Assembly (NCBI GenBank): GCA_964187785.1 | Contig: OZ076409.1 | Coordinates: 78,618,001 to 78,682,000 of the forward strand | From: Amphiscolops sp. MND2022 | Lineage: Eukaryota | Length of the DNA: 64,000 nucleotides | Direction of reading: 5' to 3' | In this document: positions 1 to 64,000 of the stretch, in pieces | Numbering within the stretch: the first letter of the stretch is position 1 | Layout of the letters: every line of letters starts with the position of its first letter | Made by a program: the position numbers and the translations under genes | Notes under the pieces: model-generated | What the model was told of the DNA's origin: nothing | The model's database searches: none | The model's input: only the letters and a program-made list of their open reading frames with translations

Positions 1-941
1 AGTATGCCTTGGCGCATATCTAGGACTGTGTGGTTTCTTTGTAAGAACATAAGTCCAATTATGGGGCTGGATAATTTTTCCATCACTATGAAGATTTCGT
101 GGAACTCTATGTCCCCTACTTCGAACTTCAGTTCTACTGTACTCTTCGGAGTTTCCAGGTCTCCATTTGCGACCATAATTTGGAATGACGGGGCAGGACC
201 CTCTTTCACTATTGATTGGGGTGCAAGTAGCCGTATTTTCCTAAGGTCAGCTTCTGGTATCGCACTGGAGTGGGCCCCAGTGTCTATGAGACCATCTAAT
301 GTTAGTTCTCCAAAGTCCATTGGGAAATATAGCATCCGCCTTTTGATTTTGAGGCCAAGGTTGGTGGAGAGGGGAACGTATGACGGTTCTCCTTGTTTTT
401 CCACTAAAATGTGCAAGAAGGCTGTTTCGTCTAAAAGGCTGTTGGGGCCTTGAAAGTTTTCTTGCTCTTGAGTTTCCTCTAGTTCTTCTATCAGTGCTTC
501 GGAATTTGGCTGCCAAAGTTCAATGAGGGCTCTGGATAGTTTGTTGTCCACTATCGGGGGATCATCCTCGTCGTCCGTTGGTGGATATTCGTCTTGTCTA
601 AACTGGAGTTTTTGTCTGTCGTAGAGTTCGTCGTCCCAATACGGGTCTTTGCCGTAATCAGGATCGGCGTATTGAGGGTGATAATCTTCGATCAATGGTA
701 AGGGACGGAATTGAGTCTCGAAGTCTTTAGTATAGTCAATTTCGTAAAATCGGTCTGGGCGATCATTATGTACTATTTTATAAGTTCGAATACAGGCTTT
801 TTCCATTTGTTGCTGCCAGACAACAGTGGGAATTCCTTTTGTATCCTTGATTGTTTGGCTGTATTTGATTATTGGAGGATCTGAAATGACATATTGTCGA
901 ACCGACATATAGTCATGTATTTGGAGTCGTGGCAAAATTAG
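1..941 (-). CDS. pol: Pol of element A (partial): N-terminal region and aspartic protease, in the -1 frame relative to gag
   Basis: The -1 frame after A_AAA_AAC reads LILPRLQ..SVRQY..DPP..PTVVWQQQMEKA, homologous to the B pol. Protease motif GLIDTGAHSSAIP near 260-298. Confidence 0.88.
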
Positions 942-2626
942 TTTTTTGAATCAGATTTTTTAGTATTGGATTGGCTTGAAGTAGCCGTTTCTGGGTCATT
1001 TGCTTTTTTAGGCTTTCCTTCGGAGTCTATAGCATTTCGGTCATTTTGTTCTGTCTGCATCCTTTTGGGTCGCAGGTGGGCGCCAGCGCCTTGCCAGCAT
1101 CTTTCGGTTGGGTGGTTCTTTTTGCCACATGTGTCACACGGTGGGTAAGTTGGACGCTGAGGTTTTTTACCGTCTTTGTCCTCCATTTCCTTTTTCTTCT
1201 TGAGTTTCGGGCAGTTTTTGTAATAGTGACCCGTCGCTTTGCAGTATGAGCATTGGGCGTCTTTATTTGTGTTGATATCATTGGACAGTAAGTTGTTATG
1301 GCTCGTGGACGCCGAGGCCATAGTGGCCATTGGCAGATCATCTGACTCTTCTAATGCATTGAGTTCCAGTTCTCTTTCAAGATGAGCTACTATTTCTTCA
1401 TACGTGCCGTTCTCCAGACGGGCCATGTTGACAGATCGTTTCAGTTTTGGGGGTAATTTCGCGTATAACAAGCTGTCAATCATGCTTTTAGCGTTTTCCC
1501 CAAATGCTTTTTCTGCACCTTGGTTCAGTTCTTCCAAGAAGTCTGGTAGTTTCATTGTACTTGGATCGAAGGTCAATCGGTGCCATTTATGCTTTGCTGT
1601 TGCTTGTGATTCCGGTTTGACATATTTCCTCCGGAATATGACCAGTACGTCCTCGAGAGTTTGACGGTTGATTGAGTTTATGTTCCTGAATGTCTGTAAT
1701 GCTCCCTTTCGTAGCAAAGAATGAAAGTGATTAATTTTCATTTGTTCTGTCATTGTGGGCTGCATTTTGATCATCGTATGGAACAAGTCCTCAAAGAGCT
1801 CAAATTTTTCACTTTTCCCATCAAATGTCATCGGGGTTGTTTGTACGGGTCTGATGGTCATAGATTGCGGTTTGTTTTGCAAATTGACCAATACGTCGGC
1901 TAGTCTATTAAACGGGTCCTGAGGAGGTTCAGGAGCCTCTGGGGCCGGGGCTGGCAGAGTCGTGTCCAGAGAGATATTGTGTGTAGATTGTTGTCTCTCT
2001 AGGTTCGGGATTGAGTGGATTCGTCCGGTCAGAAATTCGGGAATTTGCGGTTGGGTGTCGGTAGCTCCTGTCACCATGTAAGAACTATGACTCGTGGTAT
2101 CTCTTAAGTCACCTACAGATCTTGAATCTTTCTTTGCAATTTTTATTTTAGGCCCGGGTGCGCTTTCCCTGTTCTCCTGACTATTTGGAGACGAACTGGC
2201 CTCAGTGTCCCTGTGTCCCATAGAGGACATCGAGTTTGCAATATTCTGGATTTCTGGAATAACTCTTTCAGCTATAGCTGTCGATATAGCTCTATTTATT
2301 TGGCTATGCATTATTGACATCATAGATTCCATTTCTTGAGACAATCTAAGATTAAACTCACTTGAAAAGGCTTCAAAGGATTGCCTGACTTCGTTTTGCC
2401 TCAAAGGTTCATTTTCATGTAAGTAATCTCTAAACTCATTTTCATGGTACACGTTTGTATCACCGTCCCCGTGGGCCGATGACTGATCTATTGCTTCAGC
2501 TAGTTCTCTTTCAATGGGATTATTATTTTCATTTCCCAGCATCACATCTAGGTTATCATAGTCGGACAGCATGTCCATTTCTCTAGATCTCCTAGCTTTG
2601 GCTTTCTGACGTCTAGTAGAAGGCAT
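938..2626 (-). CDS. gag: Gag of element A, 562 aa, with two CCHC zinc knuckles
   Basis: CSYCKATGHYYKNC and CDTCGKKNHPTERC knuckles; capsid-like core shared with the B Gag. Confidence 0.92.
   Translation of the reverse strand: MPSTRRQKAKARRSREMDMLSDYDNLDVMLGNENNNPIERELAEAIDQSSAHGDGDTNVYHENEFRDYLHENEPLRQNEVRQSFEAFSSEFNLRLSQEMESMMSIMHSQINRAISTAIAERVIPEIQNIANSMSSMGHRDTEASSSPNSQENRESAPGPKIKIAKKDSRSVGDLRDTTSHSSYMVTGATDTQPQIPEFLTGRIHSIPNLERQQSTHNISLDTTLPAPAPEAPEPPQDPFNRLADVLVNLQNKPQSMTIRPVQTTPMTFDGKSEKFELFEDLFHTMIKMQPTMTEQMKINHFHSLLRKGALQTFRNINSINRQTLEDVLVIFRRKYVKPESQATAKHKWHRLTFDPSTMKLPDFLEELNQGAEKAFGENAKSMIDSLLYAKLPPKLKRSVNMARLENGTYEEIVAHLERELELNALEESDDLPMATMASASTSHNNLLSNDINTNKDAQCSYCKATGHYYKNCPKLKKKKEMEDKDGKKPQRPTYPPCDTCGKKNHPTERCWQGAGAHLRPKRMQTEQNDRNAIDSEGKPKKANDPETATSSQSNTKKSDSKN
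2065..2076 (-). promoter_or_regulatory. Primer binding site of element A (TGGTGACAGGAG), inside gag
   Basis: Starts with TGG immediately after the LTR-terminal CA; identical 12-mer at the same position in element B. Confidence 0.85.
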
Positions 2627-3641
2627 AAGAGATTATTGCAAGAGGCAAGAATTTAAATTAATATCTTGGGCTTGCAAAGTGAAAATGAACGGGTTGTTTT
2701 AATAAACAGTTCGCAACAGTAACGCATCAAAGTATCATCAAGATAATTCTGTCCCCGGGGCCACCAGTCCCGGTTATATATATTTGAATTTGCATGACAC
2801 TCAATAAAAAGGTGGTCATAATCTAAAAATAGCCTTAAGGGCTTTCTAAATATAGCTACAATCTATAAATAGCAGGCAACGTCAACATTACATCATGTAG
2901 ATCAAAGGTCCCTCTTGGCGGCAAATATGGCAGCGGGACCATGAGTCCGTTAGGACAAGCAACTGCTTACATGCATACTAAGCAACGTACTACATGTATG
3001 AAATACATATTACATGTATGAAATGCTTACTACATGTATAGATAGTAATTTTACATATATTCTAAACTAAATATATTGCGCAAATTACATATGAAGCAAC
3101 ACCATCAAACTAATTCTAAAATATTAAATCAGTCCTTTGAGGGCCAATAGCGCCTTTTATCAGTTATCAAAAGATTAATCATTACATAACCAGTACTGCT
3201 AGGTAGAATAGCACTCTCAATTAAAGCGCGGACTCAGTGTCCAATAGACTGGTACAGCCCAGCGCTTTATTAGCAGGCGGCATATAGCTGTCTAGTCCTT
3301 TAATTCTATTAAGCTAGCACGAGTAAAGGTTACATAACACTGCGCTATGATTGGATGACGAGTTAGTCGGACTTGCGGACCAAGGCGACAGGCAAGAAAA
3401 CATTTGAACGCGTTTCCTTTACCTGTACGCCTTGGTGTCCAATTAACTCGTATTAATGCATAGAATTACATAATATAACTTGCACAAAATGAAATATATA
3501 GAGTTTTACATGACTTTTTAGAGCAACAATAATAGTTTTCCTTGTAAGTTTTCTAATTTAATGGAAGGGTGAAGGGTTCTGCTTTCTTGTAACTATGGCA
3601 GATTGAGTATGTGTTGCCATCACAGGCGGACGCCTGGGACA
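2077..3641 (-). repeat. 5' LTR of element A (~1565 bp)
   Basis: TG...CA ends defined by homology to the B LTR start and by the PBS; the partner LTR is outside the window. Confidence 0.75.
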
Positions 3642-3871
3642 CAAATGAACACCGTAACTTACTGCTGTATGAGGCGCAAAATAGACAAACGAACTTATTT
3701 TTAATGAGTTGTCCACAGAAATGTCAAATGTTTAACGAAATCTTTCAGTTGTACAATAATCTCGAGACCTCAGGAAAGTTGCTACACTTAGTGCTGTACA
3801 GTACTGTGATTGAGAAAATGTTCCCCGGGCGACTTTAGGCAGGATTTTCTCGAAATCGGTTGAAAGTTTTG

Positions 3872-4262
3872 ATAAGCCGGGAACGGCATAAGTCGGCGCC
3901 ATATCTAAGGCTCAAAAATAGCAAAAGGACATGAAAGTCTCACAAAACTCAAGGTATCAAACTAAAAAAAAAGTCACAATGCCAAAAACATTGAAGGGGA
4001 GACCCTTTGGGGAAAAATTTTTTTTTCGAAAAAAGTTTCAAAAGGCCGAAAGAACTGATACGGGACCCTTTAGTATCTCCCGGTACGGTATGTTACGCGG
4101 GAAAACAGGAAAAACCTTTTTGGTTCAGTTCGTTGACCAAATAGTGCAATTTGGTGCCATAATATTTCGTAGAACTTTAAAGAACTATTTTGGTCAGTTC
4201 GTGTGGATTGAAGAAGAGTCACTATAATAGTTGCGTTTCACTTCATGAAGCGCCACCTAAAA
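3872..4262 (+). repeat. Short interspersed repeat, possibly Helentron-associated (HINE/DINE-like); related copies at 33943-34572 and split by element B
   Basis: Shared 5' motif aagccggg..cggc..a.gtcggcgcc, internal gggaccc(ttt) motifs, and a 3' ataatagt...gcg.c..ctaaaa hairpin-like end. Confidence 0.45.
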
Positions 4263-4399
4263 GCAAACTGTAAGCTCAAATCAGAACAGCTTCATAACCT
4301 AGTTGGTGAAAACGTAACAAAAAGGTATTACGATGAACGTTTTGAATAAAGGTTTGGAGGCGGAAACAATGGAAAGATAGCGCGAATGAATTAGGATTT

Positions 4400-5900
4400 C
4401 AAAACTATTTTAAGCCGATACTCAGAGAAAAAAGACAAACAAAGGCATGTCGACATTTGGACCAAAAGATCGGAATTGCAAGAAACATCACGAGTACTAT
4501 CTCTGGTCCCATAGTCGGTAAAGTTAAATTCTTACATCGTTCTGTAAAAGATATATTACCGGTCGTGTTTTCGGTGTATCGATTTGCATCCACGTTTCAT
4601 CTGTTTTTAATTCGGCCTTCTTGATAGTGTGGTTTGTATTGAATATTTTTTGAAATATTTGTGGATGGTTTCTGAGTGGTCTTTTTCTCATACAATGAGA
4701 TTGTGCTGAAAGTGTTTTAGTCATATTACCCCTATTCATTGCGTGATGTCTTTGCTTTGTGTAATTAGTAGTGGTAGCCATGACGGGCTGTCGTCTTATT
4801 CCGTGGCTACCCACACGCTTCCCACGAAATTGATCTCGTTCGTGTTTACTCCTGGCATGTTCCTTTTAACGGTTGGATATCTTTCTTTTTGTAGGTGTCG
4901 ATGATGGCTTCTGTTTTTCTGTTTGTTTTCATTTCAACACCGTAGTGGTTATTTTTGTCCGGTAGAATTTTGTTAATTTGTGGCATAGGTTCACTTTCTT
5001 TTTTCATGAGTTTGCCTCTTCTAGGTATTTTTTTCATGTGTTAGTATTCGGTTTACTCCGAATACTCGTGCCTATTGCCTATGTCTTGACAGTTGTTGCA
5101 TCGTTCATCTTTTCTCGAAGTAATAATTCTTTTCGAACGTTATCAGTTTCCGCCAGTGCTCTACGTTTGTGTTTCGTTTTCTTCTGGTTCGACCCAGTAA
5201 AAATAACCGTGTTTGTGGTAGTTGTTGTTACGTTCTGACATGTAGTAATCTTCGAACATTTGTTATAATTTGTTTTAATTTGATAGTGTTTGGGTCCGTG
5301 GTAAAAAATCCCTTTTGGTGATGTTCTGGACGGTTGACGGTCCGTCGCGCCAAAAAATTTTTGTCAATTTTCATGTTCTTTTTCCGTCCATCTGGTTTCT
5401 GTTGGCATTGTTTCACCAGGTAAAATGGGTTTTACGTCGAAGTCATAGATTCGTTTGATGTAAGGCTGGAGTATGTCGGTCCATTTTTATAGTTGAAGAA
5501 TTTCTTCCCGGCGAATCCGATGTCTCTGAGTAAGTACAGTAGTTGTTTGTAGTGTTGGTCATTCTTTGGCAGAAGATATTTTTCAGTAAAGTAACGGATA
5601 AAAGTCGATCTTGCTTACTGCGCCATGTTAAGAATTCCACCAATTGTTTTGGTGAAACCGCAATGATTTTGACACTTGTTATTTTCCGACCCCACATTTT
5701 ATAAATGGGGGAGGAAAATCATGATCTGTGACGCGTTTTTTTTCGAAGTTTTGCCAAATCTCCACAATCTGCACCTTTCGATTACTTGACTATTTTATAT
5801 AGCTATTAGTAACTAAAATAGTCAAGTAGCTAAAATAGCATACAGCGGGAATAATAACTAAAGTCAAAAAAGGGAATAAGATCTAAAAGTAATAAGATCT
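4400..5900 (-). pseudogene. Heavily decayed Gypsy-like gag/pol remnant
   Basis: Fragmented minus-strand ORFs including a protease-like EAIIDT; boundaries uncertain. Confidence 0.3.
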
Positions 5901-7817
5901 AAAATCACTAAATTCTATATCTTATTCTTGAGATCCTATTCCCCCTCCCAAAATAGTTATGGCTCAGTTGGTGAAGGCGAACAGGGCGGAAAATATCCCG
6001 GTGCTTAGCGGGCGTCTTGTTCAACTATTCTCTATATCAACATAACACTAAATGTTCATGAGATACATACTACAAAAGATGACAAGTTATTGTTTAGAGT
6101 TTGTTGGTAATCAACTTTCTGCTGTCTAAAGTATTCTTCCAATTCGTTCGAATTCTGAAAGCCGTCTGGCAACTATATGTTACCATATAGCTTGCGTTTT
6201 ATTCCGACGAAGTATCTTGGAAAAACCACTAATGCTAATTTTTTCTCGGTTTCAGTAAGTTTAGCCTTCAATGGAGATACATGATCGCTTTTCAAAATTG
6301 AATTGTTCATTTTCGACGCGTTGAATGTTTGGTGGTGTTGACTTTTAGTGTTCTAAAATTAGTTCAAAAACGCGCCTGAATGCTGGGCCAACCAGCTGAG
6401 ATATTGCAGAAGTGTGAAAGTTAGACAGTGCGGATGTGCAGTGTGACAGAGTGGAAGTGCAAACTGTGCGTGGGTGTAAATTCAAGACGCGAAAGTGAAA
6501 CATTTCTACAGTGTTTTTTTTTCTGTAGTGTCGTACTGTTTAACTCTATCGCTCACTGTGCCAGACACCTTCGTCAGTTTGTGACATCTTTTCCATCCTA
6601 GTGTGAAAACTCTGGAGACTCTTGACAATAATCTTGCAGATCAGATCCTTGGTTAGAACCTTTGGTTGGAATTTCAGCAAGATTATTTCCGATAACGCCA
6701 AGGAAATGCACAATTTTGCAAGATTTTACTAAGAGTTCTAAGAGTTCTAAGAGTCTGACGTAATTGGATTATTTTTGAACAAAAACAGTCTCCAACTGCT
6801 GCTTGAGTAGCGCACTTTCGACGGTGAAGCTATCACATCCGCAAATCATACTCTTTACGCTGTCCTATAGCCAACGCTCAGAAGAGTGTTAGGGTTACCG
6901 GTGGTTTGACCAGTAGCCAAGTGCTTTTAAACGATGACTCTTGGTGGGACCCTCAACAAAATTCCTACTCAGAAATTCAACAGACTTGTCTAAATAAGAT
7001 ATGATCAAAGGTGTATAGACGTATATACAAGATCCGCTGGATCCGAACCCACGACGCTGCTCGCAAAGCGCTAGGGCAAGTTGCAGTATTTTGGCATCAA
7101 CGTTTTTTTTCAAAACTGGACAATTCTTTTTGAGATCGGTGGTCTGACAAAGAAACGCAAAAAAATGCATTATTACAAAAGTGCTGACTAATATAAACCA
7201 GCGCTAAAACTAAGGTGCAGTGTAAGTGCTGATTAAGTGTGCAACAGAGTGAGAAGAACTACCCAGAACTGAAAAAAAATCAAACAAGATCTTGGGAGTT
7301 AATCGGATTCAGCTCAACGCAAGTCGGCTCTGCCTGGTTTTTTGATGGTTGCAATGATCGGGAGATGAAATAATGAAGTTAGCCGAAAATATGGCTAAAT
7401 CTTCACCCAAAATATTCTTTGATAAAATTTATCCTTTCAATTTTCTTTTAAAGAAAAGGAAAACCATAACATGAAAACAAGATGATCAGCATCTAGAAGG
7501 TCCAATGAGACTGACCATTATCACGATGAATTTTTTGTAATTATTTGGTTGCAGATCATTTCAATACCTCCACACCTTACTTCATTGAAAAAATTTGCAT
7601 TTGTTCAGTTGATGTAACTCAAGCCAATCAATTTGGGAGCTCTACTGGTAGCACTAAGCATCAAAAATGCTAAAAGACAGTATCTTTCAAACATGATGTT
7701 AGCTCGAAAGATGCAAAACAACTATCGATACTTAACTAATAGTCAATTAATCAAGTAAATTATTCCTTTTTGTTTTAAAGGAGTCGTGTCTAGTAATCAT
7801 AGATGTAGAATCTACAT

Positions 7818-8240
7818 TAGGCTCCGCAGAATTTCACGCGGCGTGAAATCGTGTAAGCGCGTCAATTATTGCCCCATCAAATTTCAGCGTGTCATTAAAG
7901 ATAAAAGCGTGAAATAACAAAATTTTTGTACAAAATTACGTAATATGGTATGAATTTGAATAAAAAATACCAAAATCATGAATTTGGCAAAAAATTTTGT
8001 TTTGTCGTTTCCTAATTAGCTACAAAACAGAAAAATTTTTGCAGCCGGGTGAAAATTCTGACCAATGAGCGTCAAGATTTAGATTTTGAAACTCGGACGA
8101 ACCTGTTTTTGTATGTCAATGCCGAAAGAAAAATTTTCTATTAAAAAATGCGTGAAATTACCGTGAAATTGCACCGAAATTAGCGGGACCCGGAAGCGTG
8201 AAATTTAATGGTGTTTCAGTGTGAATTTCTGCGGAGCCTA
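7818..8240. mobile_element. hAT-type MITE
   Basis: TIRs TAGGCTCCGCAGAAtttcac / gtgaatTTCTGCGGAGCCTA; 8-bp flanks ATCTACAT / ATCTACAA (7 of 8 identical); repeated gcgtgaaat subterminal motifs. Confidence 0.75.
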
Positions 8241-8300
8241 ATCTACAACTACATTTTCTAGCCATCACTCCTTTAAGACAAAAAAATAATTTGCTGAATA

Positions 8301-11200
8301 CCCAGTGTAAAATATCTTGAAACTCTTGCCAAGATCTTGGATATTCCCGCATATTCCCGTTACCTCTTGAAACCCTTGATAAGATCTTGAATTATTCTTG
8401 GACCGTTAAAAAATATTGAATTTCTTGACAAGATTCTTGTCAAGATTCTTACCAAGAAATTCAAGAGGTGAAAAATTCGAATTCATCAGTCGGGCGTGAA
8501 ATTTGCGTGTCACGTTTGACTACATTAGAGCTGCCAAGAACCTTCTTTTACAGGGTTACCTTAATGACCCGGGTAGCATTAAGGACGCTTTTCGGTACCG
8601 CGTTTCCTGAAGCCGCTAGATAGGTAGGATTTTTTGAATTTTGGGTTAGATTGTCATGAATTTTAGATGAAAATTGTCTCGATGGGATCGAAAGTAAGGT
8701 CTAAAAACACTATTTTACTGGAATAACGTTTAAAATGACCGTATTCTAGTATAATAAGATCTAAAAACACTGTATTTACTGGAATAACCTTTAAAATGAC
8801 CGTATTCTGGTAGAATAACGTCTGAAATCACTTTTTTTCAGGAATAACGTCCAAAATCACTACTTTTGTGAAATAACGTCTAAAATCACTATTTTTGTGG
8901 AATAACGGCTACAGTCAGTGTATTTCGGTAGAATAAGATCTAATAACACTGTATTTTACTGGAATAACGTTTAAAGTATCCGTATTCTGGTAGAATAACG
9001 TCTGAAATCACTTTTTTTCAGGAATAACGTCCAAAATAACTATTTTTGTGAATTAACGTCTAAAATCACTATTTTTGTGGAATAAAGGTTACAGTCACTT
9101 AATTTTGGTAGAATAAGATCTAATAACACTGTATTTTACTGGAATAACGTTTAAAGTATCCGTATTTTGGTAGAATAACGTCTGAAATCACTTTTTCAGG
9201 AAAAACGTCCAAAATCACTATTTTTGTGAAATAACGTCTTAAATCACTATTTTTGTGGAATAACGGCTACAGTCATTGTATTTTGGTAGAATAAGATCTA
9301 ATAACACTGTATTTTACTGGAATAACGTTTAAAGTATCCGTATTCTGGTAGAATAACGTCTGAAATCACTTTTTTCAGGAATAACGTCCAAAATCACTAT
9401 TTTTGTGGAATAACGTCTAAAATCACTATTTTTGTGGAATAACGGTTACAGTCACTTAATTTTGGTAGAATAAGATCTAATAACACTGTATTTTACTGGA
9501 ATAACGTTTAAAGTATCCGTATTCTGGTAGAATAACGTCTGAAATCACTTTTTTCAGGAATAACGTCCAAAATCACTATTTTTGTGAAATAACGTCTTAA
9601 ATCACTATTTTTGTGGAATAACGGCTACAGTCATTGTATTTTGGTAGAATAAGATCTAATAACACTGTATTTTACTGGAATAACGTTTAAAGTATCCGTA
9701 TTCTGGTAGAATAACGTCTGAAATCACTTTTTTCAGGAATAACGTCCAAAATCACTATTTTTGTGGAATAACGTCTAAAATCACTATTTTTGTGGAATAA
9801 CGGTTACAGTCACCTAATTTTGGTAGAATAAGATCGAATAACACTGTCTTTTACTGGAATAACGTTTAAAGTATCCGTATTCTGGTAGAATAACGTCTGA
9901 AATCACTTTTTTCAGGAACAACGTCCAAAATCACTATTTTTGTGAAATAACGTCTTAAATCACTATTTTTGTGGAATAACGGCTACAGTCACTGTATTTT
10001 GGTAGAATAAGATCTAATAACATAGTATTTTACTGGAATAACGTTTAAAGTATCTGTATTCTGGTAGAATAACGTCTGAGATCACTTTTTTTCAGGAATA
10101 ACGTCCAAAATAACTATTTTTGTGAATTAACGTCTAAAATCACTTTTTTTGTGGAATAACGGCTACAGTCATTGTATTTTGGTAGAATAAGATCTAATAA
10201 CACTGTAATTTACTGGAATAACGTTTAAAGTATCCGTATTCTGGTAGAATAACGTCTGAAATCACTTTTTTCAGGAATAACGTCCAAAATCACTATTTTT
10301 GTGAAATAACGTCTTAAATCACTATTTTTGTGAAATAACTGCTACAGTCACTGTATTTTGGTAGAATAAGATCTAATAACACTGTATTTTACTGGAATAA
10401 CGTTTAAAGTATCCGTATTCTGGTAGAATAACGTCTGAGATCACTTTTTTTCAGGAATAACGTCCAAAATCACTATTTTTGTGGAATAACGTCTAAAGTC
10501 ACTGTATTTTGGTAGAATAAGATCTAACAACACTGTATTTTACTGGAATAACGTTTAAAGTATCCGTATTCTGGTAGAATAACGTCTGAAATCACTTTTT
10601 TTCAGGAATAACGTCCAAAATCACTATTTTTGTGGAATAACGTCTAAAATCACTATTTTTGTGGAATAACGGTTACAGTTCCACTAGCTGAGAGCCTCCG
10701 AACTCAATATAAGGATTGTGGTTCGAGATAGCTGCAAACTTTGTTTGCGGTTGGAAACTATATCCGACAACTATCTGATCGACTTTTGGATGCTTATAAA
10801 TCTTATTTTCATTGATTTTTGATTTACTTCCTGAATTTTAATGGTTCGGGTTTCTTGGGTGGGCTAGGTTGTAACCGGGAATCTTGACACCTACCGCTTT
10901 TTCCCGCTTATTCTTGGGTTTTCCCGGATTTCTTGGCAAGATTCTTGGATTTTTTTGAATTTCTTGACAAGATTCTTGGTACTTCTTGGTTTTTCCTGAG
11001 TGTTTTTTTTTGTACTAAAATCACTTTTTGTGGGTTTTTTTGGTCGAAAAAAATGGCATTTTTCTTGAAGTTCTTGGCAAGATCTTGCAAGATCGTACAT
11101 ATTCTTGGCGCTCTTGGTAAGAATCTTGCCAAGATTCTTACCAAGGGTTTCAAGAATATGCAAGATTCTTGGCAAGAGTTTCAAGATATTTTACACTGGG
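8301..11200. mobile_element. Non-autonomous TIR DNA transposon (CMC/EnSpm-like termini) carrying an internal satellite array
   Basis: TIR CCCAGTGTAAAATATCTTGAAACTCTTGCCAAG at both ends; 2-bp TA flanks; many subterminal ttcttgrcaag repeats. Confidence 0.8.
8690..10678. repeat. Tandem satellite: about 11 copies of a ~179-180 bp unit built from six ~30-bp subunits
   Basis: The subunit (g/a)gaataacgtctaaaatcactatttttgt recurs every ~30 bp; the variant aataagatct recurs every ~179-180 bp. Confidence 0.95.
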
Positions 11201-12360
11201 TAATGAAACCAAATGCAAGATATTTTACACTGGGTAATGAAACCAAATGGAAGTTCTGAGAAATCAATTAGGAAAAAATCAAAAAATATTCCTATATATC
11301 GAAGTTTGTAGCTTTCGTACAATATATTTTGCACTGCTTTGAAGTGTTGAACCTTGAAGGTTTTCATTTCTCTGAATTTGATCCCATAATTTCCAATGAA
11401 AACTTCGTGAGGGTTACTTTTAATAGCTTGTAGATTGGTGTGAATTCTGAATGACCTAAACAACTTTACCCGTCCCTAGTTGTCATGAGTCATGCCATGC
11501 ATGATCTGATTTTCGAGGCTACGTGTGTTATTCTGCGTAGAATTTTTGCGAAAAAGGTTAAAAGTTCAAATGAAATGCATTAAGAGGAACAAACCTAATT
11601 ACCGGAAGCAGAACTTCAACAGAATTTGGAAACTCAAACGGGAAAACTCTGCGCATAAATTGTTGTTAACCAGGCAGTTGACTTTACATTCCCCGAATCA
11701 CAGGTTCGACATCTTTTTGCTTCACTCCCAAAAATAAACTTTTTTGAGTAATTGCAATCCAATTTCGATCATATGGATGTTATTTCAACTAGTTTGAAGT
11801 ATTGGAAATAGAAAAAAACTCATAAACATAGCTTCATACAAATTGAATATGCCGGTCTGATCGATCATCGATGTTCCTTAAAAGTTACGTCAATGTTAAT
11901 GACAAAGAAAATGGCACTTCATTTTTCCCATACATTGGGAATCGATACAAAAAATGGAATTATGGAAAATGAAAATAAAAAAGCTACCATATGTTATACC
12001 AAGTTGTAGATAGAATTGATATACTTTCGTTATAGACAATCTTCCATCGCTAATCGATCACCTTCAATGAAGCATCGATGGGGTTATTCATCGATGATCA
12101 GTTATGAAAAATTATTATTCGCTGAAACTCGATCAGTTTTTAATTCAGAAGTCGGGAGTGAGCCAAAAAGATACGAGGTGTTTTAGTACCAATAACGCCA
12201 ACAATATAATCCACAGCTCCGATTAGCAGAGCAGAAGCGTTATTAGTGTCCTGTAAGTTGATGCTGCTGCCATTCAGTTTGAAGTTTGGAGGGAGCATTG
12301 TGATCTGAGTGATGTATGTAGGTACAACATTAGAATTACTGAGAAAGAAGTGCGACTTAC

Positions 12361-12480
12361 CTAAGGTCTGATTCTTGCACTGTGATATTGGGGTCATTGA
12401 ATGCTATTCGAATATATTCGGCTGTGTGATACCAAGTCCCAATCGTCAACGAACACTCTTGTCTGTCGTTTGGAAAGTAA
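12361..12480 (-). CDS. Exon of a Cys-loop ligand-gated ion channel subunit (nicotinic acetylcholine receptor-like): second half of the Cys-loop and loop B
   Basis: Acceptor tttcag and donor gtaagt; encodes YFPNDRQECSLTIGTWYHTAEYI. Confidence 0.88.
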
Positions 12481-13066
12481 CTGAAACGATACGCCCACTG
12501 ACAAACATGATTCCCCTGTATTATGTTTTTTGAAAGCTCCAATTTAGACAATGACCTTTGAATTCTTTGCATAATCGTGCCGACGAAGACCTTACGAAAC
12601 TTGCATAAAGAATCAAAAACAGTTAGCCATATAGGCCTCAAAGGGTGTGCAGTAATGAGAGTCAACTGTATAGTGATGATGAAAATACGATCTTAGGTTA
12701 TTAGTTTAAATCACATCAAGAAAAAAACGTTACTGCGAGCGGCGAGGTCTTTATAACTGGTTTGACCTTCATGTTTGTTGGTTTGTTTGAATGTCAGGAT
12801 AAAATATCGGGCGACAAAATATCAGAGGACAAGCTACACAGTGAAATTACCAGAGGGAAAATATGGATAAAATACCAACTTAGTGAACTTTCAGTAGTGA
12901 CCTAAAAGCAAGAGTGATGCGACGCGAAGCGACGAGCCATTCCTGATCAGCAGCTGGTTTTAACACGGGTCGAGGAAGGCCAAGTCATATATGCAACCAA
13001 TTTTACCAATGGTATATTGTCCTCAGGTTATTTTAGCTGTAACCGTTTTTTAACATGTTTACTAAC

Positions 13067-13180
13067 AGCACATTAATAGAGCAAGCAGCTGTGAGAATTT
13101 TGGGTCTCATCCAGAGCACAGTGCCATCGAATGTGACAAGCAGACCAATTGGATTGACCCCAGATTCCTCTTCCGCTATG
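13067..13180 (-). CDS. Exon of the same Cys-loop channel gene: first half of the Cys-loop
   Basis: Acceptor ttttag and donor gttagt; encodes IAEEESGVNPIGLLVTFDGTVLWMRPKILTAACSINVL. Splicing to 12480 gives C-SINVLYFPNDRQE-C, an exact C-x13-C loop. Confidence 0.88.
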
Positions 13181-13374
13181 CTAAAACAAAAATGAAGACT
13201 TACCAGACCTACAAAAAAAGAATACAAGCTAAATCCCATTCATATGTTATCAGCATAAAAACAGGACATGTGAGATAAAAAACAATAAAGCAAATGTAAC
13301 GGCACCCTCTGGCACATCCAAAATCAGTCGATATTGGAATTGGAACATTAGCACTGAGCATGAGACTGCTCTTT

Positions 13375-14102
13375 TGTAACGGCAAGCTCTGGTACAGCAA
13401 TATCAACCGACATGTTTAGAAATTTTGTCAAAAATTCGTTCAAATTTGACGTGGCACTCAAACATGCTCAAGACGAAGTACCTGCCAGAAAAAGCACCCC
13501 AAAAAAGCAGAAATCGCCGCTCGCGACAAACAAGCACCGGAGACGACTAAAAGACGTCCCCAACACATACAGAACACGGTATTGTGTCCATCTCTAGGAG
13601 ATATCCGTTACTACAGTAGAGAAAACCAGTGTTCCAGATGTTCGCCTGAGTGTTCCTGCGGTATCCTGTGTGGCAACTAGCGCTAGCGCTGGGAAGCTGA
13701 GGTCAATTTCCATCAAATGACTCTGAACTCTTGATTTCTTGTTGTATTTTTCGATGTGATAAATTAATGTGCTCGAGAGCTGTTATCTAACATCTGTTTA
13801 TCCAATTTGGCGATTTTATCAGATTCTCCAATACTACGGTTCAACCTTCAACGATTTTCAGCCCGATTTTTAAAGGCTAGTTGAGCAGTGGTCTTGAGTC
13901 ATGCAAGATGCCTGTTACTTTTAGCAGTTACAGACTAGGACCAGGCCAGAGAGTATCCTACAAGACGGTTCCCCCACCTTGGGACTGGCTCCTTCGGAGG
14001 GAAAATGAGCTAGGGCCGCGGAGATCTAGGTCCCAGATTATATTCGCTGTTCTAGTTCCTCCACTCTAAGTTGCGGTTCAAGCGCCAGCGCTTATCGTTA
14101 CA
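13375..14102 (+). repeat. 5' LTR of element D
   Basis: Direct repeat of 31330-32057; 7-bp terminal inverted repeat. Confidence 0.95.
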
Positions 14103-14117
14103 TAGAAACTCATTTTT

Positions 14118-14134
14118 TGGCGACCACAGAGGGA
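14118..14134 (+). promoter_or_regulatory. Primer binding site of element D, tRNA-Arg-like (TGGCGACCACAGAGGGA)
   Basis: Resembles the complement of the eukaryotic tRNA-Arg 3' end (TGGCGACCACGAAGGGA); 15 nt downstream of the LTR. Confidence 0.7.
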
Positions 14135-16643
14135 TCGTCTTGGGAAACTTTCCCTAGCGGTTTTTAAAAGATCTGGCCCCCTGGTGATCAGCGCCAAGCC
14201 CGTTTTCGACTCTGGACAAGAGGGAGAAGCAGAGTTTTACCTTTTTTTAGTCGTATTACGTCTTACTGGAACTGGGAGAGGCGTTGAACCAGAGAAAGTG
14301 CCGAAGAAATCGTGTTTTCAGGTGTGAAAATGGTATTTTTGGGCATTTTAGAAGGAAATCGCTCTTTATGTGTGATGTGTTGTGTACCCATCAGCGGGTA
14401 CCTTTTTGCAGGTGCAGAGGACCGTAGCACGTGGCTACGGGTGTCTAACAGGTTTTTTGAGCTATTTTCAGCCATTTTATGCCATGCAAGAGGGTAACGG
14501 ATGGAAGGTCGACCATACTCCAGCGAGGCGAAGGAGGGGACAAATCTCGTGTTGCCTACTTCCTATTCCCATTTCTCGTGGAGACGTCCTAGAGGCATGG
14601 TTTTTGGTGGACAGCAAGTGCAACGACAGACGGTGCTAATGGTCCCACCCGCGTGTTTCTGTCTGGTCTAGATGTGGAGAAATAACGTGGTGAAGATACA
14701 CCCTCTTATGACCAGATGTGTCGCTCAGATGGAGTATGGTTGGCGAAAATTTTGAAAATACACCTCTTTCGATGGAGAATCGTTGGTGCAGGTCAGTAAC
14801 GTTCTACCATAAATGTAACGACACCCTACGAAGTGCTTTTCTGTGAAAAAGATAGCACTTGGAGAAAAAAACCTCATTTTTGCGTTTTTTTGGTGTTTTT
14901 CTTGGTTTCGAGCACTAGTGCTCAAAGAAGCCAGGAAAGCTTGGTAGAAAGTTTTGAAAAAGCAGCTGCAAGGCTCGAGAAAGCCGGCACGAGGCACGAA
15001 AGGCGAAGTTGAAGCCTTTGATTGTGATAAAAGTGCCAATTTGGCGCCGAAAAATGTGGAAAAAGTGGAAATTTGGCCAAAAAGGCACCTAAAATGTGAA
15101 CGTACACAAGTATGGAAGTGCAAAATAGCAGTGTACGGCATTGCTTCAAGTGTAGTTGACCTTCAGGATTTTAACTGCAACTTTTGTAGCGGACTCAGGC
15201 AGCCTGGGGCTGACACAGTGCGAAAAACTTGTGATTTTTGGCATTTTCGAGCAGAGAAAGTGCATTATCCGAAAGCATCCAGAGCAAAGCTTATTCGAAG
15301 AGAGCGGGCTTGAGCGCTCTCATTTTCGATTTTAGCAGCAAAAACAACGCGTGGTGGTGAAAACTGCGTGTGAAAATTCCCATTCAGTGCCGAGAAAAGT
15401 GGAAAAACGCACTGAATTTGATCAATCTTCCACAAAACCGGACCGTCTCTGAACTAGGGTCGGGTCATAGATTCCTGAAACCTAGCCAAAAGGTGGTTGC
15501 ATTTTCGTAATCACCACTAAATCTAACGTTAGTGCTGAAAATTTGGTGAGCGTAACGGTCACCAAAGTCGAGAAAAGCTCTCTGACGTTTCGACTTCAGA
15601 AAAGCATAAAAAGACCGAAAAAATCCAAAACTGCGGGATTGTCAGTGCCTTATACCTAACGGGCACAACCAATCGAGGGTTTATCCCAGTGCTACGGATA
15701 GTGGGGCAACACGTTGGTCCCATTTTGCCCGCCGTATCACTTTCTGAGGTGATCCTCTTGGTCAATTTGTGAAAAAAGTTGTCAAAAACAGCGTTTTTTC
15801 GTGTACAACGTATATAGTGGGTCGAAACCTCAAATAAGCGCTCGCGCTTCAATTCGACCAATTCAGTGGCATTGTAGGTGCCCACTGGCATAGGCTATCA
15901 AGTTTGGTGCCGATCTGTGTGATACTTGTCGAGAGAATAGAAAAAACGTGGAGCCCAAAAAGGCGTGCAAAAAGGCAGTTTTTTCTTAATTTTTCCAAGT
16001 AACCCGGGCACCTTGGCTGAAGGGTGGGGCTATATTGCAGCCCACCATTGTAACTTGTGCTAGTTCCTACGTTGCTGCAGAGAATTTGAGCTTGCTAGCT
16101 TTTTCCAGTGGACCGCAATCTTGAAAAAGACGTAAAAAACAGTCTATTTCGGTACATAGTGGTACCGCACGTCTGTACCTAGGTGAAACTGTGGAAAAGG
16201 GGCGCAGCTCAAAACTGTGTTCATTTTCGTAAACCTACGTGTACCTAAGATCTGCTGGTCAATTTTGGGCTTGATACAGCGCTTCCAGCGCACACACGAG
16301 CCTCTTGAGTGTTGTTGTGCGATTTTTGGAAAATCCAAAAATTCTCTGAAATTCTTCCTGTGAGTGACCGGAGACTCTTTGCCCTAAACCAGGTTGATTT
16401 TCTGACCCAGTGTGCTTGTGGGAAAGCGCTGTGCAAATTTGAACAGCCTACGAGCTCTAGAACGTGTTTCGGAAAATCTTGGACATTGAGCAACATTAAT
16501 TTTCTTAAGTGCTCATCGAGACGACCAAGGGATCAGCCTCGAATTGAAGACCCTGGTGCGTTCGGCGACCTGATTTGAGTCTTCCGAGTAATCGTGAGCG
16601 GTAACTCGATCGCTATTAATAAAACGCATTGGCCACCGAACTG

Positions 16644-19625
16644 ATGGCGGTGCCCCATACATGTTCACAATCGTGGGTCACGATGGATGGTTCGCGGTTT
16701 TCAGACGACATGTCTGATGAAGTCACTATCGAACAACAGCGAAAGGAGGAGTTGGCCGCTATGGTTCCTCCCTCCGAGAACTCAAGTGTTTCCGAGAATT
16801 CGCGTCGAACCGAGCAGTGGGTCGACGAAACCTGCCGCGATAGAACCAATGAAGTGGAGGAGGGCTGGCCCAATTCGAACGCAACCAATGAATTTGTGGC
16901 TGAGGAAGGGTGCTCGCGCGCACCCCCAGCTGAAGAGGCACAACCCGGCTCACAGACCGACATGGAGCAGGATCTCACTTATGTGGGAGGCATGGGTTAC
17001 GCGAGACCGCGAGGACTCGGGACCACTCGAGGACCTATTCGGGTCTGTGCCTACGGAAAGCACAAGAAGGTGCGACCACCCATGCTGAATGCAGGCGAAC
17101 CTCGTCAAGAGGCGTCCCGCGTTAGGAGTATGACAGGTTCATTGGCCTCGTCGCAACGGTCTTCGGTGTACAAGGCAGCGTTATTGGATGCCCAATATGA
17201 AACCCAACGGGCTTTAGCAGGTCTGGCCAGCACTCGTGCTGAGTGCAATGAGCAACATCTTGCCATCGTCGAAAGTATTAAAGTGATGCAGACGTCAATG
17301 CGTGAGGGCCTGCAAGTCAGTGATCAATTGCGTACCGCGCAGAACGTGCAAAATGCTCGAGTGGACACCTTGGGTCACCGGATGGGAGAGATGAATGACA
17401 TGTTGATGGCTCGCGAGTTGCGCGTGGAAACGCAGATCAACGACTTAAGCAATCAGATGCACACAGTACTCAATGCCATTGATGTCATGAGGCGCGAGAG
17501 GTCACTCCCGCGGCAGCCCAGTGCAAGTGGAGGTGTGCGGAATGGAGGTCCAGTCCGTGTCTCGGAGCCGACGTACCCGAGCCAAGTAGTGAAACCAGAA
17601 CTGCCAAGTGCGTTGAAGCCTAGCACTTCCAGGCCGGCGGTACCTGCTACTCGGAAAGATGAAGAAGTAGCCGGAAATTTGGTGATAGCCACGCCTGATG
17701 CAGAGCGCAAGCCTGCACGAGTGCAGATGAGAGGACATCACGACTCAGCAGAGTCATCAATACCCTCTGCAGCCCAGAGCACTACTCGTGATCAAGGCGT
17801 GGATCCGATGTCAACAATCTACCTTGATTCTTCGGTTGAAGTCGACTTACTCAACACTAAGGCAACCCTAGGTTCTCAAACCGAGGGAGCAACGTTTGCA
17901 ACAGCCCCTATTTCGATGTCAGGACCAGACTCCTTATACTTGACCGCAGACTTGTCAGCCGATCATGGACTGCCCTCGGGCACTCCCTGTGCTAGCAGCA
18001 CTCGCAAGAAGGACGAAATCGCTGACCTGTCAATAAAAGCCACTCTTGGTAGTCATGACAGGACGCGTGAGGGGGAGACTAAGGTCGAAGAAGGAGAAGC
18101 CATATCCCCTGAGCAGCTGAGATTCACGGCCGCCATGTCAAAGGCAATGTCAAAAGAGTTAGCGCCTTTGCTCGCCAGTAGAGACTTGGCTCAGGCGAGA
18201 CCCAATGTGTATCGCGGCTCCAAAGACGCATCTCTTGATGGGTGGATCCTTATTATGCAGAGATACTTGAAGAGAACGCAAACCAAGGTCTCGGCCGAGG
18301 ACCAGGCCTGGAGCATCATTGGTCACCTTGAAGGTGAAGCTCGCAACTACATCATTAACAAAGCGGAATCCGAACGTGACACCCCCGAGAAGGTGTGTGA
18401 ATTGTTATCTAGCCGCTTTGGCGCTGGAGGAAATCGTATGCAAGTACGACAAGCCTTCCAGAGCCGCATTCAACATGAGAAAGAAGACTGGATGCAGTAT
18501 TTAGACGCTCTAGAGTGTCTTAGAAGTCAAGGATTCCCGCAAGAGGCAATCACTACCAAGCGCTACGAAATCCTCCAGCGCTTCATGGAGGGCGTGCGAG
18601 ACCCAGCGTTGAGGCGGGAACTTGCTATAGTGTATGCCTCGGAAGTCTTCCTGACCGAACCACATACGGTGGAATCCCTTCGCTTCACCACCCGCCAATT
18701 GCAGCGCAATCGTCCCAAACCCAACCAATTCCCTCAACCCTATGACCCCAGACTAGCAATGAGGTCTAGACCTCATCCCTTCGCGCCACTACCCCCCAAC
18801 AAAATGGTGTTACCTCAAGGAGTAATGCCTCCCCCACCTGCGAGCAATGCCCCGCCAAATCAGGCAGCAGCGCAGCCTGCGGCACGCCTACCCGTTGGCG
18901 CATGCTTCAATTGTGGTCAAGCTGGGCATTTTGCCCGGGACTGTCCCACCCGCGACCAAGCTCGCAAACCAGTGGCAGCCCCCGAGCCGGAAGGCGTGAA
19001 AGTCACTGCTGAAGACGTGACTGATGGCGTGTTGGAGAATTATCCAGGCATTCATCAGTGTGCGCACTGTGGAGTCTATGACCACGTGGATGTCCCCTGC
19101 GGTGAGCATTCTCAAGTTCCAAGGCCTAATGATGAATTGGCCTACAATCGATGGGCCGAGGTGGAATCCGCTGGTGTTGCCGCCCACACCGTACCCCTGG
19201 AGGATGATTGTGTGTTAATGCTGCACCCGGCAGAACCTCCAGCGTTTCATACCCCACTGATAGTTACATGCGGAGCAAAGCAGATCCAAACGTGCTTGGA
19301 GCCTACCACGTTCGATCCACAGGGGCGAACGTTGATCTCGATTCATCTGATGCTGGCAGCCGAGCAGGTGCGTAGACCAACGCTAACCTTGGCGAAACTC
19401 TGGGTTGAGCTATCTATCCTCTATAAACGGATGGAGTTGCCCCGCCCAAAGCAGTGGTACGTCCCTGGAGAGTCAGAGACCCTGACTACGTACTCTCCGG
19501 TACCAGTCTGTGCAACGATGGACGGCGTGGACGTGAAGTTCGAGGCTTGCGTGGTGGTAGATGTATTCCCACCCGGCTTATGCTTGGGACCTCAAGAGCT
19601 GAAATGCTATAATATCAATCACTAA
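16644..19625 (+). CDS. gag: Gag of element D (coiled coil, capsid-like domain, CCHC knuckle) plus a C-terminal protease-like segment
   Basis: CFNCGQAGHFARDC knuckle; first ATG at 16644 in the 998-codon ORF; in frame with pol across a TAA. Confidence 0.88.
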   Translation: MAVPHTCSQSWVTMDGSRFSDDMSDEVTIEQQRKEELAAMVPPSENSSVSENSRRTEQWVDETCRDRTNEVEEGWPNSNATNEFVAEEGCSRAPPAEEAQPGSQTDMEQDLTYVGGMGYARPRGLGTTRGPIRVCAYGKHKKVRPPMLNAGEPRQEASRVRSMTGSLASSQRSSVYKAALLDAQYETQRALAGLASTRAECNEQHLAIVESIKVMQTSMREGLQVSDQLRTAQNVQNARVDTLGHRMGEMNDMLMARELRVETQINDLSNQMHTVLNAIDVMRRERSLPRQPSASGGVRNGGPVRVSEPTYPSQVVKPELPSALKPSTSRPAVPATRKDEEVAGNLVIATPDAERKPARVQMRGHHDSAESSIPSAAQSTTRDQGVDPMSTIYLDSSVEVDLLNTKATLGSQTEGATFATAPISMSGPDSLYLTADLSADHGLPSGTPCASSTRKKDEIADLSIKATLGSHDRTREGETKVEEGEAISPEQLRFTAAMSKAMSKELAPLLASRDLAQARPNVYRGSKDASLDGWILIMQRYLKRTQTKVSAEDQAWSIIGHLEGEARNYIINKAESERDTPEKVCELLSSRFGAGGNRMQVRQAFQSRIQHEKEDWMQYLDALECLRSQGFPQEAITTKRYEILQRFMEGVRDPALRRELAIVYASEVFLTEPHTVESLRFTTRQLQRNRPKPNQFPQPYDPRLAMRSRPHPFAPLPPNKMVLPQGVMPPPPASNAPPNQAAAQPAARLPVGACFNCGQAGHFARDCPTRDQARKPVAAPEPEGVKVTAEDVTDGVLENYPGIHQCAHCGVYDHVDVPCGEHSQVPRPNDELAYNRWAEVESAGVAAHTVPLEDDCVLMLHPAEPPAFHTPLIVTCGAKQIQTCLEPTTFDPQGRTLISIHLMLAAEQVRRPTLTLAKLWVELSILYKRMELPRPKQWYVPGESETLTTYSPVPVCATMDGVDVKFEACVVVDVFPPGLCLGPQELKCYNINH

Positions 19626-22182
19626 GATCCCACCGGAGAAGCGCGGATAGATGAGCGTGCGTCGCTTGTTGTCTCCTTTGTGGTGCCCCATGCGGCACCT
19701 ATCCCACTGCGAGGCTTGGTGGATACTGGTTCCGGGGTGTCCATATTAACCTTCTCCGCCTTTAATCGGGTAGCTGCACGGACCGGTGCGGTCCTGAAAC
19801 CCTATCAAATTGATTTGTACGCTGCCAATGGGAAGACAAAAAAGACTTTCGGGTTAGCTGAGCAGGTTCGCTTCCAGTTGGGAGGGTATGAACTCGAAAC
19901 CAATTTTGTCGTGGTAGATGACGCAATGGGTGTGGAGGACTTTCTGCTGGGTCGAAACTTCCTCCGTTCCTACCAAGTCCTGGTAGACCTAACCTCCATG
20001 AAGATAGTGGTGCGAGCACCAGTGAAACCCGTCTGGCATCATGCACACACCCAGGTAGGTGACGCTTCGCTAACTACTCCCATTGCTCTGGACAGTGACC
20101 TGGTCCTACAGCCTTTCGAGCGTACAGTGGCAAAGGCTAAACTTGTCACCGACGCGCTTGAACCACTAATTTTCCAGACCGTGGCGCTTAACGCCTCGTT
20201 GTCTGATCTCTCATTGCAAAATACCATCTTTTTAGAGGACAGCCTGGCCACTGTCAGTGAGACAGGAACATTGTACGTGAGTCTGATAAACCTCACCAGC
20301 AACCAGCAGCGTGTACGATGTGGTGCTCACCTGGGCACGGTAGTGCCTGTGTCTTTAGTATACCAGGCTGTGCCCCAAAATCTGGATGCTACTACAAAAA
20401 CTGACCATAAAACTGAAGCCGACAACAGTCGAGCAAATTTTGTTTATAAAGTGTACAGTGAAATGAATCTATCCACTGCTTCTGAGTTGACTTCTTCATC
20501 TGAATTTGAGTTTTTGTCTTCGACGGATCCAAGTGAAGCGGGGCTTTCGGAGCGCGAGATTCGTAAGCGCACCGATCCGGACCTATTGGCCCCGATCCCT
20601 GGGCCCGATTCTCAATTGCAAGAGGTTAAGAAACTCTGGGGCGCTAGCGCCTGCGAGTCCTTGGACAACATTCTTAACGAGTTCGATGACCTATTTATGA
20701 AGCGTAAGGCGGATATTGGCCGCTGTACCATTGCTAAACATACGATAGAGGTAGAGCCTGGGGCTGTACCGCACCGTAAAGGTGCTCGCAGAATGTCCTC
20801 CGAAAAGGCTGAACGAGCCAACCAGGAGGTTCGAAGCCTACTGGCCTTAGGGATGATACAACCCTCACTGTCCCCTTGGGCAAGTGGTATCGTAATGGTA
20901 AAAAAAGCGGGGAGTTGCGTTTTTGCTGTGACTTCCGACCGCTAAACGAAGTAACCATTAAGGATGCCTACCCCCTGCCCCGCATCGACGAAAGCCTGGC
21001 GCGACTTGGCAATGCAAAGATCTACACTAGCATAGATCTTGCCTGGGCCTTCTGGCAAATTCCTTTGCGAAAGGCGGACCGCCACAAGACAGCTTTTGCC
21101 TGTGAGTTGGGACTCTTCGAATGGCGGAGAATGCCATTCGGCTTGTGCAATGCATCGGCCACCTTCCAGCGAGCAATAGCGCGAGCGCTACAAAAATAGT
21201 TAATCGCAAAGGCAGCATGGTCATGGCATACATTGACGACATAGTCATAGCAACGGAGACTGTGGAAGATCACATGGCGCGTTTGCGCGAAGTCTTTGAA
21301 TGCCTCCGCGAGGCTGGCTTCAAGATGCGCGTAGCCAAATGCGATTTCATGAAATCAGAAATCAAATATCTGGGACGCGTGGTCTCTGCAGAAGGTGTCA
21401 AGCTGGACCCGAAGGCTGTTGCCAAATTGCGCGACTGGGACATCCCTCGCAACAAGACAGAGATGCAAAGTTTTTTGGGATTCGCTAATTATTATCGTGA
21501 ATTTATCCCATGGCATACCAAGCTGGCAGCGCCGCCGCTGGTTACTGGACTGAATGCCACGTTTGCATGGGGCCCTGAACAACAAAAGGCCTTCAACGAG
21601 ATCAAGAAGGGATTGATCGAGGCGACTGCGCTCGCGCAGCCCGATTCCGAAGGAGAGTTTGTGCTGGACACCGATGCCAGCGCTGTTGCCATTTCCGGTA
21701 TTCTACACCAGTGGCAAGGAGCTCCAGGAGAGCGACGCCTGCGACCGATCATATACGGTAGCAAGAAACTAACCACCACCCAAGCCAAATATGGGGCAAC
21801 CAAGCTAGAAATGTTTGCAGCCTATTACTTCATCCTGAAAAACCACAGCTACCTTTGCCCCCGAAAGTTCACCCTGAGAGTCGATAATCAAGCCCTATCC
21901 TGGTTGAAAACCTACTCTACAGACCAAGCATTGATTGGACGTTGGATCATGACACTGGACAAGTATCACTTTCGTGTGGAACACAGACCGCGAACGCAAC
22001 ACCGCAATGCTGATGGCTTGAGCAAACGAACCAACGACTATCGATGCCGAGAAAAGCAGCTTGCGCAGCTGCCAGCCACAGGAGAGCGTTGGAAATTCTT
22101 CTCGGTCGAGGAATTCGACAACCTCCCCGTAGCCCCCTGGTTCGACCTGCAAGGTCGAATAATTCCAAATCATCCTGACTGA
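19626..22182 (+). pseudogene. pol: Pol of element D: aspartic protease, dUTPase-like spacer domain, reverse transcriptase and RNase H (frameshifts near 20905 and 21195)
   Basis: LVDTGSG, FLLGRNFL, LRFCCDFRPLN, DAYPLPRID, MPFGLCNA, AYIDDIVI, LDTDAS, HRNADGLS. Confidence 0.93.
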
Positions 22183-24590
22183 CCAGCACATCTGCAGAAT
22201 TTGGAGCCTAAGGCTCCCGACCAAACACTTCGCGTGCTTCGCCGTGCGCAACGAGCGAATAAGCGAGAACGACAGGCAAAGGCGCTAGCCGCACCTCTAC
22301 CGCCCAAGCCTCCACCCGTGCTGCAAAAGCATGAGGACTTCTACCCAGACTATCCAGAAGACTGGAAAGACGTCACCACCGAGGCGAGCGAGGATTACCT
22401 GCTGCCAACGCATGCAGTAAATGTCCCCTCTCGTACTATCTATTCTGTGGCGGGAACGAATAACGCCACGTTACAGATTTTTCCTTGTGGAGTGCGCGAG
22501 TCAATCATGGCCCTCAAGGACATTGACACGGAGCTCCATGAACACACTCATACCGTACATGGAATCAAGGATTTGGTCCTATCCCAAAACCGTGACGTCC
22601 ATGTGCTGGCACTGAAAAAGCTCGTGCAGTGTGAATCCCTAGATAACGATGTGTTTCCCGAGAACGTGCGTGAATTCGCACGTAACTATTTTCGCCAGAA
22701 AAAGGACCTCTTGTTCATAAACAAGAACGATGTCCTTTGCGTGCAATACTCACCCTCCCAACGCCCATTGCACGATTGTCCGTGCATGATTATTATGCCT
22801 CAACTATACCAGCATGAAATCCTGTTCTGTGCGCACGACGCCATGGGACACCAAGGCATCTCAAAAGTGGTAGCTCGAATTCAAGAGCGCCACACCTGGC
22901 CCGGCATCCGGCGCAGTGTCGGTCGATACGTCGGCCAGTGCCTCACCTGCCAACAAGTACGTGACAAACCTGGTGACGTACGATTTCAACTGAAAAACAT
23001 CCAGAGTGGCTATTTTACCGAGCTGGTCCAGTATGACCACTTAAAAATCTGCCCCTCTGATAATAACAACACCGGCATTCTGGTCATCATAGACCACTTT
23101 TCCAAATTTGCAGAGGCAGTCCCTTGTAGTCACCACGACTATGACGCAGTGACCACCTCACGATTGCTGCTGCAGAAATGGTTTGCCCGCCATGGCACTC
23201 CCACTCGCATGCAATCAGACAATGCTCCAAACCTTACTGCTGAAGTCTCCAATGAGTTCTTGAAGGCAGCTCACGTCACCAAAGTGACCTCCACCGCCGG
23301 ACATCCACGAACTCAAGTTTTGGTGGAACGACAAAACCGCACCCTTTTAACCTTGTTACGAGTCTTTTGCTCGCGCCGTATGCGCGACTGGGACCAGTGC
23401 TTAGATGAAGTGATTGGGGCCTATAATTCTACCAGGCACGCCACTACTGGCTTCTCGCCCTACATGTTGACTAGAGGTGTTGAGAAAGCAATCCCCCTCA
23501 CCTTTTTGCACCCTGAATTTGCAGCCAAGTCCTTTGATACGCATGAAGCGTATGTGGATCATGTGTTGGCTCGCCAACAAGAAATTCACGACTTGGTCCG
23601 GCGCAATACGCACCAGGCCCAGCTACGCCAAAAATTGAAGTATGATCGTGCTATTCGGGCACGGGCCTACCAGCCAGGAGAGCTTGTCTGGGTTTTTTGC
23701 CGCTATGTGCCGAACTGATGCGTGCCTGGCGTGGCCCGCACAAAGTAGTACAGGTCTTCCAAGAAGGACGTGTCTACGTGTTGGACACAGGCCAAAAGGA
23801 TCATTTTGAGCGCCTGAAACCTCATCACAGTGGGCCCCTTGAGCTCGCCGCCGCGCAAGCGGACAGCGGCGAAATAGTGGTGCTCATGGACCCTGACCCT
23901 GAACGTTCCATCGATGTGGTTGATGATGATAAGTCTCAGCCTTCATATAAAACTGAACAATTGTTTTCAGAAGCATCTGACGTATCCTTGCCTTCGCGCA
24001 AGCACCATTGGATGGATACCCGCCTACGCACAAAGTTGCGTGCTGGGGGTTCCCGCATGCACTACCAGCAGTTCGACTACTCGACCTCGGGCACTGACGA
24101 TGAGTTATCCGAAATCATGTTGCCGGTACCTCTTGATCCCGTTGATGCTGATCGTAGGGAACCCGAAGTCCCCCACTCCCCTGCAGATCAATCGATATCA
24201 CCTACCCATCGTCTACCTCAACTATTCTCAGACAATGAGCGTGCGCGCTCTCCGTCACCACAAATATCTTCTCCCGAAAAACAGTCCTCCTTATTGGGAA
24301 CGTCAGCCCCATTATTGACAAATCCATCACTCACGAGTTTCCTCAATAACTATCCCATTTGGCCGGCCGCTCCTTCACTCCCTCTGAAGTCCGCCACCGA
24401 GGATGACGACGTTCAGTCCAATGTGCCTACTCTTCCCACGACATTGCCCGGTGCGGGGACCGCTCCTTCTCTCAAAAGGGGGAGGGGGAGACCACCCAAA
24501 ACGCAAAAACTGTTGGTCAGAGCGAAGGCAAGAACAAGGAAGAAGGAAATAACAACAACAATGCCATCAGAAACAGCAATGCCGACCTAG
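22183..24590 (+). pseudogene. Integrase of element D and low-complexity C-terminal tail (frameshift near 23710)
   Basis: HDAMGHQG...CLTC zinc finger; YDHL / SDNA / VERQNR DDE triad; WRGPHKVV. Confidence 0.92.
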
Positions 24591-25977
24591 GCTTCTGAAG
24601 TCCCTCGATACCAGTTGAGAAGCAGGCGGCAGCCACGCTACAAATGCGGGACCTGTGGGCTGCGAGACTGTGTCTGCTTGCTAGCCGTCAATGAGAACCG
24701 GAGGGTTCCCACTGGAGCCCGGGGAGTTCCTCCGGAGCGGGGAGAAAATCTAGTGCATCGCCTTACAGTGAGAGCTGAAAAGACTTATTCCTCCCTGGAA
24801 CGATACGGAGACTATCCCGTGGATACTATTCTGGAGAAGTTATCATCACCTGGAGTAGCAAAAGCTCCATGTCCTCGATTCAAGGAGTGGACTAGCGACG
24901 GAAAAGGGTTAGAGTTTACCCTTGCCACGGTGATGCCCCCAGTACCCAGCAATATCGCGTTTGGACCATTCAACTTCGAGCGGGAACCTGTGCAAATGGT
25001 CCGATGCATCACCGCTGATCTTCTCGGTGACAAATACGGACTTCATGTAGACCCGGGCGGAGTATACAGCCCAGCACTGCACTGGTGGTTGCTGGTTACT
25101 GCTCCACGAGTGGAGGCAATAGTGGAACCACTGCACCTGCTGTCCTGCTTGGAAGGTCTGAGGACCCTCACTACTGCGGACTTGATACTTTGCTTCCACA
25201 TTATAGACTGGTATCGTGTCAAAGTGAAGTTCGCGTGGTGGTTGGAACTGATCATCACTTGTTTCACCAATTATCCTCGCATTAGATTGCTGGACGAGTA
25301 GACTCACACTTTCGAAATTCCGCTTTCCCAAAAGCCGCTTTAAGCACCCTGGACACCTGGGTCAAAGCGAGCAGTGAAAATCGAGCGATGCCACGCTCGG
25401 TGTGGCAAGACCTGGTGCAATCCAGGGGCGTACGCCCCGCGTATGCTTACCTGCCGGCAATGGGCCGGGGAGAGAATTTATCTACCCGGGAATTCTGTAT
25501 CCAGCCCCAACAGAGCACCTCTCATATGATGTGACTGATTTTCTACAAGTAGAAGGTGATATGGTGTTAGCGTGTCCCGCTGACCTAGAGACCAACTCAG
25601 CCGCCCTACGGTACGTGCTACGGGAGTGTGGCAAGGAGAATGTGTTCTCTCTACGTCCCAAGGTGGGAGAAATTCTCACCATTCCCTCTGATATCAACCC
25701 AAACCCCAATCAGAGTATTCACTTACTGATAATTAGAGCAAACCAGAGTGCGCCGCTGCTCACCGACGATTACCTACGTTGTATGACACACTTGATACAG
25801 CGTTTGATAGAGAAAGGATCCACGAGGGTCCACCTACCTATACTGGACCCAGAACGACCCGCCCTTTCATTGGTGAACCTGTACCACACCCTAACGAATT
25901 TGCTTGAGGGCACTGGCATTCACGTGGTGCTACACAACCGCGTGTACGTGTCCATTCTGAGCATAGGGCCGGAATAG
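24591..25977 (+). pseudogene. Pol C-terminal extension of element D with two TARG1/OARD1-like macrodomains (interrupted by stops and frameshifts)
   Basis: In frame with the integrase tail across a TAG. Both ~130-aa units align by eye with the OARD1 pattern (AHCISxD, KxGEVxxL, IYYLITK, LxxxLxxM, LxMPxI, VFxxTDIxITV). Confidence 0.6.
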
Positions 25978-26264
25978 CCTGCCCAAAGCTCTTTTCTGTT
26001 GCCCCCTACTTAATTTTTCCACCCCGGTAATTGTCATGTCTGGGAGGAAGTCTTAAACTATCCCATGGAATGATTAACTTGTAATGTATCGTTAAATAAC
26101 TCCTATCTTTATGTTCTAGTTAGTTAGTTGAACTACAATTTACACTTGTTGCGGTTCCCTTATCGAGCCATCTTTGCACCATTGTAACTGGATGATGAGC
26201 CCTAAGCTCTCCCCATAATGCACCTAGTAAGCCTAACGGTAATCCTTTTTAGACCTATGATATA

Positions 26265-29200
26265 ATGGCTTATTACCCCAACAGCACGGTGCCTATCCCC
26301 ACGACGGGACCTCATAGCAATAGGTCTCAAGAATTGCCTGCGCGAGCGCTGAGGACTAATCAAGTCCAATATGTAGAAGAGCGATTGAGGAACGGCCTTT
26401 CACCGTTAGCGGTAGCGGGCGTGGCCGCCCTGCTCACTCAACTAGACACGACGCAGACGCTGCCAGGTGTATCTGTGTCTCTGGTGACGGAAGTAGCTGG
26501 CTACCGTCGCACGCTAACCTGTCAGAACAATGCTTGGGATGGCCACGACTTGACGCATCAATTCCTAGATGAACGATCTACCACAATGCTTGGCCCCAAC
26601 CAGGGCACGAGGTTCGAGCAAGAAGCTTCCCTGTGTATGGTGCCTGCCAACGTTGCAACAATGCCACCACCTCAGATGGTCGCATTGCCTCCACCAGCAC
26701 CAAAAACAGTACCAATGACGCCAACCTACTCCGGTTCGCCTGCCTTTGGGACGTCGTACCAAGCGCCACACATGGTATCGCAAACCACAACTAGTGCACC
26801 AGTCTCTGATCGGTAGCCCTCGGGGTCCTGGTTGCCACCCATACCAAACCCAGAGCTGACTGGAAGGAGTACCAGCGAACAGGCCGTAATTGTGGCATTA
26901 CAAGCAGTGGCCAACTATCCGAACTCCTCCGATTTTGTCCGTGCCGTAGAGCAAAGAATCCCTGGACTAGCCACTTATCTGCAAGCTGCCGTTCAGCCCT
27001 CGGGCTGTGATCCTCCTGCTCCTCTAGTCGAGACAGCATCTATGGATGTAGAAATTGCTGCTGGACCAAGCAATAGCGCAAGCGCTGCTACTGGCGCACG
27101 AGAAGAAGCCGGGAGAAAGCGACTCACCGAAGAAACTGCCTCAATCACCCCAGCTGGCTCAGTAACCGAGAGCCCGACTAGTCGTCCCCCTCCCGACAAA
27201 CGCGCTGATGTACCTCGACCCCAGCTGAAAAGTGTAGTCATCCCTAGGCCTCCATACCGAGTGGGTCATCTAGGCCGAGGCACGCCTCAGATGTCTCTAG
27301 CGGACGCAATCGAGCAGTATGGAGATCCGGATGCAGGCTCGGAAGTGAGCTCTGTGTCCTCGGGCACGAATCCAATAGATATGTCCCTGGAGATACCTGA
27401 GACGGTAGAGGAGGCCCGCCCTCCAGCCTTCCTCCCTCCCTCTGATGACGTATCTGGATCAGTAGTCACAAATGATAGCAAACGCATTTGGATGGCCGCT
27501 GAGCACCTTTACCCTAGTCAATGTGCTATAAAGAAGAGGACCCCTCCCACTGAGACGGAGCAAAAGGAAATTAATCGAACCACAATTCCGGCGCAGGTCA
27601 CGCGTTCGCTGCGTCCCCGTGACGCAGACATGTCAGAGCAGGCTTGGGAACAGCGTGCTCGAGAGCAGCTGCCCACGACGACTAACGATTACATGGCACC
27701 CCTGCAGCATAACATCACCGAGCAGTTCCCCGCACGGTACGTGTTGCAAGAAGGTGAGACCTGGGAAGCGAACGCCCGCTACGCCCGTAACTTGAGATCT
27801 CTGAAGCCCCTATTGAAAGCAGCTTTGCAGCGCGCGCGCTACTGCATGGCAGTCGATTCTACCTGCCGGAGTGATCTGCCTATTGACAACTTGATGCCCG
27901 ACGTGCTGGTACTGACTATGCCCCTGTCTCGCTTCGCTGAGATCGCTGAGATGGTTGGAGCCATATACGACCCAAACCTAAGAGGATCACAGAAAGAGCC
28001 GCCTCCACAGCGCGTGATCTTTGCCAACCTTCTGGATCACATGGCTTGCAAAGGGTTGCTGCGTGATCTAGACGCCATAATGTCCGATGTCCGACGACCT
28101 GGAGACATTGCAGCCTTAGTAAATGAGGTTGTCGGTGCAATGGAACGTGCCGCAGGGATCCTTCGGGGTCGTTTGGGAGCGCTTGCGCTCTTTGTATCCC
28201 CACCAGGATTTATGTACTGGCCACGAAGCCTGCAGCAGTTTGTTTACATTCTGCTGGAGGTCTGCAAGGCGCGCAGAGCCGAATTCGCTATCTGTGCACC
28301 AAACCTGCGTGTAGACCGAGAGGACCTGCGCCCAGATGCCTTATCGTATCCAGCCTTCTTTGCCGCTGTATCTAGAGCGCTCGTTGCTATAGAACGCTCG
28401 GGAAATGCCCAGTTAACCATTGACGACGCTATCTACTATGATCATGGAATGCGAATGGGCAGAATGGCCTTCGACCTCGACGGCAACCGCATCTCCCGAG
28501 AGTCAAACGTGACCAAACGAGAGGCTGTTCGTCGTTACAATTGGCTGGTGCGAAAGGACAAAGAAATCCCAGTGCGTGCAGAGCTAGCCGAGCTGACAAA
28601 ACAAATCGGTGCATGGCCTGCAGCGCGCACCGTTGAGAGGACAATTCCACAGATCCACTTCGCCTCAGGAATCGAGCCCGTGAAGCTGTCCGTAGGACTG
28701 CGGTGCATCGTGGCAATTGAAGCAACCAACCTGAAGGCCGAGGTCGACGCCGCAGCTAGCACTTATGCCTATTGGTACCAAACTAGGTTTGCCGCCAGGA
28801 TTCTAGCAGAAGTAGCTCGAGAGCTCAACTGTCCGTTGGAAGCCTTCTGCACCAGTCTTGGTCTGGGATGGAACCTTGAAGTGATAACTTCCGAGTTTTC
28901 GCTTACCCCCACGCAAACAGACAAGCTACTAGAAACCATTGGAGAGGCCACTGTCGGAGAAATACTAGCGCTCGCGCAAGCGATGGGTCCAACGAAGTTT
29001 GTAGCCGGACCACTAGCACTATTAGTCGACATCGTGATTGCCTGCGACCTCACCGTATTCTACAGTTACTTGGTCCTAGCACAAGGACAACTGCGCAGCC
29101 TGACCCGTTGGGGACATTTAATGACCTCAAAGGACCAACAAGATTATTCCGCCCAGTTGGAGCGCATGCGTGCGTCGATCCAGCATTGGCTGTATTCCAT

Positions 29201-30572
29201 CTTGGTGTTTGCCTCCGGTCTATTCGTGGGTGTGGACCAGTCCCAGCCACTACACAACTCAGACCAGCAAATCCCACGAGAAACGGCAGGATTCCCCTTG
29301 CCGCAGCAGATCGCTGATCTCACCCTAGCTGAGGTAGAGGATTTCGTGGCAGCCATGGCTCCCGTCCTGGCCCCCATCTTTGGCGCAGTGGGCGTGTGCC
29401 GATACCCTACCAAGCCTTTAGCAACAGCAGTCCAAGAACACATGGTCTCATTTAGCACTTATCTGCGAGGCCGTCCCTCACTGGCATATCCAAGAGTAAT
29501 ACATGCCGTGCTGAGTGGTGAAGTGCCGCATGGATATACGACCCTGAAGTCTGAAAGGGAGCTGGAGGATAACCTGATGGGTTTGTTGCGCGCGCGCACC
29601 AGGAAAGCATGCCCTCTGCCTCGAGAACATGGCCCTGTGAATTGGTACTCCGCACCTCTCAGTTTGGAAGGAGTCCCCTTCAGATTCCCGTGGAGTCAGG
29701 AATTCATAAGGAAGGCGATCCGCGCCAGCACTAGTGCTGGTCCACCTGTAGACCCCTTATACTGTTTTAAATGCATCGCCTTCCCAAACCGCTATTGAAA
29801 GGAACCGTTGGGTTGGCCAAGGGCGAAACCCGTTGGACGCGCCCCTGGGATTTTCAACCGTCAAATCCAGCACCTGGAACCAGCCCAGATACCAGGATGG
29901 ATTGAAGGCGCTGCTCAGATCAGACAACGAAATCTCCAATCCCGTGTTATCCCATTCCCCCGGAAGTCGGCGTGGAAGCCCCAAGGAAAGATGACCATGT
30001 CTGGAGATATGTCCATCGTCCAACATGATGAGATCAATTCTGTGTTGGGCTCGACAGAACGAGCAAGATGGGAGGAGTATTGTCTGGAGTTGGAGATTGC
30101 TAGCTTCCCTAAATGGAAGAGAGCTTGCGAGCTCTGGAGCCAACCTGGGTGGATCTCACGCAGAGTTGCATTAGCCGTGGAAGGCAGAGCGGAAATAGCG
30201 AGACAACAGTCGTTCGCGCCTAACATGCTCGCGCCAACGATGGCGATGTCTTTGGATCGGCCCATCTCTCAACCGATCACCATTAACCTTCCAACCCACA
30301 ACTTGGAGCCAGAACCAGTTGGCCCGTCATCGTCACGAACTAGTCCTCAGTCCTCGCAGCAGCAGTCAGGATAGCACGCAGCTGAGTTGACTCCCAATGC
30401 AGCGCTAGTGCAGCCCATTGCCGAGTTATCGCTCCCCGAAGATCTGTCGGACTCTGAAACGGTTGCCACAGAAGTCTCTCCCCGACGTCGAGCGTCAGTG
30501 TCGACTGATAATGCAGAACAGACCCCCGATGATACCACCAAAGAGCGGACCCGACGCAGTTCGGCTCAATGA
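26265..30572 (+). pseudogene. Extra ORF of element D (~1435 codons, three in-frame stops) with a degenerate SGNH/GDSL-fold domain
   Basis: ORFs at 26265, 26832, 29808 and 30387 share one frame, each separated by a single stop. SGNH-like blocks AVDS, VLTMP, RVIFANLLDH and DLRP. Confidence 0.7.
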
Positions 30573-31309
30573 ACCCAGCCGCTAACGGGAGCGTTCGCGC
30601 TCCCAGTACACTCGAAAAACTGCCAACAAAACAGTGCCTTAGAACTTCTCATCCAGAACGGTGCTACAATACGAAGTGCAATTTTTGTTCATAGTTATGG
30701 TTATATGATTAGTGTACCATTAGTGTTGCACTGGGTGTACGGCCAATAGAGTACGCCTGCCCCAGTGGTTTGAACTACCAAGCAGAAAGAAAAGAAAAAC
30801 TATTATTCAGAAAACTGCTATTTTTGTTGCACACCGTTCGCGGTGTTTTTGAGTTGTCACAATCAAAAGAAGTTTTATCCCTCTTGGTTGCATTTTTCTT
30901 TCTAGTCTAGTGTTCTTTATCAATTTGGTTGTTTACTGTAAGAGCCCGCAAGCTCTAAAAAAGTTTTAAATCGCCAGAAATGAATTGAAGACTACAAGTG
31001 TCAAATGGTTAGGAAAAGAAATTTTAGCTGATTTTGGTCGCAAATAAAGTTTTCACGCAAATTGGCTTCCCAAACGAGTTTTAACCGGCTGAAAACTTTA
31101 GCTCTCGAGCTGGTGCTAAAACCTCGTTTGCGTTTTGTACAAGTAGCTAGGCAGTAAGTTTTTTTTGAGAAAAACCGCAAAAACTGACCAAAATTGTTGC
31201 CGAAAAACAAGGACTCGTCCTTGTTCCCTGATGTGTGGATGATGGTTCCCAGCAGTCACTGTGATGCAGTTTCCAGACGAGCCCAGACGCCGCTTACCAG
31301 GGACGACAA

Positions 31310-31329
31310 GCCAGGAGCCTGGGGAGTGA
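31310..31329 (+). promoter_or_regulatory. Polypurine-tract-like sequence of element D
   Basis: ccaggagcctGGGGAGTGA directly precedes the 3' LTR. Confidence 0.65.
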
Positions 31330-32057
31330 TGTAACGGCAAGCTCTGGTACAGCAATATCCACCGACATGTTTAGAAATTTTGTCAAAAATTCGTTCAAAT
31401 TTGACGTGGCACCCAAACATGCTCAAGACGAAGTACCTGCCAGAAAAAGCACCCCAAAAAAGCAGAAATTGCCGCTCGCGACAAACAAGCACCGGAGACG
31501 ACTAAAAGACGTCCCCAACACATACAGAACACGGTATTGTGTCCATCTCTAGGAGATATCCGTTACTACAGTAGAGAAAACCAGTGTTCCAGATGTTCGC
31601 CTGAGTGTTCCTGCGGTATCCTGTGTGGCAACTAGCGCTAGCGCTGGGAAGCTGAGGTCAATTTCCATCAAATGACTCTGAACTCTTGATTTCTTGTTGT
31701 ATTTTTCGATGTGATAAATTAATGTGCTCGAGAGCTGTTATCTAACATCTGTTTATCCAATTTGGCGATTTTATCAGATTCTCCAATACTACGGTTCAAC
31801 CTTCACCGATTTTCAGCCCGATTTTTAAAGGCTAGTTGAGCAGTGGTATTGAGTCATGCAAGATGCCTGTTACTTTTAGCAGTTACAGACTAGGACCAGG
31901 CCAGAGAGTATCCTACAAGACGGTTCCCCCAACTTGGGACTGGCTCCTTCGGAGGGAAAATGAGCTAGGGCCGCGGAGATCTAGGTCCCAGATTATATTC
32001 GCTGTTCTAGTTCCTCCACTCTAAGTTGCGGTTCAAGCGCCAGCGCTTATCGTTACA
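31330..32057 (+). repeat. 3' LTR of element D
   Basis: Direct repeat of 13375-14102. Confidence 0.95.
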
Positions 32058-33942
32058 TTTTCTTTGTTTCTACGAAAAAGGCAGGTACTTGGAAAACAAA
32101 GAGCACGATCGAGCAAGAACACAAAAAAGGCGCCACCAGAGACACGAGACACCCAGAGGCTGTGAAAACTTCTGAAACAGACTCTCTTACAGGTGCTAGA
32201 ACCGGTTTTTCTTGATTTCAGCATTATGCTACCTTAAATAGCCGAAACCGCAAAATGAGTCTTCTCGTCTATTTTACGAATCTGTGTCTGTGGTGCCCCA
32301 GCGTACAAGCTGAAGGTGGATGTTGCCAAATAATTGTTATGGACGTGATTATGGCCATTTTAGACGTTATTCCCATGTCACTCTGAGAGGCGAAATCTAC
32401 ACTATTTCTTTTTGGGATGTTTTTAAAACCTGCCTAAACGGTGATCCTGAACGATAAAAAGCAAGATGCCCGTTAGTGATAGCAGTTACAGACTCGGATA
32501 GGTCGGCAAATGTTCCTTAGAAGCCGAATCCTCTCCTGACGGGACATGTTTAACCTCAGGAGGCAAAATGGGCATATAGCCATGGGCGCCTCTCTTGGGC
32601 AAAGAACCTTGTCATAAGTTCTTCCATCTTCCCAGACGGAGAAGCGACGGTGATTGCTTGTCCTTGCAAAAGGGATTCGGTAAGGACCTTAGCTTGCTCT
32701 CAATGATGCCAGTTGAAACAACGATCTTTCCAGCAAAGTCGTCCGTAAACTTCAATGTCTTCCTCGACAAGAAACAACTCGTATTTCATTTTTGCTGTGT
32801 TGTATTCACGTTTTGATATTGTGTCAGATTATGTCTCGGTGAAGATGTTCCAGAAATTGCATCCACATTTTATGCTTCCGGATAGGAAAATATGATGCCT
32901 GAGAGAACAGACACTATTTTTCGAGTTCTCTCATTGTGGTATGTTTCAAACGTTGGTTTTGGCAAATTTTCAAAAGATGGCAACATGAAAAGACAGCTTC
33001 CAAAAGTACCATGACAATATAAAATCAAGGATGTATCGGGTGGCAAGAAGCTGGCAAGGCTGAAAAGACGGCTTCCAAAAGTAGCATAACAGTTTAAAAT
33101 CAAGGACGTATCGGATGGGCAAAAGATGATCGGTCACGCGACAATTCAAATTGGCGTCTTTTGAAACGCGAATTTAGTACCCAATTCAAACCAGTTGAAG
33201 AAACCCGGTTAAGAGTGATTGCGTTCAATAAATAAGACGAACAGTGGAGATGGCTACGCACGAGCGCATTCATCACCTGAGAATCGCCGTGAATATCAAT
33301 TGAGTGATATATTGCATTTAATTGCTATGCAGTAGTCCGGCTCTCACACTATGGCCTTATAGAAACCACTAGTTGCCCGTATTGAGACTCCATTCAATCT
33401 CATCGAGAAACTTTAATCAAAGCAGTCACTGAAATTTGGATTTCCTAAAAACACGATAGCCGCTGTTTGCAGATATTTCGCAGATATTCCATAGAAGGGA
33501 AAAACTAACAATAAATGACGTCTAGAAAACTTTCGATAAACCATTGAAAGCGATTCCTTGAATTAAGTTCATCGCTCCATACACACTTGTAACAAAGTTT
33601 GATGTATCTTTTCATACTAGACTATCTTATCATTTAGGACATCGAAACACTCATTTCAGTTCACCAACTTCAGGAAAAAACGTTTATTCTTATCGTTTCC
33701 AAAGCATCAAGTAACTCCACGCTGAATGAGTATATTTGGTCTTATCAAACATCTAATTTATTGCAAAATAAATTCTAACGTAAAATGAAAGTCAATGTTT
33801 TTCCTCGTCATCCATTGACCATGACTATTTTTCCGTGATTGTGGAATCATTAGCGAACCCATGAATCATGGATTGGAATTCATGAGAAGTAAACCTCTAG
33901 TTATAGTTTAAATTTATTCGAATAATGTCTCTCCATCAAAAC

Positions 33943-34572
33943 AAACAAGCCGGGGCGGCCCAGGTCGGCGCCCCGCTCAAGTTTCTTGAATGTGCACAGT
34001 ACACTATTTTTAAACTTTTATCACTTTCTCAGTACCGAAAAGTACTCCAAAGGATACGCATAAGACTCGGAAAGCACACTTCCCTAACTGGGAACACAAA
34101 AAATCCATTTTTCGAAAAAAAATGTTCAATGTTTTCGGAAAACTCTCATAGTGCCCAAAAAGGAACTTTCAGCTCGAAAAACCACCTTTCCTCAAACCGA
34201 AATCAAATATGAAAGTGGGAGGGTGTCCTTTTACCAAATGAAAGTGTCAACAAAGTATGATAAAGTATTGCGAATAAAACAACTGTTCCGTTAAGTTGAA
34301 AAAGAATAAGGTCTCACAATACGGAAAAAAATCCAAAGAGGGGACTCTTTTGTATCATTGAAAAATTCTCCAAGAAACGTCATGTCCGGTATTTGTTATA
34401 TCCGGTTTGCGCCAAAAAAGTCCAAAGGGAAGACATTTTGCCTTCATATGATTTTATATCAACTCAAAATGTTCTAAAGACCGAAAGGGGACCCTTTTGT
34501 AACATATGGAAAAAATTGACGAAAAGCCAAGATAATAGTCGTTTTATTCTAAAGGAAAGCGTCGACTAAAAA
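33943..34572 (+). repeat. Interspersed repeat related to 3872-4262 (HINE-like)
   Basis: aaacaagccggggcggcccaggtcggcgcc start, gggaccc motifs, and a tagtcg...cgactaaaa end. Confidence 0.45.
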
Positions 34573-34822
34573 TAGTCCAATAGATTGTGAACATGCCAAA
34601 CTTCAGCAAAACGTCTATTTCCATACTTGTGAATCACGTTTGCAGGGATTTTAGCTTTTAGATGCCCATTGGTGGACTGTGATGTGGTCCCTCTACGTCT
34701 AGCAACCGCTTTAAGGCTCACGAGCGTTTTGTAGCTTAGAAGGAAGAGCATTAAGCTGTCATTTTTCAAACAGCGGGTTCAAGTCCCGAAAGCTCCTCAT
34801 GCTTTTTTGCCGTATATACATT

Positions 34823-35508
34823 CCCGGGTTTCCCTCTCATACAAAAACGGGTTGATCATACTCTGGACCATATATGGACAGCCTGGAACCATAAAAAGAA
34901 AATCAGGATAACGTAGTCAATTAACGTATACGCTGATGGAATTACTTGACATTCCTCAACCAAAGTACCAATACAACCACCAAATTGAAAACAAGGTAGC
35001 AATCATCAATTTTTGGCAGCTTTTGCTGAATTATTTGTAATTTTTCTCGAAATAATCGAAAATCACACTGCAAAGTGGGTACCGCTATAGCAAAAGAGTT
35101 AGTTATTAACTAAGGAGTTGCTGAGAACAAATGGAGTGACTACGGTTTGCTTTTTAGCCACGCTAAGAGCTTAACGGAGTTCTGACCTTCAATGTATCGT
35201 TCGCAGATACAAAAGGTCAAATGAGGCTCTATTGCCCTCAGCCTATAAAGCTGGCTCTTCTGAATATTTGAAAAAAATGTATAAGTTGCATGTCACGTTA
35301 ACCCGCGTTTGGAACAAAAGATTATGATTGCAGTTTGATCATAACTGGGCCATTTATGATTCCAGACTGTACCATAGAAGTTTATAGTTGCAGGTTGACC
35401 ATACTCTGAATCATATATGATTCCAGATTGATCATGGTAAGATCATAGAAAAAATCAAACGGTACCATATTTGATCAGAGTATAATCAACCTGGTCGGAA
35501 AACCCGGG
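34823..35508. mobile_element. MITE with CCCGGGTTT termini (CMC-like, 2-bp TT flanks)
   Basis: cccgggtttc..ggttgatcatactctggaccatatatgg is mirrored by ccatatttgatcagagtataatcaacc..aaacccggg. Confidence 0.6.
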
Positions 35509-37551
35509 TTATGAAGAATTTGTATCAAACTCGCCTTTGCTGATTACAACAAATGGGACCAAAGGTTAAGTCAGTAGAATTGGCTAAAAAAGTATATTAC
35601 GAAAAATGCTAAGAATTTTTTAATTCAACTTTTTCAAGCGCTCTTGAAGATATATTCAGAAAGTTCGCATGAATTCGAACTGTCTCAGCAGAAATTTTAA
35701 TCATTCAATTTACACGGAAACTGCAAGGCCATTGCTCAACTTTTCAGCCTGTGTGAACAAAGCAGTTTGTAAAAGATGTTCACTCCGAATGATCTCGGCT
35801 TGGATTTCAAATTGTGCCAACTTGAACAAATTCCCAATAGTCTGTACAAGTCACCTATCACATGCACTCCACCGTTTCAAAGCCTAGACCGGAATGACAT
35901 CTTCGATTTTATCAACTCAAATCCCATCCAGCTTTTCTGAACTTCTTTCATCTAGAAGCTTCCGCCAGATTAAAGAACAAGTCGAATAAATGTAATTTCT
36001 TCAAATTGAATGTAATCTATAGAACTTATTGACTGTAGAATCGTGTTTGTAGAATTTATAAAATCCAAATTTCAAGGTTCTGTCGTGGAGTGACTTTTAT
36101 CTAGGGAGTCGAGGAAAATGACCATGGTAAAACCAATAGCCCAAAAGCTTCTCCACAGATTTGTTTACAAAAACATGTTTAAATAGACACCATAATTAAA
36201 GGGGCCGTAAATTTAAACCAGATCGTGCAACTAAACTAATATTTTCAAGTAAAGCAAAATGTTTAAACCACGGGCCCATGGATTTTGGCTACGAATCAGG
36301 TAAACAAGAAAAGTTCGCCAGAGGTTATGGATTGAACGATACTAAGGCAAAAAGTTGCAATCTTGAACACTTCATTTTTTGCTGTAATTAGAGCCTTAGA
36401 TTTTGTCAGCACAAGAAGCACGTTCCAGACTAATTCTGCGGGTCGAAGCTATCTGATCTTGTTTTATTTCAGAGACGAATGAACTCGCAAACACATGACT
36501 AAATAGCAAAATTCAAAAAAACCTTCAGACGAAATGAACTAAACAACTGATTTGTAACAAGCAATTGGCAAGCGTTAGATTTGGCACTGTATACCTTGCC
36601 CTTTCGTTTTGAAGGAAAAATGTAGACCTACAAAATCAGAAATTGAGAGAAACGCTGAGGAAAACTAATCAAAAACGGAGCGAATAAGTCGAAAGAAAAG
36701 CGTTTTATGCCATACAAAAGCATTTGGCATTTTAAGAATCAACCTTGAACGACGACTACAGAAGAGAATACAATGACGAAAATCTGCATGACGTCTGAAT
36801 AACGTCAATTTTTATTATCTCTGCGATAGCAGCAAATTATTAAAATCTCAAGATTTCAACTTTTTCCTGTAAAATTTTTGTCGTGATGCTGAATAATCCT
36901 GATATTTTGTTCGGCAGTGAGTATAAGCGTGAGATTTAAATTTCTCATTCTGCCGACAACAAGTTGTTTCTCGTGCGATGGAACGAGCGTGTGGTAATTA
37001 TGCTTTCGTACGCCGAGTTATTTGGATGAAGCGAACGAGTGTTAATTATTCGTTCGCCGAGAGCTTTGACTGCAATCCAATGCGAATGCGAAACTTCGTC
37101 TACGCGTAGTAGTTATGTTTTCTTTAGTCCGAGAAGAATTAAAGCGGTGTAAACTGGTAGTGATTAATTGTGCGCTATATAAATGATTGAGATATGCTTC
37201 TATTATTAAAGATGAAAGCCTAAAAACAGAAATAATACTGTGTCCCCCAGGTGCCTATTAAAAATTTCAATAACTTGAAGCAGTGAAAAAAACATGGGTA
37301 CCAGCTCGACGCAAATTATAAATTCTAACGTTTTTTTAGAAAGCAGGGATTATGAAGTATGGGGTCAAGTAAACAAACTCAATTGATAAACTGGTTTAAT
37401 AGCCTTTAAATTTCGATCAGCTTAAACCATAGTGTAATCTGTACATCGACATTACAGTTATAATGTTAACTTCAACAGAGTCATTTTAAGTAAGCGCATT
37501 TCGCAAGAAACGGGTCCGACTATTACAGTGACTTTTTTCGTGGAGTCTGTT

Positions 37552-39297
37552 TGTCGCAGGCTGCCGCCTGTGACGGCACATTAATAACGACGTCAGCGGA
37601 AAACCAAGAATTTGTCCCAGGTACCCTACCCACGTTTTAAACTTTCCCTTACTGAAACTTATTTTACTAGTTAATCACATTCGTTTTGTTTATTCAAGTG
37701 CATTTTTATAATTGTTCGTGATATTAGTCTGTTAAAATTACGATTTGGAACTATCCAAATCAGGTTGTGTTTTGAGATTTGTAAAAGGAAGTTTGGTGTG
37801 TTGCAAATAGAGTGTTGAAATTAATCAAAGCGGTTACGTACAATAAGCAGGTTATTCGCGAGAAGGAAACGTGTTCAAGTAAGAAAACGTCCCTTCTCGG
37901 CGATGTAACTTTCAGTACGATTATTAGCCAATCAGAGCTTTCCTTTTGCTAATTATGAGTGCTTTACTTATGATGGCCGGATATGGCTAATTGACTAAGC
38001 GGTGCTAATTTATATCAGTCCCCCAGTCAAATGGACGGCTTCGGCCAGTTCGAGCATAATGATACCTTTGTTGCCTAATTGGATCAATACTTACGTGGAG
38101 TTATTAAAATCATGTTTTTAGTTTAAATAAATACGTTTGTGATGTTTTGGTGTTTGTATACTTTTAACTTGGATAAAGGGACAGTTAAGGCCTTTTACCA
38201 TGTCTTTCATATGCGCAGTACATGTTATGGATTTGGGCCTATTCCGGCCCTGATATGCGAGTGTATTTTCGTGAATATCGATGCAGTATTAGAATTCCAC
38301 ACATAGTAATGCATTTCGTTTTCAGCTTAATTTGCAGTAAACTTGTGCCGGCACGTGCCTTCATTTTACATTGCCATAAAATATGCAGGCTGTGGTATTT
38401 GTTTACATCACACCTGAAGTAGGCCTAACTGATAAATTGTTTGAAGTTGCTACTTAAAATGATGACTCTGAATACCATTCCTTAAATGTCCCCCGGAAAT
38501 ATGTAGTTGTCGGGGATTTTCCTATGATGATTGTGAAATCCTATGATTTGTCTTGATCAAAGTATGTAAAAAATGTGTGTCATCCTTCAGGGGTATAAAT
38601 ACCCATATCCCTGCAGGAGGACTCATACTTTGTACTTCTCTCCATTTGATAAAGACGTCCATAATACAAACGGTTTCACTGTTAATTTTCCGGAATTGAT
38701 AATTCAAGTCTTCAACCCGGTTCAGTCTTATGCCTACCACAAGAAAGCAAAAGAAAGCAAGGAAATCTAGAGGATTAGAAATTCTCTCTGACATTGAAAA
38801 CCTTGACATAATGTTAGGTGAAAATCACTTCAATGATACGAGGAGAGACGAAAGTCTCGATGGAACTTCCATTAGAAGGCAAGAAAGTATCATAAGTAAT
38901 AACTTGGAAAATGAGGAAATGGATCTCCATTCTGACCATAGAAATCTTGGGGTTGGGACTAGTACCGGGCACGACCGAAATTCAGCAAGTATAGATTCTC
39001 AAGCTGAGATCAATAAGTTGTCAAGTGAATTGAACTCTAGAATATCTAGAGAAATGTATGTAATGATGGACAGTGTTAGTTCTCAGATTCAGAGAGCCAT
39101 AAGTGACGCCATAAATAATCAGGTTTTGCCCCAGATTCAAAACGTCATTATGGCCGGTTCAGGACAGGAGACTAGAAGGGGATGGGAGAGATCTGACGAG
39201 AGACCGGAAAGTTATTCCGAAGTTCAGTGCAACGCGAAAACTAGAACTACCCTCAATAATGAACACGGTGATAAAACAAACCGTAACGTTCATGACA
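37552..39297 (+). repeat. 5' LTR of element B (1746 bp)
   Basis: Direct repeat of 57944-59691; preceded by TSD CTGTT and followed by the PBS. Confidence 0.95.
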
Positions 39298-40424
39298 TGG
39301 TGACAGGAGACAACGAATCTCCAAATCAAGTTCCTGAGTTTCTCACAGGACGAATCTCATCCAGAAATCACCTCGACAGGTCCTTTGAGGACATCAACCT
39401 CGACACGACGATCCCAGCACAAGAGAGAATCACTACGGCTGCTGACTCTGACCCCATCACTCGACTGGCAGACGTCTTGACTTCAATGCAGAATAGACCG
39501 ACAGCCCAACAACTTACCATACGCCCAGTCAACTCAAATACCATGACATTCGATGGCAAAAGCGAAAAATTCGAGCTGTTCGAAGACCTATTTCACTCTA
39601 TGATCAAGATGCAGCCAGAAATGACTGAGCAAATGAAGATCAACCACTTCCACTCTTTATTGAAGAAGAATGCTCTTCAGACATTCAGAAATATCAGCTC
39701 AAGCAACCGACAAACTCTAGAGGACGTATTAGTCATTTTTAGACGAAAATACGTCAAGCCCGTGTCACAGGCGACTGCCAAACATAAATGGCACCGTCTG
39801 GTCTTCGATCCCAATACGATGAAACTGCCTGATTTTCTCGAACAATTAAACCAGGGAGCCGAGAAGGCGTTTGGTGATCATGCGCAGAAAATGATTGACA
39901 GCTTGCTTTATGCAAAACTGCCACCAAAACTGAAGCGGTCCGTCAACATGGCCAGATTAGAAAATGGCTCCTACGATGAGATAGTTGCTCATTTGGAGAG
40001 AGAATTAGAGCTTAACGCCCTCGAGGAGTCAGATGACCTACCAATGGCCACAATGACCTCCTCGACTACAAAATCTAAAACTCCTCTGTCCACTGGGCAA
40101 ATGTCAGACATTACTTGCAATTACTGCAAGGAAAAGGGCCACATGGTCAAGGACTGCAAAAAACTGAAAAAGAAAAAAGAAAAAGATGCCCAACAAGGCA
40201 AGTCGACGCAGAAGAAAACATATCCGGAGTGTGGCACTTGTGGGAAAAAGAACAACCCGGAGGAGAGATGTTGGCAAGGTGCTGGTGCACATCTTAAACC
40301 CAAGCGCACTAGACCTGAGGACTCAACTGACAATAAGCCCAATCCCAAGGCTCAGAAACCTCAGACCAAACCGACATCATCGGGCTCCCAATCCTCATAT
40401 TCTAATGATGAGTCAAAAAACTAA
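38730..40424 (+). CDS. gag: Gag of element B, 564 aa; starts inside the 5' LTR
   Basis: CNYCKEKGHMVKDC and CGTCGKKNNPEERC knuckles; homologous to the A Gag. Confidence 0.93.
   Translation: MPTTRKQKKARKSRGLEILSDIENLDIMLGENHFNDTRRDESLDGTSIRRQESIISNNLENEEMDLHSDHRNLGVGTSTGHDRNSASIDSQAEINKLSSELNSRISREMYVMMDSVSSQIQRAISDAINNQVLPQIQNVIMAGSGQETRRGWERSDERPESYSEVQCNAKTRTTLNNEHGDKTNRNVHDMVTGDNESPNQVPEFLTGRISSRNHLDRSFEDINLDTTIPAQERITTAADSDPITRLADVLTSMQNRPTAQQLTIRPVNSNTMTFDGKSEKFELFEDLFHSMIKMQPEMTEQMKINHFHSLLKKNALQTFRNISSSNRQTLEDVLVIFRRKYVKPVSQATAKHKWHRLVFDPNTMKLPDFLEQLNQGAEKAFGDHAQKMIDSLLYAKLPPKLKRSVNMARLENGSYDEIVAHLERELELNALEESDDLPMATMTSSTTKSKTPLSTGQMSDITCNYCKEKGHMVKDCKKLKKKKEKDAQQGKSTQKKTYPECGTCGKKNNPEERCWQGAGAHLKPKRTRPEDSTDNKPNPKAQKPQTKPTSSGSQSSYSNDESKN
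39298..39309 (+). promoter_or_regulatory. Primer binding site of element B (TGGTGACAGGAG; tRNA identity uncertain, Leu-like)
   Basis: Immediately follows the LTR-terminal CA; absent after the 3' LTR. Confidence 0.85.
40415..40421 (+). promoter_or_regulatory. -1 ribosomal frameshift slippery heptamer A_AAA_AAC (gag-pol)
   Basis: Directly before the gag TAA; the -1 frame is open into pol; identical in element A (941-947). Confidence 0.85.
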
Positions 40425-43400
40425 CTTCGCCACGACTCCAATATAACGAATTAATATCTGTCCGACAGTACATCAGATCGGACCCTCCAACACAGACTTT
40501 CCACCAATACAATCAGCAATTGATGGGCTATCCCTCTGTTGTCTGGCAGCAGCAGATGGAAAAAGCCACCATCATCACTTACAATAACACCCATTTGTTC
40601 CAGAAACCAATTCCTGTTTGGGACCCTGATTACACCACCACCTTCACTACCCGGTTCAGGCCCATTCCCCTGATCGATGACTACAATCCAACATACATCG
40701 ATCCAGACTACAACAGAGATCCCTACTGGGACACCGAGCTTTACAACCAAGATTCACTACAATTTCAATATGTCCTGGACGATATTGAACACTATAATAG
40801 AACAGTCCACGAGAACCCTCCAATTACCCATAACAAGAAAACAAGAGCGCTAATTGAAAACTGGCAAATGAATGATGGCACAAACCATCCAGTGTTCCCA
40901 AACCCATTGGGGACCGAGACCCATGACAGCAATGCTGAACCCATACCACAATCATTGATAGACGAGAAACAGTTCCAAAATGTCTTAATCACTAGAGACG
41001 GTGAACCAGACTGTATACCCCTGTCAACCAACATCAACCTCAAATGCAAAAAACGCATGTTGTATTTCCCAATGGACTTTGGGGAATTGACCATTGACGG
41101 ACTCATTGACACTGGAGCGCTGTCCAGTGCAATTCCTGAAATGGACCTCCGGAAAATTCGACTTTTATCTCCACAATCCGTTATCCGGGAAGGTCCGCCT
41201 CCGAATTTCCAAATCATGGTCGCTAATGGGCAACTGGAAACTCCCAAGAGTACCATAGAGCTCAAATTTGAAGTTGGTGACATTGAATTCCACGAAATTT
41301 TCATAGTAATGGAACACTTGACTGGACCGATTATTGGACTGTTGTTCCTTCAGCGAAACCATACAGTTCTGGATATGCGACAAAGGATACTGAATTTCCC
41401 GTTCTTTTCGATGCAGCTCAAAACGGCTGACCATAAGTATTCAAATGTATTGGAACCAATTCTCAACCCTATTGAGATAACTATTCCACCAAACGATAAA
41501 GTCCTAATTAGGACCAATTCCCTACTCTACCCCGAGAATGCTGTCACTGGAATTTTGCAACCGAGCGACCTTCTACACGAAGAAGGCGACATCACATTTT
41601 GCCCAGCTTTGGTCACTCTGAATGACGGCAATATATTGATATCAGTGAACAATTTCACAGACCACCCTTATAAACTCAAAAAGGGACACCATATTGCCAA
41701 TTTCTCTGTCATGACACCAGAACAGATGAAGTATGTCAAACCGGTAGATCCGGCATCAACCTGGCACCTGTTGCAGAATGACCAGGAGCAAGCAGCCCAT
41801 TACGTCAGCAGTCTCATCAAGTCCAATAGAAATCCGCAAAACTCTGAAAATTATTGGTTCCCAACTCCAGAAAATCCTGGAAATCCTGAGGAACACACAC
41901 CTATACAAAAACGAATCCTACGCGAGTTACAGGCCCTACAGGACTTGGAGACACTCGACCCCACTACAGATGCAGAATCGCGTGCAAAATTCTTAGAAAA
42001 CTTTGACTGGAAAGATTCCACCCTTACTCCTGAAGACAAGGAGAAAATTGAGGAATTGTTAGTGGAATTCCATGACGTCTTTGCACGACACCGATTTGAT
42101 ATAGGCATGAACGAGGAATTCAAAGTGAAACTGACGCCTAAAGACGATTCCCCAGCCTATAGTCAAAGCCTTCCAGCTCCTATCAACTTGAAGGAGGACA
42201 TCCTAGTTGAATTAGCCGTGTTACACAAATATGGTATAATAACCACACTGACATTCTCGAAATATGCAAGTCCAATATTCGCACAAAAGAAGCCGAATGG
42301 GAAACTCCGACTCTTGGTTGACTTGAGAAAAATCAACAACCTCATATCGGATGATTATATCAACAATAATCACCCCGTCAGTACACTAGTTGATGCGCCC
42401 AACACTTGGCAGGCAAAAAACTGTTCTGTAAATTAGACTGTTCGCAGGCATACCACTGCCTACCAATGGCCGACCAACGCTCAATCGAAATGTTGGCTTT
42501 CAATTTTGCCAGTCGCACATTCGCTTACAGACGTTTGGCACAAGGCCTTAGTCGGTCACTATCCGCATTCTCGAGTTTCATGAGAGAATACCTTGACAAA
42601 GTCATTAAAGCGGATCAGTGTGCCCAGTATGTGGACGATATCGGCATTGCAGCCAATGATGTTGACCACCTCATGACGAACCTGAGAGCTACGTTCAAAT
42701 GCATTCAGGAAGCAGGCCTTAAGTTAACAATGCACAAATGTCACTTCGGTGCAAAAGAAATTGATTTTCTCGGACGAACAATTACCCCACAAGGCGTCAA
42801 ACCCCAGAAACAGAACGTGCAAAACTTTCTGGAAAAGACCAAATTCCCGAAGTCGAAAAAGGCTTTACAACGTTATTTGGGATTCCTAAACTACTACAGG
42901 AATTATGTCCCAAGACTCTCCGAACGCCTTGCTCCATTCTACAAGATGCTCAAAAGTGACGAAAAGGTCCTAGTATCGAAAGAATTAGTCCAACAATTCG
43001 AACAAATCAATAAAGCAATAGACAAATGTTGCGACTTGGCCCTACAGCAACCCATTCCAAACAAGCAAATAGCACTAATGACTGATGCAAGCTTTGGTGC
43101 AGCCGGGTACGCGGTCCTAATCGAAGACGACCCAAGCCAGAAATTTACGTCGCTCAGAAAATCGTATGCACCAGTCGCATATGGATCAAAAACTTTCACC
43201 CCAGCACAGATCAAAATGTCAATTTATGCCAAGGAATTCCTTGCAATCTATTTTGCATTCAAAGAATTCGGACATATCTTCTGGGGTGCGCCGAAACCGG
43301 TCATCATCCTTACAGACAACAAAGCTGTCACGAGATTTTTTCAAACAAAAATAATACCCCCAGCCCTGTGGAACGCGTGTGATTATGTCATTCAGTTCAA

Positions 43401-45625
43401 TTTTGTCATAGCACACATCCCAGGGGTACAAAATACAGCTGCCGACTATTTGTCCCGACTGGAAGCAGACCCGAAGGACAAATTGGTGATGAAAATTCGC
43501 GAAGATGTACAAACACTACCAATCGAAATCAATGTCCAATCCGCAGGGGTGTCACAAGAAGAACAAATCTACTACACCAATGACGACGATGAGACATAAG
43601 AACAGTTGTGGGCAAGAAAAGAAGCAATCAGGATAAATCCAGCAACTGATGAGCCCACTGTTACTATACAAACTCTGTCAACAAATCTGGTCAAGCAACA
43701 CCCCGATATACAGGTCCGGTTGAAGAGAACGAACCAGATCATTATCGAGCAATCCAAAGATGCGGTACTACAACAATTGAAAGCAAAACTGCTTCATGAA
43801 GAGTATTCAGAAACTACTGCACCAGGATGCCCGATATAGACATTACGCAAACAATCTGGAACGAATTGTACTAAAGGACGAAATCCTGACAAAACAATAT
43901 TTCGATGAAACAGGGAATGTTAAATACCATCAAATTTTACTCCCGCAACATTTACTTCAGGAACTGCTTAAGTCTCTCCACGGGACAGCACATAAACATC
44001 CTGGGATTTCAAAAATGTTACAGGAAATCCGACAGGGGTATTACTACCCTAGCATGGCTAAACACGTCAAAAAGTGGGTAGAAGGGTGCGAACAATGTGC
44101 CAGAGACAAAAGAGTCCCTAACGCAACGATCACACCTGAGCTGCTCAACTTGCCCGAATGGGACCTTGGACCTGAAGACGCCATGCAAATCGACCTATTG
44201 CCGCATCTTCCCCCAAGTGGAGGGTATGAAAATGTCCTAACAGCAATAGACGTATTTTCCAGATATTTGTTCGCATATCCCCTTACGGACGCATCAGCGA
44301 TCAATGTAGCAAAAGCGCTCATTGACATTATGACTAAACACTCATATCTACCAACGACTCTTATCACTGATAAAGGTACTGCATTTACTTCTACAATTAT
44401 CGCGGAGGTTACGCAGATTTTGGGCATCATACTCAAATGTGCAACGACGAAACACCCGCAGACAATTGGGAAATTGGAGCGAACTCATGCCTCATTGAAA
44501 ACAAATCTCAAGATGGCATGTGGAGAATATCGCCGACAATGGCACAAATACTTGCCATTAGCAGTACTGAATCATAATACTAGTTATCACGCCAGCATCG
44601 GTTGTGAGCCAACGAGAGTATTCCACGGAAGAATTCCATTTAATATTTTGGATCACAAGCTTGGAAATAATTCAAACCAGCAGATTAACCCCACAACCGA
44701 ATTTGCTGAAGAAATCCAAAACCGGACAAAAATCCTGATTGACAAAACGAAACAGAACATTATGCAGTCGTATATTAAGTACAAAGAATATTACGACCGC
44801 AAAGCAAAAGCCGCTCCACTAAAGGAGAACGAATACTGTTTTGTCTTACAGCCGAAAGCGGATAATCAAGGATCAAAAATTCCATTCCGCGATTACCGTT
44901 GGGTGGGACCATTTGTAGTCCAAAAAGTTTTGCCAAATGAAAACTATATAGTACGACGGATCAATACGAACAAAACTCAAATTTTGCATCGCATTCGTCT
45001 TAAGAAGTTTGTCCCCAATCAACCGCTTGAGGATAATTTCCGAGAACAACAGTTGCAGCCAGATGAAGAAATTGCCATTCCGCAAGATGATTTATACGTC
45101 ATAACGTGGGAAACCGACTTTGGCGAGCAACTAGTTACACGAGGCAACGAGACTATTCCGACCAGCATGCCGAATGGCGAACAGCCGAATGCGCCAGAAG
45201 CGAATACAAATGACGTAGCCGAGAACGAAGCGGATTACATAATCACGAGTGACGAAACAAGTTACGCTGACCACGCGGCGCGGAGCCGGAATAAAAGATT
45301 AAATCATGACGTCACAAAAAAGAATGAAGCTAGTGAAGCGGCTAGCAATGACAAATCTGATTGGCCGAATCCGGCCGTTTCCCCAAAAAATCAAGAAAAA
45401 ACTTTGCCGAATACGGATGAAAGACCAAAAAATGATGAAATTCCCTCAGAAAGAAATTTGACGAATGAAAACGACGCACAAAATTCTCCAAAAAGGGGGG
45501 ATGATATTATCGTGCCCGAAATATCTGAAAGCGATGCTAGAAATGAGAGTCTGAGCCCTAGAGGAGGGAAACATAATCTCAGACCTAACCCCAACCCAAA
45601 CTACTCAGAAGACTACAGATACTAG
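40421..45625 (+). pseudogene. pol: Pol of element B: protease, dUTPase-like spacer, RT, RNase H and integrase (frameshifts near 42395 and 43810, stop at 43597)
   Basis: GLIDTGA, LRLLVDLRKIN, QYVDDIGI, MTDAS, AADYLSR, LHGTAHKHPG..CEQC, TDKG, LERTH. Confidence 0.94.
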
Positions 45626-48600
45626 AGAAAATTAAATTCGGTTCAGGAATTAGCCCTGAACTGTTCTGCTTTTCCTCTTTTATTTTCTTTTGTATCAGTC
45701 CCATACAGCAGTATCTTTTGAATAAATAATGGGACGTATGAAAGATCCCTCACAAAGGAAATAACCCGGGATCAAGAAATCAAAAGAAGGAAATGTATAT
45801 AAATAAGGCAACAAATGAAACAGAAAATGAACAAAGTTTACAGTCTTGGTGTACACATATACATATGTACAATTAGTCTTTAGTAACGCTAGACTGAGGA
45901 GATACAGTAGCAGAAGAAGCAGAGGACCGAGACGCCCTACGTTCCATCTTCCTTCGTTTCTTACTACTAGGGGCCTTTACAGCAGGATCATCAGCGACAG
46001 AACCAGCATCCCCGGAGTCAATTTGGACAGAGATTCTCTCTGGAGTAGATGACGCAATGCGGCAGGAAGCCAACAAGGACTTGTAAATTTTTGAGCGCCC
46101 AAAGGTGTCAACATATGTCCAGGGGTCATATTCTTCAGCAAAAGCGGAACGTCCAAAGGAAGAAGATAGAAGGGAAAAGCTAGCCAAGTTGTCATCATTA
46201 CTACAGAAAGGCACGGAATCACGGACATTGGCAAGATAACTTTGGCAAGGGAGAATGACATCGGTGAAGCGATTCTGACGACCCGCAGTGGTAACTGTGC
46301 CAAACGTAACGTCAGGAAGTGCTAAACTCACAGAGGTTGCACATAGACAGCACAGCTTGAATAAGTGGAACAAGTGCGCCCGGTCCTGCAAGAACTCAAG
46401 TCCAACCAGGAACTCTATCAGATCTGAGGAGGTACTAGTCAGATCGAAATTGGGGCCATAACTAGTCCGTAAGTGGTCCAGTAGCTGCATGTACTGGTCC
46501 CGGCACAGAGACTCATTGGCACTTGGGACCCAAGAACGGAGGGCAAAGGTGTTATACAGCATGTCAAAATGCTTCAGAGCAACGTCCATCGGCCTTTTAA
46601 ACATGATGAATGGGTCGAAAGCAGCCAACCCCTTTGCTATGTTGCTTGTCGTCCCAACTCGTTTGAGGACCTCATTGATGAGGAACTGCACATACTGCTG
46701 GCTGTCCTTGACGAAGGCTGTTTTTACCGTCCCTGCGGTGGCCTGTATGGCTGGACGCTCAGACTTCTTTCCAAAGTGGATGCCCCCTGCTCGAGCCCTG
46801 CTAGCTGTCCCTACGCGATTAGACAATTTGAGCCTGACCAGGTAATCATCTTCAGCCAGGAATGTCCCTTCACTGGTCTGGAATCGGAGGAGCAAGAACC
46901 AGGCACTCTCTAAGGGAACTGTATCTGGAGTGTAGACCCGGGAACAGAGCAGGCTGACGAATCGACTGACTTCCCCACAGAGATAGAATGAGGCGTCACG
47001 CCTATACTGCAGATTCACAGCGAAACTAGTGACATCTAGAAACACAAAATAATGCCCAAATACGAAATGTAACCTTACACAACCTCCCCGTCGAAATATA
47101 CTCACAGTCACTGACGAGCTTGCGGAAGAATTCCAGTTTGACGACAAAGAATTCGTCACAAATCAAGGACCATTCGAAGCTCTGCACCTGGAATGAAAGA
47201 TCACCCTTACTACGGCGCATAAAGTCTGAAGGACAAACAAGGACTAGGGAAACCCCTTATGAATAAGCCTGTCTAACTGGAATAATACGTATGAATCAAC
47301 AGAAAGCTAACCCTGTTGCGAGATCCTTGGCCTTCCTGCAGGGGAGCGTGTGCCGTCAGATAGCGTAGCACTGACTTCCACTCATCTAACAATGCATGGC
47401 AAAGAGTGGGCAAGGTCTTGACCTCGAGCTGACAAGTGGTGATAGCCTGTAAACCCACATGGCCAGATGAACTTTGAATATTAGATCCTGAGACTCGCTA
47501 CCCCCATCTCTTTCACCAATTAGAACCACAAAAGAAAGGAAATGTGCCATTGGATTACTTACCCTAATGAGTTCCGGATGACGCATCACCCAATCTTCGA
47601 CAAGGGAACCACCCAGACTGACCATCAGGGCTTGCAACACCGAGAAGAAGTCTATGTGCCCAAACACGGAGTAGCTCGTCTTATGCATGAGTCTTGCCAG
47701 CGAAAGGTGCTCAAAACGGAAACAACTCTGGACTCCTTGGGTGAAGTACTCTGACTGGTCGATCGTTTTGGCGAATTCAACTGGGCACCCTGAGCATGCG
47801 ACCATATCGGGCCGTGTGGAAACTGCTGACAGGAATCGAGCTAGTGACCCCAGTTCCCCAGTCACATCAGTCGCGGGAAGAGAACTTCGGCAGACGTAGA
47901 CCCTACAGAGCTCTAGCTGCTTCCAGTATTTGACTGACATGCATTGGTTGGAACCAATCGTCTGGAATTCGACTGAGAAGCACTGTTGAGTGGACACTTG
48001 CTCAGCGATGTCGTGTAGTGCACAGATGAAGAAGTGCTGGAATATGACCTGAAACGGAACCTAAACCTCAGTACAGGGTAAAGTTCGGAAGAAACATTGA
48101 GGCTTAAAAGACACTACTTACAGTGAGGCGTTCTTCCCCCCAATCGAAATCAGTCACTGTGGCTTGATGGTTGGTGAATGACCCCATCCGTGACCATAAG
48201 TTTCTCAATACCATCATGTCTCCTTGGGTTTTCGCAAAGTCTCCCACGAGACAGAGTTGAGTTTTGGCTCTGGATTCTGCTGTGACCAGTGCTGTGGTGG
48301 AGCCCTTGATGTAGTCATCATAAAAGGGGAACCGTTCCCCGATGTCCACCAGTTCTTCATTGATGAAATGAGGGAGTGCCTTTGCCAGCTCCATTTTACT
48401 CAAGATCTTCCCATTGGCTCCTCGGACTCTATGTTGCACCTTACCCGTGACAGGATCCGTGCTTCGCAGTGCTCATACCGCCAACGCTGGTCGCGGCGTA
48501 AATGCCGTTGGGTGCGATGATGTCTAAGGATTTCATACGGGCCTTTCGATCTGATAGAAAAGTTCTTTTTACAAATGTGGCACCAGACCATCAAAGGATT

Positions 48601-48911
48601 GTGGACAGGATCGGCAGGTCCTGAGATGAAAGATCTGGTCCAACCTATTTTTTTGAAGAACTCCTCTTTCATGGGGACTCCCCGTCGTGAGGGCCTCCGG
48701 TCATTTTTCCGTTTTTTGGGCCTGGAGGTGGTCCGTGCCGTGGTCCGAGTTTGCTCCCTCAACTCCTGTAGGGTGGTGTCTTGACTGCTGAACTCTGATG
48801 TGTCCGGCTCATTCTGTTGCTGACCAGAAGAAGGTTGGGCTTCGGTTGAAACTTGCAGTGGGGCGGCAGGGTTTTTGAAGGACCGAGTTATTAGGTCCAT
48901 CTCTGTGGCAC

Positions 48912-49830
48912 TGTAACGGCTGCTTGCCCTTATCCTGCGCTGAGGCTTGACAAGCTTTACGCCGCCCTGATCCGTTGCTTAGTGCTGTGGACCGTCACTA
49001 AACAATTCCTGGTTTCTTATTTTAAAGGACTGTATCTTTTGACTGGTGGGTCCGATGTGACCCGTGGAATCTCCTGCGATTCCTCTGTTCACTGAATTGG
49101 ATCCGATGTGATCCTGCACACACTTCCCTCACTGTATCTTCACGCGCTCCGGCTCTCCAACTATGAGAGTAGCTACTTAGTCGCTCTAACTCTAGCGAAA
49201 AGTTGTGAAGATTGAGAAGTTGATTATTAAGTCTTGCGGTCCTGAGACCCAACTTGACTATAGCTATTCAGTGGAGAAAATCTCTATCTAATAATAGTAT
49301 ACATATCGTTTACAATTCTACAGTAAATATAAGCAAATATCAGTTAAAATATGTTGTATAAATAAATGACATTTAAGTGAATTATTAAAGTTATTGGCTA
49401 TGTAAACAAAGCACATGGTGGTTTTGGCATGTTGGTTAGGTGGGTTAGAAAGTATGTTTACACTATGTAAACATTATCAATTCAACAGAGTTACATTCTA
49501 ATGTGGTCATATAGGTAAATAACAAAGTTTACATTTTTGGTTCAATGACCTTGAATACTACACATGTGAGGGGTAAAGGGGGTTATAATGGGGGAATGAA
49601 CTTGAAACTTAGCCGGTGTGTTCGTGTTAGGTATCTGCGTATGTGTGCCAAGTTTCAAGTCTCTACGGTTATTAGTTGCAGAGAAAACCCTGACTGGGGG
49701 GGTTTTTCGATTTTGTGACGATTGACTTCTCTTCAAATTTTCATCTAAGTTTTTAGGAGTTTAAGTTCTCGTATCTCAACCAACATGTTCTGAATCGAGT
49801 TTCTCTGCCTTCTGATGACTGGCGCCAACA
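48912..49830 (-). repeat. 3' LTR of element C
   Basis: Direct repeat of 54062-54980. Confidence 0.95.
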
Positions 49831-50203
49831 TTGCCGGCCCTGTTTTTCTCCTGAAAAACACTTTCGTAGAACATGGGTGCCAGTTTCACTACTGGTCTTT
49901 TGAGTTTGTCATCGATTGTCGTTGTCGTTTTGAGATCTCCAGGTTCATTGTCATGTTTGACGGTTAATTACCCTGTTCTTTTTCTGCTGCAACAAAATCC
50001 CAAACCATATTCCTGTTCGCTGACCATAAGGTAGTTTTCGGCAAGTTCACATAACACATCCAAATATTTCCAAAAACAGTTTTGCTCATTTGAAGGCGTG
50101 GTTTTCCCAATTATTACAAACTTCATCGTCAATGTCTGACATTCTTCGTGTTCAATCAATTGCTTTCTTTTAGAACCTTTAAAAGGTATGATACAACCAT
50201 GCT

Positions 50204-53158
50204 TCATTTCATTTGACTTAGCTCCCATCGACATCCAAAGAATATGTTCCCAGAATAAGTCGAGAACATCTCCAGCCAGTTTCCCAATATCTGCTTTGCT
50301 TCGCAATTCATCATCAAAATTGACTGACCTCGGGGGAGATATGTCAAACTGATTTCATTCTCTAATATTTCCATAATCTTGATCTGGATCTGCCGTTCTT
50401 GAAATGTACTTGAATCAACAATTATCATAATCAGTAGATAAAGAGAATTTCCAACATTACGACAGTTGAAGTTCTCCCGTTTGTTTTCGGTGTTCTTTGT
50501 GCAACTAAAGAAAAATTTGCGTTCGGAACTCAGTTGCTGCGCTTCATTTTGCTTCTTCCCTTCTGACACGTCGTATTCCGTGTCTACATCCATGTTTTCT
50601 TCCAATAACTGCAATGCTTTGGAGTTTCGCTTTCGCTTGTGTTTGTAGAACGTCACCCAGCTTCTCTCACCACAAAACTCCAACTTCTTAGCGTCTGGGT
50701 TTCTACGAGGCTCCACTAGATCATAGGAAACTTCCAATTTTCCAAAAGTCCCATTCTGAGTCCACATTGTCTTGAATGGTGCAGCCGGCCTTTTGCAAGA
50801 CCCACCGCTCCAACTTTCTGTTGTTGGTACTTCCAATGAACACATTTGCGTTCTTGTCACTGATGATTTGTCTATCAGATCAAACCAAACTGTGTCCTTT
50901 TGTATTCCATTCTCGTTCAACTGAGTTCCTTCCGTCATTCCATGAATCAGGTTTGAGAGGGGTTCAATTTTCCAAGCTCTTTTCTTCGGTCGCTTGCGGT
51001 GACCTTTGCTCAATTGAGTTTCAACAATCCCGTTAGCCTGTGCCACCGCATCCATCCCAGAGTTCCCATTTCCAATCCAAAGGTTCCAAACATTATTCTT
51101 ACTCGGGATAGTATCTTCAACAAAGCTTACTTTGAAGTCAAAATGAAATTTCTTTCCAAACGATGTATTCATGGCTTGTGTTTCACCTTCATTGCCTTTC
51201 ACGGGTTTGTCATGTTTCATTGCAACGTGGCATAGCTGTTGACACATGACTTCTTCATTCAAACTTTTTTGCAGTGCAAATTGCTGCTCATTCACAAATC
51301 CATAACTTTTGACAAAATCAAAGCATTTTTTGTTTCCTTCTTCAAGAAGTAGGGTACTGTCATGAAACATCGTCACTTCGAATAATTTCCCTTGTTGTAC
51401 GTCATGTTGTACAGTGATAACTTCTGCACTCTCTAGCAGCAGTTCCAATTGCACACTCAATTCTTTTGAAGATTGTTTGCCTAATGAGAATGTTAAGCTT
51501 CTATGCTCTTTCCTTGTTTCCGTCATTGTGTACTTCAAGTTCTGCTCCCTTAGCACTATGGAATGATCACTAATGACCAAGTGAATCTCTTCTTCCACAA
51601 CGTGTTTGGTATCCACGAGGAGAGTTTCTGAACGGAAGTCTTGCCGACCATTGTCTACAATGATTGTTTCTGACCAGTTTTGTATGCTTTCCGCTTTGGG
51701 GAGCTTCGAGATTCCTTTGTTTCCAACGTTCACTTCTGGTTGTGATGTTGCTCCTTTCACGTATGCTCCTTTATCAGCTTTTGTTCTATTTCCCCAATCA
51801 ACTCGCTCATCGGCTTTTGTGAGAGATTTTGAGTCCCTCATAGGTGCGGAGAACTTTCCTTCGTGAGCTAATTTCACTGCATTCTCTAATTTCGAGTGTG
51901 CTGATACTGCAATATTGGACTTAGTCCCATTCTCGGCTGTTTCTGTTTTGTCTGTCCATCTTGAGTCTTCTGTGAAACTCTCGACTGATGCAATACTTTG
52001 GAAGCTAGTCCCCTGGCTGCACGTCGCTTCCGCTATTTGTCTTTCTTTTTCAGCTATTCTAGCTTTGCGGGCAAGCTCTTCATGCAAGTCTGCTATTTCT
52101 CTTTCAATTGCTTCGCGCTTCAGTTTCTTCAGTCGAGTTTGTAGTTCTTCTTGCTCCTTCTGAGCTTTTGCTTTCGAATAAAATACTCGTCTAGCACTTG
52201 AAGTTTTCGAAATCACTGAGCTTCTGTTGCTTCTTATTTCAGCCAGTTGTGGATGTTTGCCCAGTTCCTCTATTTGTAATGATTCAAGCTCACTTCTTTG
52301 GACTGGGAATTCATCCGACTTCTGATCCTCCGCTTTCATCATTGTTTGGAGAACCGAACGCTCTTCATTAGACTCCTTCGAGCTAACTGTTGCTCTGTTG
52401 TCCATCTGGATTTGTCGATCTGTTTTGTCAGACACCTTAACCTTTTCTTCGGGTAGTGATGTCTCATCGTTGACTGGGTTTTCCATTTCAGATACGCTGT
52501 CTCCCTTGACACAGCAAGGTTCTTGTTCATTGGTCCTTCTTGACCGCGTCAGTGATTCCTTTTCACTAGCAGTTTTCTTTAAACAGCTTTGTTTTGCCTG
52601 ATGGACACGACTTTGCCTCAATTTTCTTGTTCGAGGGCATCTCATAGCAGCGTCTGTAGACGTTCTATTTGCCACCTGGCTCTGTTTCAACGCGGTTGTC
52701 CCGTCAATTGGACACTTTAAGATTTGCTTCACATCGGGGAACCAGTATCCCCAACTCAATTCCATTTTCACAAAGCATTCTTCCCATTCAGTCACACTTC
52801 GACTTAGCTGTCTTTGCGTTTCTTCATTTGTAAGACCCAACATAAAGTCTACACAAAACAGTAACGCTTGTCTTCTGTCGCGGTATTCAATTACCCAATC
52901 AATCAAGTTGCTTCTGGATACAACAGCTTCTTTCTCATCGAGCTTGTCATCCAAGTCTTTTACTAACGTATGGAGCTTTTCCACATGTAGGGGTACAATA
53001 TTCCAATAGAGGCTCCACGCGTACCAATCTGACGCATTCATCAAATCTTTTGGTGTGAGTTCCATCAGTGTTTGACTCTGCTTTGTGTTTCTTTCTTCAA
53101 ACACTTTTGTCATTCGAGGGTGCTTCATCATTTGACTTTCCTTCTTTCTGGCATTCAT
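50204..53158 (-). CDS. 984-aa ORF of element C; Gag-like coiled-coil region but no recognisable RT/RH/IN catalytic motifs
   Basis: Uninterrupted 2955-nt ORF; the SVISKTSSARR..KAKAQKEQEELQ..coiled-coil segment resembles a BEL Gag N-terminus. Confidence 0.6.
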   Translation of the reverse strand: MNARKKESQMMKHPRMTKVFEERNTKQSQTLMELTPKDLMNASDWYAWSLYWNIVPLHVEKLHTLVKDLDDKLDEKEAVVSRSNLIDWVIEYRDRRQALLFCVDFMLGLTNEETQRQLSRSVTEWEECFVKMELSWGYWFPDVKQILKCPIDGTTALKQSQVANRTSTDAAMRCPRTRKLRQSRVHQAKQSCLKKTASEKESLTRSRRTNEQEPCCVKGDSVSEMENPVNDETSLPEEKVKVSDKTDRQIQMDNRATVSSKESNEERSVLQTMMKAEDQKSDEFPVQRSELESLQIEELGKHPQLAEIRSNRSSVISKTSSARRVFYSKAKAQKEQEELQTRLKKLKREAIEREIADLHEELARKARIAEKERQIAEATCSQGTSFQSIASVESFTEDSRWTDKTETAENGTKSNIAVSAHSKLENAVKLAHEGKFSAPMRDSKSLTKADERVDWGNRTKADKGAYVKGATSQPEVNVGNKGISKLPKAESIQNWSETIIVDNGRQDFRSETLLVDTKHVVEEEIHLVISDHSIVLREQNLKYTMTETRKEHRSLTFSLGKQSSKELSVQLELLLESAEVITVQHDVQQGKLFEVTMFHDSTLLLEEGNKKCFDFVKSYGFVNEQQFALQKSLNEEVMCQQLCHVAMKHDKPVKGNEGETQAMNTSFGKKFHFDFKVSFVEDTIPSKNNVWNLWIGNGNSGMDAVAQANGIVETQLSKGHRKRPKKRAWKIEPLSNLIHGMTEGTQLNENGIQKDTVWFDLIDKSSVTRTQMCSLEVPTTESWSGGSCKRPAAPFKTMWTQNGTFGKLEVSYDLVEPRRNPDAKKLEFCGERSWVTFYKHKRKRNSKALQLLEENMDVDTEYDVSEGKKQNEAQQLSSERKFFFSCTKNTENKRENFNCRNVGNSLYLLIMIIVDSSTFQERQIQIKIMEILENEISLTYLPRGQSILMMNCEAKQILGNWLEMFSTYSGNIFFGCRWELSQMK

Positions 53159-53529
53159 TTGTTCAGATGACTCTTTTGTTTCACTGGGGGCTTTCGATCT
53201 TCACAATTTTTTCTTGTACTCTTTGTCACTTTTCCCAACTCTGCAATTTCTCAGATACAAAGCGTCAACTGCTCAATCCGGTAATCAATCGTCAATTCTT
53301 GAAGAATCAACACAATACTGTCGATTATACTTGCCTTCTTTGACAAACTTGATTGTCTCGGTGGATCTTGTCCCTCTGACTTGATCCCTTTTCTTTACTT
53401 GGTGGATTTACTTGCAATGACGTCTCAGACCAAGTCTTTGCTTCAATCAGGAGCACGTGTCCAAAGAATACAATTCGTCTCAAAACTAGAATAGATGCAC
53501 AAATACTTTCAGAGTGTCGCTAAGCCCAA

Positions 53530-53853
53530 CTCCCAGAGTACACAATAGTCCCAACTCCAGAGTCACTATAGCCCAAACACCCAGAGTCACAATAGCCCAA
53601 GCTCCCAGAGTCACAATAGCCCAAGCTCCCAGAGTCACAATTGCACAAGCTCCCAGAGTCACAATTGTCAGCACTCCCAGAGTCACAATAGCACAATCGC
53701 CCATACACACATTGGCACAATCGCCTGATACACAGCTGCACAATCGCCAAATACACAGTGGCACAATCGCCCAATTACACAGTGGCACAATCGCCTGATT
53801 ACACAGTGGCACAATCGCCTGATACACAGTGGCACAATCGCCTGATACACAGT
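53530..53853. repeat. Two adjoining 23-24 bp tandem arrays in the 5' leader of element C
   Basis: (cccagagtcacaatagcccaagct)n grading into (tacacagtggcacaatcgcctga[t])n. Confidence 0.9.
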
Positions 53854-53944
53854 GGTCCAAGCTCTCAGAGCTAGACACTTGCTCTTCTAGGGCAATCTTC
53901 TTCAGTTGTCCACCAACGAGTCGTCTTCGTCCTCGTCTTCTTCT

Positions 53945-54059
53945 TGTCCGGGTCGTCCACCAACGAGTTGTCCGGGTCGTCCACCAACGAGTTGTCCGGG
54001 TCGTCCACCAACGAGTTGTCCGGGTCGGCCACCAACGAGTTGTCCGGGTCGGCGGACCA
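53945..54059 (-). repeat. PBS of element C (54043-54059) and four tandem 24-bp PBS-derived copies
   Basis: Unit tggtgg(a/c)cgacccggacaactcgt repeated; the first unit is the PBS, 2 nt from the LTR. Confidence 0.85.
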
Positions 54060-54061
54060 AA

Positions 54062-54980
54062 TGTAACGGCTGCTTGCCCTTATCCTGCGCTGAGGCTTGA
54101 CAAGCTTTACGCCGCCCTGATCCGTTGCTTAGTGCTGTGGACCGTCACTAAACAATTCCTGGTTTCTTATTTTAAAGGACTGTATCTTTTGACTGGTGGG
54201 TCCGATGTGACCCGTGGAATCTCCTGCGATTCCTCTGTTCACTGAATTGGATCCGATGTGATCCTGCACACACTTCCCTCACTGTATCTTCACGCGCTCC
54301 GGCTCTCCAACTATGAGAGTAGCTACTTAGTCGCTCTAACTCTAGCGAAAAGTTGTGAAGATTGAGAAGTTGATTATTAAGTCTTGCGGTCCTGAGACCC
54401 AACTTGACTATAGCTATTCAGTGGAGAAAATCTCTATCTAATAATAGTATACATATCGTTTACAATTCTACAGTAAATATAAGCAAATATCAGTTAAAAT
54501 ATGTTGTATAAATAAATGACATTTAAGTGAATTATTAAAGTTATTGGCTATGTAAACAAAGCACATGGTGGTTTTGGCATGTTGGTTAGGTGGGTTAGAA
54601 AGTATGTTTACACTATGTAAACATTATCAATTCAACAGAGTTACATTCTAATGTGGTCATATAGGTAAATAACAAAGTTTACATTTTTGGTTCAATGACC
54701 TTGAATACTACACATGTGAGGGGTAAAGGAGGTTATAATGGGGGAATGAACTTGAAACTTAGCCGGTGTGTTCGTGTTAGGTATCTGCGTATGTGTGCCA
54801 AGTTTCAAGTCTCTACGGTTATTAGTTGCAGAGAAAACCCTGACTGGGGGGGTTTTTCGATTTTGTGACGATTGACTTCTCTTCAAATTTTCATCTAAGT
54901 TTTTAGGAGTTTAAGTTCTCGTATCTCAACCAACATGTTCTGAATCGAGTTTCTCTGCCTTCTGATGACTGGCGCCAACA
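54062..54980 (-). repeat. 5' LTR of element C
   Basis: Direct repeat of 48912-49830; followed on the minus strand by the PBS. Confidence 0.95.
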
Positions 54981-57246
54981 GGCACTGTCGCTCTCCTCAT
55001 AATAAGATGACTCCCCAGTGCCCTCTGAAGATGAGTCAAGTTGGCGTGTAGTAGTTGCTGTTCCTTCTCCTTCGGATTCCGTCCCACTTGAATCGCTAGA
55101 AACTCTGCGCATGGGGGTCTGACAACGACCCTTGGAAAGGAAATGAGCGGTGCGGGAAGGGACGACGGTGGGAGAACCCCGAACAGCGTCAATAACCATT
55201 CGCTCCATGGTAGAAAATGACCGGTTGAGCGTCTCATCAGTCAAAACCCTGAGAAGGTGGTATATTTGAGGCTCAGTGAAGGCAACGGTGGAATGCCCCA
55301 CAGGAAGACGGACGGGGGCGGCTTCATCAAAATACTCCTTCAAAATTGCCCTACTTCGCCCGGAGAGGTCTGGAGGCCTACTTTGGGTAGGTTGTGCTCG
55401 GGGTGCAAGGTCCTTGCTTGTTCCAGGAATCAGCATCTCGGAACTTGTATCATCTCCGCCTTCAGTTCCCGACTCAGGGTGAAAGGGGTTAAAGCCATAC
55501 AAGGCAACAGGATTCACTTGGCTGACTTCATCGGCAGTTTTCTCCTCATCACTCTGTCCCCCTAGGAAGTGGACATGAGGTGCCATTCCAGGCAGAGCGG
55601 GCACGTCACAGATTGATGAAGCATTCTCATCGTCCGTTCTGGAAGGAGCCCCGCTAATGTTGGCCATCTCAGGGTCAGTTCTGTCCCGCAACTCTGGTAG
55701 CTGAGACTCAGATGTCACGATAATTTGGAGTGCCGACTCTAAGGCTGACAAATCAGCTTGACAGGGCTCTTCATCTTCCTCGGACATGATGGGGGTACTT
55801 GACCTCCGGACCGCGGGGTCATCGGATGTTGCCGGAGTAGCTTCAACGGTTGGAGGAATTTCGGCGTTCGTACCAGAGGGCGAACCGCCCACTTGTTGTG
55901 GGGCAGATTCTTGGTGTCGTTCCATCTTCTGGACCATAGCTTCGGCATATGCAGTGACGTCAGTGCTGCTGCCCTGACTGTTGATGGGACTGTCTTTCTC
56001 AATAGTTGCTGGAGACAGGCCAGCATTGTCTACTTGAGGCCTTGCAGGATCAGAAGATGAACCTTCTGGATTGGCATGGACACTGGCTTAGGGACGTGGT
56101 TGGCTCGAGAGCATTCTTTTTCGGAAGATTTTCTAAACGAAAGGGAATGAAATTTAGCGGTGTACTTCCTTGATATGAATCCATTTTACCGCGATTAGAA
56201 ACCTTCCGGAAGTGTCTGACAAATTCCAATGAAACGTGTTATCACGTGTTTAGTGATGGAAACAGGAAGTGTATTTTGAACAAATTTGACCCTGATCAAG
56301 TTAAATGAGTTCTAAAATGAAAATCCAAACCAACCTGAGTCAGAAGACATGTCGCTGGGGGTCTGATCTGCTAAACGCTGGTCCAAGCGGGAACGATTGC
56401 TGGAAACTGGGGAAATGGTCGGGTATGGCAAGAAAGGAAGAGATTACTCCGACGAAGAAAGAAATACAGCTAAGACGGGGATAAGAATGGGGTAAATGTT
56501 GACGAAGCAAATCCAAAGTGGAAGGAACAAATGAAATATAAATAGAATTGAAATGGAATTAAAATTGGGTTAAGAATTGAAGAAATTGGAAAGTTGGAGT
56601 TCGTGGCTGAAGATTATTACCAGACTAATATTATGGATTATCTACACATTTATTCTGTACATGGAGTCTGCCAGCGAAGTGTACAAAGAACTTTGTTATT
56701 TACAGCTTATTTAGTTAAAAGCCAGTTATGGCCGTTTGCCCTGTTTTGTTTTGTCGTTTCGTCCAGTTGCCCTAGTTACCCTTAGTTAGAATTTTCGCCA
56801 TCTTGGATTATTCAGATTTATTATTTTCGCCATTTTTATTATTTAATTCTACAATTTATCGAAGCTTAACGCTGATTGGATGAAGCCATTACGAGAAATT
56901 TTGGTGACGCGTGCCGCTAATTGCTTACAAGCGGCCCGTTAATTACCCACTTGAGACGGGTGTAGTTGATATTCATAAGTCGAGCGTCATTCACACCTCT
57001 TCTAGTGATGACACTGATGAGGAGTAAACATCAGGTTATCAAAGGGAGCCGACTTATCAAGGATTTCCATTCAGAAAAGTTTACGACGGATCGGGACGAT
57101 TAACCTAAGGTTCTCCCGCCGAACTGGAAAGTTCGGGAAAAGGCCTGATTCGGCTAAATTCTTAAAACTGTCAAATTCATTCTACTGCAAACTTCTCTTC
57201 AATACAGTCACTACGAATAGCTTCAAAAATAGCAAAAAAGATAATC

Positions 57247-58032
57247 ATGAGCAAATACAACTTAGCTAGAAAATTGTTCGAGCTGGAGGCATACGACTCA
57301 GATGATTCTGAAAGATCAGCAATATACATTTCCAGCAGTGAGGAAGAGTCATCAGACTGGGAAACCGACTGCTCCACAGACACGGAGCAACTTATTGCAA
57401 GAATCGAAAGGGAAGTCACCTCCAGCCTCATGCTAATTGGGGGTCGCATAATGACTATGGAGGAACCTTCAGGAGACGAACCAGAAGCTGGCCCCAGTTC
57501 TTCCCAGATGCGAACAGATGTGACTCCGAAACTTGACCACAGGTACTTTGACCAGGAGATGTGTTATGCTCCCCCAAAGAAGTTGCGAAAGTCAAGGATA
57601 GAGGTTTGCAAGACTCTATTGCCAGTGCCAGAGTCACCCATGTCACCGCCCGACCATGAGAGAGGGCCAAGTTTGGACTCCCCCCTGATGCAGCCTACAA
57701 TGGGTGGTTTTCACGCGTCGTTCCACGTACAGAACACAAGGCCGTACGAGGACGTGAGCAACAAACTGTATTCTGGCTGTATGGTGTGTGGCAGATCCTC
57801 AGAAGCAATAAAGAAAGAGAAAGTAGAATGGTATGTTGCAAGGTCCAAGCCACGAGGAGAGCCTGAGTACATCACGAAAATCAGAAGAGAAGCATATGAG
57901 AACGGTCTCAACGCCGGGGCATTCCTCTTCATAACACCCGCAGTGTCGCAGGCTGCCGCCTATGACGGCACATTAATAACGACGTCAGCGGAAAACCAAG
58001 AATTTGTCCCAGGTACCCTACCCACGTTTTAA
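57247..58032 (+). CDS. 261-aa accessory ORF of element B (acidic N-terminus, CxxC motif) ending inside the 3' LTR
   Basis: Intact ATG-TAA ORF; the last ~29 codons lie in the LTR and have a protein-level homologue at the start of LTR A. Confidence 0.75.
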   Translation: MSKYNLARKLFELEAYDSDDSERSAIYISSSEEESSDWETDCSTDTEQLIARIEREVTSSLMLIGGRIMTMEEPSGDEPEAGPSSSQMRTDVTPKLDHRYFDQEMCYAPPKKLRKSRIEVCKTLLPVPESPMSPPDHERGPSLDSPLMQPTMGGFHASFHVQNTRPYEDVSNKLYSGCMVCGRSSEAIKKEKVEWYVARSKPRGEPEYITKIRREAYENGLNAGAFLFITPAVSQAAAYDGTLITTSAENQEFVPGTLPTF

Positions 58033-59691
58033 ATTTTCCCTTACTGAAACCTATTTTACTAGTTAATCACATTCGTTTTGTTTATTCAAGTGCATTTTTA
58101 TAATTGTTCGTGATATTAGTCTGTTAAAATTACGATTTGGAACTATCCAAATCAGGTTGTGTTTTGAGATTTGTAAAAGGAAGTTTGGTGTGTTGCAAAT
58201 AGAGTGTTGAAATTAATCGAAGCGGTTACGTACAATAAGCAGGTTAATCGCGAGAAGGAAACGTGTTCAAGTAAGAAAACGTCCCTTCTCGGCGATGTAA
58301 CTTTCAGTACGATTATTAGCCAATCAGAGCTTTCCTTTTGCTAATTATGAGTGCTTTACTTATGATGGCCGGATATGGCTAATTGACTAAGCGGTGCTAA
58401 TTTATATCAGTCCCCCAGTCAAATGGACGGCTTCGGCCAGTTCGAGCATAATGATACCTTTGTTGCCTAATTGGATCAATACTTACGCGGAGTTATTAAA
58501 ATCATGTTTTAGTTTAAATAAATACGTTTGTGATGTTTTGGTGTTTGTATACTTTTAACTTGGATAAAGGGACACTTAAGGCCTTTTACCATGTCTTTCA
58601 TATGCGCAGTACATGTTATGGATTTGGGCCTATTCCGGCCCTGATATGCGAGTGTATTTTCGTGAATATCGATGCAGTATTAGAATTCCACACATAGTAA
58701 TGCATTTCGTTTTCAGCTTAATTTGCAGTAAACTTGTGCCGGCACGTGCCTTCATTTTACATTGCCATAAAATATGCAGGCTGTGGTATTTGTTTACATC
58801 ACACCTGAAGTAGGCCTAACTGATAAATTGTTTGAAGTTGCTACTTAAAATGATGACTCTGAATACCATTCCTCAAATGTCCCCCGGAAATATGTAGTTG
58901 TCGGGGATTTTCCTATGATGATTGTAAAATCCTATGATTTGTCTTGATCAAAGTATGTAAAAAATGTGTGTGTCATCCTTCAGGGGTATAAATACCCATA
59001 TCCCTGCAGGAGGACTCATACTTTGTACTTCTCTCCATTTGATAAAGACGTCCATAATACAAACGGTTTCACTGTTAATTTTCCGGAATTGACAATTCAA
59101 GTCTTCAACCCGGTTCAGTCTTAATGCCTACCACAAGAAAGCAAAAGAAAGCAAGGAAATCTAGAGGATTAGAAATTCTCTCTGACATTGAAAACCTTGA
59201 CATAATGTTAGGTGAAAATTACTTCAATGATACGAGGAGAGACGAAAGTCTCGATGGAACTTCCATTAGAAGGCAAAAAAGTATCATAAGTAATAACTTG
59301 GAAAATGAGGAAATGGATCTCCATTCTGACCATAGAAATCTTGGGGTTGGGACTAGTACCGGGCACGACCGAAATTCAGCAAGTATAGATTCTCAAGCTG
59401 AGATCAATAAGTTGTCAAGTGAATTGAACTCTAGAATATCTAGAGAAATGGATGTAATGATGGACAGTGTTAGTTCTCAGATTCAGAGAGCCATAAGTGA
59501 CGCCATAAATAATCAGGTTTTGCCCCAGATTCAAAACGTCATTATGGCCGGTTCAGGACAGGAGACTAGAAGGGGATGGGAGAGATCTGGCGAGAGACCG
59601 GAAAGTTATTCCGAAGTTCAGTGCAACGCGAAAACTAGAACTACCCTCAATAATGAACACGGTGATAAAACAAACCGTAACGTTCATGACA
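57944..59691 (+). repeat. 3' LTR of element B (1748 bp), including a copy of the gag N-terminus (59124-59691)
   Basis: Direct repeat of the 5' LTR; followed by TSD CTGTT. Confidence 0.95.
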
Positions 59692-60438
59692 CTGTTCACT
59701 CCGTCGATAGTTAAGATGGGCGCTTCCCAAGCAGGCGGCCGTCGGTTTGATGTCTGGCGAGGACTAAATATCTTTGTTTGCGAACCTTGAGATGGCGAAG
59801 GGTCCCCCTTAGTGTTTCTTGGCAATGGCCGACTTTTTTTTACAAGAAATCTTCTTTCATCAGTCTGGATATTTTTTTGATATTTTCGATGAGAGTAGGG
59901 CGTTTTCGAGGCGGCAGGTAGTCCCTTCGAATATTTTTTACCACCCTGAATATTAAAAAATTTTTTCAAAAGCCACTCTGAGCATTTCTATGACACTTTG
60001 CACTTTTTGAGCTTTAAGACCTTTAGACCGTCCCATCTTGTGAATCATAAACTGCTTTTTATTAACGTCGATACTAGGTTATCAGTGTACAACATGTTCT
60101 AAAGAAAAGTTTCCACTAATAATAAATTCAAATGTTTGAAAAAATTTATACGAAAAAGTTGAGTCTACATTCAATAATGATTTCTTTTTAAACTGTTCGG
60201 AAGTGGCAAAAAGAAAACTTGCATCAAAGCAAATTAAACTGAAATCGGCTGGCATCTGAATAGTTTGTATTCAAATTTCTGATTTCCTCGTTCGTCGCAA
60301 TTTTTCTGAATACAGTACGGATGATATGATCCGACAACATCAATCTTAGAGGTCACTTTCAACATGTGGAATATGCACATGTTATCAATCTTGTTAGTAA
60401 AATTTCAACAGCAGAATTTTCAGTTGCTCCTGGACTTT

Positions 60439-61142
60439 CAAGTCGTTCATCCTTAGCTTAGTGGGATGATCACTGACAAAGAACAAGGCATTTGGCGGAG
60501 AAAAGCAAAAATAAAAAAAGCAGCGGTGAACAATCGCATCTTTGTGACCTTGAGCCAATCACTTTGAAATCACAGCACTTGAAAAATCAGTTCTTGATTT
60601 TGGTCTTTTAATCGTTTGTTCGTAACGGACTATTTGAAACGCTTAATAATCAACTCACATACATCAAAGCATGCTTCAAGTCTTTGTAAATAAATAAGAT
60701 AACAGGAGCGGTTTTTTATTTATGCCTATGGTATCAAAATTGCAGTAAACTAAATGTGCTTCCCGTTTATGAGAACAGAAAGTAAGTCCAGTTTAGTATA
60801 AGCATTCCAAAATCCATTTTACAAAGATTTTAGACGGCGTAGACCAAAAAAAGGAAAGTTCATCTCCTTGATTCCGCGGGGTGGACGCCAAAAAATACAG
60901 TTCTGCTTTTCTAAGTCGGCGCCTTTTCAGATACGCAGAAAGCTTTAGTACCATATTTGCACCCAAGTAGTCCAGCAATGGTCAACTTGGAATATTGGTT
61001 TGAAGCTGTGGTTTCAAAGTGATTGGCTCAAGGTCACAAAGATGCGATTGTTCACCGCTGCTTTTTTAATTTCTGCTTTTCTCCGCCAAATGCCTTGTTC
61101 CTTGTCACTGATCATCCCACTAAGCTAAGGATGAACGACTTG
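60439..61142. mobile_element. MITE/foldback-type element with ~135-bp terminal inverted repeats
   Basis: caagtcgttcatccttagcttagtgggatgatca...cactttgaaa is mirrored at 61005-61142; no clean TSD. Confidence 0.7.
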
Positions 61143-63183
61143 CTTAAGACCCAATAATCGTGAGTTGGGAAAGATACCAATAAAACAAGATTTTTTTCGG
61201 GAATCAGTTACACTTCTTGCAATAGTTATAGCCTTACTTTAGTTGATACACGATGACATCACAGATAAAAACTGAACTCCTCAGTTAAAATGTACAAGGT
61301 TGAAAAATTTTATGTCATTCTCTTAAATTAGGATGTCTTACGCCAAAGTCTCCTTAGTTAAAATCTCCCGTATTATGAAATTATGATTAGCTACGTTCGT
61401 ATACCAATAGTGACCTAAATGCAGGACCGAAGCGAATAAGAGAGACGTGCCATTACTTTACCAGCGCGAGCGACTGGTTTTACGAAGGCGGAGCTGAAGA
61501 AGTGCGAAGCACCTCTGGGGAAGGAACACCGAGTGATACAACCAGTGCTTTGATTTCATTCGATTGAGAAGAACTTAACCTAGGAGCTTTTGACGTGGAA
61601 GATTTCAACATGGATGACACTGTTACATAACAAGTATCGCAAGCGAAAACTATGAAAGCTCATTATATTCTTTTACAAGCATTTGACAACAAAATTCATG
61701 AGCAAAATTTCGTCCAGATTTTGGGCAGAATTACGATGTTCTCTTCGGTTTCCAAAGCGAATCAAGTTTTAAACAAAAGCTGTTTCACATTGTATATTGT
61801 CGTTTTGGAACTTTGAAATTAGCAATATTTCGAAAATCACTGTTCTGAAAAAAAACTTTCCGGGATTATTTTTGAAGCTTTGGTATATTTTACTAAGTCG
61901 TTTTTTCTGACAAACTGGTTTCTCAAGAAAATGAACAGCTAATTGAAAAACAGTTCTAATTTCATGGATACACTACAGTAAATTTGTCGAGTAAAAACTG
62001 AACTGTATTTACTGTTTCAGACTTTTAAGCTATGTAATAATTAAACGACAGCGTTTCCAGAAAACGTGTTGGCTTAAAAACTTACAGGTCAGAGTCGTAG
62101 GTACAGGATGTGTGTTGGTATTTTCCGTTGTTAATAGTGGTTTGCGAGATAATGCGTGATATTTTTTTAAATACGATACCAAACACTTCTTTGATTCCAA
62201 AACAAAAAACACTTCTGTAAATAATCGAAAATCCAAAGGTTTTTGCTCATGAGTTTTTGTCAAATGAAAATATAAAATCTTAGTGTGCTTTCAAATATTT
62301 CGCTGGTAAGTTTGAGTGTTTTAGTTTTTCGCTACCCTTGTCTTCTCAATTAAACTAACCAAGAGAACAAGTTAGCAATTAAAATGGTTTCGTTCATAGA
62401 ATGGAACAATGAATTCACAAGGGTTAATAATGTTGGTTGCCGCCAATGAGTGTTAGAATGCCAGAATCATATGGGCTACATATTCAGAGCCTGTACAGAT
62501 CACTGGTACTTTCTTCGATTTTTCGATCTTTTTTTCGACGTTCCTGCTAGGTATTCTGATCTTACTAGTATCAAGAAAATAGCCATGTAATCCATTGCTG
62601 GCTATGGACACCATCTCATGAAACGCCATGAAAAGCTAAGGTTATCTAATCGAACTTTGAATTGAACTTAATTGGTGATTTTGGCAACCCGTGAATGATA
62701 TGATTATGTACAGATCGAATATTTATGTCCTCACCATCTGTGACGTATTTCAATATACGTATTTCAAGTCGTCGGCTTTTGTTAAGCACTAATCATTTTG
62801 AAAACGTGACGTGATAGCGTTTGAAGACATTGGCGAAATAGATACGCATGTTGGGTTGTGAAAACAAAACCATTACGCAATTGTTTTGAAAACATTAAAC
62901 TTGTCATTGTGAAATTATTTAGGAGGCCGTTGCTTATGAGAATTGCTGGCGTGCAATTAGGAAAGGTAAACCGGAATAACAGAACATTTGTGGGGCACTT
63001 TGCGGATATGTACAAGAAAATAATCTTATCTGAAGGTAGAAGAGACTCCCAGCGAAGGCGGATCTGATTTAATAACACAAGCACGCATGAACAGTTTAGG
63101 AGCGTTTGAAGCTCAAGTCAGAAGATCTCGGATTAGGAAACGTTAGATAAACATGAAAAACTCGGGATTGTTTCACATGCACC

Positions 63184-64000
63184 TGTTACGACTATTTATC
63201 GGGGTGATTTTTCGATTAGTCGCAGTGGTTTTATTTTTGATTGGTGTCGAAGTTATGTTTTCCGGAATATTTTCGGACTCAGAATCTGTTTCTTCAGCAG
63301 TAGCTGTGACAGTTTGTTTTTTAACAGGAGCAGCTATTAGTTTTAACATCTCCTTTTGATTTTCGGCTAAAATTTTGGTGAGATCAGACATGATTTCCTT
63401 TCTTAGTGAAGACTTGATTTCCTCTAGATTTTCAGTGGTTACTCTAGGAGATTTACTTGACCCCGCTACGGGATTTAGGTTTTGATTAACCTCAGTTATT
63501 GGGGTCTCCATTTCGGTGGAAACTAGTTCTTCAACAGCTTTTCTCTTCTGGCATCTAGTAGTCATTTTAGATAGAGCGAGAGAGAGGTTGTTCTTTGGAA
63601 AAATTTGAATTCTTCAAAGAAATATGGTTTTCGAAACGAAGTATTAACGGAGTAGTCTAGGAAACAGATTAACTTATTTTAAAAATCCCTAGGTATATAT
63701 ACTTTCACAGCATCATTTGTTCCTCACCTAAAAATTCCTAGGAATCCTTAAAATCGGTTTTGTTCAACAAAAATGCTTAATCATCGTTATTATTTCAACC
63801 CCTTTATTACTTGTTCATGATTTAAAATTCCTAGTCACGGATCCCTTACGGAGTACTTGTTGAAATCATTTTTGTTCATTAACATCATTTCCGGTTTGAT
63901 CGCGGAAAAGGCGGCAAAACAAGTGTCTAGTTGAAACTTTATCGCGGAAAGCACGCGGGCGTGAACGATGATTCACTTTACGAGCAGTAAACTTTCAACT
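63184..64000 (-). repeat. Probable end of a 3' or solo LTR of a third related Gypsy family, containing a gag N-terminus (63565-63184)
   Basis: ORF starts MTTRCQKRKA (cf. MPTTRKQKKA / MPSTRRQKAK); has an acidic/coiled-coil profile; reaches ...CGTAACA with no PBS after it, then stops in flanking DNA. Confidence 0.55.

What the first reader, a model, noticed from the sequence alone, without database searches (positions are those of the whole stretch)
26265..30572. Huge non-Env extra ORF with a degenerate SGNH-fold domain in the env position
Seen: one ~1435-codon frame with no obvious signal peptide or furin/TM organisation. A Pro/Ser-rich N-terminus is followed at ~27840-28390 by YCMAVDS / VLVLTMP..FAEIAEMV / PQRVIFANLLDH / LALFVSPP / DLRPDALSY, matching SGNH blocks I, II, III and V with the catalytic His replaced by Arg. 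About 600 aa of unassigned helical sequence follows. Known: SGNH esterase domains occur in ORF1 of some non-LTR elements, and the inactive SGNH-like OSK domain of Oskar binds RNA. Inference: an undescribed accessory protein (RNP, lipid or germ-granule targeting). With the macrodomains and pseudo-protease, this defines an unusual complex Gypsy lineage.
Basis: partly seen in the sequence, partly recalled or inferred. Interest (0 to 1): 0.78.

Follow-up and report, generated by a model that had tools for sequence, protein, structure and literature searches.

The report
Giant pseudo-esterase gene in Gypsy retrotransposon
A large family of virus-like jumping genes carries, where an envelope gene would sit, a giant extra gene kept by strong selection, whose middle likely derives from a fat-splitting enzyme that lost most catalytic residues and would serve as a binding module; the copy here is broken.

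Summary
The ORF is real. It runs 1,435 codons (26265-30572) inside an 18.7-kb Gypsy LTR element, after one long gag-pol frame. The three internal stops were absent from the 17-19 sister copies covering them. Five subfamilies in this genome (36-94% identity) keep the gene; dN/dS between subfamilies is 0.03-0.09. It has no signal peptide, conserved furin site or Env match.

The SGNH call is likely (about 0.7) but not proven. Motif order and spacing fit, and an SGNH profile scores best on blocks I-II (24.6 against at most 18.2 in 51 control windows). Two AlphaFold models left strand 1 unfolded and gave no match with Z>=8; TIM-barrel fragments tied with or beat SGNH hits. His, the oxyanion Gly/Asn and the acid are lost, but Ser532 and His592 are invariant, so 'dead' is inferred.

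New here: a conserved splice-acceptor-like site just before the start codon, and conserved RKR...PPxDK and C-terminal RxRxxS motifs, suggesting a spliced, intracellular, kinase-regulated protein. Esterase ORF3s are known from rotifer Vesta elements. This scan reported the same family on other DNA before. Verdict: new variant of a known kind.

The parts
13375..14102 (+). 5' LTR (TG...CA, 728 bp)
   Evidence: 99.2% identical to the 3' LTR over 729 columns; ends read; flanks CTTT/TTTT give an imperfect 4-bp target duplication
14118..14134 (+). Primer-binding-site-like stretch (starts TGG, 15 nt after the LTR)
   Evidence: sequence; tRNA identity not tested
16623..25977 (+). gag-pol, broken in this copy: CCHC knuckle, protease, RT, RNase H, integrase, long tail
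   Evidence: Pfam hits; one 3,193-codon frame in two relatives
25480..25977 (+). Macrodomain-like end of pol (lead only)
   Evidence: ESM Atlas row PF01661 at score 0.90, recognition 2831; no Pfam or PDB sequence hit
26233..26252 (+). Branch-point-like CTAAC and TTTTTAG splice-acceptor-like site, 12 nt before the start codon
   Evidence: TTTYAG 4-14 nt before the ATG in 5 of 5 subfamilies, shuffle chance 0.010-0.016 each; 23 of 29 family-C loci; splicing itself not shown
26265..30572 (+). ORF2, 1,435 codons, accessory protein; stops at 26814-26816, 29796-29798 and 30372-30374 in this copy
   Evidence: dN/dS 0.03-0.09 between subfamilies
26322..26639 (+). Conserved N-terminal segment (aa 20-125), unassigned
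   Evidence: 39-75% identity across subfamilies; dN/dS 0.04-0.14
27114..27203 (+). RKR...PPxDK basic motif pair in the Pro/Ser-rich region (nuclear-localisation-like; label recalled)
   Evidence: RKR in 12 of 12 and PPxDK in 10 of 12 full-length copies, plus family-C protein P0063
27837..28394 (+). Likely SGNH-derived alpha/beta domain (aa 525-710): D531-S532 kept, block II G to L, block III N to L/M/F, invariant H592, block V H to R689
   Evidence: fold searches inconclusive
28395..28559 (+). Highly conserved extension after the domain (GNAQLT...YNW)
   Evidence: alignment; low confidence in both models
28560..29564 (+). Mostly helical region (aa 766-1100), unassigned, with two hydrophobic stretches
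   Evidence: model helices with pLDDT about 50-85 for aa 815-975; no Pfam or PDB hit; hydropathy
29565..30194 (+). Basic conserved C-terminal region (aa 1101-1310, pI 9.8), unassigned
   Evidence: dN 0.07-0.11 between subfamilies; folded only to aa 1177, at pLDDT below 50
30486..30569 (+). Disordered tail with RRxS and terminal RxRxxS motifs (kinase/14-3-3-type; label recalled)
   Evidence: RxRxxS in the last 12 aa of 12 of 12 full-length copies and 7 of 7 family-C ends found among 8 loci examined; shuffle chance 0.002-0.009
31313..31329 (+). Purine-rich tract before the 3' LTR
   Evidence: sequence
31330..32057 (+). 3' LTR

Best explanation
This is the second gene of an 18.7-kb Gypsy LTR retrotransposon, a 1,435-codon non-envelope accessory gene under strong purifying selection, likely made from a spliced RNA, whose middle domain is likely a disarmed SGNH esterase that would act as a binding module guiding the element's RNA-protein particle inside the cell. 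Shown: the element's anatomy, the gene's fixed place after gag-pol, its conservation in five subfamilies and this copy's private stops (about 0.97). Inferred: SGNH ancestry (about 0.7); loss of standard catalysis if it is SGNH (about 0.8); expression by splicing (about 0.75). Most likely job (about 0.4): an intracellular, kinase-regulated adaptor that binds the long unspliced genomic RNA or its particle and moves it (nuclear export as with Cer1 CERV, or delivery to germ-line granules as with Oskar), with the dead pocket and the basic C-terminal region as binding surfaces.
For: Anatomy. ORF2 follows the pol tail in 29 of 30 family-C loci and in the A, B, D1 and D2 stretches examined. Selection: dN/dS 0.079-0.086 (A-B) and 0.033-0.035 (D1-D2); 0.055-0.057 in the putative SGNH part. 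SGNH: hhalign places D531-S532 on the GDS motif, score 20.7 against a maximum of 18.3 in 100 block shuffles, and 23.7-24.6 against a maximum of 18.2 in 51 real control windows. The model gives beta-alpha repeats on blocks II-IV with pLDDT 62-94. SGNH proteins fill 22 of 50 VIA rows (6 by title, the rest by recall or cited papers), many aligned over nearly the whole target, including OSK 5a4a at Z 5.6. The highest-probability viral row is a GDSL lipase (probability 0.82, E 0.14). Intracellular and regulated: no signal peptide; conserved basic and RxRxxS motifs. Precedents: CERV is made from a spliced mRNA and exports genomic RNA under phosphorylation control (PMC10309623, abstract); OSK binds RNA without catalytic residues (PMC5785220, passage).
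Against: No fold search reached E<=0.001 or Z>=8. In the domain-only model strand 1 with the serine is unfolded (pLDDT below 35), TIM-barrel fragments lead (Z 7.5) and SGNH rows are 11 of 50 at Z 5.1-5.7. With a shallower SGNH profile hhalign was at chance (15.1 against a shuffle maximum of 19.7), the global mode found nothing, and only 33-35 columns align. Ser-to-block-V spacing is 157, slightly outside the 130-152 of 24 true SGNH rows. Ser532 and His592 are invariant, which a pure binding module need not keep. No RNA evidence was obtained, and no spliced DNA copy was found. The motifs were noticed after looking at alignments and subfamilies are related, so the shuffle figures are not independent tests. 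In vivo work questions the simple 'OSK recruits mRNA' model (bioRxiv 2025.05.02.651258, abstract). Nothing tests RNA binding directly.
Confidence: 0.4

Rival explanations
1. Membrane or lipid targeting: the SGNH-like domain binds acidic phospholipids or an acyl chain and, with the hydrophobic helices, brings particles to membranes or vesicles, a functional stand-in for Env.
For: The ZfL2-1 ORF1 esterase binds liposomes even with active-site mutations (PMC3905857, passages). The gene sits in the env position. Hydrophobic stretches at aa 913-931 and 1027-1045. The domain is mildly basic (pI 8.9).
Against: No signal peptide or conserved furin site. The strongest hydrophobic stretch is proline-broken. 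Nuclear-localisation-like and kinase-like motifs are conserved.
Confidence: 0.2
2. A rewired active enzyme: Ser532 is still a nucleophile, using the invariant His592 or Arg689 in a non-standard site (hydrolase or acyltransferase).
For: S532 in 36 of 36 rows, D531 36 of 36, H592 38 of 38, R689 37 of 38.
Against: The block II Gly, block III Asn and block V acid and His positions are all replaced. Asp-Ser of block I also has a structural role (Asx motif; PMC10792757, passages).
Confidence: 0.13
3. Counter-defence factor: a large scaffold that blocks host silencing or ADP-ribosylation-based restriction, working with the macrodomain-like pol tail.
For: Very large family (3,135 first-look candidates); macrodomain lead on the adjacent pol tail; ORF2 changes faster than the pol enzymes (dN about 0.10 against 0.035-0.041 for A-B).
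Against: No region shows dN/dS above 1 between subfamilies; no host partner identified; the macrodomain is unconfirmed.
Confidence: 0.14
4. The domain is not SGNH-derived but another alpha/beta fold, and the motif match is coincidental; the protein is an accessory factor of wholly unknown ancestry.
For: No Pfam, NCBIfam, PHROG or PDB sequence hit to SGNH; TIM and enolase fragments top the structure lists.
Against: The best SGNH-profile score across 55 windows falls on the predicted blocks I-II; motif order and spacing fit; shallow one-genome alignments often misfold.
Confidence: 0.12
5. A diverged Env, or neutral captured DNA.
For: Env position and an env-like splice acceptor; young sister copies show dN/dS 0.43-0.84 on few changes.
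Against: No Env hit in Pfam, PDB or viral structures; no signal peptide; dN/dS below 0.1 between subfamilies. Near-neutral values among young copies are expected after insertion.
Confidence: 0.01

Closest known systems
GDSL/SGNH ORF3 of bdelloid rotifer Vesta LTR retrotransposons (PMC5408684, passages read)
   Same: Separate non-Env ORF between pol and the 3' LTR, with an SGNH-type domain.
   Different: Vesta ORF3s keep the invariant catalytic residues and are about 1.3 kb. Here the gene is 4.3 kb, multi-domain, and His, Gly, Asn and the acid are replaced. No sequence link was found. Inactive GDSL derivatives in that paper are in Athena-L elements, not LTR elements.
ORF1 esterase of CR1/L2/RTEX non-LTR elements, ZfL2-1 (PMC3905857, passages read)
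   Same: SGNH domain inside a retroelement accessory protein; non-catalytic lipid binding shown there.
   Different: Active enzyme, upstream ORF1 position, non-LTR class; it did not bind oligo-A RNA.
Oskar OSK domain (PMC5785220 passage; PMC10792757 passages; PDB 5a4a)
   Same: SGNH-like fold without a full catalytic set; VIA Z 5.6, rmsd 3.9, 131 aligned, tied with other rows.
   Different: Host gene; lacks the serine, which this family keeps. The PF17182 search of this genome listed other SGNH families among its 15 fetched loci, none of them ORF2.
CERV of C. elegans Cer1 (PMC10309623, abstract read)
   Same: LTR-element accessory protein from a spliced mRNA, phosphorylation-controlled; a functional model only.
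   Different: No homology tested or claimed; export activity not tested here.
Giant Gypsy elements Burro and Ogre (PMC6431247, passages read)
   Same: Large Gypsy elements with extra domains or ORFs.
   Different: Burro fuses cargo and Env into one polyprotein; no esterase is mentioned for either in the passages seen.

Membership tests
Ty3/Gypsy LTR retrotransposon | Two LTRs with TG...CA ends | tested here: met
Ty3/Gypsy LTR retrotransposon | Domain order PR-RT-RNase H-integrase | tested here: met
   Pfam
Ty3/Gypsy LTR retrotransposon | Placement in a named clade by RT tree | not tested
   no named RT references were fetched
Env glycoprotein | N-terminal signal peptide | tested here: not met
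   hydropathy of the first 35 aa negative in 7 of 7 proteins; no dedicated predictor available
Env glycoprotein | Internal furin site, fusion peptide and C-terminal membrane anchor | tested here: not met
   Rx[KR]R only within the last 10 aa in subfamilies A and B, none in D; the C-terminus is hydrophilic
Env glycoprotein | Homology to viral fusion proteins | tested here: inconclusive
   none listed; low-confidence model
SGNH hydrolase-like fold | Five-stranded alpha/beta sheet matching SGNH structures | tested here: inconclusive
   four strands modelled, strand 1 unfolded; Z 5.1-6.5, tied with or below TIM fragments
SGNH hydrolase-like fold | Blocks I, II, III, V in order and spacing | tested here: inconclusive
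   blocks I-II align above all controls; blocks III and V placed by eye; spacings 58/99/157 against ranges 43-54/84-100/130-152
Active SGNH hydrolase | Block I serine | tested here: met
   S532 in 36 of 36 rows
Active SGNH hydrolase | Block II Gly and block III Asn (oxyanion hole) | tested here: not met
   P-L at 553-554 and L/M/F at 590, on the inferred register
Active SGNH hydrolase | Block V DxxH acid and histidine | tested here: not met
   position 686 variable, R689 in 37 of 38 rows, on the inferred register
Oskar OSK family (PF17182) | Match to the family profile | tested here: not met
   no hit in 30 members at E<=1
Oskar OSK family (PF17182) | RNA binding | not testable with these tools
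   needs a binding assay

The most novel reading that the evidence does not exclude
A Gypsy lineage independently turned an SGNH esterase into an Oskar-like RNA-binding pseudoenzyme, built it into a 1,430-1,500-aa kinase-regulated scaffold made from a spliced RNA, and uses it in place of Env to route its genome through the nucleus or germ granules.
Probability: 0.2. Interest if true: 0.8.

Novelty: new variant of a known kind. Interest (0 to 1): 0.52.

Why it matters
Extra genes in the env position are usually filed as env or left unexplained. This one has been kept since synonymous sites between subfamilies nearly saturated, in a family with thousands of candidate copies, so it probably does something the element needs. 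If the SGNH call holds, it is a retroelement pseudo-esterase that parallels Oskar, and it offers a direct test of whether retroelement esterase domains matter as enzymes or as RNA or lipid binders, a question left open in PMC3905857 and PMC5408684. About 600 conserved residues after the domain have no assigned fold.

Tried and rejected
Pfam, NCBIfam, PHROGs and PDB sequence searches gave no meaningful hit for ORF2. A designed PPR protein matched through summed weak repeats (E 3.7e-6, no stretch passing alone) and was rejected. A weak tobacco mosaic virus coat hit near aa 1215-1290 (E about 0.5; 0.0008-0.003 only for a tandem-dimer construct) had no Pfam support and was treated as chance; that part was not folded. 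The ESM Atlas DUF6604 lead had recognition 697, far below the 2300 guide value, and was rejected. Foldseek found nothing at E<=0.001 for either model.

Relatives outside this lineage: none among 7,997 scored candidates in each of two searches, in phages or in metagenome contigs (72 pattern matches, none confirmed). The sensitive representative-library search never ran because the queue was full, so range in other species is untested.

Spliced DNA copies: 0 matches to a strict junction pattern; 4 matches to a looser one were collinear point variants that keep YAG. No RNA evidence was obtained. Pseudo-protease against protease and macro repeat 1 against 2 were at control level in hhalign.

Literature searches found no description of this element; Repbase, most subscription papers and all supplements were not seen.
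Full report
OBSERVATION. The frame from ATG 26265 to TGA 30572 has 1,435 codons with stops at codons 184, 1178 and 1370. [quoted passage not shown] That order makes it Ty3/Gypsy. In two relatives gag-pol is one 3,193-codon frame, so this is the second ORF. It starts 287 nt after the pol stop.

IS IT A GENE? Yes. Of 19 other close copies, 3 have a fully open frame, and none of the 19, 19 and 17 copies covering the three stops has a stop there. A protein search of the genome gave 3,135 first-look candidates, 150 scored. Homologues form subfamilies A (this copy), B (75-76% identity), C (45-52%) and D1/D2 (36-38%), all present in this genome. Pairwise dN/dS is 0.079-0.086 for three A-B pairs and 0.033-0.035 for two D1-D2 pairs, with dS near saturation; it is 0.21-0.29 within A and 0.43-0.84 between very young sisters, on 25-38 changes. 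ORF2 follows the pol tail in 29 of 30 family-C loci. Every hit in the two database searches came from one source type and this lineage; the range in other species is untested.

IS IT ENV? No. There is no signal peptide, no conserved internal furin site and no C-terminal anchor, and no Env match by sequence or fold. Two internal hydrophobic stretches (aa 913-931, 1027-1045) reach membrane-like values and keep a membrane role open.

IS THE MIDDLE DOMAIN SGNH? Likely, not proven. For: I built a profile from true SGNH sequences (39 rows). hhalign aligned D531-S532 with the GDS motif and carried the register into block II, scoring 20.7 against a maximum of 18.3 in 100 block shuffles and 16.2 reversed. 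Scanned over 55 windows of ORF2 and gag-pol alignments, the three best windows all gave aa 528-562 (23.7-24.6); the 51 control windows averaged 11.8, SD 2.6, maximum 18.2, with the four windows overlapping the domain left out of the controls. The domain model has four confident strands alternating with helices at blocks II-IV. In the search with the long model 22 of 50 rows were SGNH proteins (6 by title, the rest by recall or cited papers), Z 5.4-6.5.

Against: 15 rows in that list were enolase-family barrels, the best at Z 7.3. The domain-only model left strand 1 and block V at low confidence, its top match was a TIM-barrel domain (Z 7.5, rmsd 3.7, 143 aligned), and SGNH rows were 11 of 50 at Z 5.1-5.7. 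Foldseek had nothing at E<=0.001. A 10-row SGNH profile scored at chance, global alignment failed, and profile libraries were silent. I put SGNH ancestry at about 0.7.

ACTIVE SITE. On the inferred register, block II Gly, block III Asn and the block V acid and His are replaced (R689 in 37 of 38 rows), while D531, S532 (36 of 36 each) and H592 (38 of 38) are kept. By the block definitions in PMC10792757 (passages) this is not a standard hydrolase, but a rewired site is not excluded. Oskar differs in having lost the serine.

EXPRESSION AND REGULATION (inferred). All five subfamilies have TTTYAG 4-14 nt before the start codon (shuffle chance 0.010-0.016 each), with a branch-point-like yTAAy upstream in A, B and C. 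This resembles env-type splicing (own knowledge). No spliced DNA copy was found and no RNA evidence was obtained. In poorly alignable regions, RKR...PPxDK and a terminal RxRxxS are kept in all subfamilies. Reading them as nuclear-localisation and kinase/14-3-3 motifs is recalled knowledge, and the motifs were picked after viewing alignments.

MECHANISM. An element with an internal splice acceptor must still export a genomic RNA of about 18 kb. Cer1 does this with CERV, a spliced, phosphorylation-dependent accessory protein (PMC10309623, abstract). Oskar binds RNA through a catalytically incomplete SGNH-like domain (PMC5785220, passage), though in vivo work questions how much OSK contributes (bioRxiv 2025.05.02.651258, abstract). 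I therefore favour an intracellular adaptor for the element's RNA-protein particle (0.4), over membrane targeting like the ZfL2-1 esterase (0.2; PMC3905857, passages), counter-defence (0.14), a rewired enzyme (0.13) and a non-SGNH fold (0.12). No step of the binding model is shown.

THE REST. Aa 766-1310 is as conserved as the SGNH-like part (dN 0.07-0.12) but unassigned. The model is helical and moderately confident for aa 815-975 only and stops at aa 1177. A weak tobacco mosaic virus coat hit was judged chance. The pol-tail macrodomain has an Atlas lead only (negative), and the pseudo-protease was not supported by hhalign on shallow profiles.

COMPARISON AND NOVELTY. GDSL/SGNH ORF3s occur in rotifer Vesta LTR elements with intact catalytic residues, and inactive ones in Athena-L elements (PMC5408684, passages). 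Giant Gypsy elements with other cargo are reviewed in PMC6431247 (passages). PMC6338049 (passages) had nothing relevant. Seven full-text searches found no account of a 1,430-1,500-aa pseudo-esterase ORF in a Gypsy element; Repbase, subscription papers and supplements were not seen. This scan noted the same family on other DNA (e1-9076048, e1-9389583); those notes are not independent support. Verdict: a real, ancient, selected accessory gene; new variant of a known kind; interest 0.52.

Noticed in passing
window 26257-26267: A two-codon upstream frame whose stop overlaps the ORF2 start (TAATG) in subfamilies A and B; it may tune translation.
   Followed up: no
L010 and L018; G000:C1:2050381-2058226: Tandem duplications of the ORF2 region: L010 joins the end of one ORF2 to the start of the next, and three matches lie within 8 kb on C1.
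   Followed up: partly
L046-L049, L054-L055: Between D1 and D2, dS is about 0.8-1.35 in pol domains but 1.7-3.5 in the pol tail and ORF2; possible exchange of the 3' module, though values are near saturation.
   Followed up: no
window 37552-59691: A second Gypsy element (1,749-bp LTRs, 99.0% identical) with antisense ORFs at 45873-48060, interrupted by a nested element.
   Followed up: no
window 48912-54980: Nested element with 919-bp direct repeats (99.9%), a 998-codon minus-strand frame with no Pfam hit below E 0.28 and a 24-bp tandem array.
   Followed up: no
window 8655-10717: Satellite array with a 179-bp unit.
   Followed up: no
window 1-2632: Minus-strand fragment of an element 71-75% similar to the second Gypsy element's gag and protease region.
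   Followed up: no
L073-L117: The genome holds several other repeated SGNH families with S, G, N and DxxH intact; used here as the reference profile.
   Followed up: partly
window 16623-30572: This copy has seven in-frame stops and several frameshifts although its LTRs differ by only 0.8%.
   Followed up: no

Follow-up and report, generated by a model that had tools for sequence, protein, structure and literature searches.

Gag codons inside the LTRs of an abundant Ty3/Gypsy-type retrotransposon clade in Amphiscolops sp. MND2022

Can an LTR encode a substantial part of a structural protein, and what becomes of that part each time the LTR is copied? The question is raised by a 64,000-nucleotide stretch of Amphiscolops sp. 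MND2022 DNA (contig OZ076409.1; hereafter the window), in which an initial annotation had noticed gag codons within the LTRs of two retrotransposons, A and B, and a similar design in a third LTR at position 63184. The features of these elements are collected in Table 1.

Table 1. Features of elements A, B and C and of the third element in the window.
Feature	Position	Strand	Remarks
PBS of A	2065..2076	-	sequence and phase as in B
5' LTR of A	2077..3641	-	1,565 nt; 183 gag codons, ATG at 2626; TSD ATTTG
5' TSD of B	37547..37551	+	CTGTT; identical 5-mer at 59692-59696
5' LTR of B	37552..39297	+	1,746 nt; TG...CA
TATA box of B	38594..38601	+	136 nt upstream of gag ATG; predicted TSS ~38620-38640
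Complete gag ORF of B	38730..40424	+	564 aa; capsid-like region ~aa 270-430 and zinc knuckles, all 3' of PBS
LTR-coded gag head of B	38730..39296	+	189 codons: basic tip, predicted long helix, disordered linker
Predicted long helix of head	38979..39164	+	aa 84-145
Junction ATG	39297..39299	+	terminal A of LTR and TG of PBS; internal Met190
PBS of B	39298..39309	+	12 nt, complementary to 3' end (with CCA added) of host tRNA-Leu(CAG); translated VTG
pol of B	40412..45625	+	PR, RT, RH, IN; broken in this copy into three ORF pieces
Element C	48912..54980	-	unrelated LTR element nested in B; 919-nt LTRs, TSD GGCAC
Sense accessory ORF of B	57247..58032	+	crosses start of 3' LTR; last 29 codons in U3
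3' LTR of B	57944..59691	+	
Shortened gag head in 3' LTR of B	59124..59714	+	189 codons and 7 from flank; without sign of selection
3' TSD of B	59692..59696	+	CTGTT
Gag head in 3' LTR of third element	63173..63565	-	127 codons; 3 codons into flank; LTR end at 63184

A reading frame that crosses the LTR end and the primer-binding site

The limits of the B LTRs are set by their TG...CA ends and by the target site duplication (TSD) on each outer side; in a self-comparison of the 64-kb window the two LTRs are 99.0% identical. The 5' LTR holds 189 whole gag codons and one A, and the frame continues from this A through the tRNA-Leu primer-binding site (PBS) as ATG GTG ACA GGA (MVTG). Element A has 183 LTR codons and an identical junction. 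The counts of about 189 and 183 codons and the in-frame junction ATG in both elements had all been given by the initial annotation and are confirmed. Its extension of the design to the LTR ending at 63184 (minus strand) holds for the family but not within the window: here it is a 3' LTR and has no PBS, the 5' part of its element being outside. At the third element's own 5' junction, and in the 5' copies of its family, CA is directly followed by TGGTGACAGGAG, with 127 LTR codons.

Copies of the three families are ~15.6-16 kb long and consist of the LTR, gag, pol (overlapping gag in a different frame), ORFs in antisense orientation, and a sense ORF running into the 3' LTR. In B the antisense ORFs lie between pol and the 3' LTR (45873-48978 and 54903-56087, minus strand), split by the nested element C. 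The 3' sense ORF is homologous between B and A (29% identity, E 1e-24), and the third family has an ORF at the same position. As these ORFs run into U3 and the gag head occupies the other end, both LTR ends are coding. In a Pfam search neither the gag head, nor any antisense ORF, nor the sense ORF at the 3' end matched a family.

The layout is absent from elements C and D of this window, whose long ORFs begin outside the LTR. Element D (13375-32058, plus strand) is an 18.7-kb LTR element with LTRs of ~730 nt, a 2.5-kb leader, a gag-like ORF of 1,000 aa and further long, unassigned ORFs at 26265-30374. The window also contains a tandem satellite of 179-nt period (8655-10717) and a MITE-like inverted repeat pair (60439-60576 and 61005-61142; 138 nt, 96% identical, spanning ~700 nt).

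The exact junction of CA and PBS, CATGGTGACAGGAG, occurs 7,527 times in the 1.07-Gb genome, compared with one occurrence of a control, and these junctions need not all be intact elements. CA directly precedes the PBS in 7,527 of the 7,993 genomic matches of the PBS 12-mer. This motif search fixes the zero spacing between CA and PBS, and leaves the reading phase and the upstream frame free. Reading frames were examined at 90 junction loci (from the first 100 listed in order of position, with one and the last nine left out): the gag phase is open for at least 100 codons upstream of the junction in 67, and each of the other two plus-strand phases in none. Over 70 loci, the last 300 nt ahead of the junction contain 78 stops in the gag phase versus 482 and 799 in the other phases. 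The open frame is thus not due to chance. At 38 of the 70 loci internal gag is open for 300 or more codons, and 36 of these 38 are also open for 100 or more codons upstream.

Three different heads used as queries gave at least 150 genomic matches each, those listed being mostly 5'/3' pairs ~14 kb apart. Across families the LTR-coded heads comprise ~103-216 codons and the Gags are 21-94% identical to that of B; the frame through the junction is retained even among families whose heads have almost no sequence in common. A gag gene beginning inside the LTR is the layout of a large and very abundant clade of Ty3/Gypsy type. Several of its families also include tandem elements with a common LTR, in which a PBS follows a second LTR ~14 kb on (L069, L145/L146, L151/L152).

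Outside this genome, no relatives were found in viral contigs. Metagenomes yielded 17 short loci, only one of which (L274) has a PBS; it is degraded and closed upstream in all phases. In L274 (positions 1-2100), CA stands directly before a 17-nt PBS of tRNA-Leu type, and helical-looking coding text follows the PBS, a weak hint that the primer site may have moved into Gag.

Selection on the head, its copies and the junction ATG

Between elements, the LTR-coded codons are conserved as protein. Of 32 pairs, eight were saturated; the other 24 gave defined pairwise dN/dS values of 0.07-0.36. Tree-based estimates of omega are 0.13-0.22 in all five groups, with omega = 1 rejected in each (2dL 77-589), and 0.06-0.12 for internal gag; kappa was fixed at 1, which lowers omega somewhat. 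By this measure the codons inside the LTR are genuine gag, subject to purifying selection, and the neutral evolution that the initial annotation had named as an objection to its own reading is not what we find. The picture differs after insertion. Differences between the 5' and 3' LTRs of the same insertion amount to 64 nonsynonymous and 21 synonymous changes, against a neutral expectation of 4.0:1 (27 of 41 pairs; 11 third-family pairs and three B pairs with head length changes were left out), and the 3' side has 33 and 9 (omega 0.91), which is also neutral. Low omega between elements combined with neutral drift within LTR pairs indicates that selection operates in the course of replication and not on 3' copies once inserted.

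The structural model of Gag (mean pLDDT 60) has a confident helix at residues 84-145, disorder over the junction and a helical region at ~270-430. A Foldseek search with the latter returned retroviral-type capsids in all top rows (PNMA2, HERV-K, dArc1), each match being weak (E 0.014-0.04), and the profile matches of Gag to DUF1759, Retrotrans_gag and Ty3_capsid are weak as well. An ESM Atlas search with head residues 1-189 gave only a 0.75 match and was uninformative. The head comprises a basic tip and a long predicted helix, and the putative capsid lies after the PBS. The head helix is predicted to be amphipathic and might oligomerise.

This last property bears on the fate of the head copies in 3' and solo LTRs, which had been proposed to make truncated Gag or to fuse to flanking host sequence, as a dominant-negative factor useful to the host or as seeds of new genes. 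The truncated ORF in the 3' LTR of B is real, every LTR carries a TATA box and a head, and solo LTRs exist (L011, L014). Among 30 position-ordered B-family LTR ends (of 325), the head is intact in 12 of 15 LTRs that are not 5' LTRs; but it is intact in the same proportion of 5' LTRs (12 of 15), as their youth would predict. The head lacks the capsid, its reading frame extends only 2-52 codons into the flank, and the changes in 3' LTRs are neutral, as described above. Neutrality and short read-through speak against the idea that hosts generally select such heads as dominant-negative factors or as new genes, and we consider such a role very improbable, although a few domesticated 3' or solo loci among the thousands are possible.

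The junction ATG had likewise suggested long and short Gag isoforms. A second, used start at this position would yield a capsid-only Gag, with Ty1 p22 as a precedent (PMC4551931); p22 is made from a subgenomic RNA. MVTG is invariant in 47 of 47 aligned Gags, the capsid and zinc-knuckle homology lies entirely downstream of the junction ATG, this ATG has G at +4, and the first ATGs of B and A have a pyrimidine at -3. The invariance, however, follows of necessity from the primer and the CA terminus: CA directly before any tRNA PBS (TGG) spells ATG. The alternative phase CA-TGG-TGA is closed, so that the in-frame ATG was one of two options and was fixed once. The base at -3 of the junction ATG varies (G 36, A 14, C 13, T 7 at 70 loci). 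Because there are 13 upstream ATGs in B, and at least two in each of 27 representatives, scanning would not reach the junction ATG, and a short isoform would require an internal or subgenomic RNA. We regard its use as a start as improbable.

Predicted transcript start and strong-stop DNA, and mosaic heads

In 16 of 27 representatives a TATA-like box is found 110-170 nt upstream of the gag ATG, compared with 0-5 of 27 in other 60-nt windows; the remaining 11 have no TATA in this modal window. Transcription is likely to start just after the box, ~100 nt before the ATG. The predicted promoter of B lies upstream of position 38730; a start downstream of it, the other objection named by the initial annotation, is not suggested by this indirect evidence. 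The initial annotation had estimated R and U5 at more than 560 nt. We arrive at more than 568 nt, and from the predicted TATA box and the edge of a swapped block described below, ~670 nt is likely. With a cap shortly downstream of the TATA box, minus strong-stop DNA would be ~670 nt (660-680) long and would carry the entire Gag head. No poly(A) signal was found at a conserved position; signals occur in 8 of 27 representatives in the 100 nt before the ATG, a count equalled by two other windows. One B-family lineage (L016, L018, L025, L139) has U3 and 5' leader sequences unrelated to those of L001 (~50% different) and a near-identical gag head; its TATA box lies at an unchanged distance.

With regard to priming, the tRNA-Leu-end pattern has 817 matches in the genome, one of five loci inspected being called as a tRNA; this pattern search was used in place of a general tRNA search (41 scored matches). 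Most of the 817 matches belong to a tandem array on one strand with ~296-nt spacing (G000:C8:35587798-35650079), which would represent a large supply of primer tRNA. A purine-rich polypurine tract (PPT) before the 3' LTR is absent from B (57910-57943) and from the third family, both of which still have 99% identical LTR pairs; A has GGGGGAG at this position.

Several elements are mosaic around the head. L256 differs from L234/L242 by 0-7% in U3 and 0-9% in the internal region, versus up to 34% from -700 to the PBS, and the left edge of this swapped block lies 35-45 nt after the TATA box. The swapped block of L107, relative to L103/L245, extends from about -650 to the PBS. Divergence also steps down at or near the PBS in L112, L104/L117, L250 and L169/L184; for L112 and L138, there are 81 differences in the 200 nt before the PBS versus 6 in the 300 nt after it. 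Further breakpoints are found within the head (-160, -135 and -55 codons) and in internal gag (+39, +200 and +270). In a systematic scan the LTR-side steps were spread from -75 to +15 codons and did not fall sharply at 0; three LTR-side bins held 24 covered events, the upstream side always being the more diverged, versus 0-5 per internal bin, with events grouped by eye or by greedy cover and hence not independent. A breakpoint in L018 might be taken as a sign of a long R, but switching of templates within a long U5 would account for it just as well.

An intermolecular first strand transfer is described as joining the R/U5 of one RNA to the U3 of the other, which results in a mosaic LTR (PMC6894440). 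The blocks of L256 and L107, spanning from near the TATA box to the PBS, have the footprint expected of such a transfer, and strand-transfer shuffling of Gag heads between related elements is likely on this sequence evidence. The alternative is that LTRs recombined or underwent gene conversion on the chromosomes, or that ordinary copy-choice produced the mosaics, with no particular evolutionary consequence of the long U5. The breakpoints all along gag fit this, and thousands of homologous LTRs would be available as substrates for recombination at the DNA level. Yet both edges of the two blocks coincide with the points where strong-stop DNA would begin and end, and in the swapped elements the non-coding U3 is nearly identical where the adjoining coding block has diverged more. 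On balance we find this alternative rather unlikely.

We favour the following explanation, which we consider probable as a whole. Gag starts within the LTR, and its frame runs on across the LTR end and the tRNA-Leu primer site; transcription presumably begins just after the TATA box, and one full-length Gag is presumably made from the first ATG. The head is part of the predicted strong-stop DNA, and a jump of this DNA to a second RNA packaged alongside would exchange the head between elements. The junction ATG would be an internal methionine, dictated by the CA end and the CCA of the primer, and the heads in 3' and solo LTRs would be passive by-products of LTR duplication.

Relation to known elements and implications

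In a copy of the third family, the pol domains are arranged in the order PR (254-360), RT (665-830), RH (897-1030) and IN (1222-1391). Membership of Ty1/copia (Pseudoviridae) was rejected on this account, as the integrase does not precede RT; the elements are Ty1-like in gag layout alone. Like Ty3/Gypsy elements (Ty3 itself, and capsids of Arc/PNMA2 type), they have PR-RT-RH-IN order, TG...CA LTRs with TSDs of 4-6 bp (5 bp in A and B), a tRNA primer site after the 5' LTR, zinc knuckles and a capsid-like fold of retroviral type, the last from weak matches. The best RT matches in the PDB, Ty3 among them, have E values of 1e-25 to 1e-22. The nearest RT relatives are 43-51% identical and unnamed, while named ones are ~30% identical. 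Named Ty3/Gypsy clades include Mag, Osvaldo, mdg3/micropia and Tor. By domain order, ends, primer and capsid our elements are of Ty3/Gypsy (Metaviridae) type.

In Ty1, about a dozen gag codons lie in the LTR. The Ty1 features that recur here are a gag ATG inside the 5' LTR, as described for Ty1 in PMC3522557, an open frame through the PBS and coding selection. The Ty1 PBS is reported inside GAG at RNA nt 94-104 (PMC4974528), so that only a short stretch of gag can be in its LTR, whereas here 100-216 LTR codons encode a folded-looking domain and a predicted ~670 nt precede the PBS. The domain order also differs from that of Ty1, as does the primer, which is tRNA-Leu instead of tRNAiMet. The present layout is an extreme form of the Ty1 layout, clade-wide and coding. 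Ty1 p22 is the C-terminal part of Gag, whereas the piece left over here is the N-terminal head, which has no capsid and shows no selection in 3' LTRs. Ty1 p22/p18 is presented in PMC4551931 as a truncated Gag that comes from the element itself and blocks transposition, the precedent for the dominant-negative idea considered above.

The 5' UTR of Ty3 is described as R and U5 and as non-coding (PMC4974528). In contrast, U5 is coding here, ORFs cross both LTR ends and a classical PPT is absent in two of the three families examined. L256 and L107 fit the mosaic of U3 and R-U5 predicted in PMC6894440; in the mosaic LTRs described there regulatory regions are mixed, while here the jump would exchange a third of Gag. 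Our search, of mainly open-access literature, returned no account of gypsy elements whose LTR holds 100 or more gag codons, and an earlier description is possible.

A wider reading is that a Gag domain moved into the U5 of a clade that came to dominate the genome, that each obligatory first transfer recombines three modules (the promoter in U3, the R-U5 head and capsid/pol), that the primer site may have shifted downstream into a Gag linker, and that both LTR ends became coding. We hold the arguments for and against this reading to be evenly balanced.

One LTR can hold a third of Gag. Where annotation software assumes LTRs to be non-coding, such Gags would be shortened and thousands of heads in 3' and solo LTRs miscalled as orphan genes. 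Reverse transcription likely tolerates strong-stop DNA several times longer than that of Ty1, and the effects of the first strand transfer would extend from regulatory DNA to protein sequence. With ~7,500 junctions in one genome, strand-transfer recombination could be mapped on a population scale, and the cap site placed from sequence alone. The most interesting testable consequence is the swapping of modules by the first strand transfer.

Follow-up and report, generated by a model that had tools for sequence, protein, structure and literature searches.

The closest described counterparts of the gene reported here are the antisense open reading frames (aORFs) of the plant retrotransposons Retand and Grande. 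They share its position and orientation, occur in nearly all copies and have no assigned function; the Grande aORF has its own internal promoter, and a nuclear or DNA-binding role has been proposed for these aORFs, as we propose here (available parts of PMC7264820, and also of PMC11963269 and PMC9911081). A 2020 review describes the plant aORFs as having no similarity to other transposable elements and no donor found, and the word "intron" is absent from the text of the Retand paper. Among animal LTR retrotransposons, conserved accessory genes include CERV of C. elegans Cer1, the product of a spliced Cer1 mRNA that acts in RNA export (PMC10309623), and the ORF3 captures of bdelloids (PMC5408684); in the accessible parts of these papers, neither is described as antisense, intron-retaining or transposase-like. 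Accessory proteins that work with family-specific non-coding DNA motifs are represented by VANC of Arabidopsis VANDAL elements, which, according to the available sections of the reports, is MAIN-related and has fast-evolving targets in tandem arrays (PMC5735166, PMC6719617, PMC13547354).

The system that we analyse is real and conserved and apparently undescribed. Plant aORFs make it a system of a known kind; new here are the host group, the introns, the probable donor and the paired cassette. Unlike the plant aORFs, the antisense gene resides in an animal-type genome, encodes about 1284 amino acids in five exons, has a recognisable probable donor, and is paired head-to-head with a second accessory gene. 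TRP28 (PF04195), a domain of Retand/Grande aORFs, had no match in this system. The literature searched, main texts of papers mostly outside subscription, describes no LTR retrotransposon that carries a hAT-like gene in antisense with several introns; an entry in a supplement or repeat database is possible.

Self-comparison of the 64-kb window (the whole stretch of DNA analysed) delimited an outer LTR element at 37552-59691, with LTRs at 37552-39297 and 57944-59691 that are about 1749 nt long, 99.0% identical and end in TG..CA (Table 1). Judged by this LTR pair, a target site duplication (TSD) in the 4-6 bp range, and a gag followed by protease, reverse transcriptase (RT), RNase H and integrase in that order, the element is a Ty3/gypsy LTR retrotransposon. 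Similar gag proteins are, we presume, annotated in acoel worms. The pol of the window copy is split into three frames. After pol, which stops at 45625, and ahead of the 3' LTR, a minus-strand gene and a plus-strand ORF lie head-to-head. An earlier sequence-only reading had correctly placed the antisense gene between pol and the 3' LTR but overlooked the second ORF (57247-58032, plus strand); it had assigned the interval 45873..56114 to the gene, which is indeed there, although a nested 6.07-kb LTR element fills most of that span. The nested element has 919-nt LTRs, 99.9% identical, and a TSD of GGCAC at 48907-48911 and 54981-54985. Elements in the window are inserted near or into each other, and nested insertions are common here.

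Table 1. Features of the outer element and its antisense gene in the window
Feature	Position	Strand	Remarks
Left 5-bp TSD, CTGTT	37547..37551	+	right copy 59692-59696
5' LTR of outer element	37552..39297	+	1.75 kb, TG..CA; holds first ~190 gag codons
Clade-A motif, 5' LTR copy	37721..37735	-	inverted relative to internal copy
gag of outer element	38730..40424	+	DUF1759, CCHC knuckle; begins inside LTR
PBS-like TGGTGACAG	from 39298		TGG-starting, directly after outer 5' LTR; candidate tRNA site
pol of outer element	40412..45625	+	protease, weak dUTPase-like stretch, RT, RNase H, integrase
Exon 5 of antisense gene	45873..47035	-	helical hAT-like insertion/C-terminal region, basic KKRRK tail, stop
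Intron 4	47036..47105	-	phase 1
Exon 4 of antisense gene	47106..47187	-	
Intron 3	47188..47311	-	phase 0
Exon 3 of antisense gene	47312..47446	-	
Intron 2	47447..47562	-	phase 0
Exon 2	47563..48048	-	RNase H-like core; acidic catalytic positions not kept
Intron 1	48049..48121	-	phase 0
Exon 1, 3' part	48122..48911	-	BED-like C2H2 finger (about 48503-48585), then conserved domain
Nested LTR element, unrelated	48912..54980	-	6.07 kb; outside the gene system
Exon 1, 5' part	54986..56184	-	start codon, conserved N-terminal peptide, long low-complexity region
Internal divergent promoter region, predicted	56185..57246	.	blocks CTTCCGGAAG, CTGATCAAG, AAAATGGCG, CCAAT
Clade-A motif TTACCAGACTAATAT, internal copy	56617..56631	+	
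Second accessory ORF	57247..58032	+	261 aa, acidic; runs into 3' LTR
3' LTR of outer element	57944..59691	+	preceded by ...ACACCCGCAG; without purine tract
Clade-A motif, 3' LTR copy	58113..58127	-	inverted

The four introns proposed from sequence alone proved exact in coordinates, splice sites and phases (0,0,0,1), and the BED-like finger, the FSVEFQT..SVKYW strand pair and the KKRRK tail are all present as claimed. The start had been put at 56114, for a gene of about 1260 codons. We set it at ATG 56184, giving about 1284 codons, because this ATG opens a peptide, MD(S/F)xxGSxPxxFI, that is conserved in 36 of the 39 copies having exon 1. The sequence GAATCCATTTT was considered as a promoter motif and rejected, being the context of this start codon. 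The low-complexity region that follows in the 5' part of exon 1 holds one conserved block, and exon 2 measures 162 codons in 18/19 copies and 163 in the other. The claim that splicing restores one frame is right as to the intron phases, but exon 1 of the window copy is frameshifted near 56090 and near 48470; with these two frameshifts and the nested insertion in exon 1, the window copy is a pseudogene.

Across the family, a spliced aligner run on 41 copies found introns 1-4 with codon and phase unchanged in 40, 40, 35 and 37 of them, respectively; five near-misses all concern introns 3 and 4. Intron lengths range from 65 to 192 nt (114/152 are not a multiple of three), and the donors GTAAGT, GTTAGT and GTGAGT make up 96 of the 152. 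Stronger support for splicing than this placement comes, we consider, from five elements that lack one or two introns exactly, with reading continuing across the predicted junctions; the element at the left edge of the window likewise lacks intron 3, and by eye the database proteins P0009, P0033, P0098 and P0076 read across the junctions. The conserved positions and phases together with these exact losses support the predicted splicing model. By established mechanism, antisense introns survive retrotransposition: the gene runs opposite to the genomic RNA, and splicing of that RNA leaves its introns in place. Recombination with a cDNA copy of the spliced mRNA may account for the exact losses. 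Spliceosomal introns kept through reverse transcription, with sporadic exact losses, make a natural antisense-intron retrotransposition reporter.

To what extent the gene belongs to the element was examined in the 1.07-Gb genome. Searches with exon 5 returned 6,990-8,919 first-look candidates per query, about 100 of them scored each, figures that are not copy numbers. We fetched 40 copies, selected for diversity by exon-5 similarity; pol lies directly downstream on the opposite strand in 40/40, and all exons are present in 39, while in the remaining copy (C3_60.2) a deletion has removed exon 1. Of the 20 copies fetched with 20 kb, 18 have long paired LTRs with 93-100% identity, and the other two show one tandem duplication and one interrupted LTR. 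Integrase adjoins in opposite sense at 29/30 nearest loci. As these copies had been picked by the gene, an element found through its gag at the window's left edge served as the reverse test: it is complete, with LTRs 99.7% identical, and contains the gene, which is 39% identical to that of the window copy. The gene is thus integral cargo, as had been claimed, occupying the same position in 42/42 elements examined. A lone exon-5 locus (L016) is the sole copy noticed outside an element.

Measured by NG86 over the 765-codon core, dN/dS across copies is about 0.08, far below 1, the bound that the sequence-only reading had named for a check. The medians for the gene are 0.095 (5 pairs, dS 0.1-0.3), 0.088 (6 pairs, 0.3-1.0) and 0.073 (8 pairs, 1.0-2.5), and for integrase in the same three classes 0.077, 0.055 and 0.044, in a comparison in which 757/820 pairs are saturated and pairs are not mutually independent. 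The 13 youngest pairs give 0.66, which fits the decay expected after insertion, and the core is open in 23/41 copies. By this measure the antisense gene is under purifying selection.

The protein probably descends from a hAT transposase. Two moderate lines, Atlas (0.93 to hAT RNase-like clusters) and a fold search, independently point to hAT with the parts in the right order along the chain. As in hAT transposases (Hermes) and their domesticated relatives (ZBED, ZMYM1/THAP12-like, DAYSLEEPER), a BED-like finger, an RNase H-like strand pattern, a putative helical insertion region and a C-terminal region appear to follow one another in the same order. The finger conserves CxxC..H; hhalign to a BED-bearing alignment gave E 0.011, and Pfam a sub-threshold C2H2 model only. 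For the RNase H-like core, HMM E-values were 0.02-0.05 versus 0.11 for reversed controls. The transposase likeness claimed earlier holds in Atlas and the fold search but not in hhalign profile tests for a hAT relationship, which failed, nor in Foldseek against PDB and BFVD, where re-inspection of Foldseek's own hits also yielded nothing significant. Atlas on exon 2 alone had no usable match, PDB sequence searches and a word-indexed search among longer proteins found none, a metagenome scan confirmed 0 of 216 pattern matches, and a single-sequence fold reached a pLDDT of only 35.5. The hAT transposases found in this genome were considered as donor and are not close.

Taking as register what we assume to be the hAT motif pattern, the first catalytic Asp position reads E30/A7/V2/Q1 across copies and the second S33/T7, and CxxH and SxxxER are absent; the missing first Asp motif had been noted from the window alone. 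On this register, the DDE triad is lost and the catalytic residues are gone. No inverted repeat pair brackets the gene. Unlike hAT transposases, it has no DDE or CxxH and no TIRs or 8-bp TSD, and unlike domesticated hAT genes, which the host has fixed, it is maintained by a retrotransposon, with candidate loci in the thousands. The probable donor of an antisense accessory gene in LTR retrotransposons would be visible here, and would belong to the other class of transposon: an enzyme of class II would have been domesticated by an element of class I, not by the host.

The second accessory ORF has a conserved CxxC C-terminal domain, whose motif occurs in 38/41 elements and overlaps the 3' LTR start, and an IYISS-acidic stretch. 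This hydrophobic-acidic pattern, which we take to resemble a SUMO-interacting motif (SIM), is present in 25/25 copies with an open frame of at least 250 aa, the pattern being post hoc and uncontrolled. Between the two genes, non-coding blocks (presumably ETS, YY1 and CCAAT sites) persist across clades with saturated synonymous sites: 10-mers recur in up to 17/26 elements, versus 3-5 elements in a shuffled control. AATAAA is not enriched on the antisense strand (9/35 vs 7.6 in shuffles).

Gene and integrase trees, built from 39 elements having both, show the same three clades, A (including the window element), B and C. Right after a conserved anchor in the promoter lies a clade-specific motif whose reverse complement stands in the LTR. 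CAGACTAAT is found in both places in 24/24 clade-A, 0/7 clade-B and 0/5 clade-C elements, and TTGGTGTC(A/C)AAT in both places in 3/5 clade-C elements, the other two being without one region, and in no clade-A element; because related elements are not independent, these counts reflect conservation rather than 24 separate events. In clade B, the nearest that some members come to such a motif is a partial match of 8 nt. From the clade-C motif in the LTR of the left element we predicted an internal copy, which was then found. There is one motif copy per promoter, with no tandem arrays. Unlike VANC targets, the motifs are single and stable within a clade, and anti-silencing is proposed only; the motifs are confined to clades A and C. 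A test for tight gene-LTR co-evolution was negative. Modules are exchanged: among the 28 pairs whose integrase dS is <0.15, the genes of 15 are less than 70% identical, and gene and LTR reassort within clades as well.

Our best explanation, to which we give an even chance, is that the element encodes a nuclear factor that binds the motif sites and promotes or protects transcription of its own family. A Ty3/gypsy lineage would long ago have taken up a transposase gene of the hAT type, or a hAT gene domesticated earlier, in antisense and at the DNA level, and an internal divergent promoter would transcribe it together with the small second ORF. The protein would have lost catalysis while keeping the zinc finger, transposase scaffold and basic tail, and a long disordered arm bearing the conserved N-terminal peptide would have been added. 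As a sequence-specific DNA-binding factor it could bind the clade-specific motif in the LTR and internal promoters, activating the element or shielding it from silencing, and perhaps holding the two inverted sites together in the way that hAT oligomers join ends. The shared motif fits such a regulator, although a host factor could bind it instead; that this very protein is the one that binds has, in our judgement, about equal chances of being right and wrong. A fuller version, in which the dead hAT protein loops the inverted motifs like transposon ends and licenses transcription while a SUMO-binding partner disarms silencing, is rather doubtful; in it, a cassette swapped between elements as a module may explain how the lineage filled the genome. 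As candidate loci number in the thousands, motifs differ by clade and modules can be swapped, the system allows a direct test for an animal equivalent of sequence-specific anti-silencing, and it could yield compact DNA-binding or chromatin-opening tools.

A captured host ZBED/ZMYM-like transcription factor, or a selected gene not usefully transposase-derived, with a host factor binding the motif, would agree with the failed hAT profile tests, with introns that suit capture of a host gene, and with the TAAT/AATT cores of the motifs, which we take to be homeodomain-like; given the two independent hAT signals in the right order, and no copy noticed outside elements save the lone exon-5 locus, we hold it unlikely. 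That the gene is a nested DNA transposon or chance passenger is hardly credible: the window copy is a pseudogene in a region rich in nested insertions, but the position is the same in 42/42 elements across saturated synonymous divergence, dN/dS is low, and TIRs and catalytic triad are missing.

The protein might instead act after transcription, like CERV (PMC10309623, as far as available) or retroviral Rev, binding element RNA or cDNA to aid export, the priming of the plus strand in reverse transcription, or entry into the nucleus, with the inverted motifs as RNA/cDNA structure. In the genomic RNA the motif copies are indeed each other's complement and lie on either side of the PPT position, and the purine tract before the 3' LTR is absent in 24/24 clade-A elements and present, as (A/G)GGGGAG, in 14/14 of clades B and C. 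However, clade C has tract and motif pair together, the recurrent motif mismatch is not a wobble pair, and BED fingers bind double-stranded DNA repeats (available part of PMC10368747), making this reading improbable. The same source describes hAT scaffolds as oligomerising and bridging DNA ends, by which a dead transposase could tether the pre-integration complex to preferred chromatin through its finger and scaffold; one motif copy 170 nt from the LTR end and the insertion of elements near or into one another in the window would suit this. Yet a second copy in the internal promoter has no obvious use for an end-binding factor, the TSDs are 5 bp, as for integrase, and we regard such targeting as decidedly unlikely.

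Three database relatives have matches of just 31-42% in this genome, which makes it probable that other organisms also have the family.

In clade A, the group of elements to which the window copy of the Ty3/gypsy element belongs, no polypurine tract was found before the 3' LTR in any of 24 elements; in the window copy the position is 57926-57943. The sequence preceding the LTR is a pyrimidine run with CAG at its end, which falls inside the coding sequence of the sense accessory ORF, whereas (A/G)GGGGAG stands before the 3' LTR in clades B and C. Despite the missing tract, the LTR pairs of several clade-A elements are 98-99% identical, and a TSD flanks the window copy.

Coding sequence also overlaps the LTRs themselves: each LTR opens with the final ~28 codons of the same sense accessory ORF. 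Because gag begins within the LTR, some 190 of its codons are contained in each LTR, and its reading frame spans the PBS.

Between the stop codons of pol and of the antisense hAT-like gene (45626-45872), a sense-strand AATAAA lies shortly downstream of the end of pol in 32 of 35 elements, against a mean of 13.7 and a maximum of 18 in shuffles, and a TGTACA palindrome adjoins the antisense stop. These signals may represent a poly(A) site inside the element, through which the genomic RNA would have to read, or alternatively U-rich signals for the antisense mRNA.

Positions of LTR-related features in the window
Feature	Position	Strand	Remarks
gag part within 5' LTR	38730-39297		
gag part within 3' LTR	59124-59691		
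Nested LTR element	48912-54980	minus	very young
Second, unrelated gypsy element	13375-32058		18.7 kb; LTRs 99.2%
Clade-C relative, complete	1-3642 and loci L158/L159	minus	LTRs 99.7%

The nested element is probably non-autonomous: pol is absent, and its single ORF (998 aa) has no Pfam match. Downstream of its PBS lie 24-nt tandem repeats, and its termini resemble those of BEL/Pao elements. The second gypsy element carries ~6 kb of additional sense coding sequence downstream of integrase, including a 993-aa ORF with neither a Pfam match nor similarity to the antisense gene. The antisense gene is present in the clade-C relative, without intron 3.

Elsewhere in the genome, intra-element tandem duplications were seen at two places (loci L047/L048, C6:33.77 Mb; L015/L020/L021, C5:60.77 Mb), the duplicated unit being the accessory cassette (4.8 kb) or a pol-end/exon-5 segment (1.8 kb). 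Within the window, a minus-strand gag-like N-terminal ORF (63173-63613) suggests another LTR. Smaller repeats comprise a satellite of ~11 copies of a 179-nt unit (8655-10717) and a MITE-like inverted repeat pair (138 nt, 96% identity; 60439-61142).
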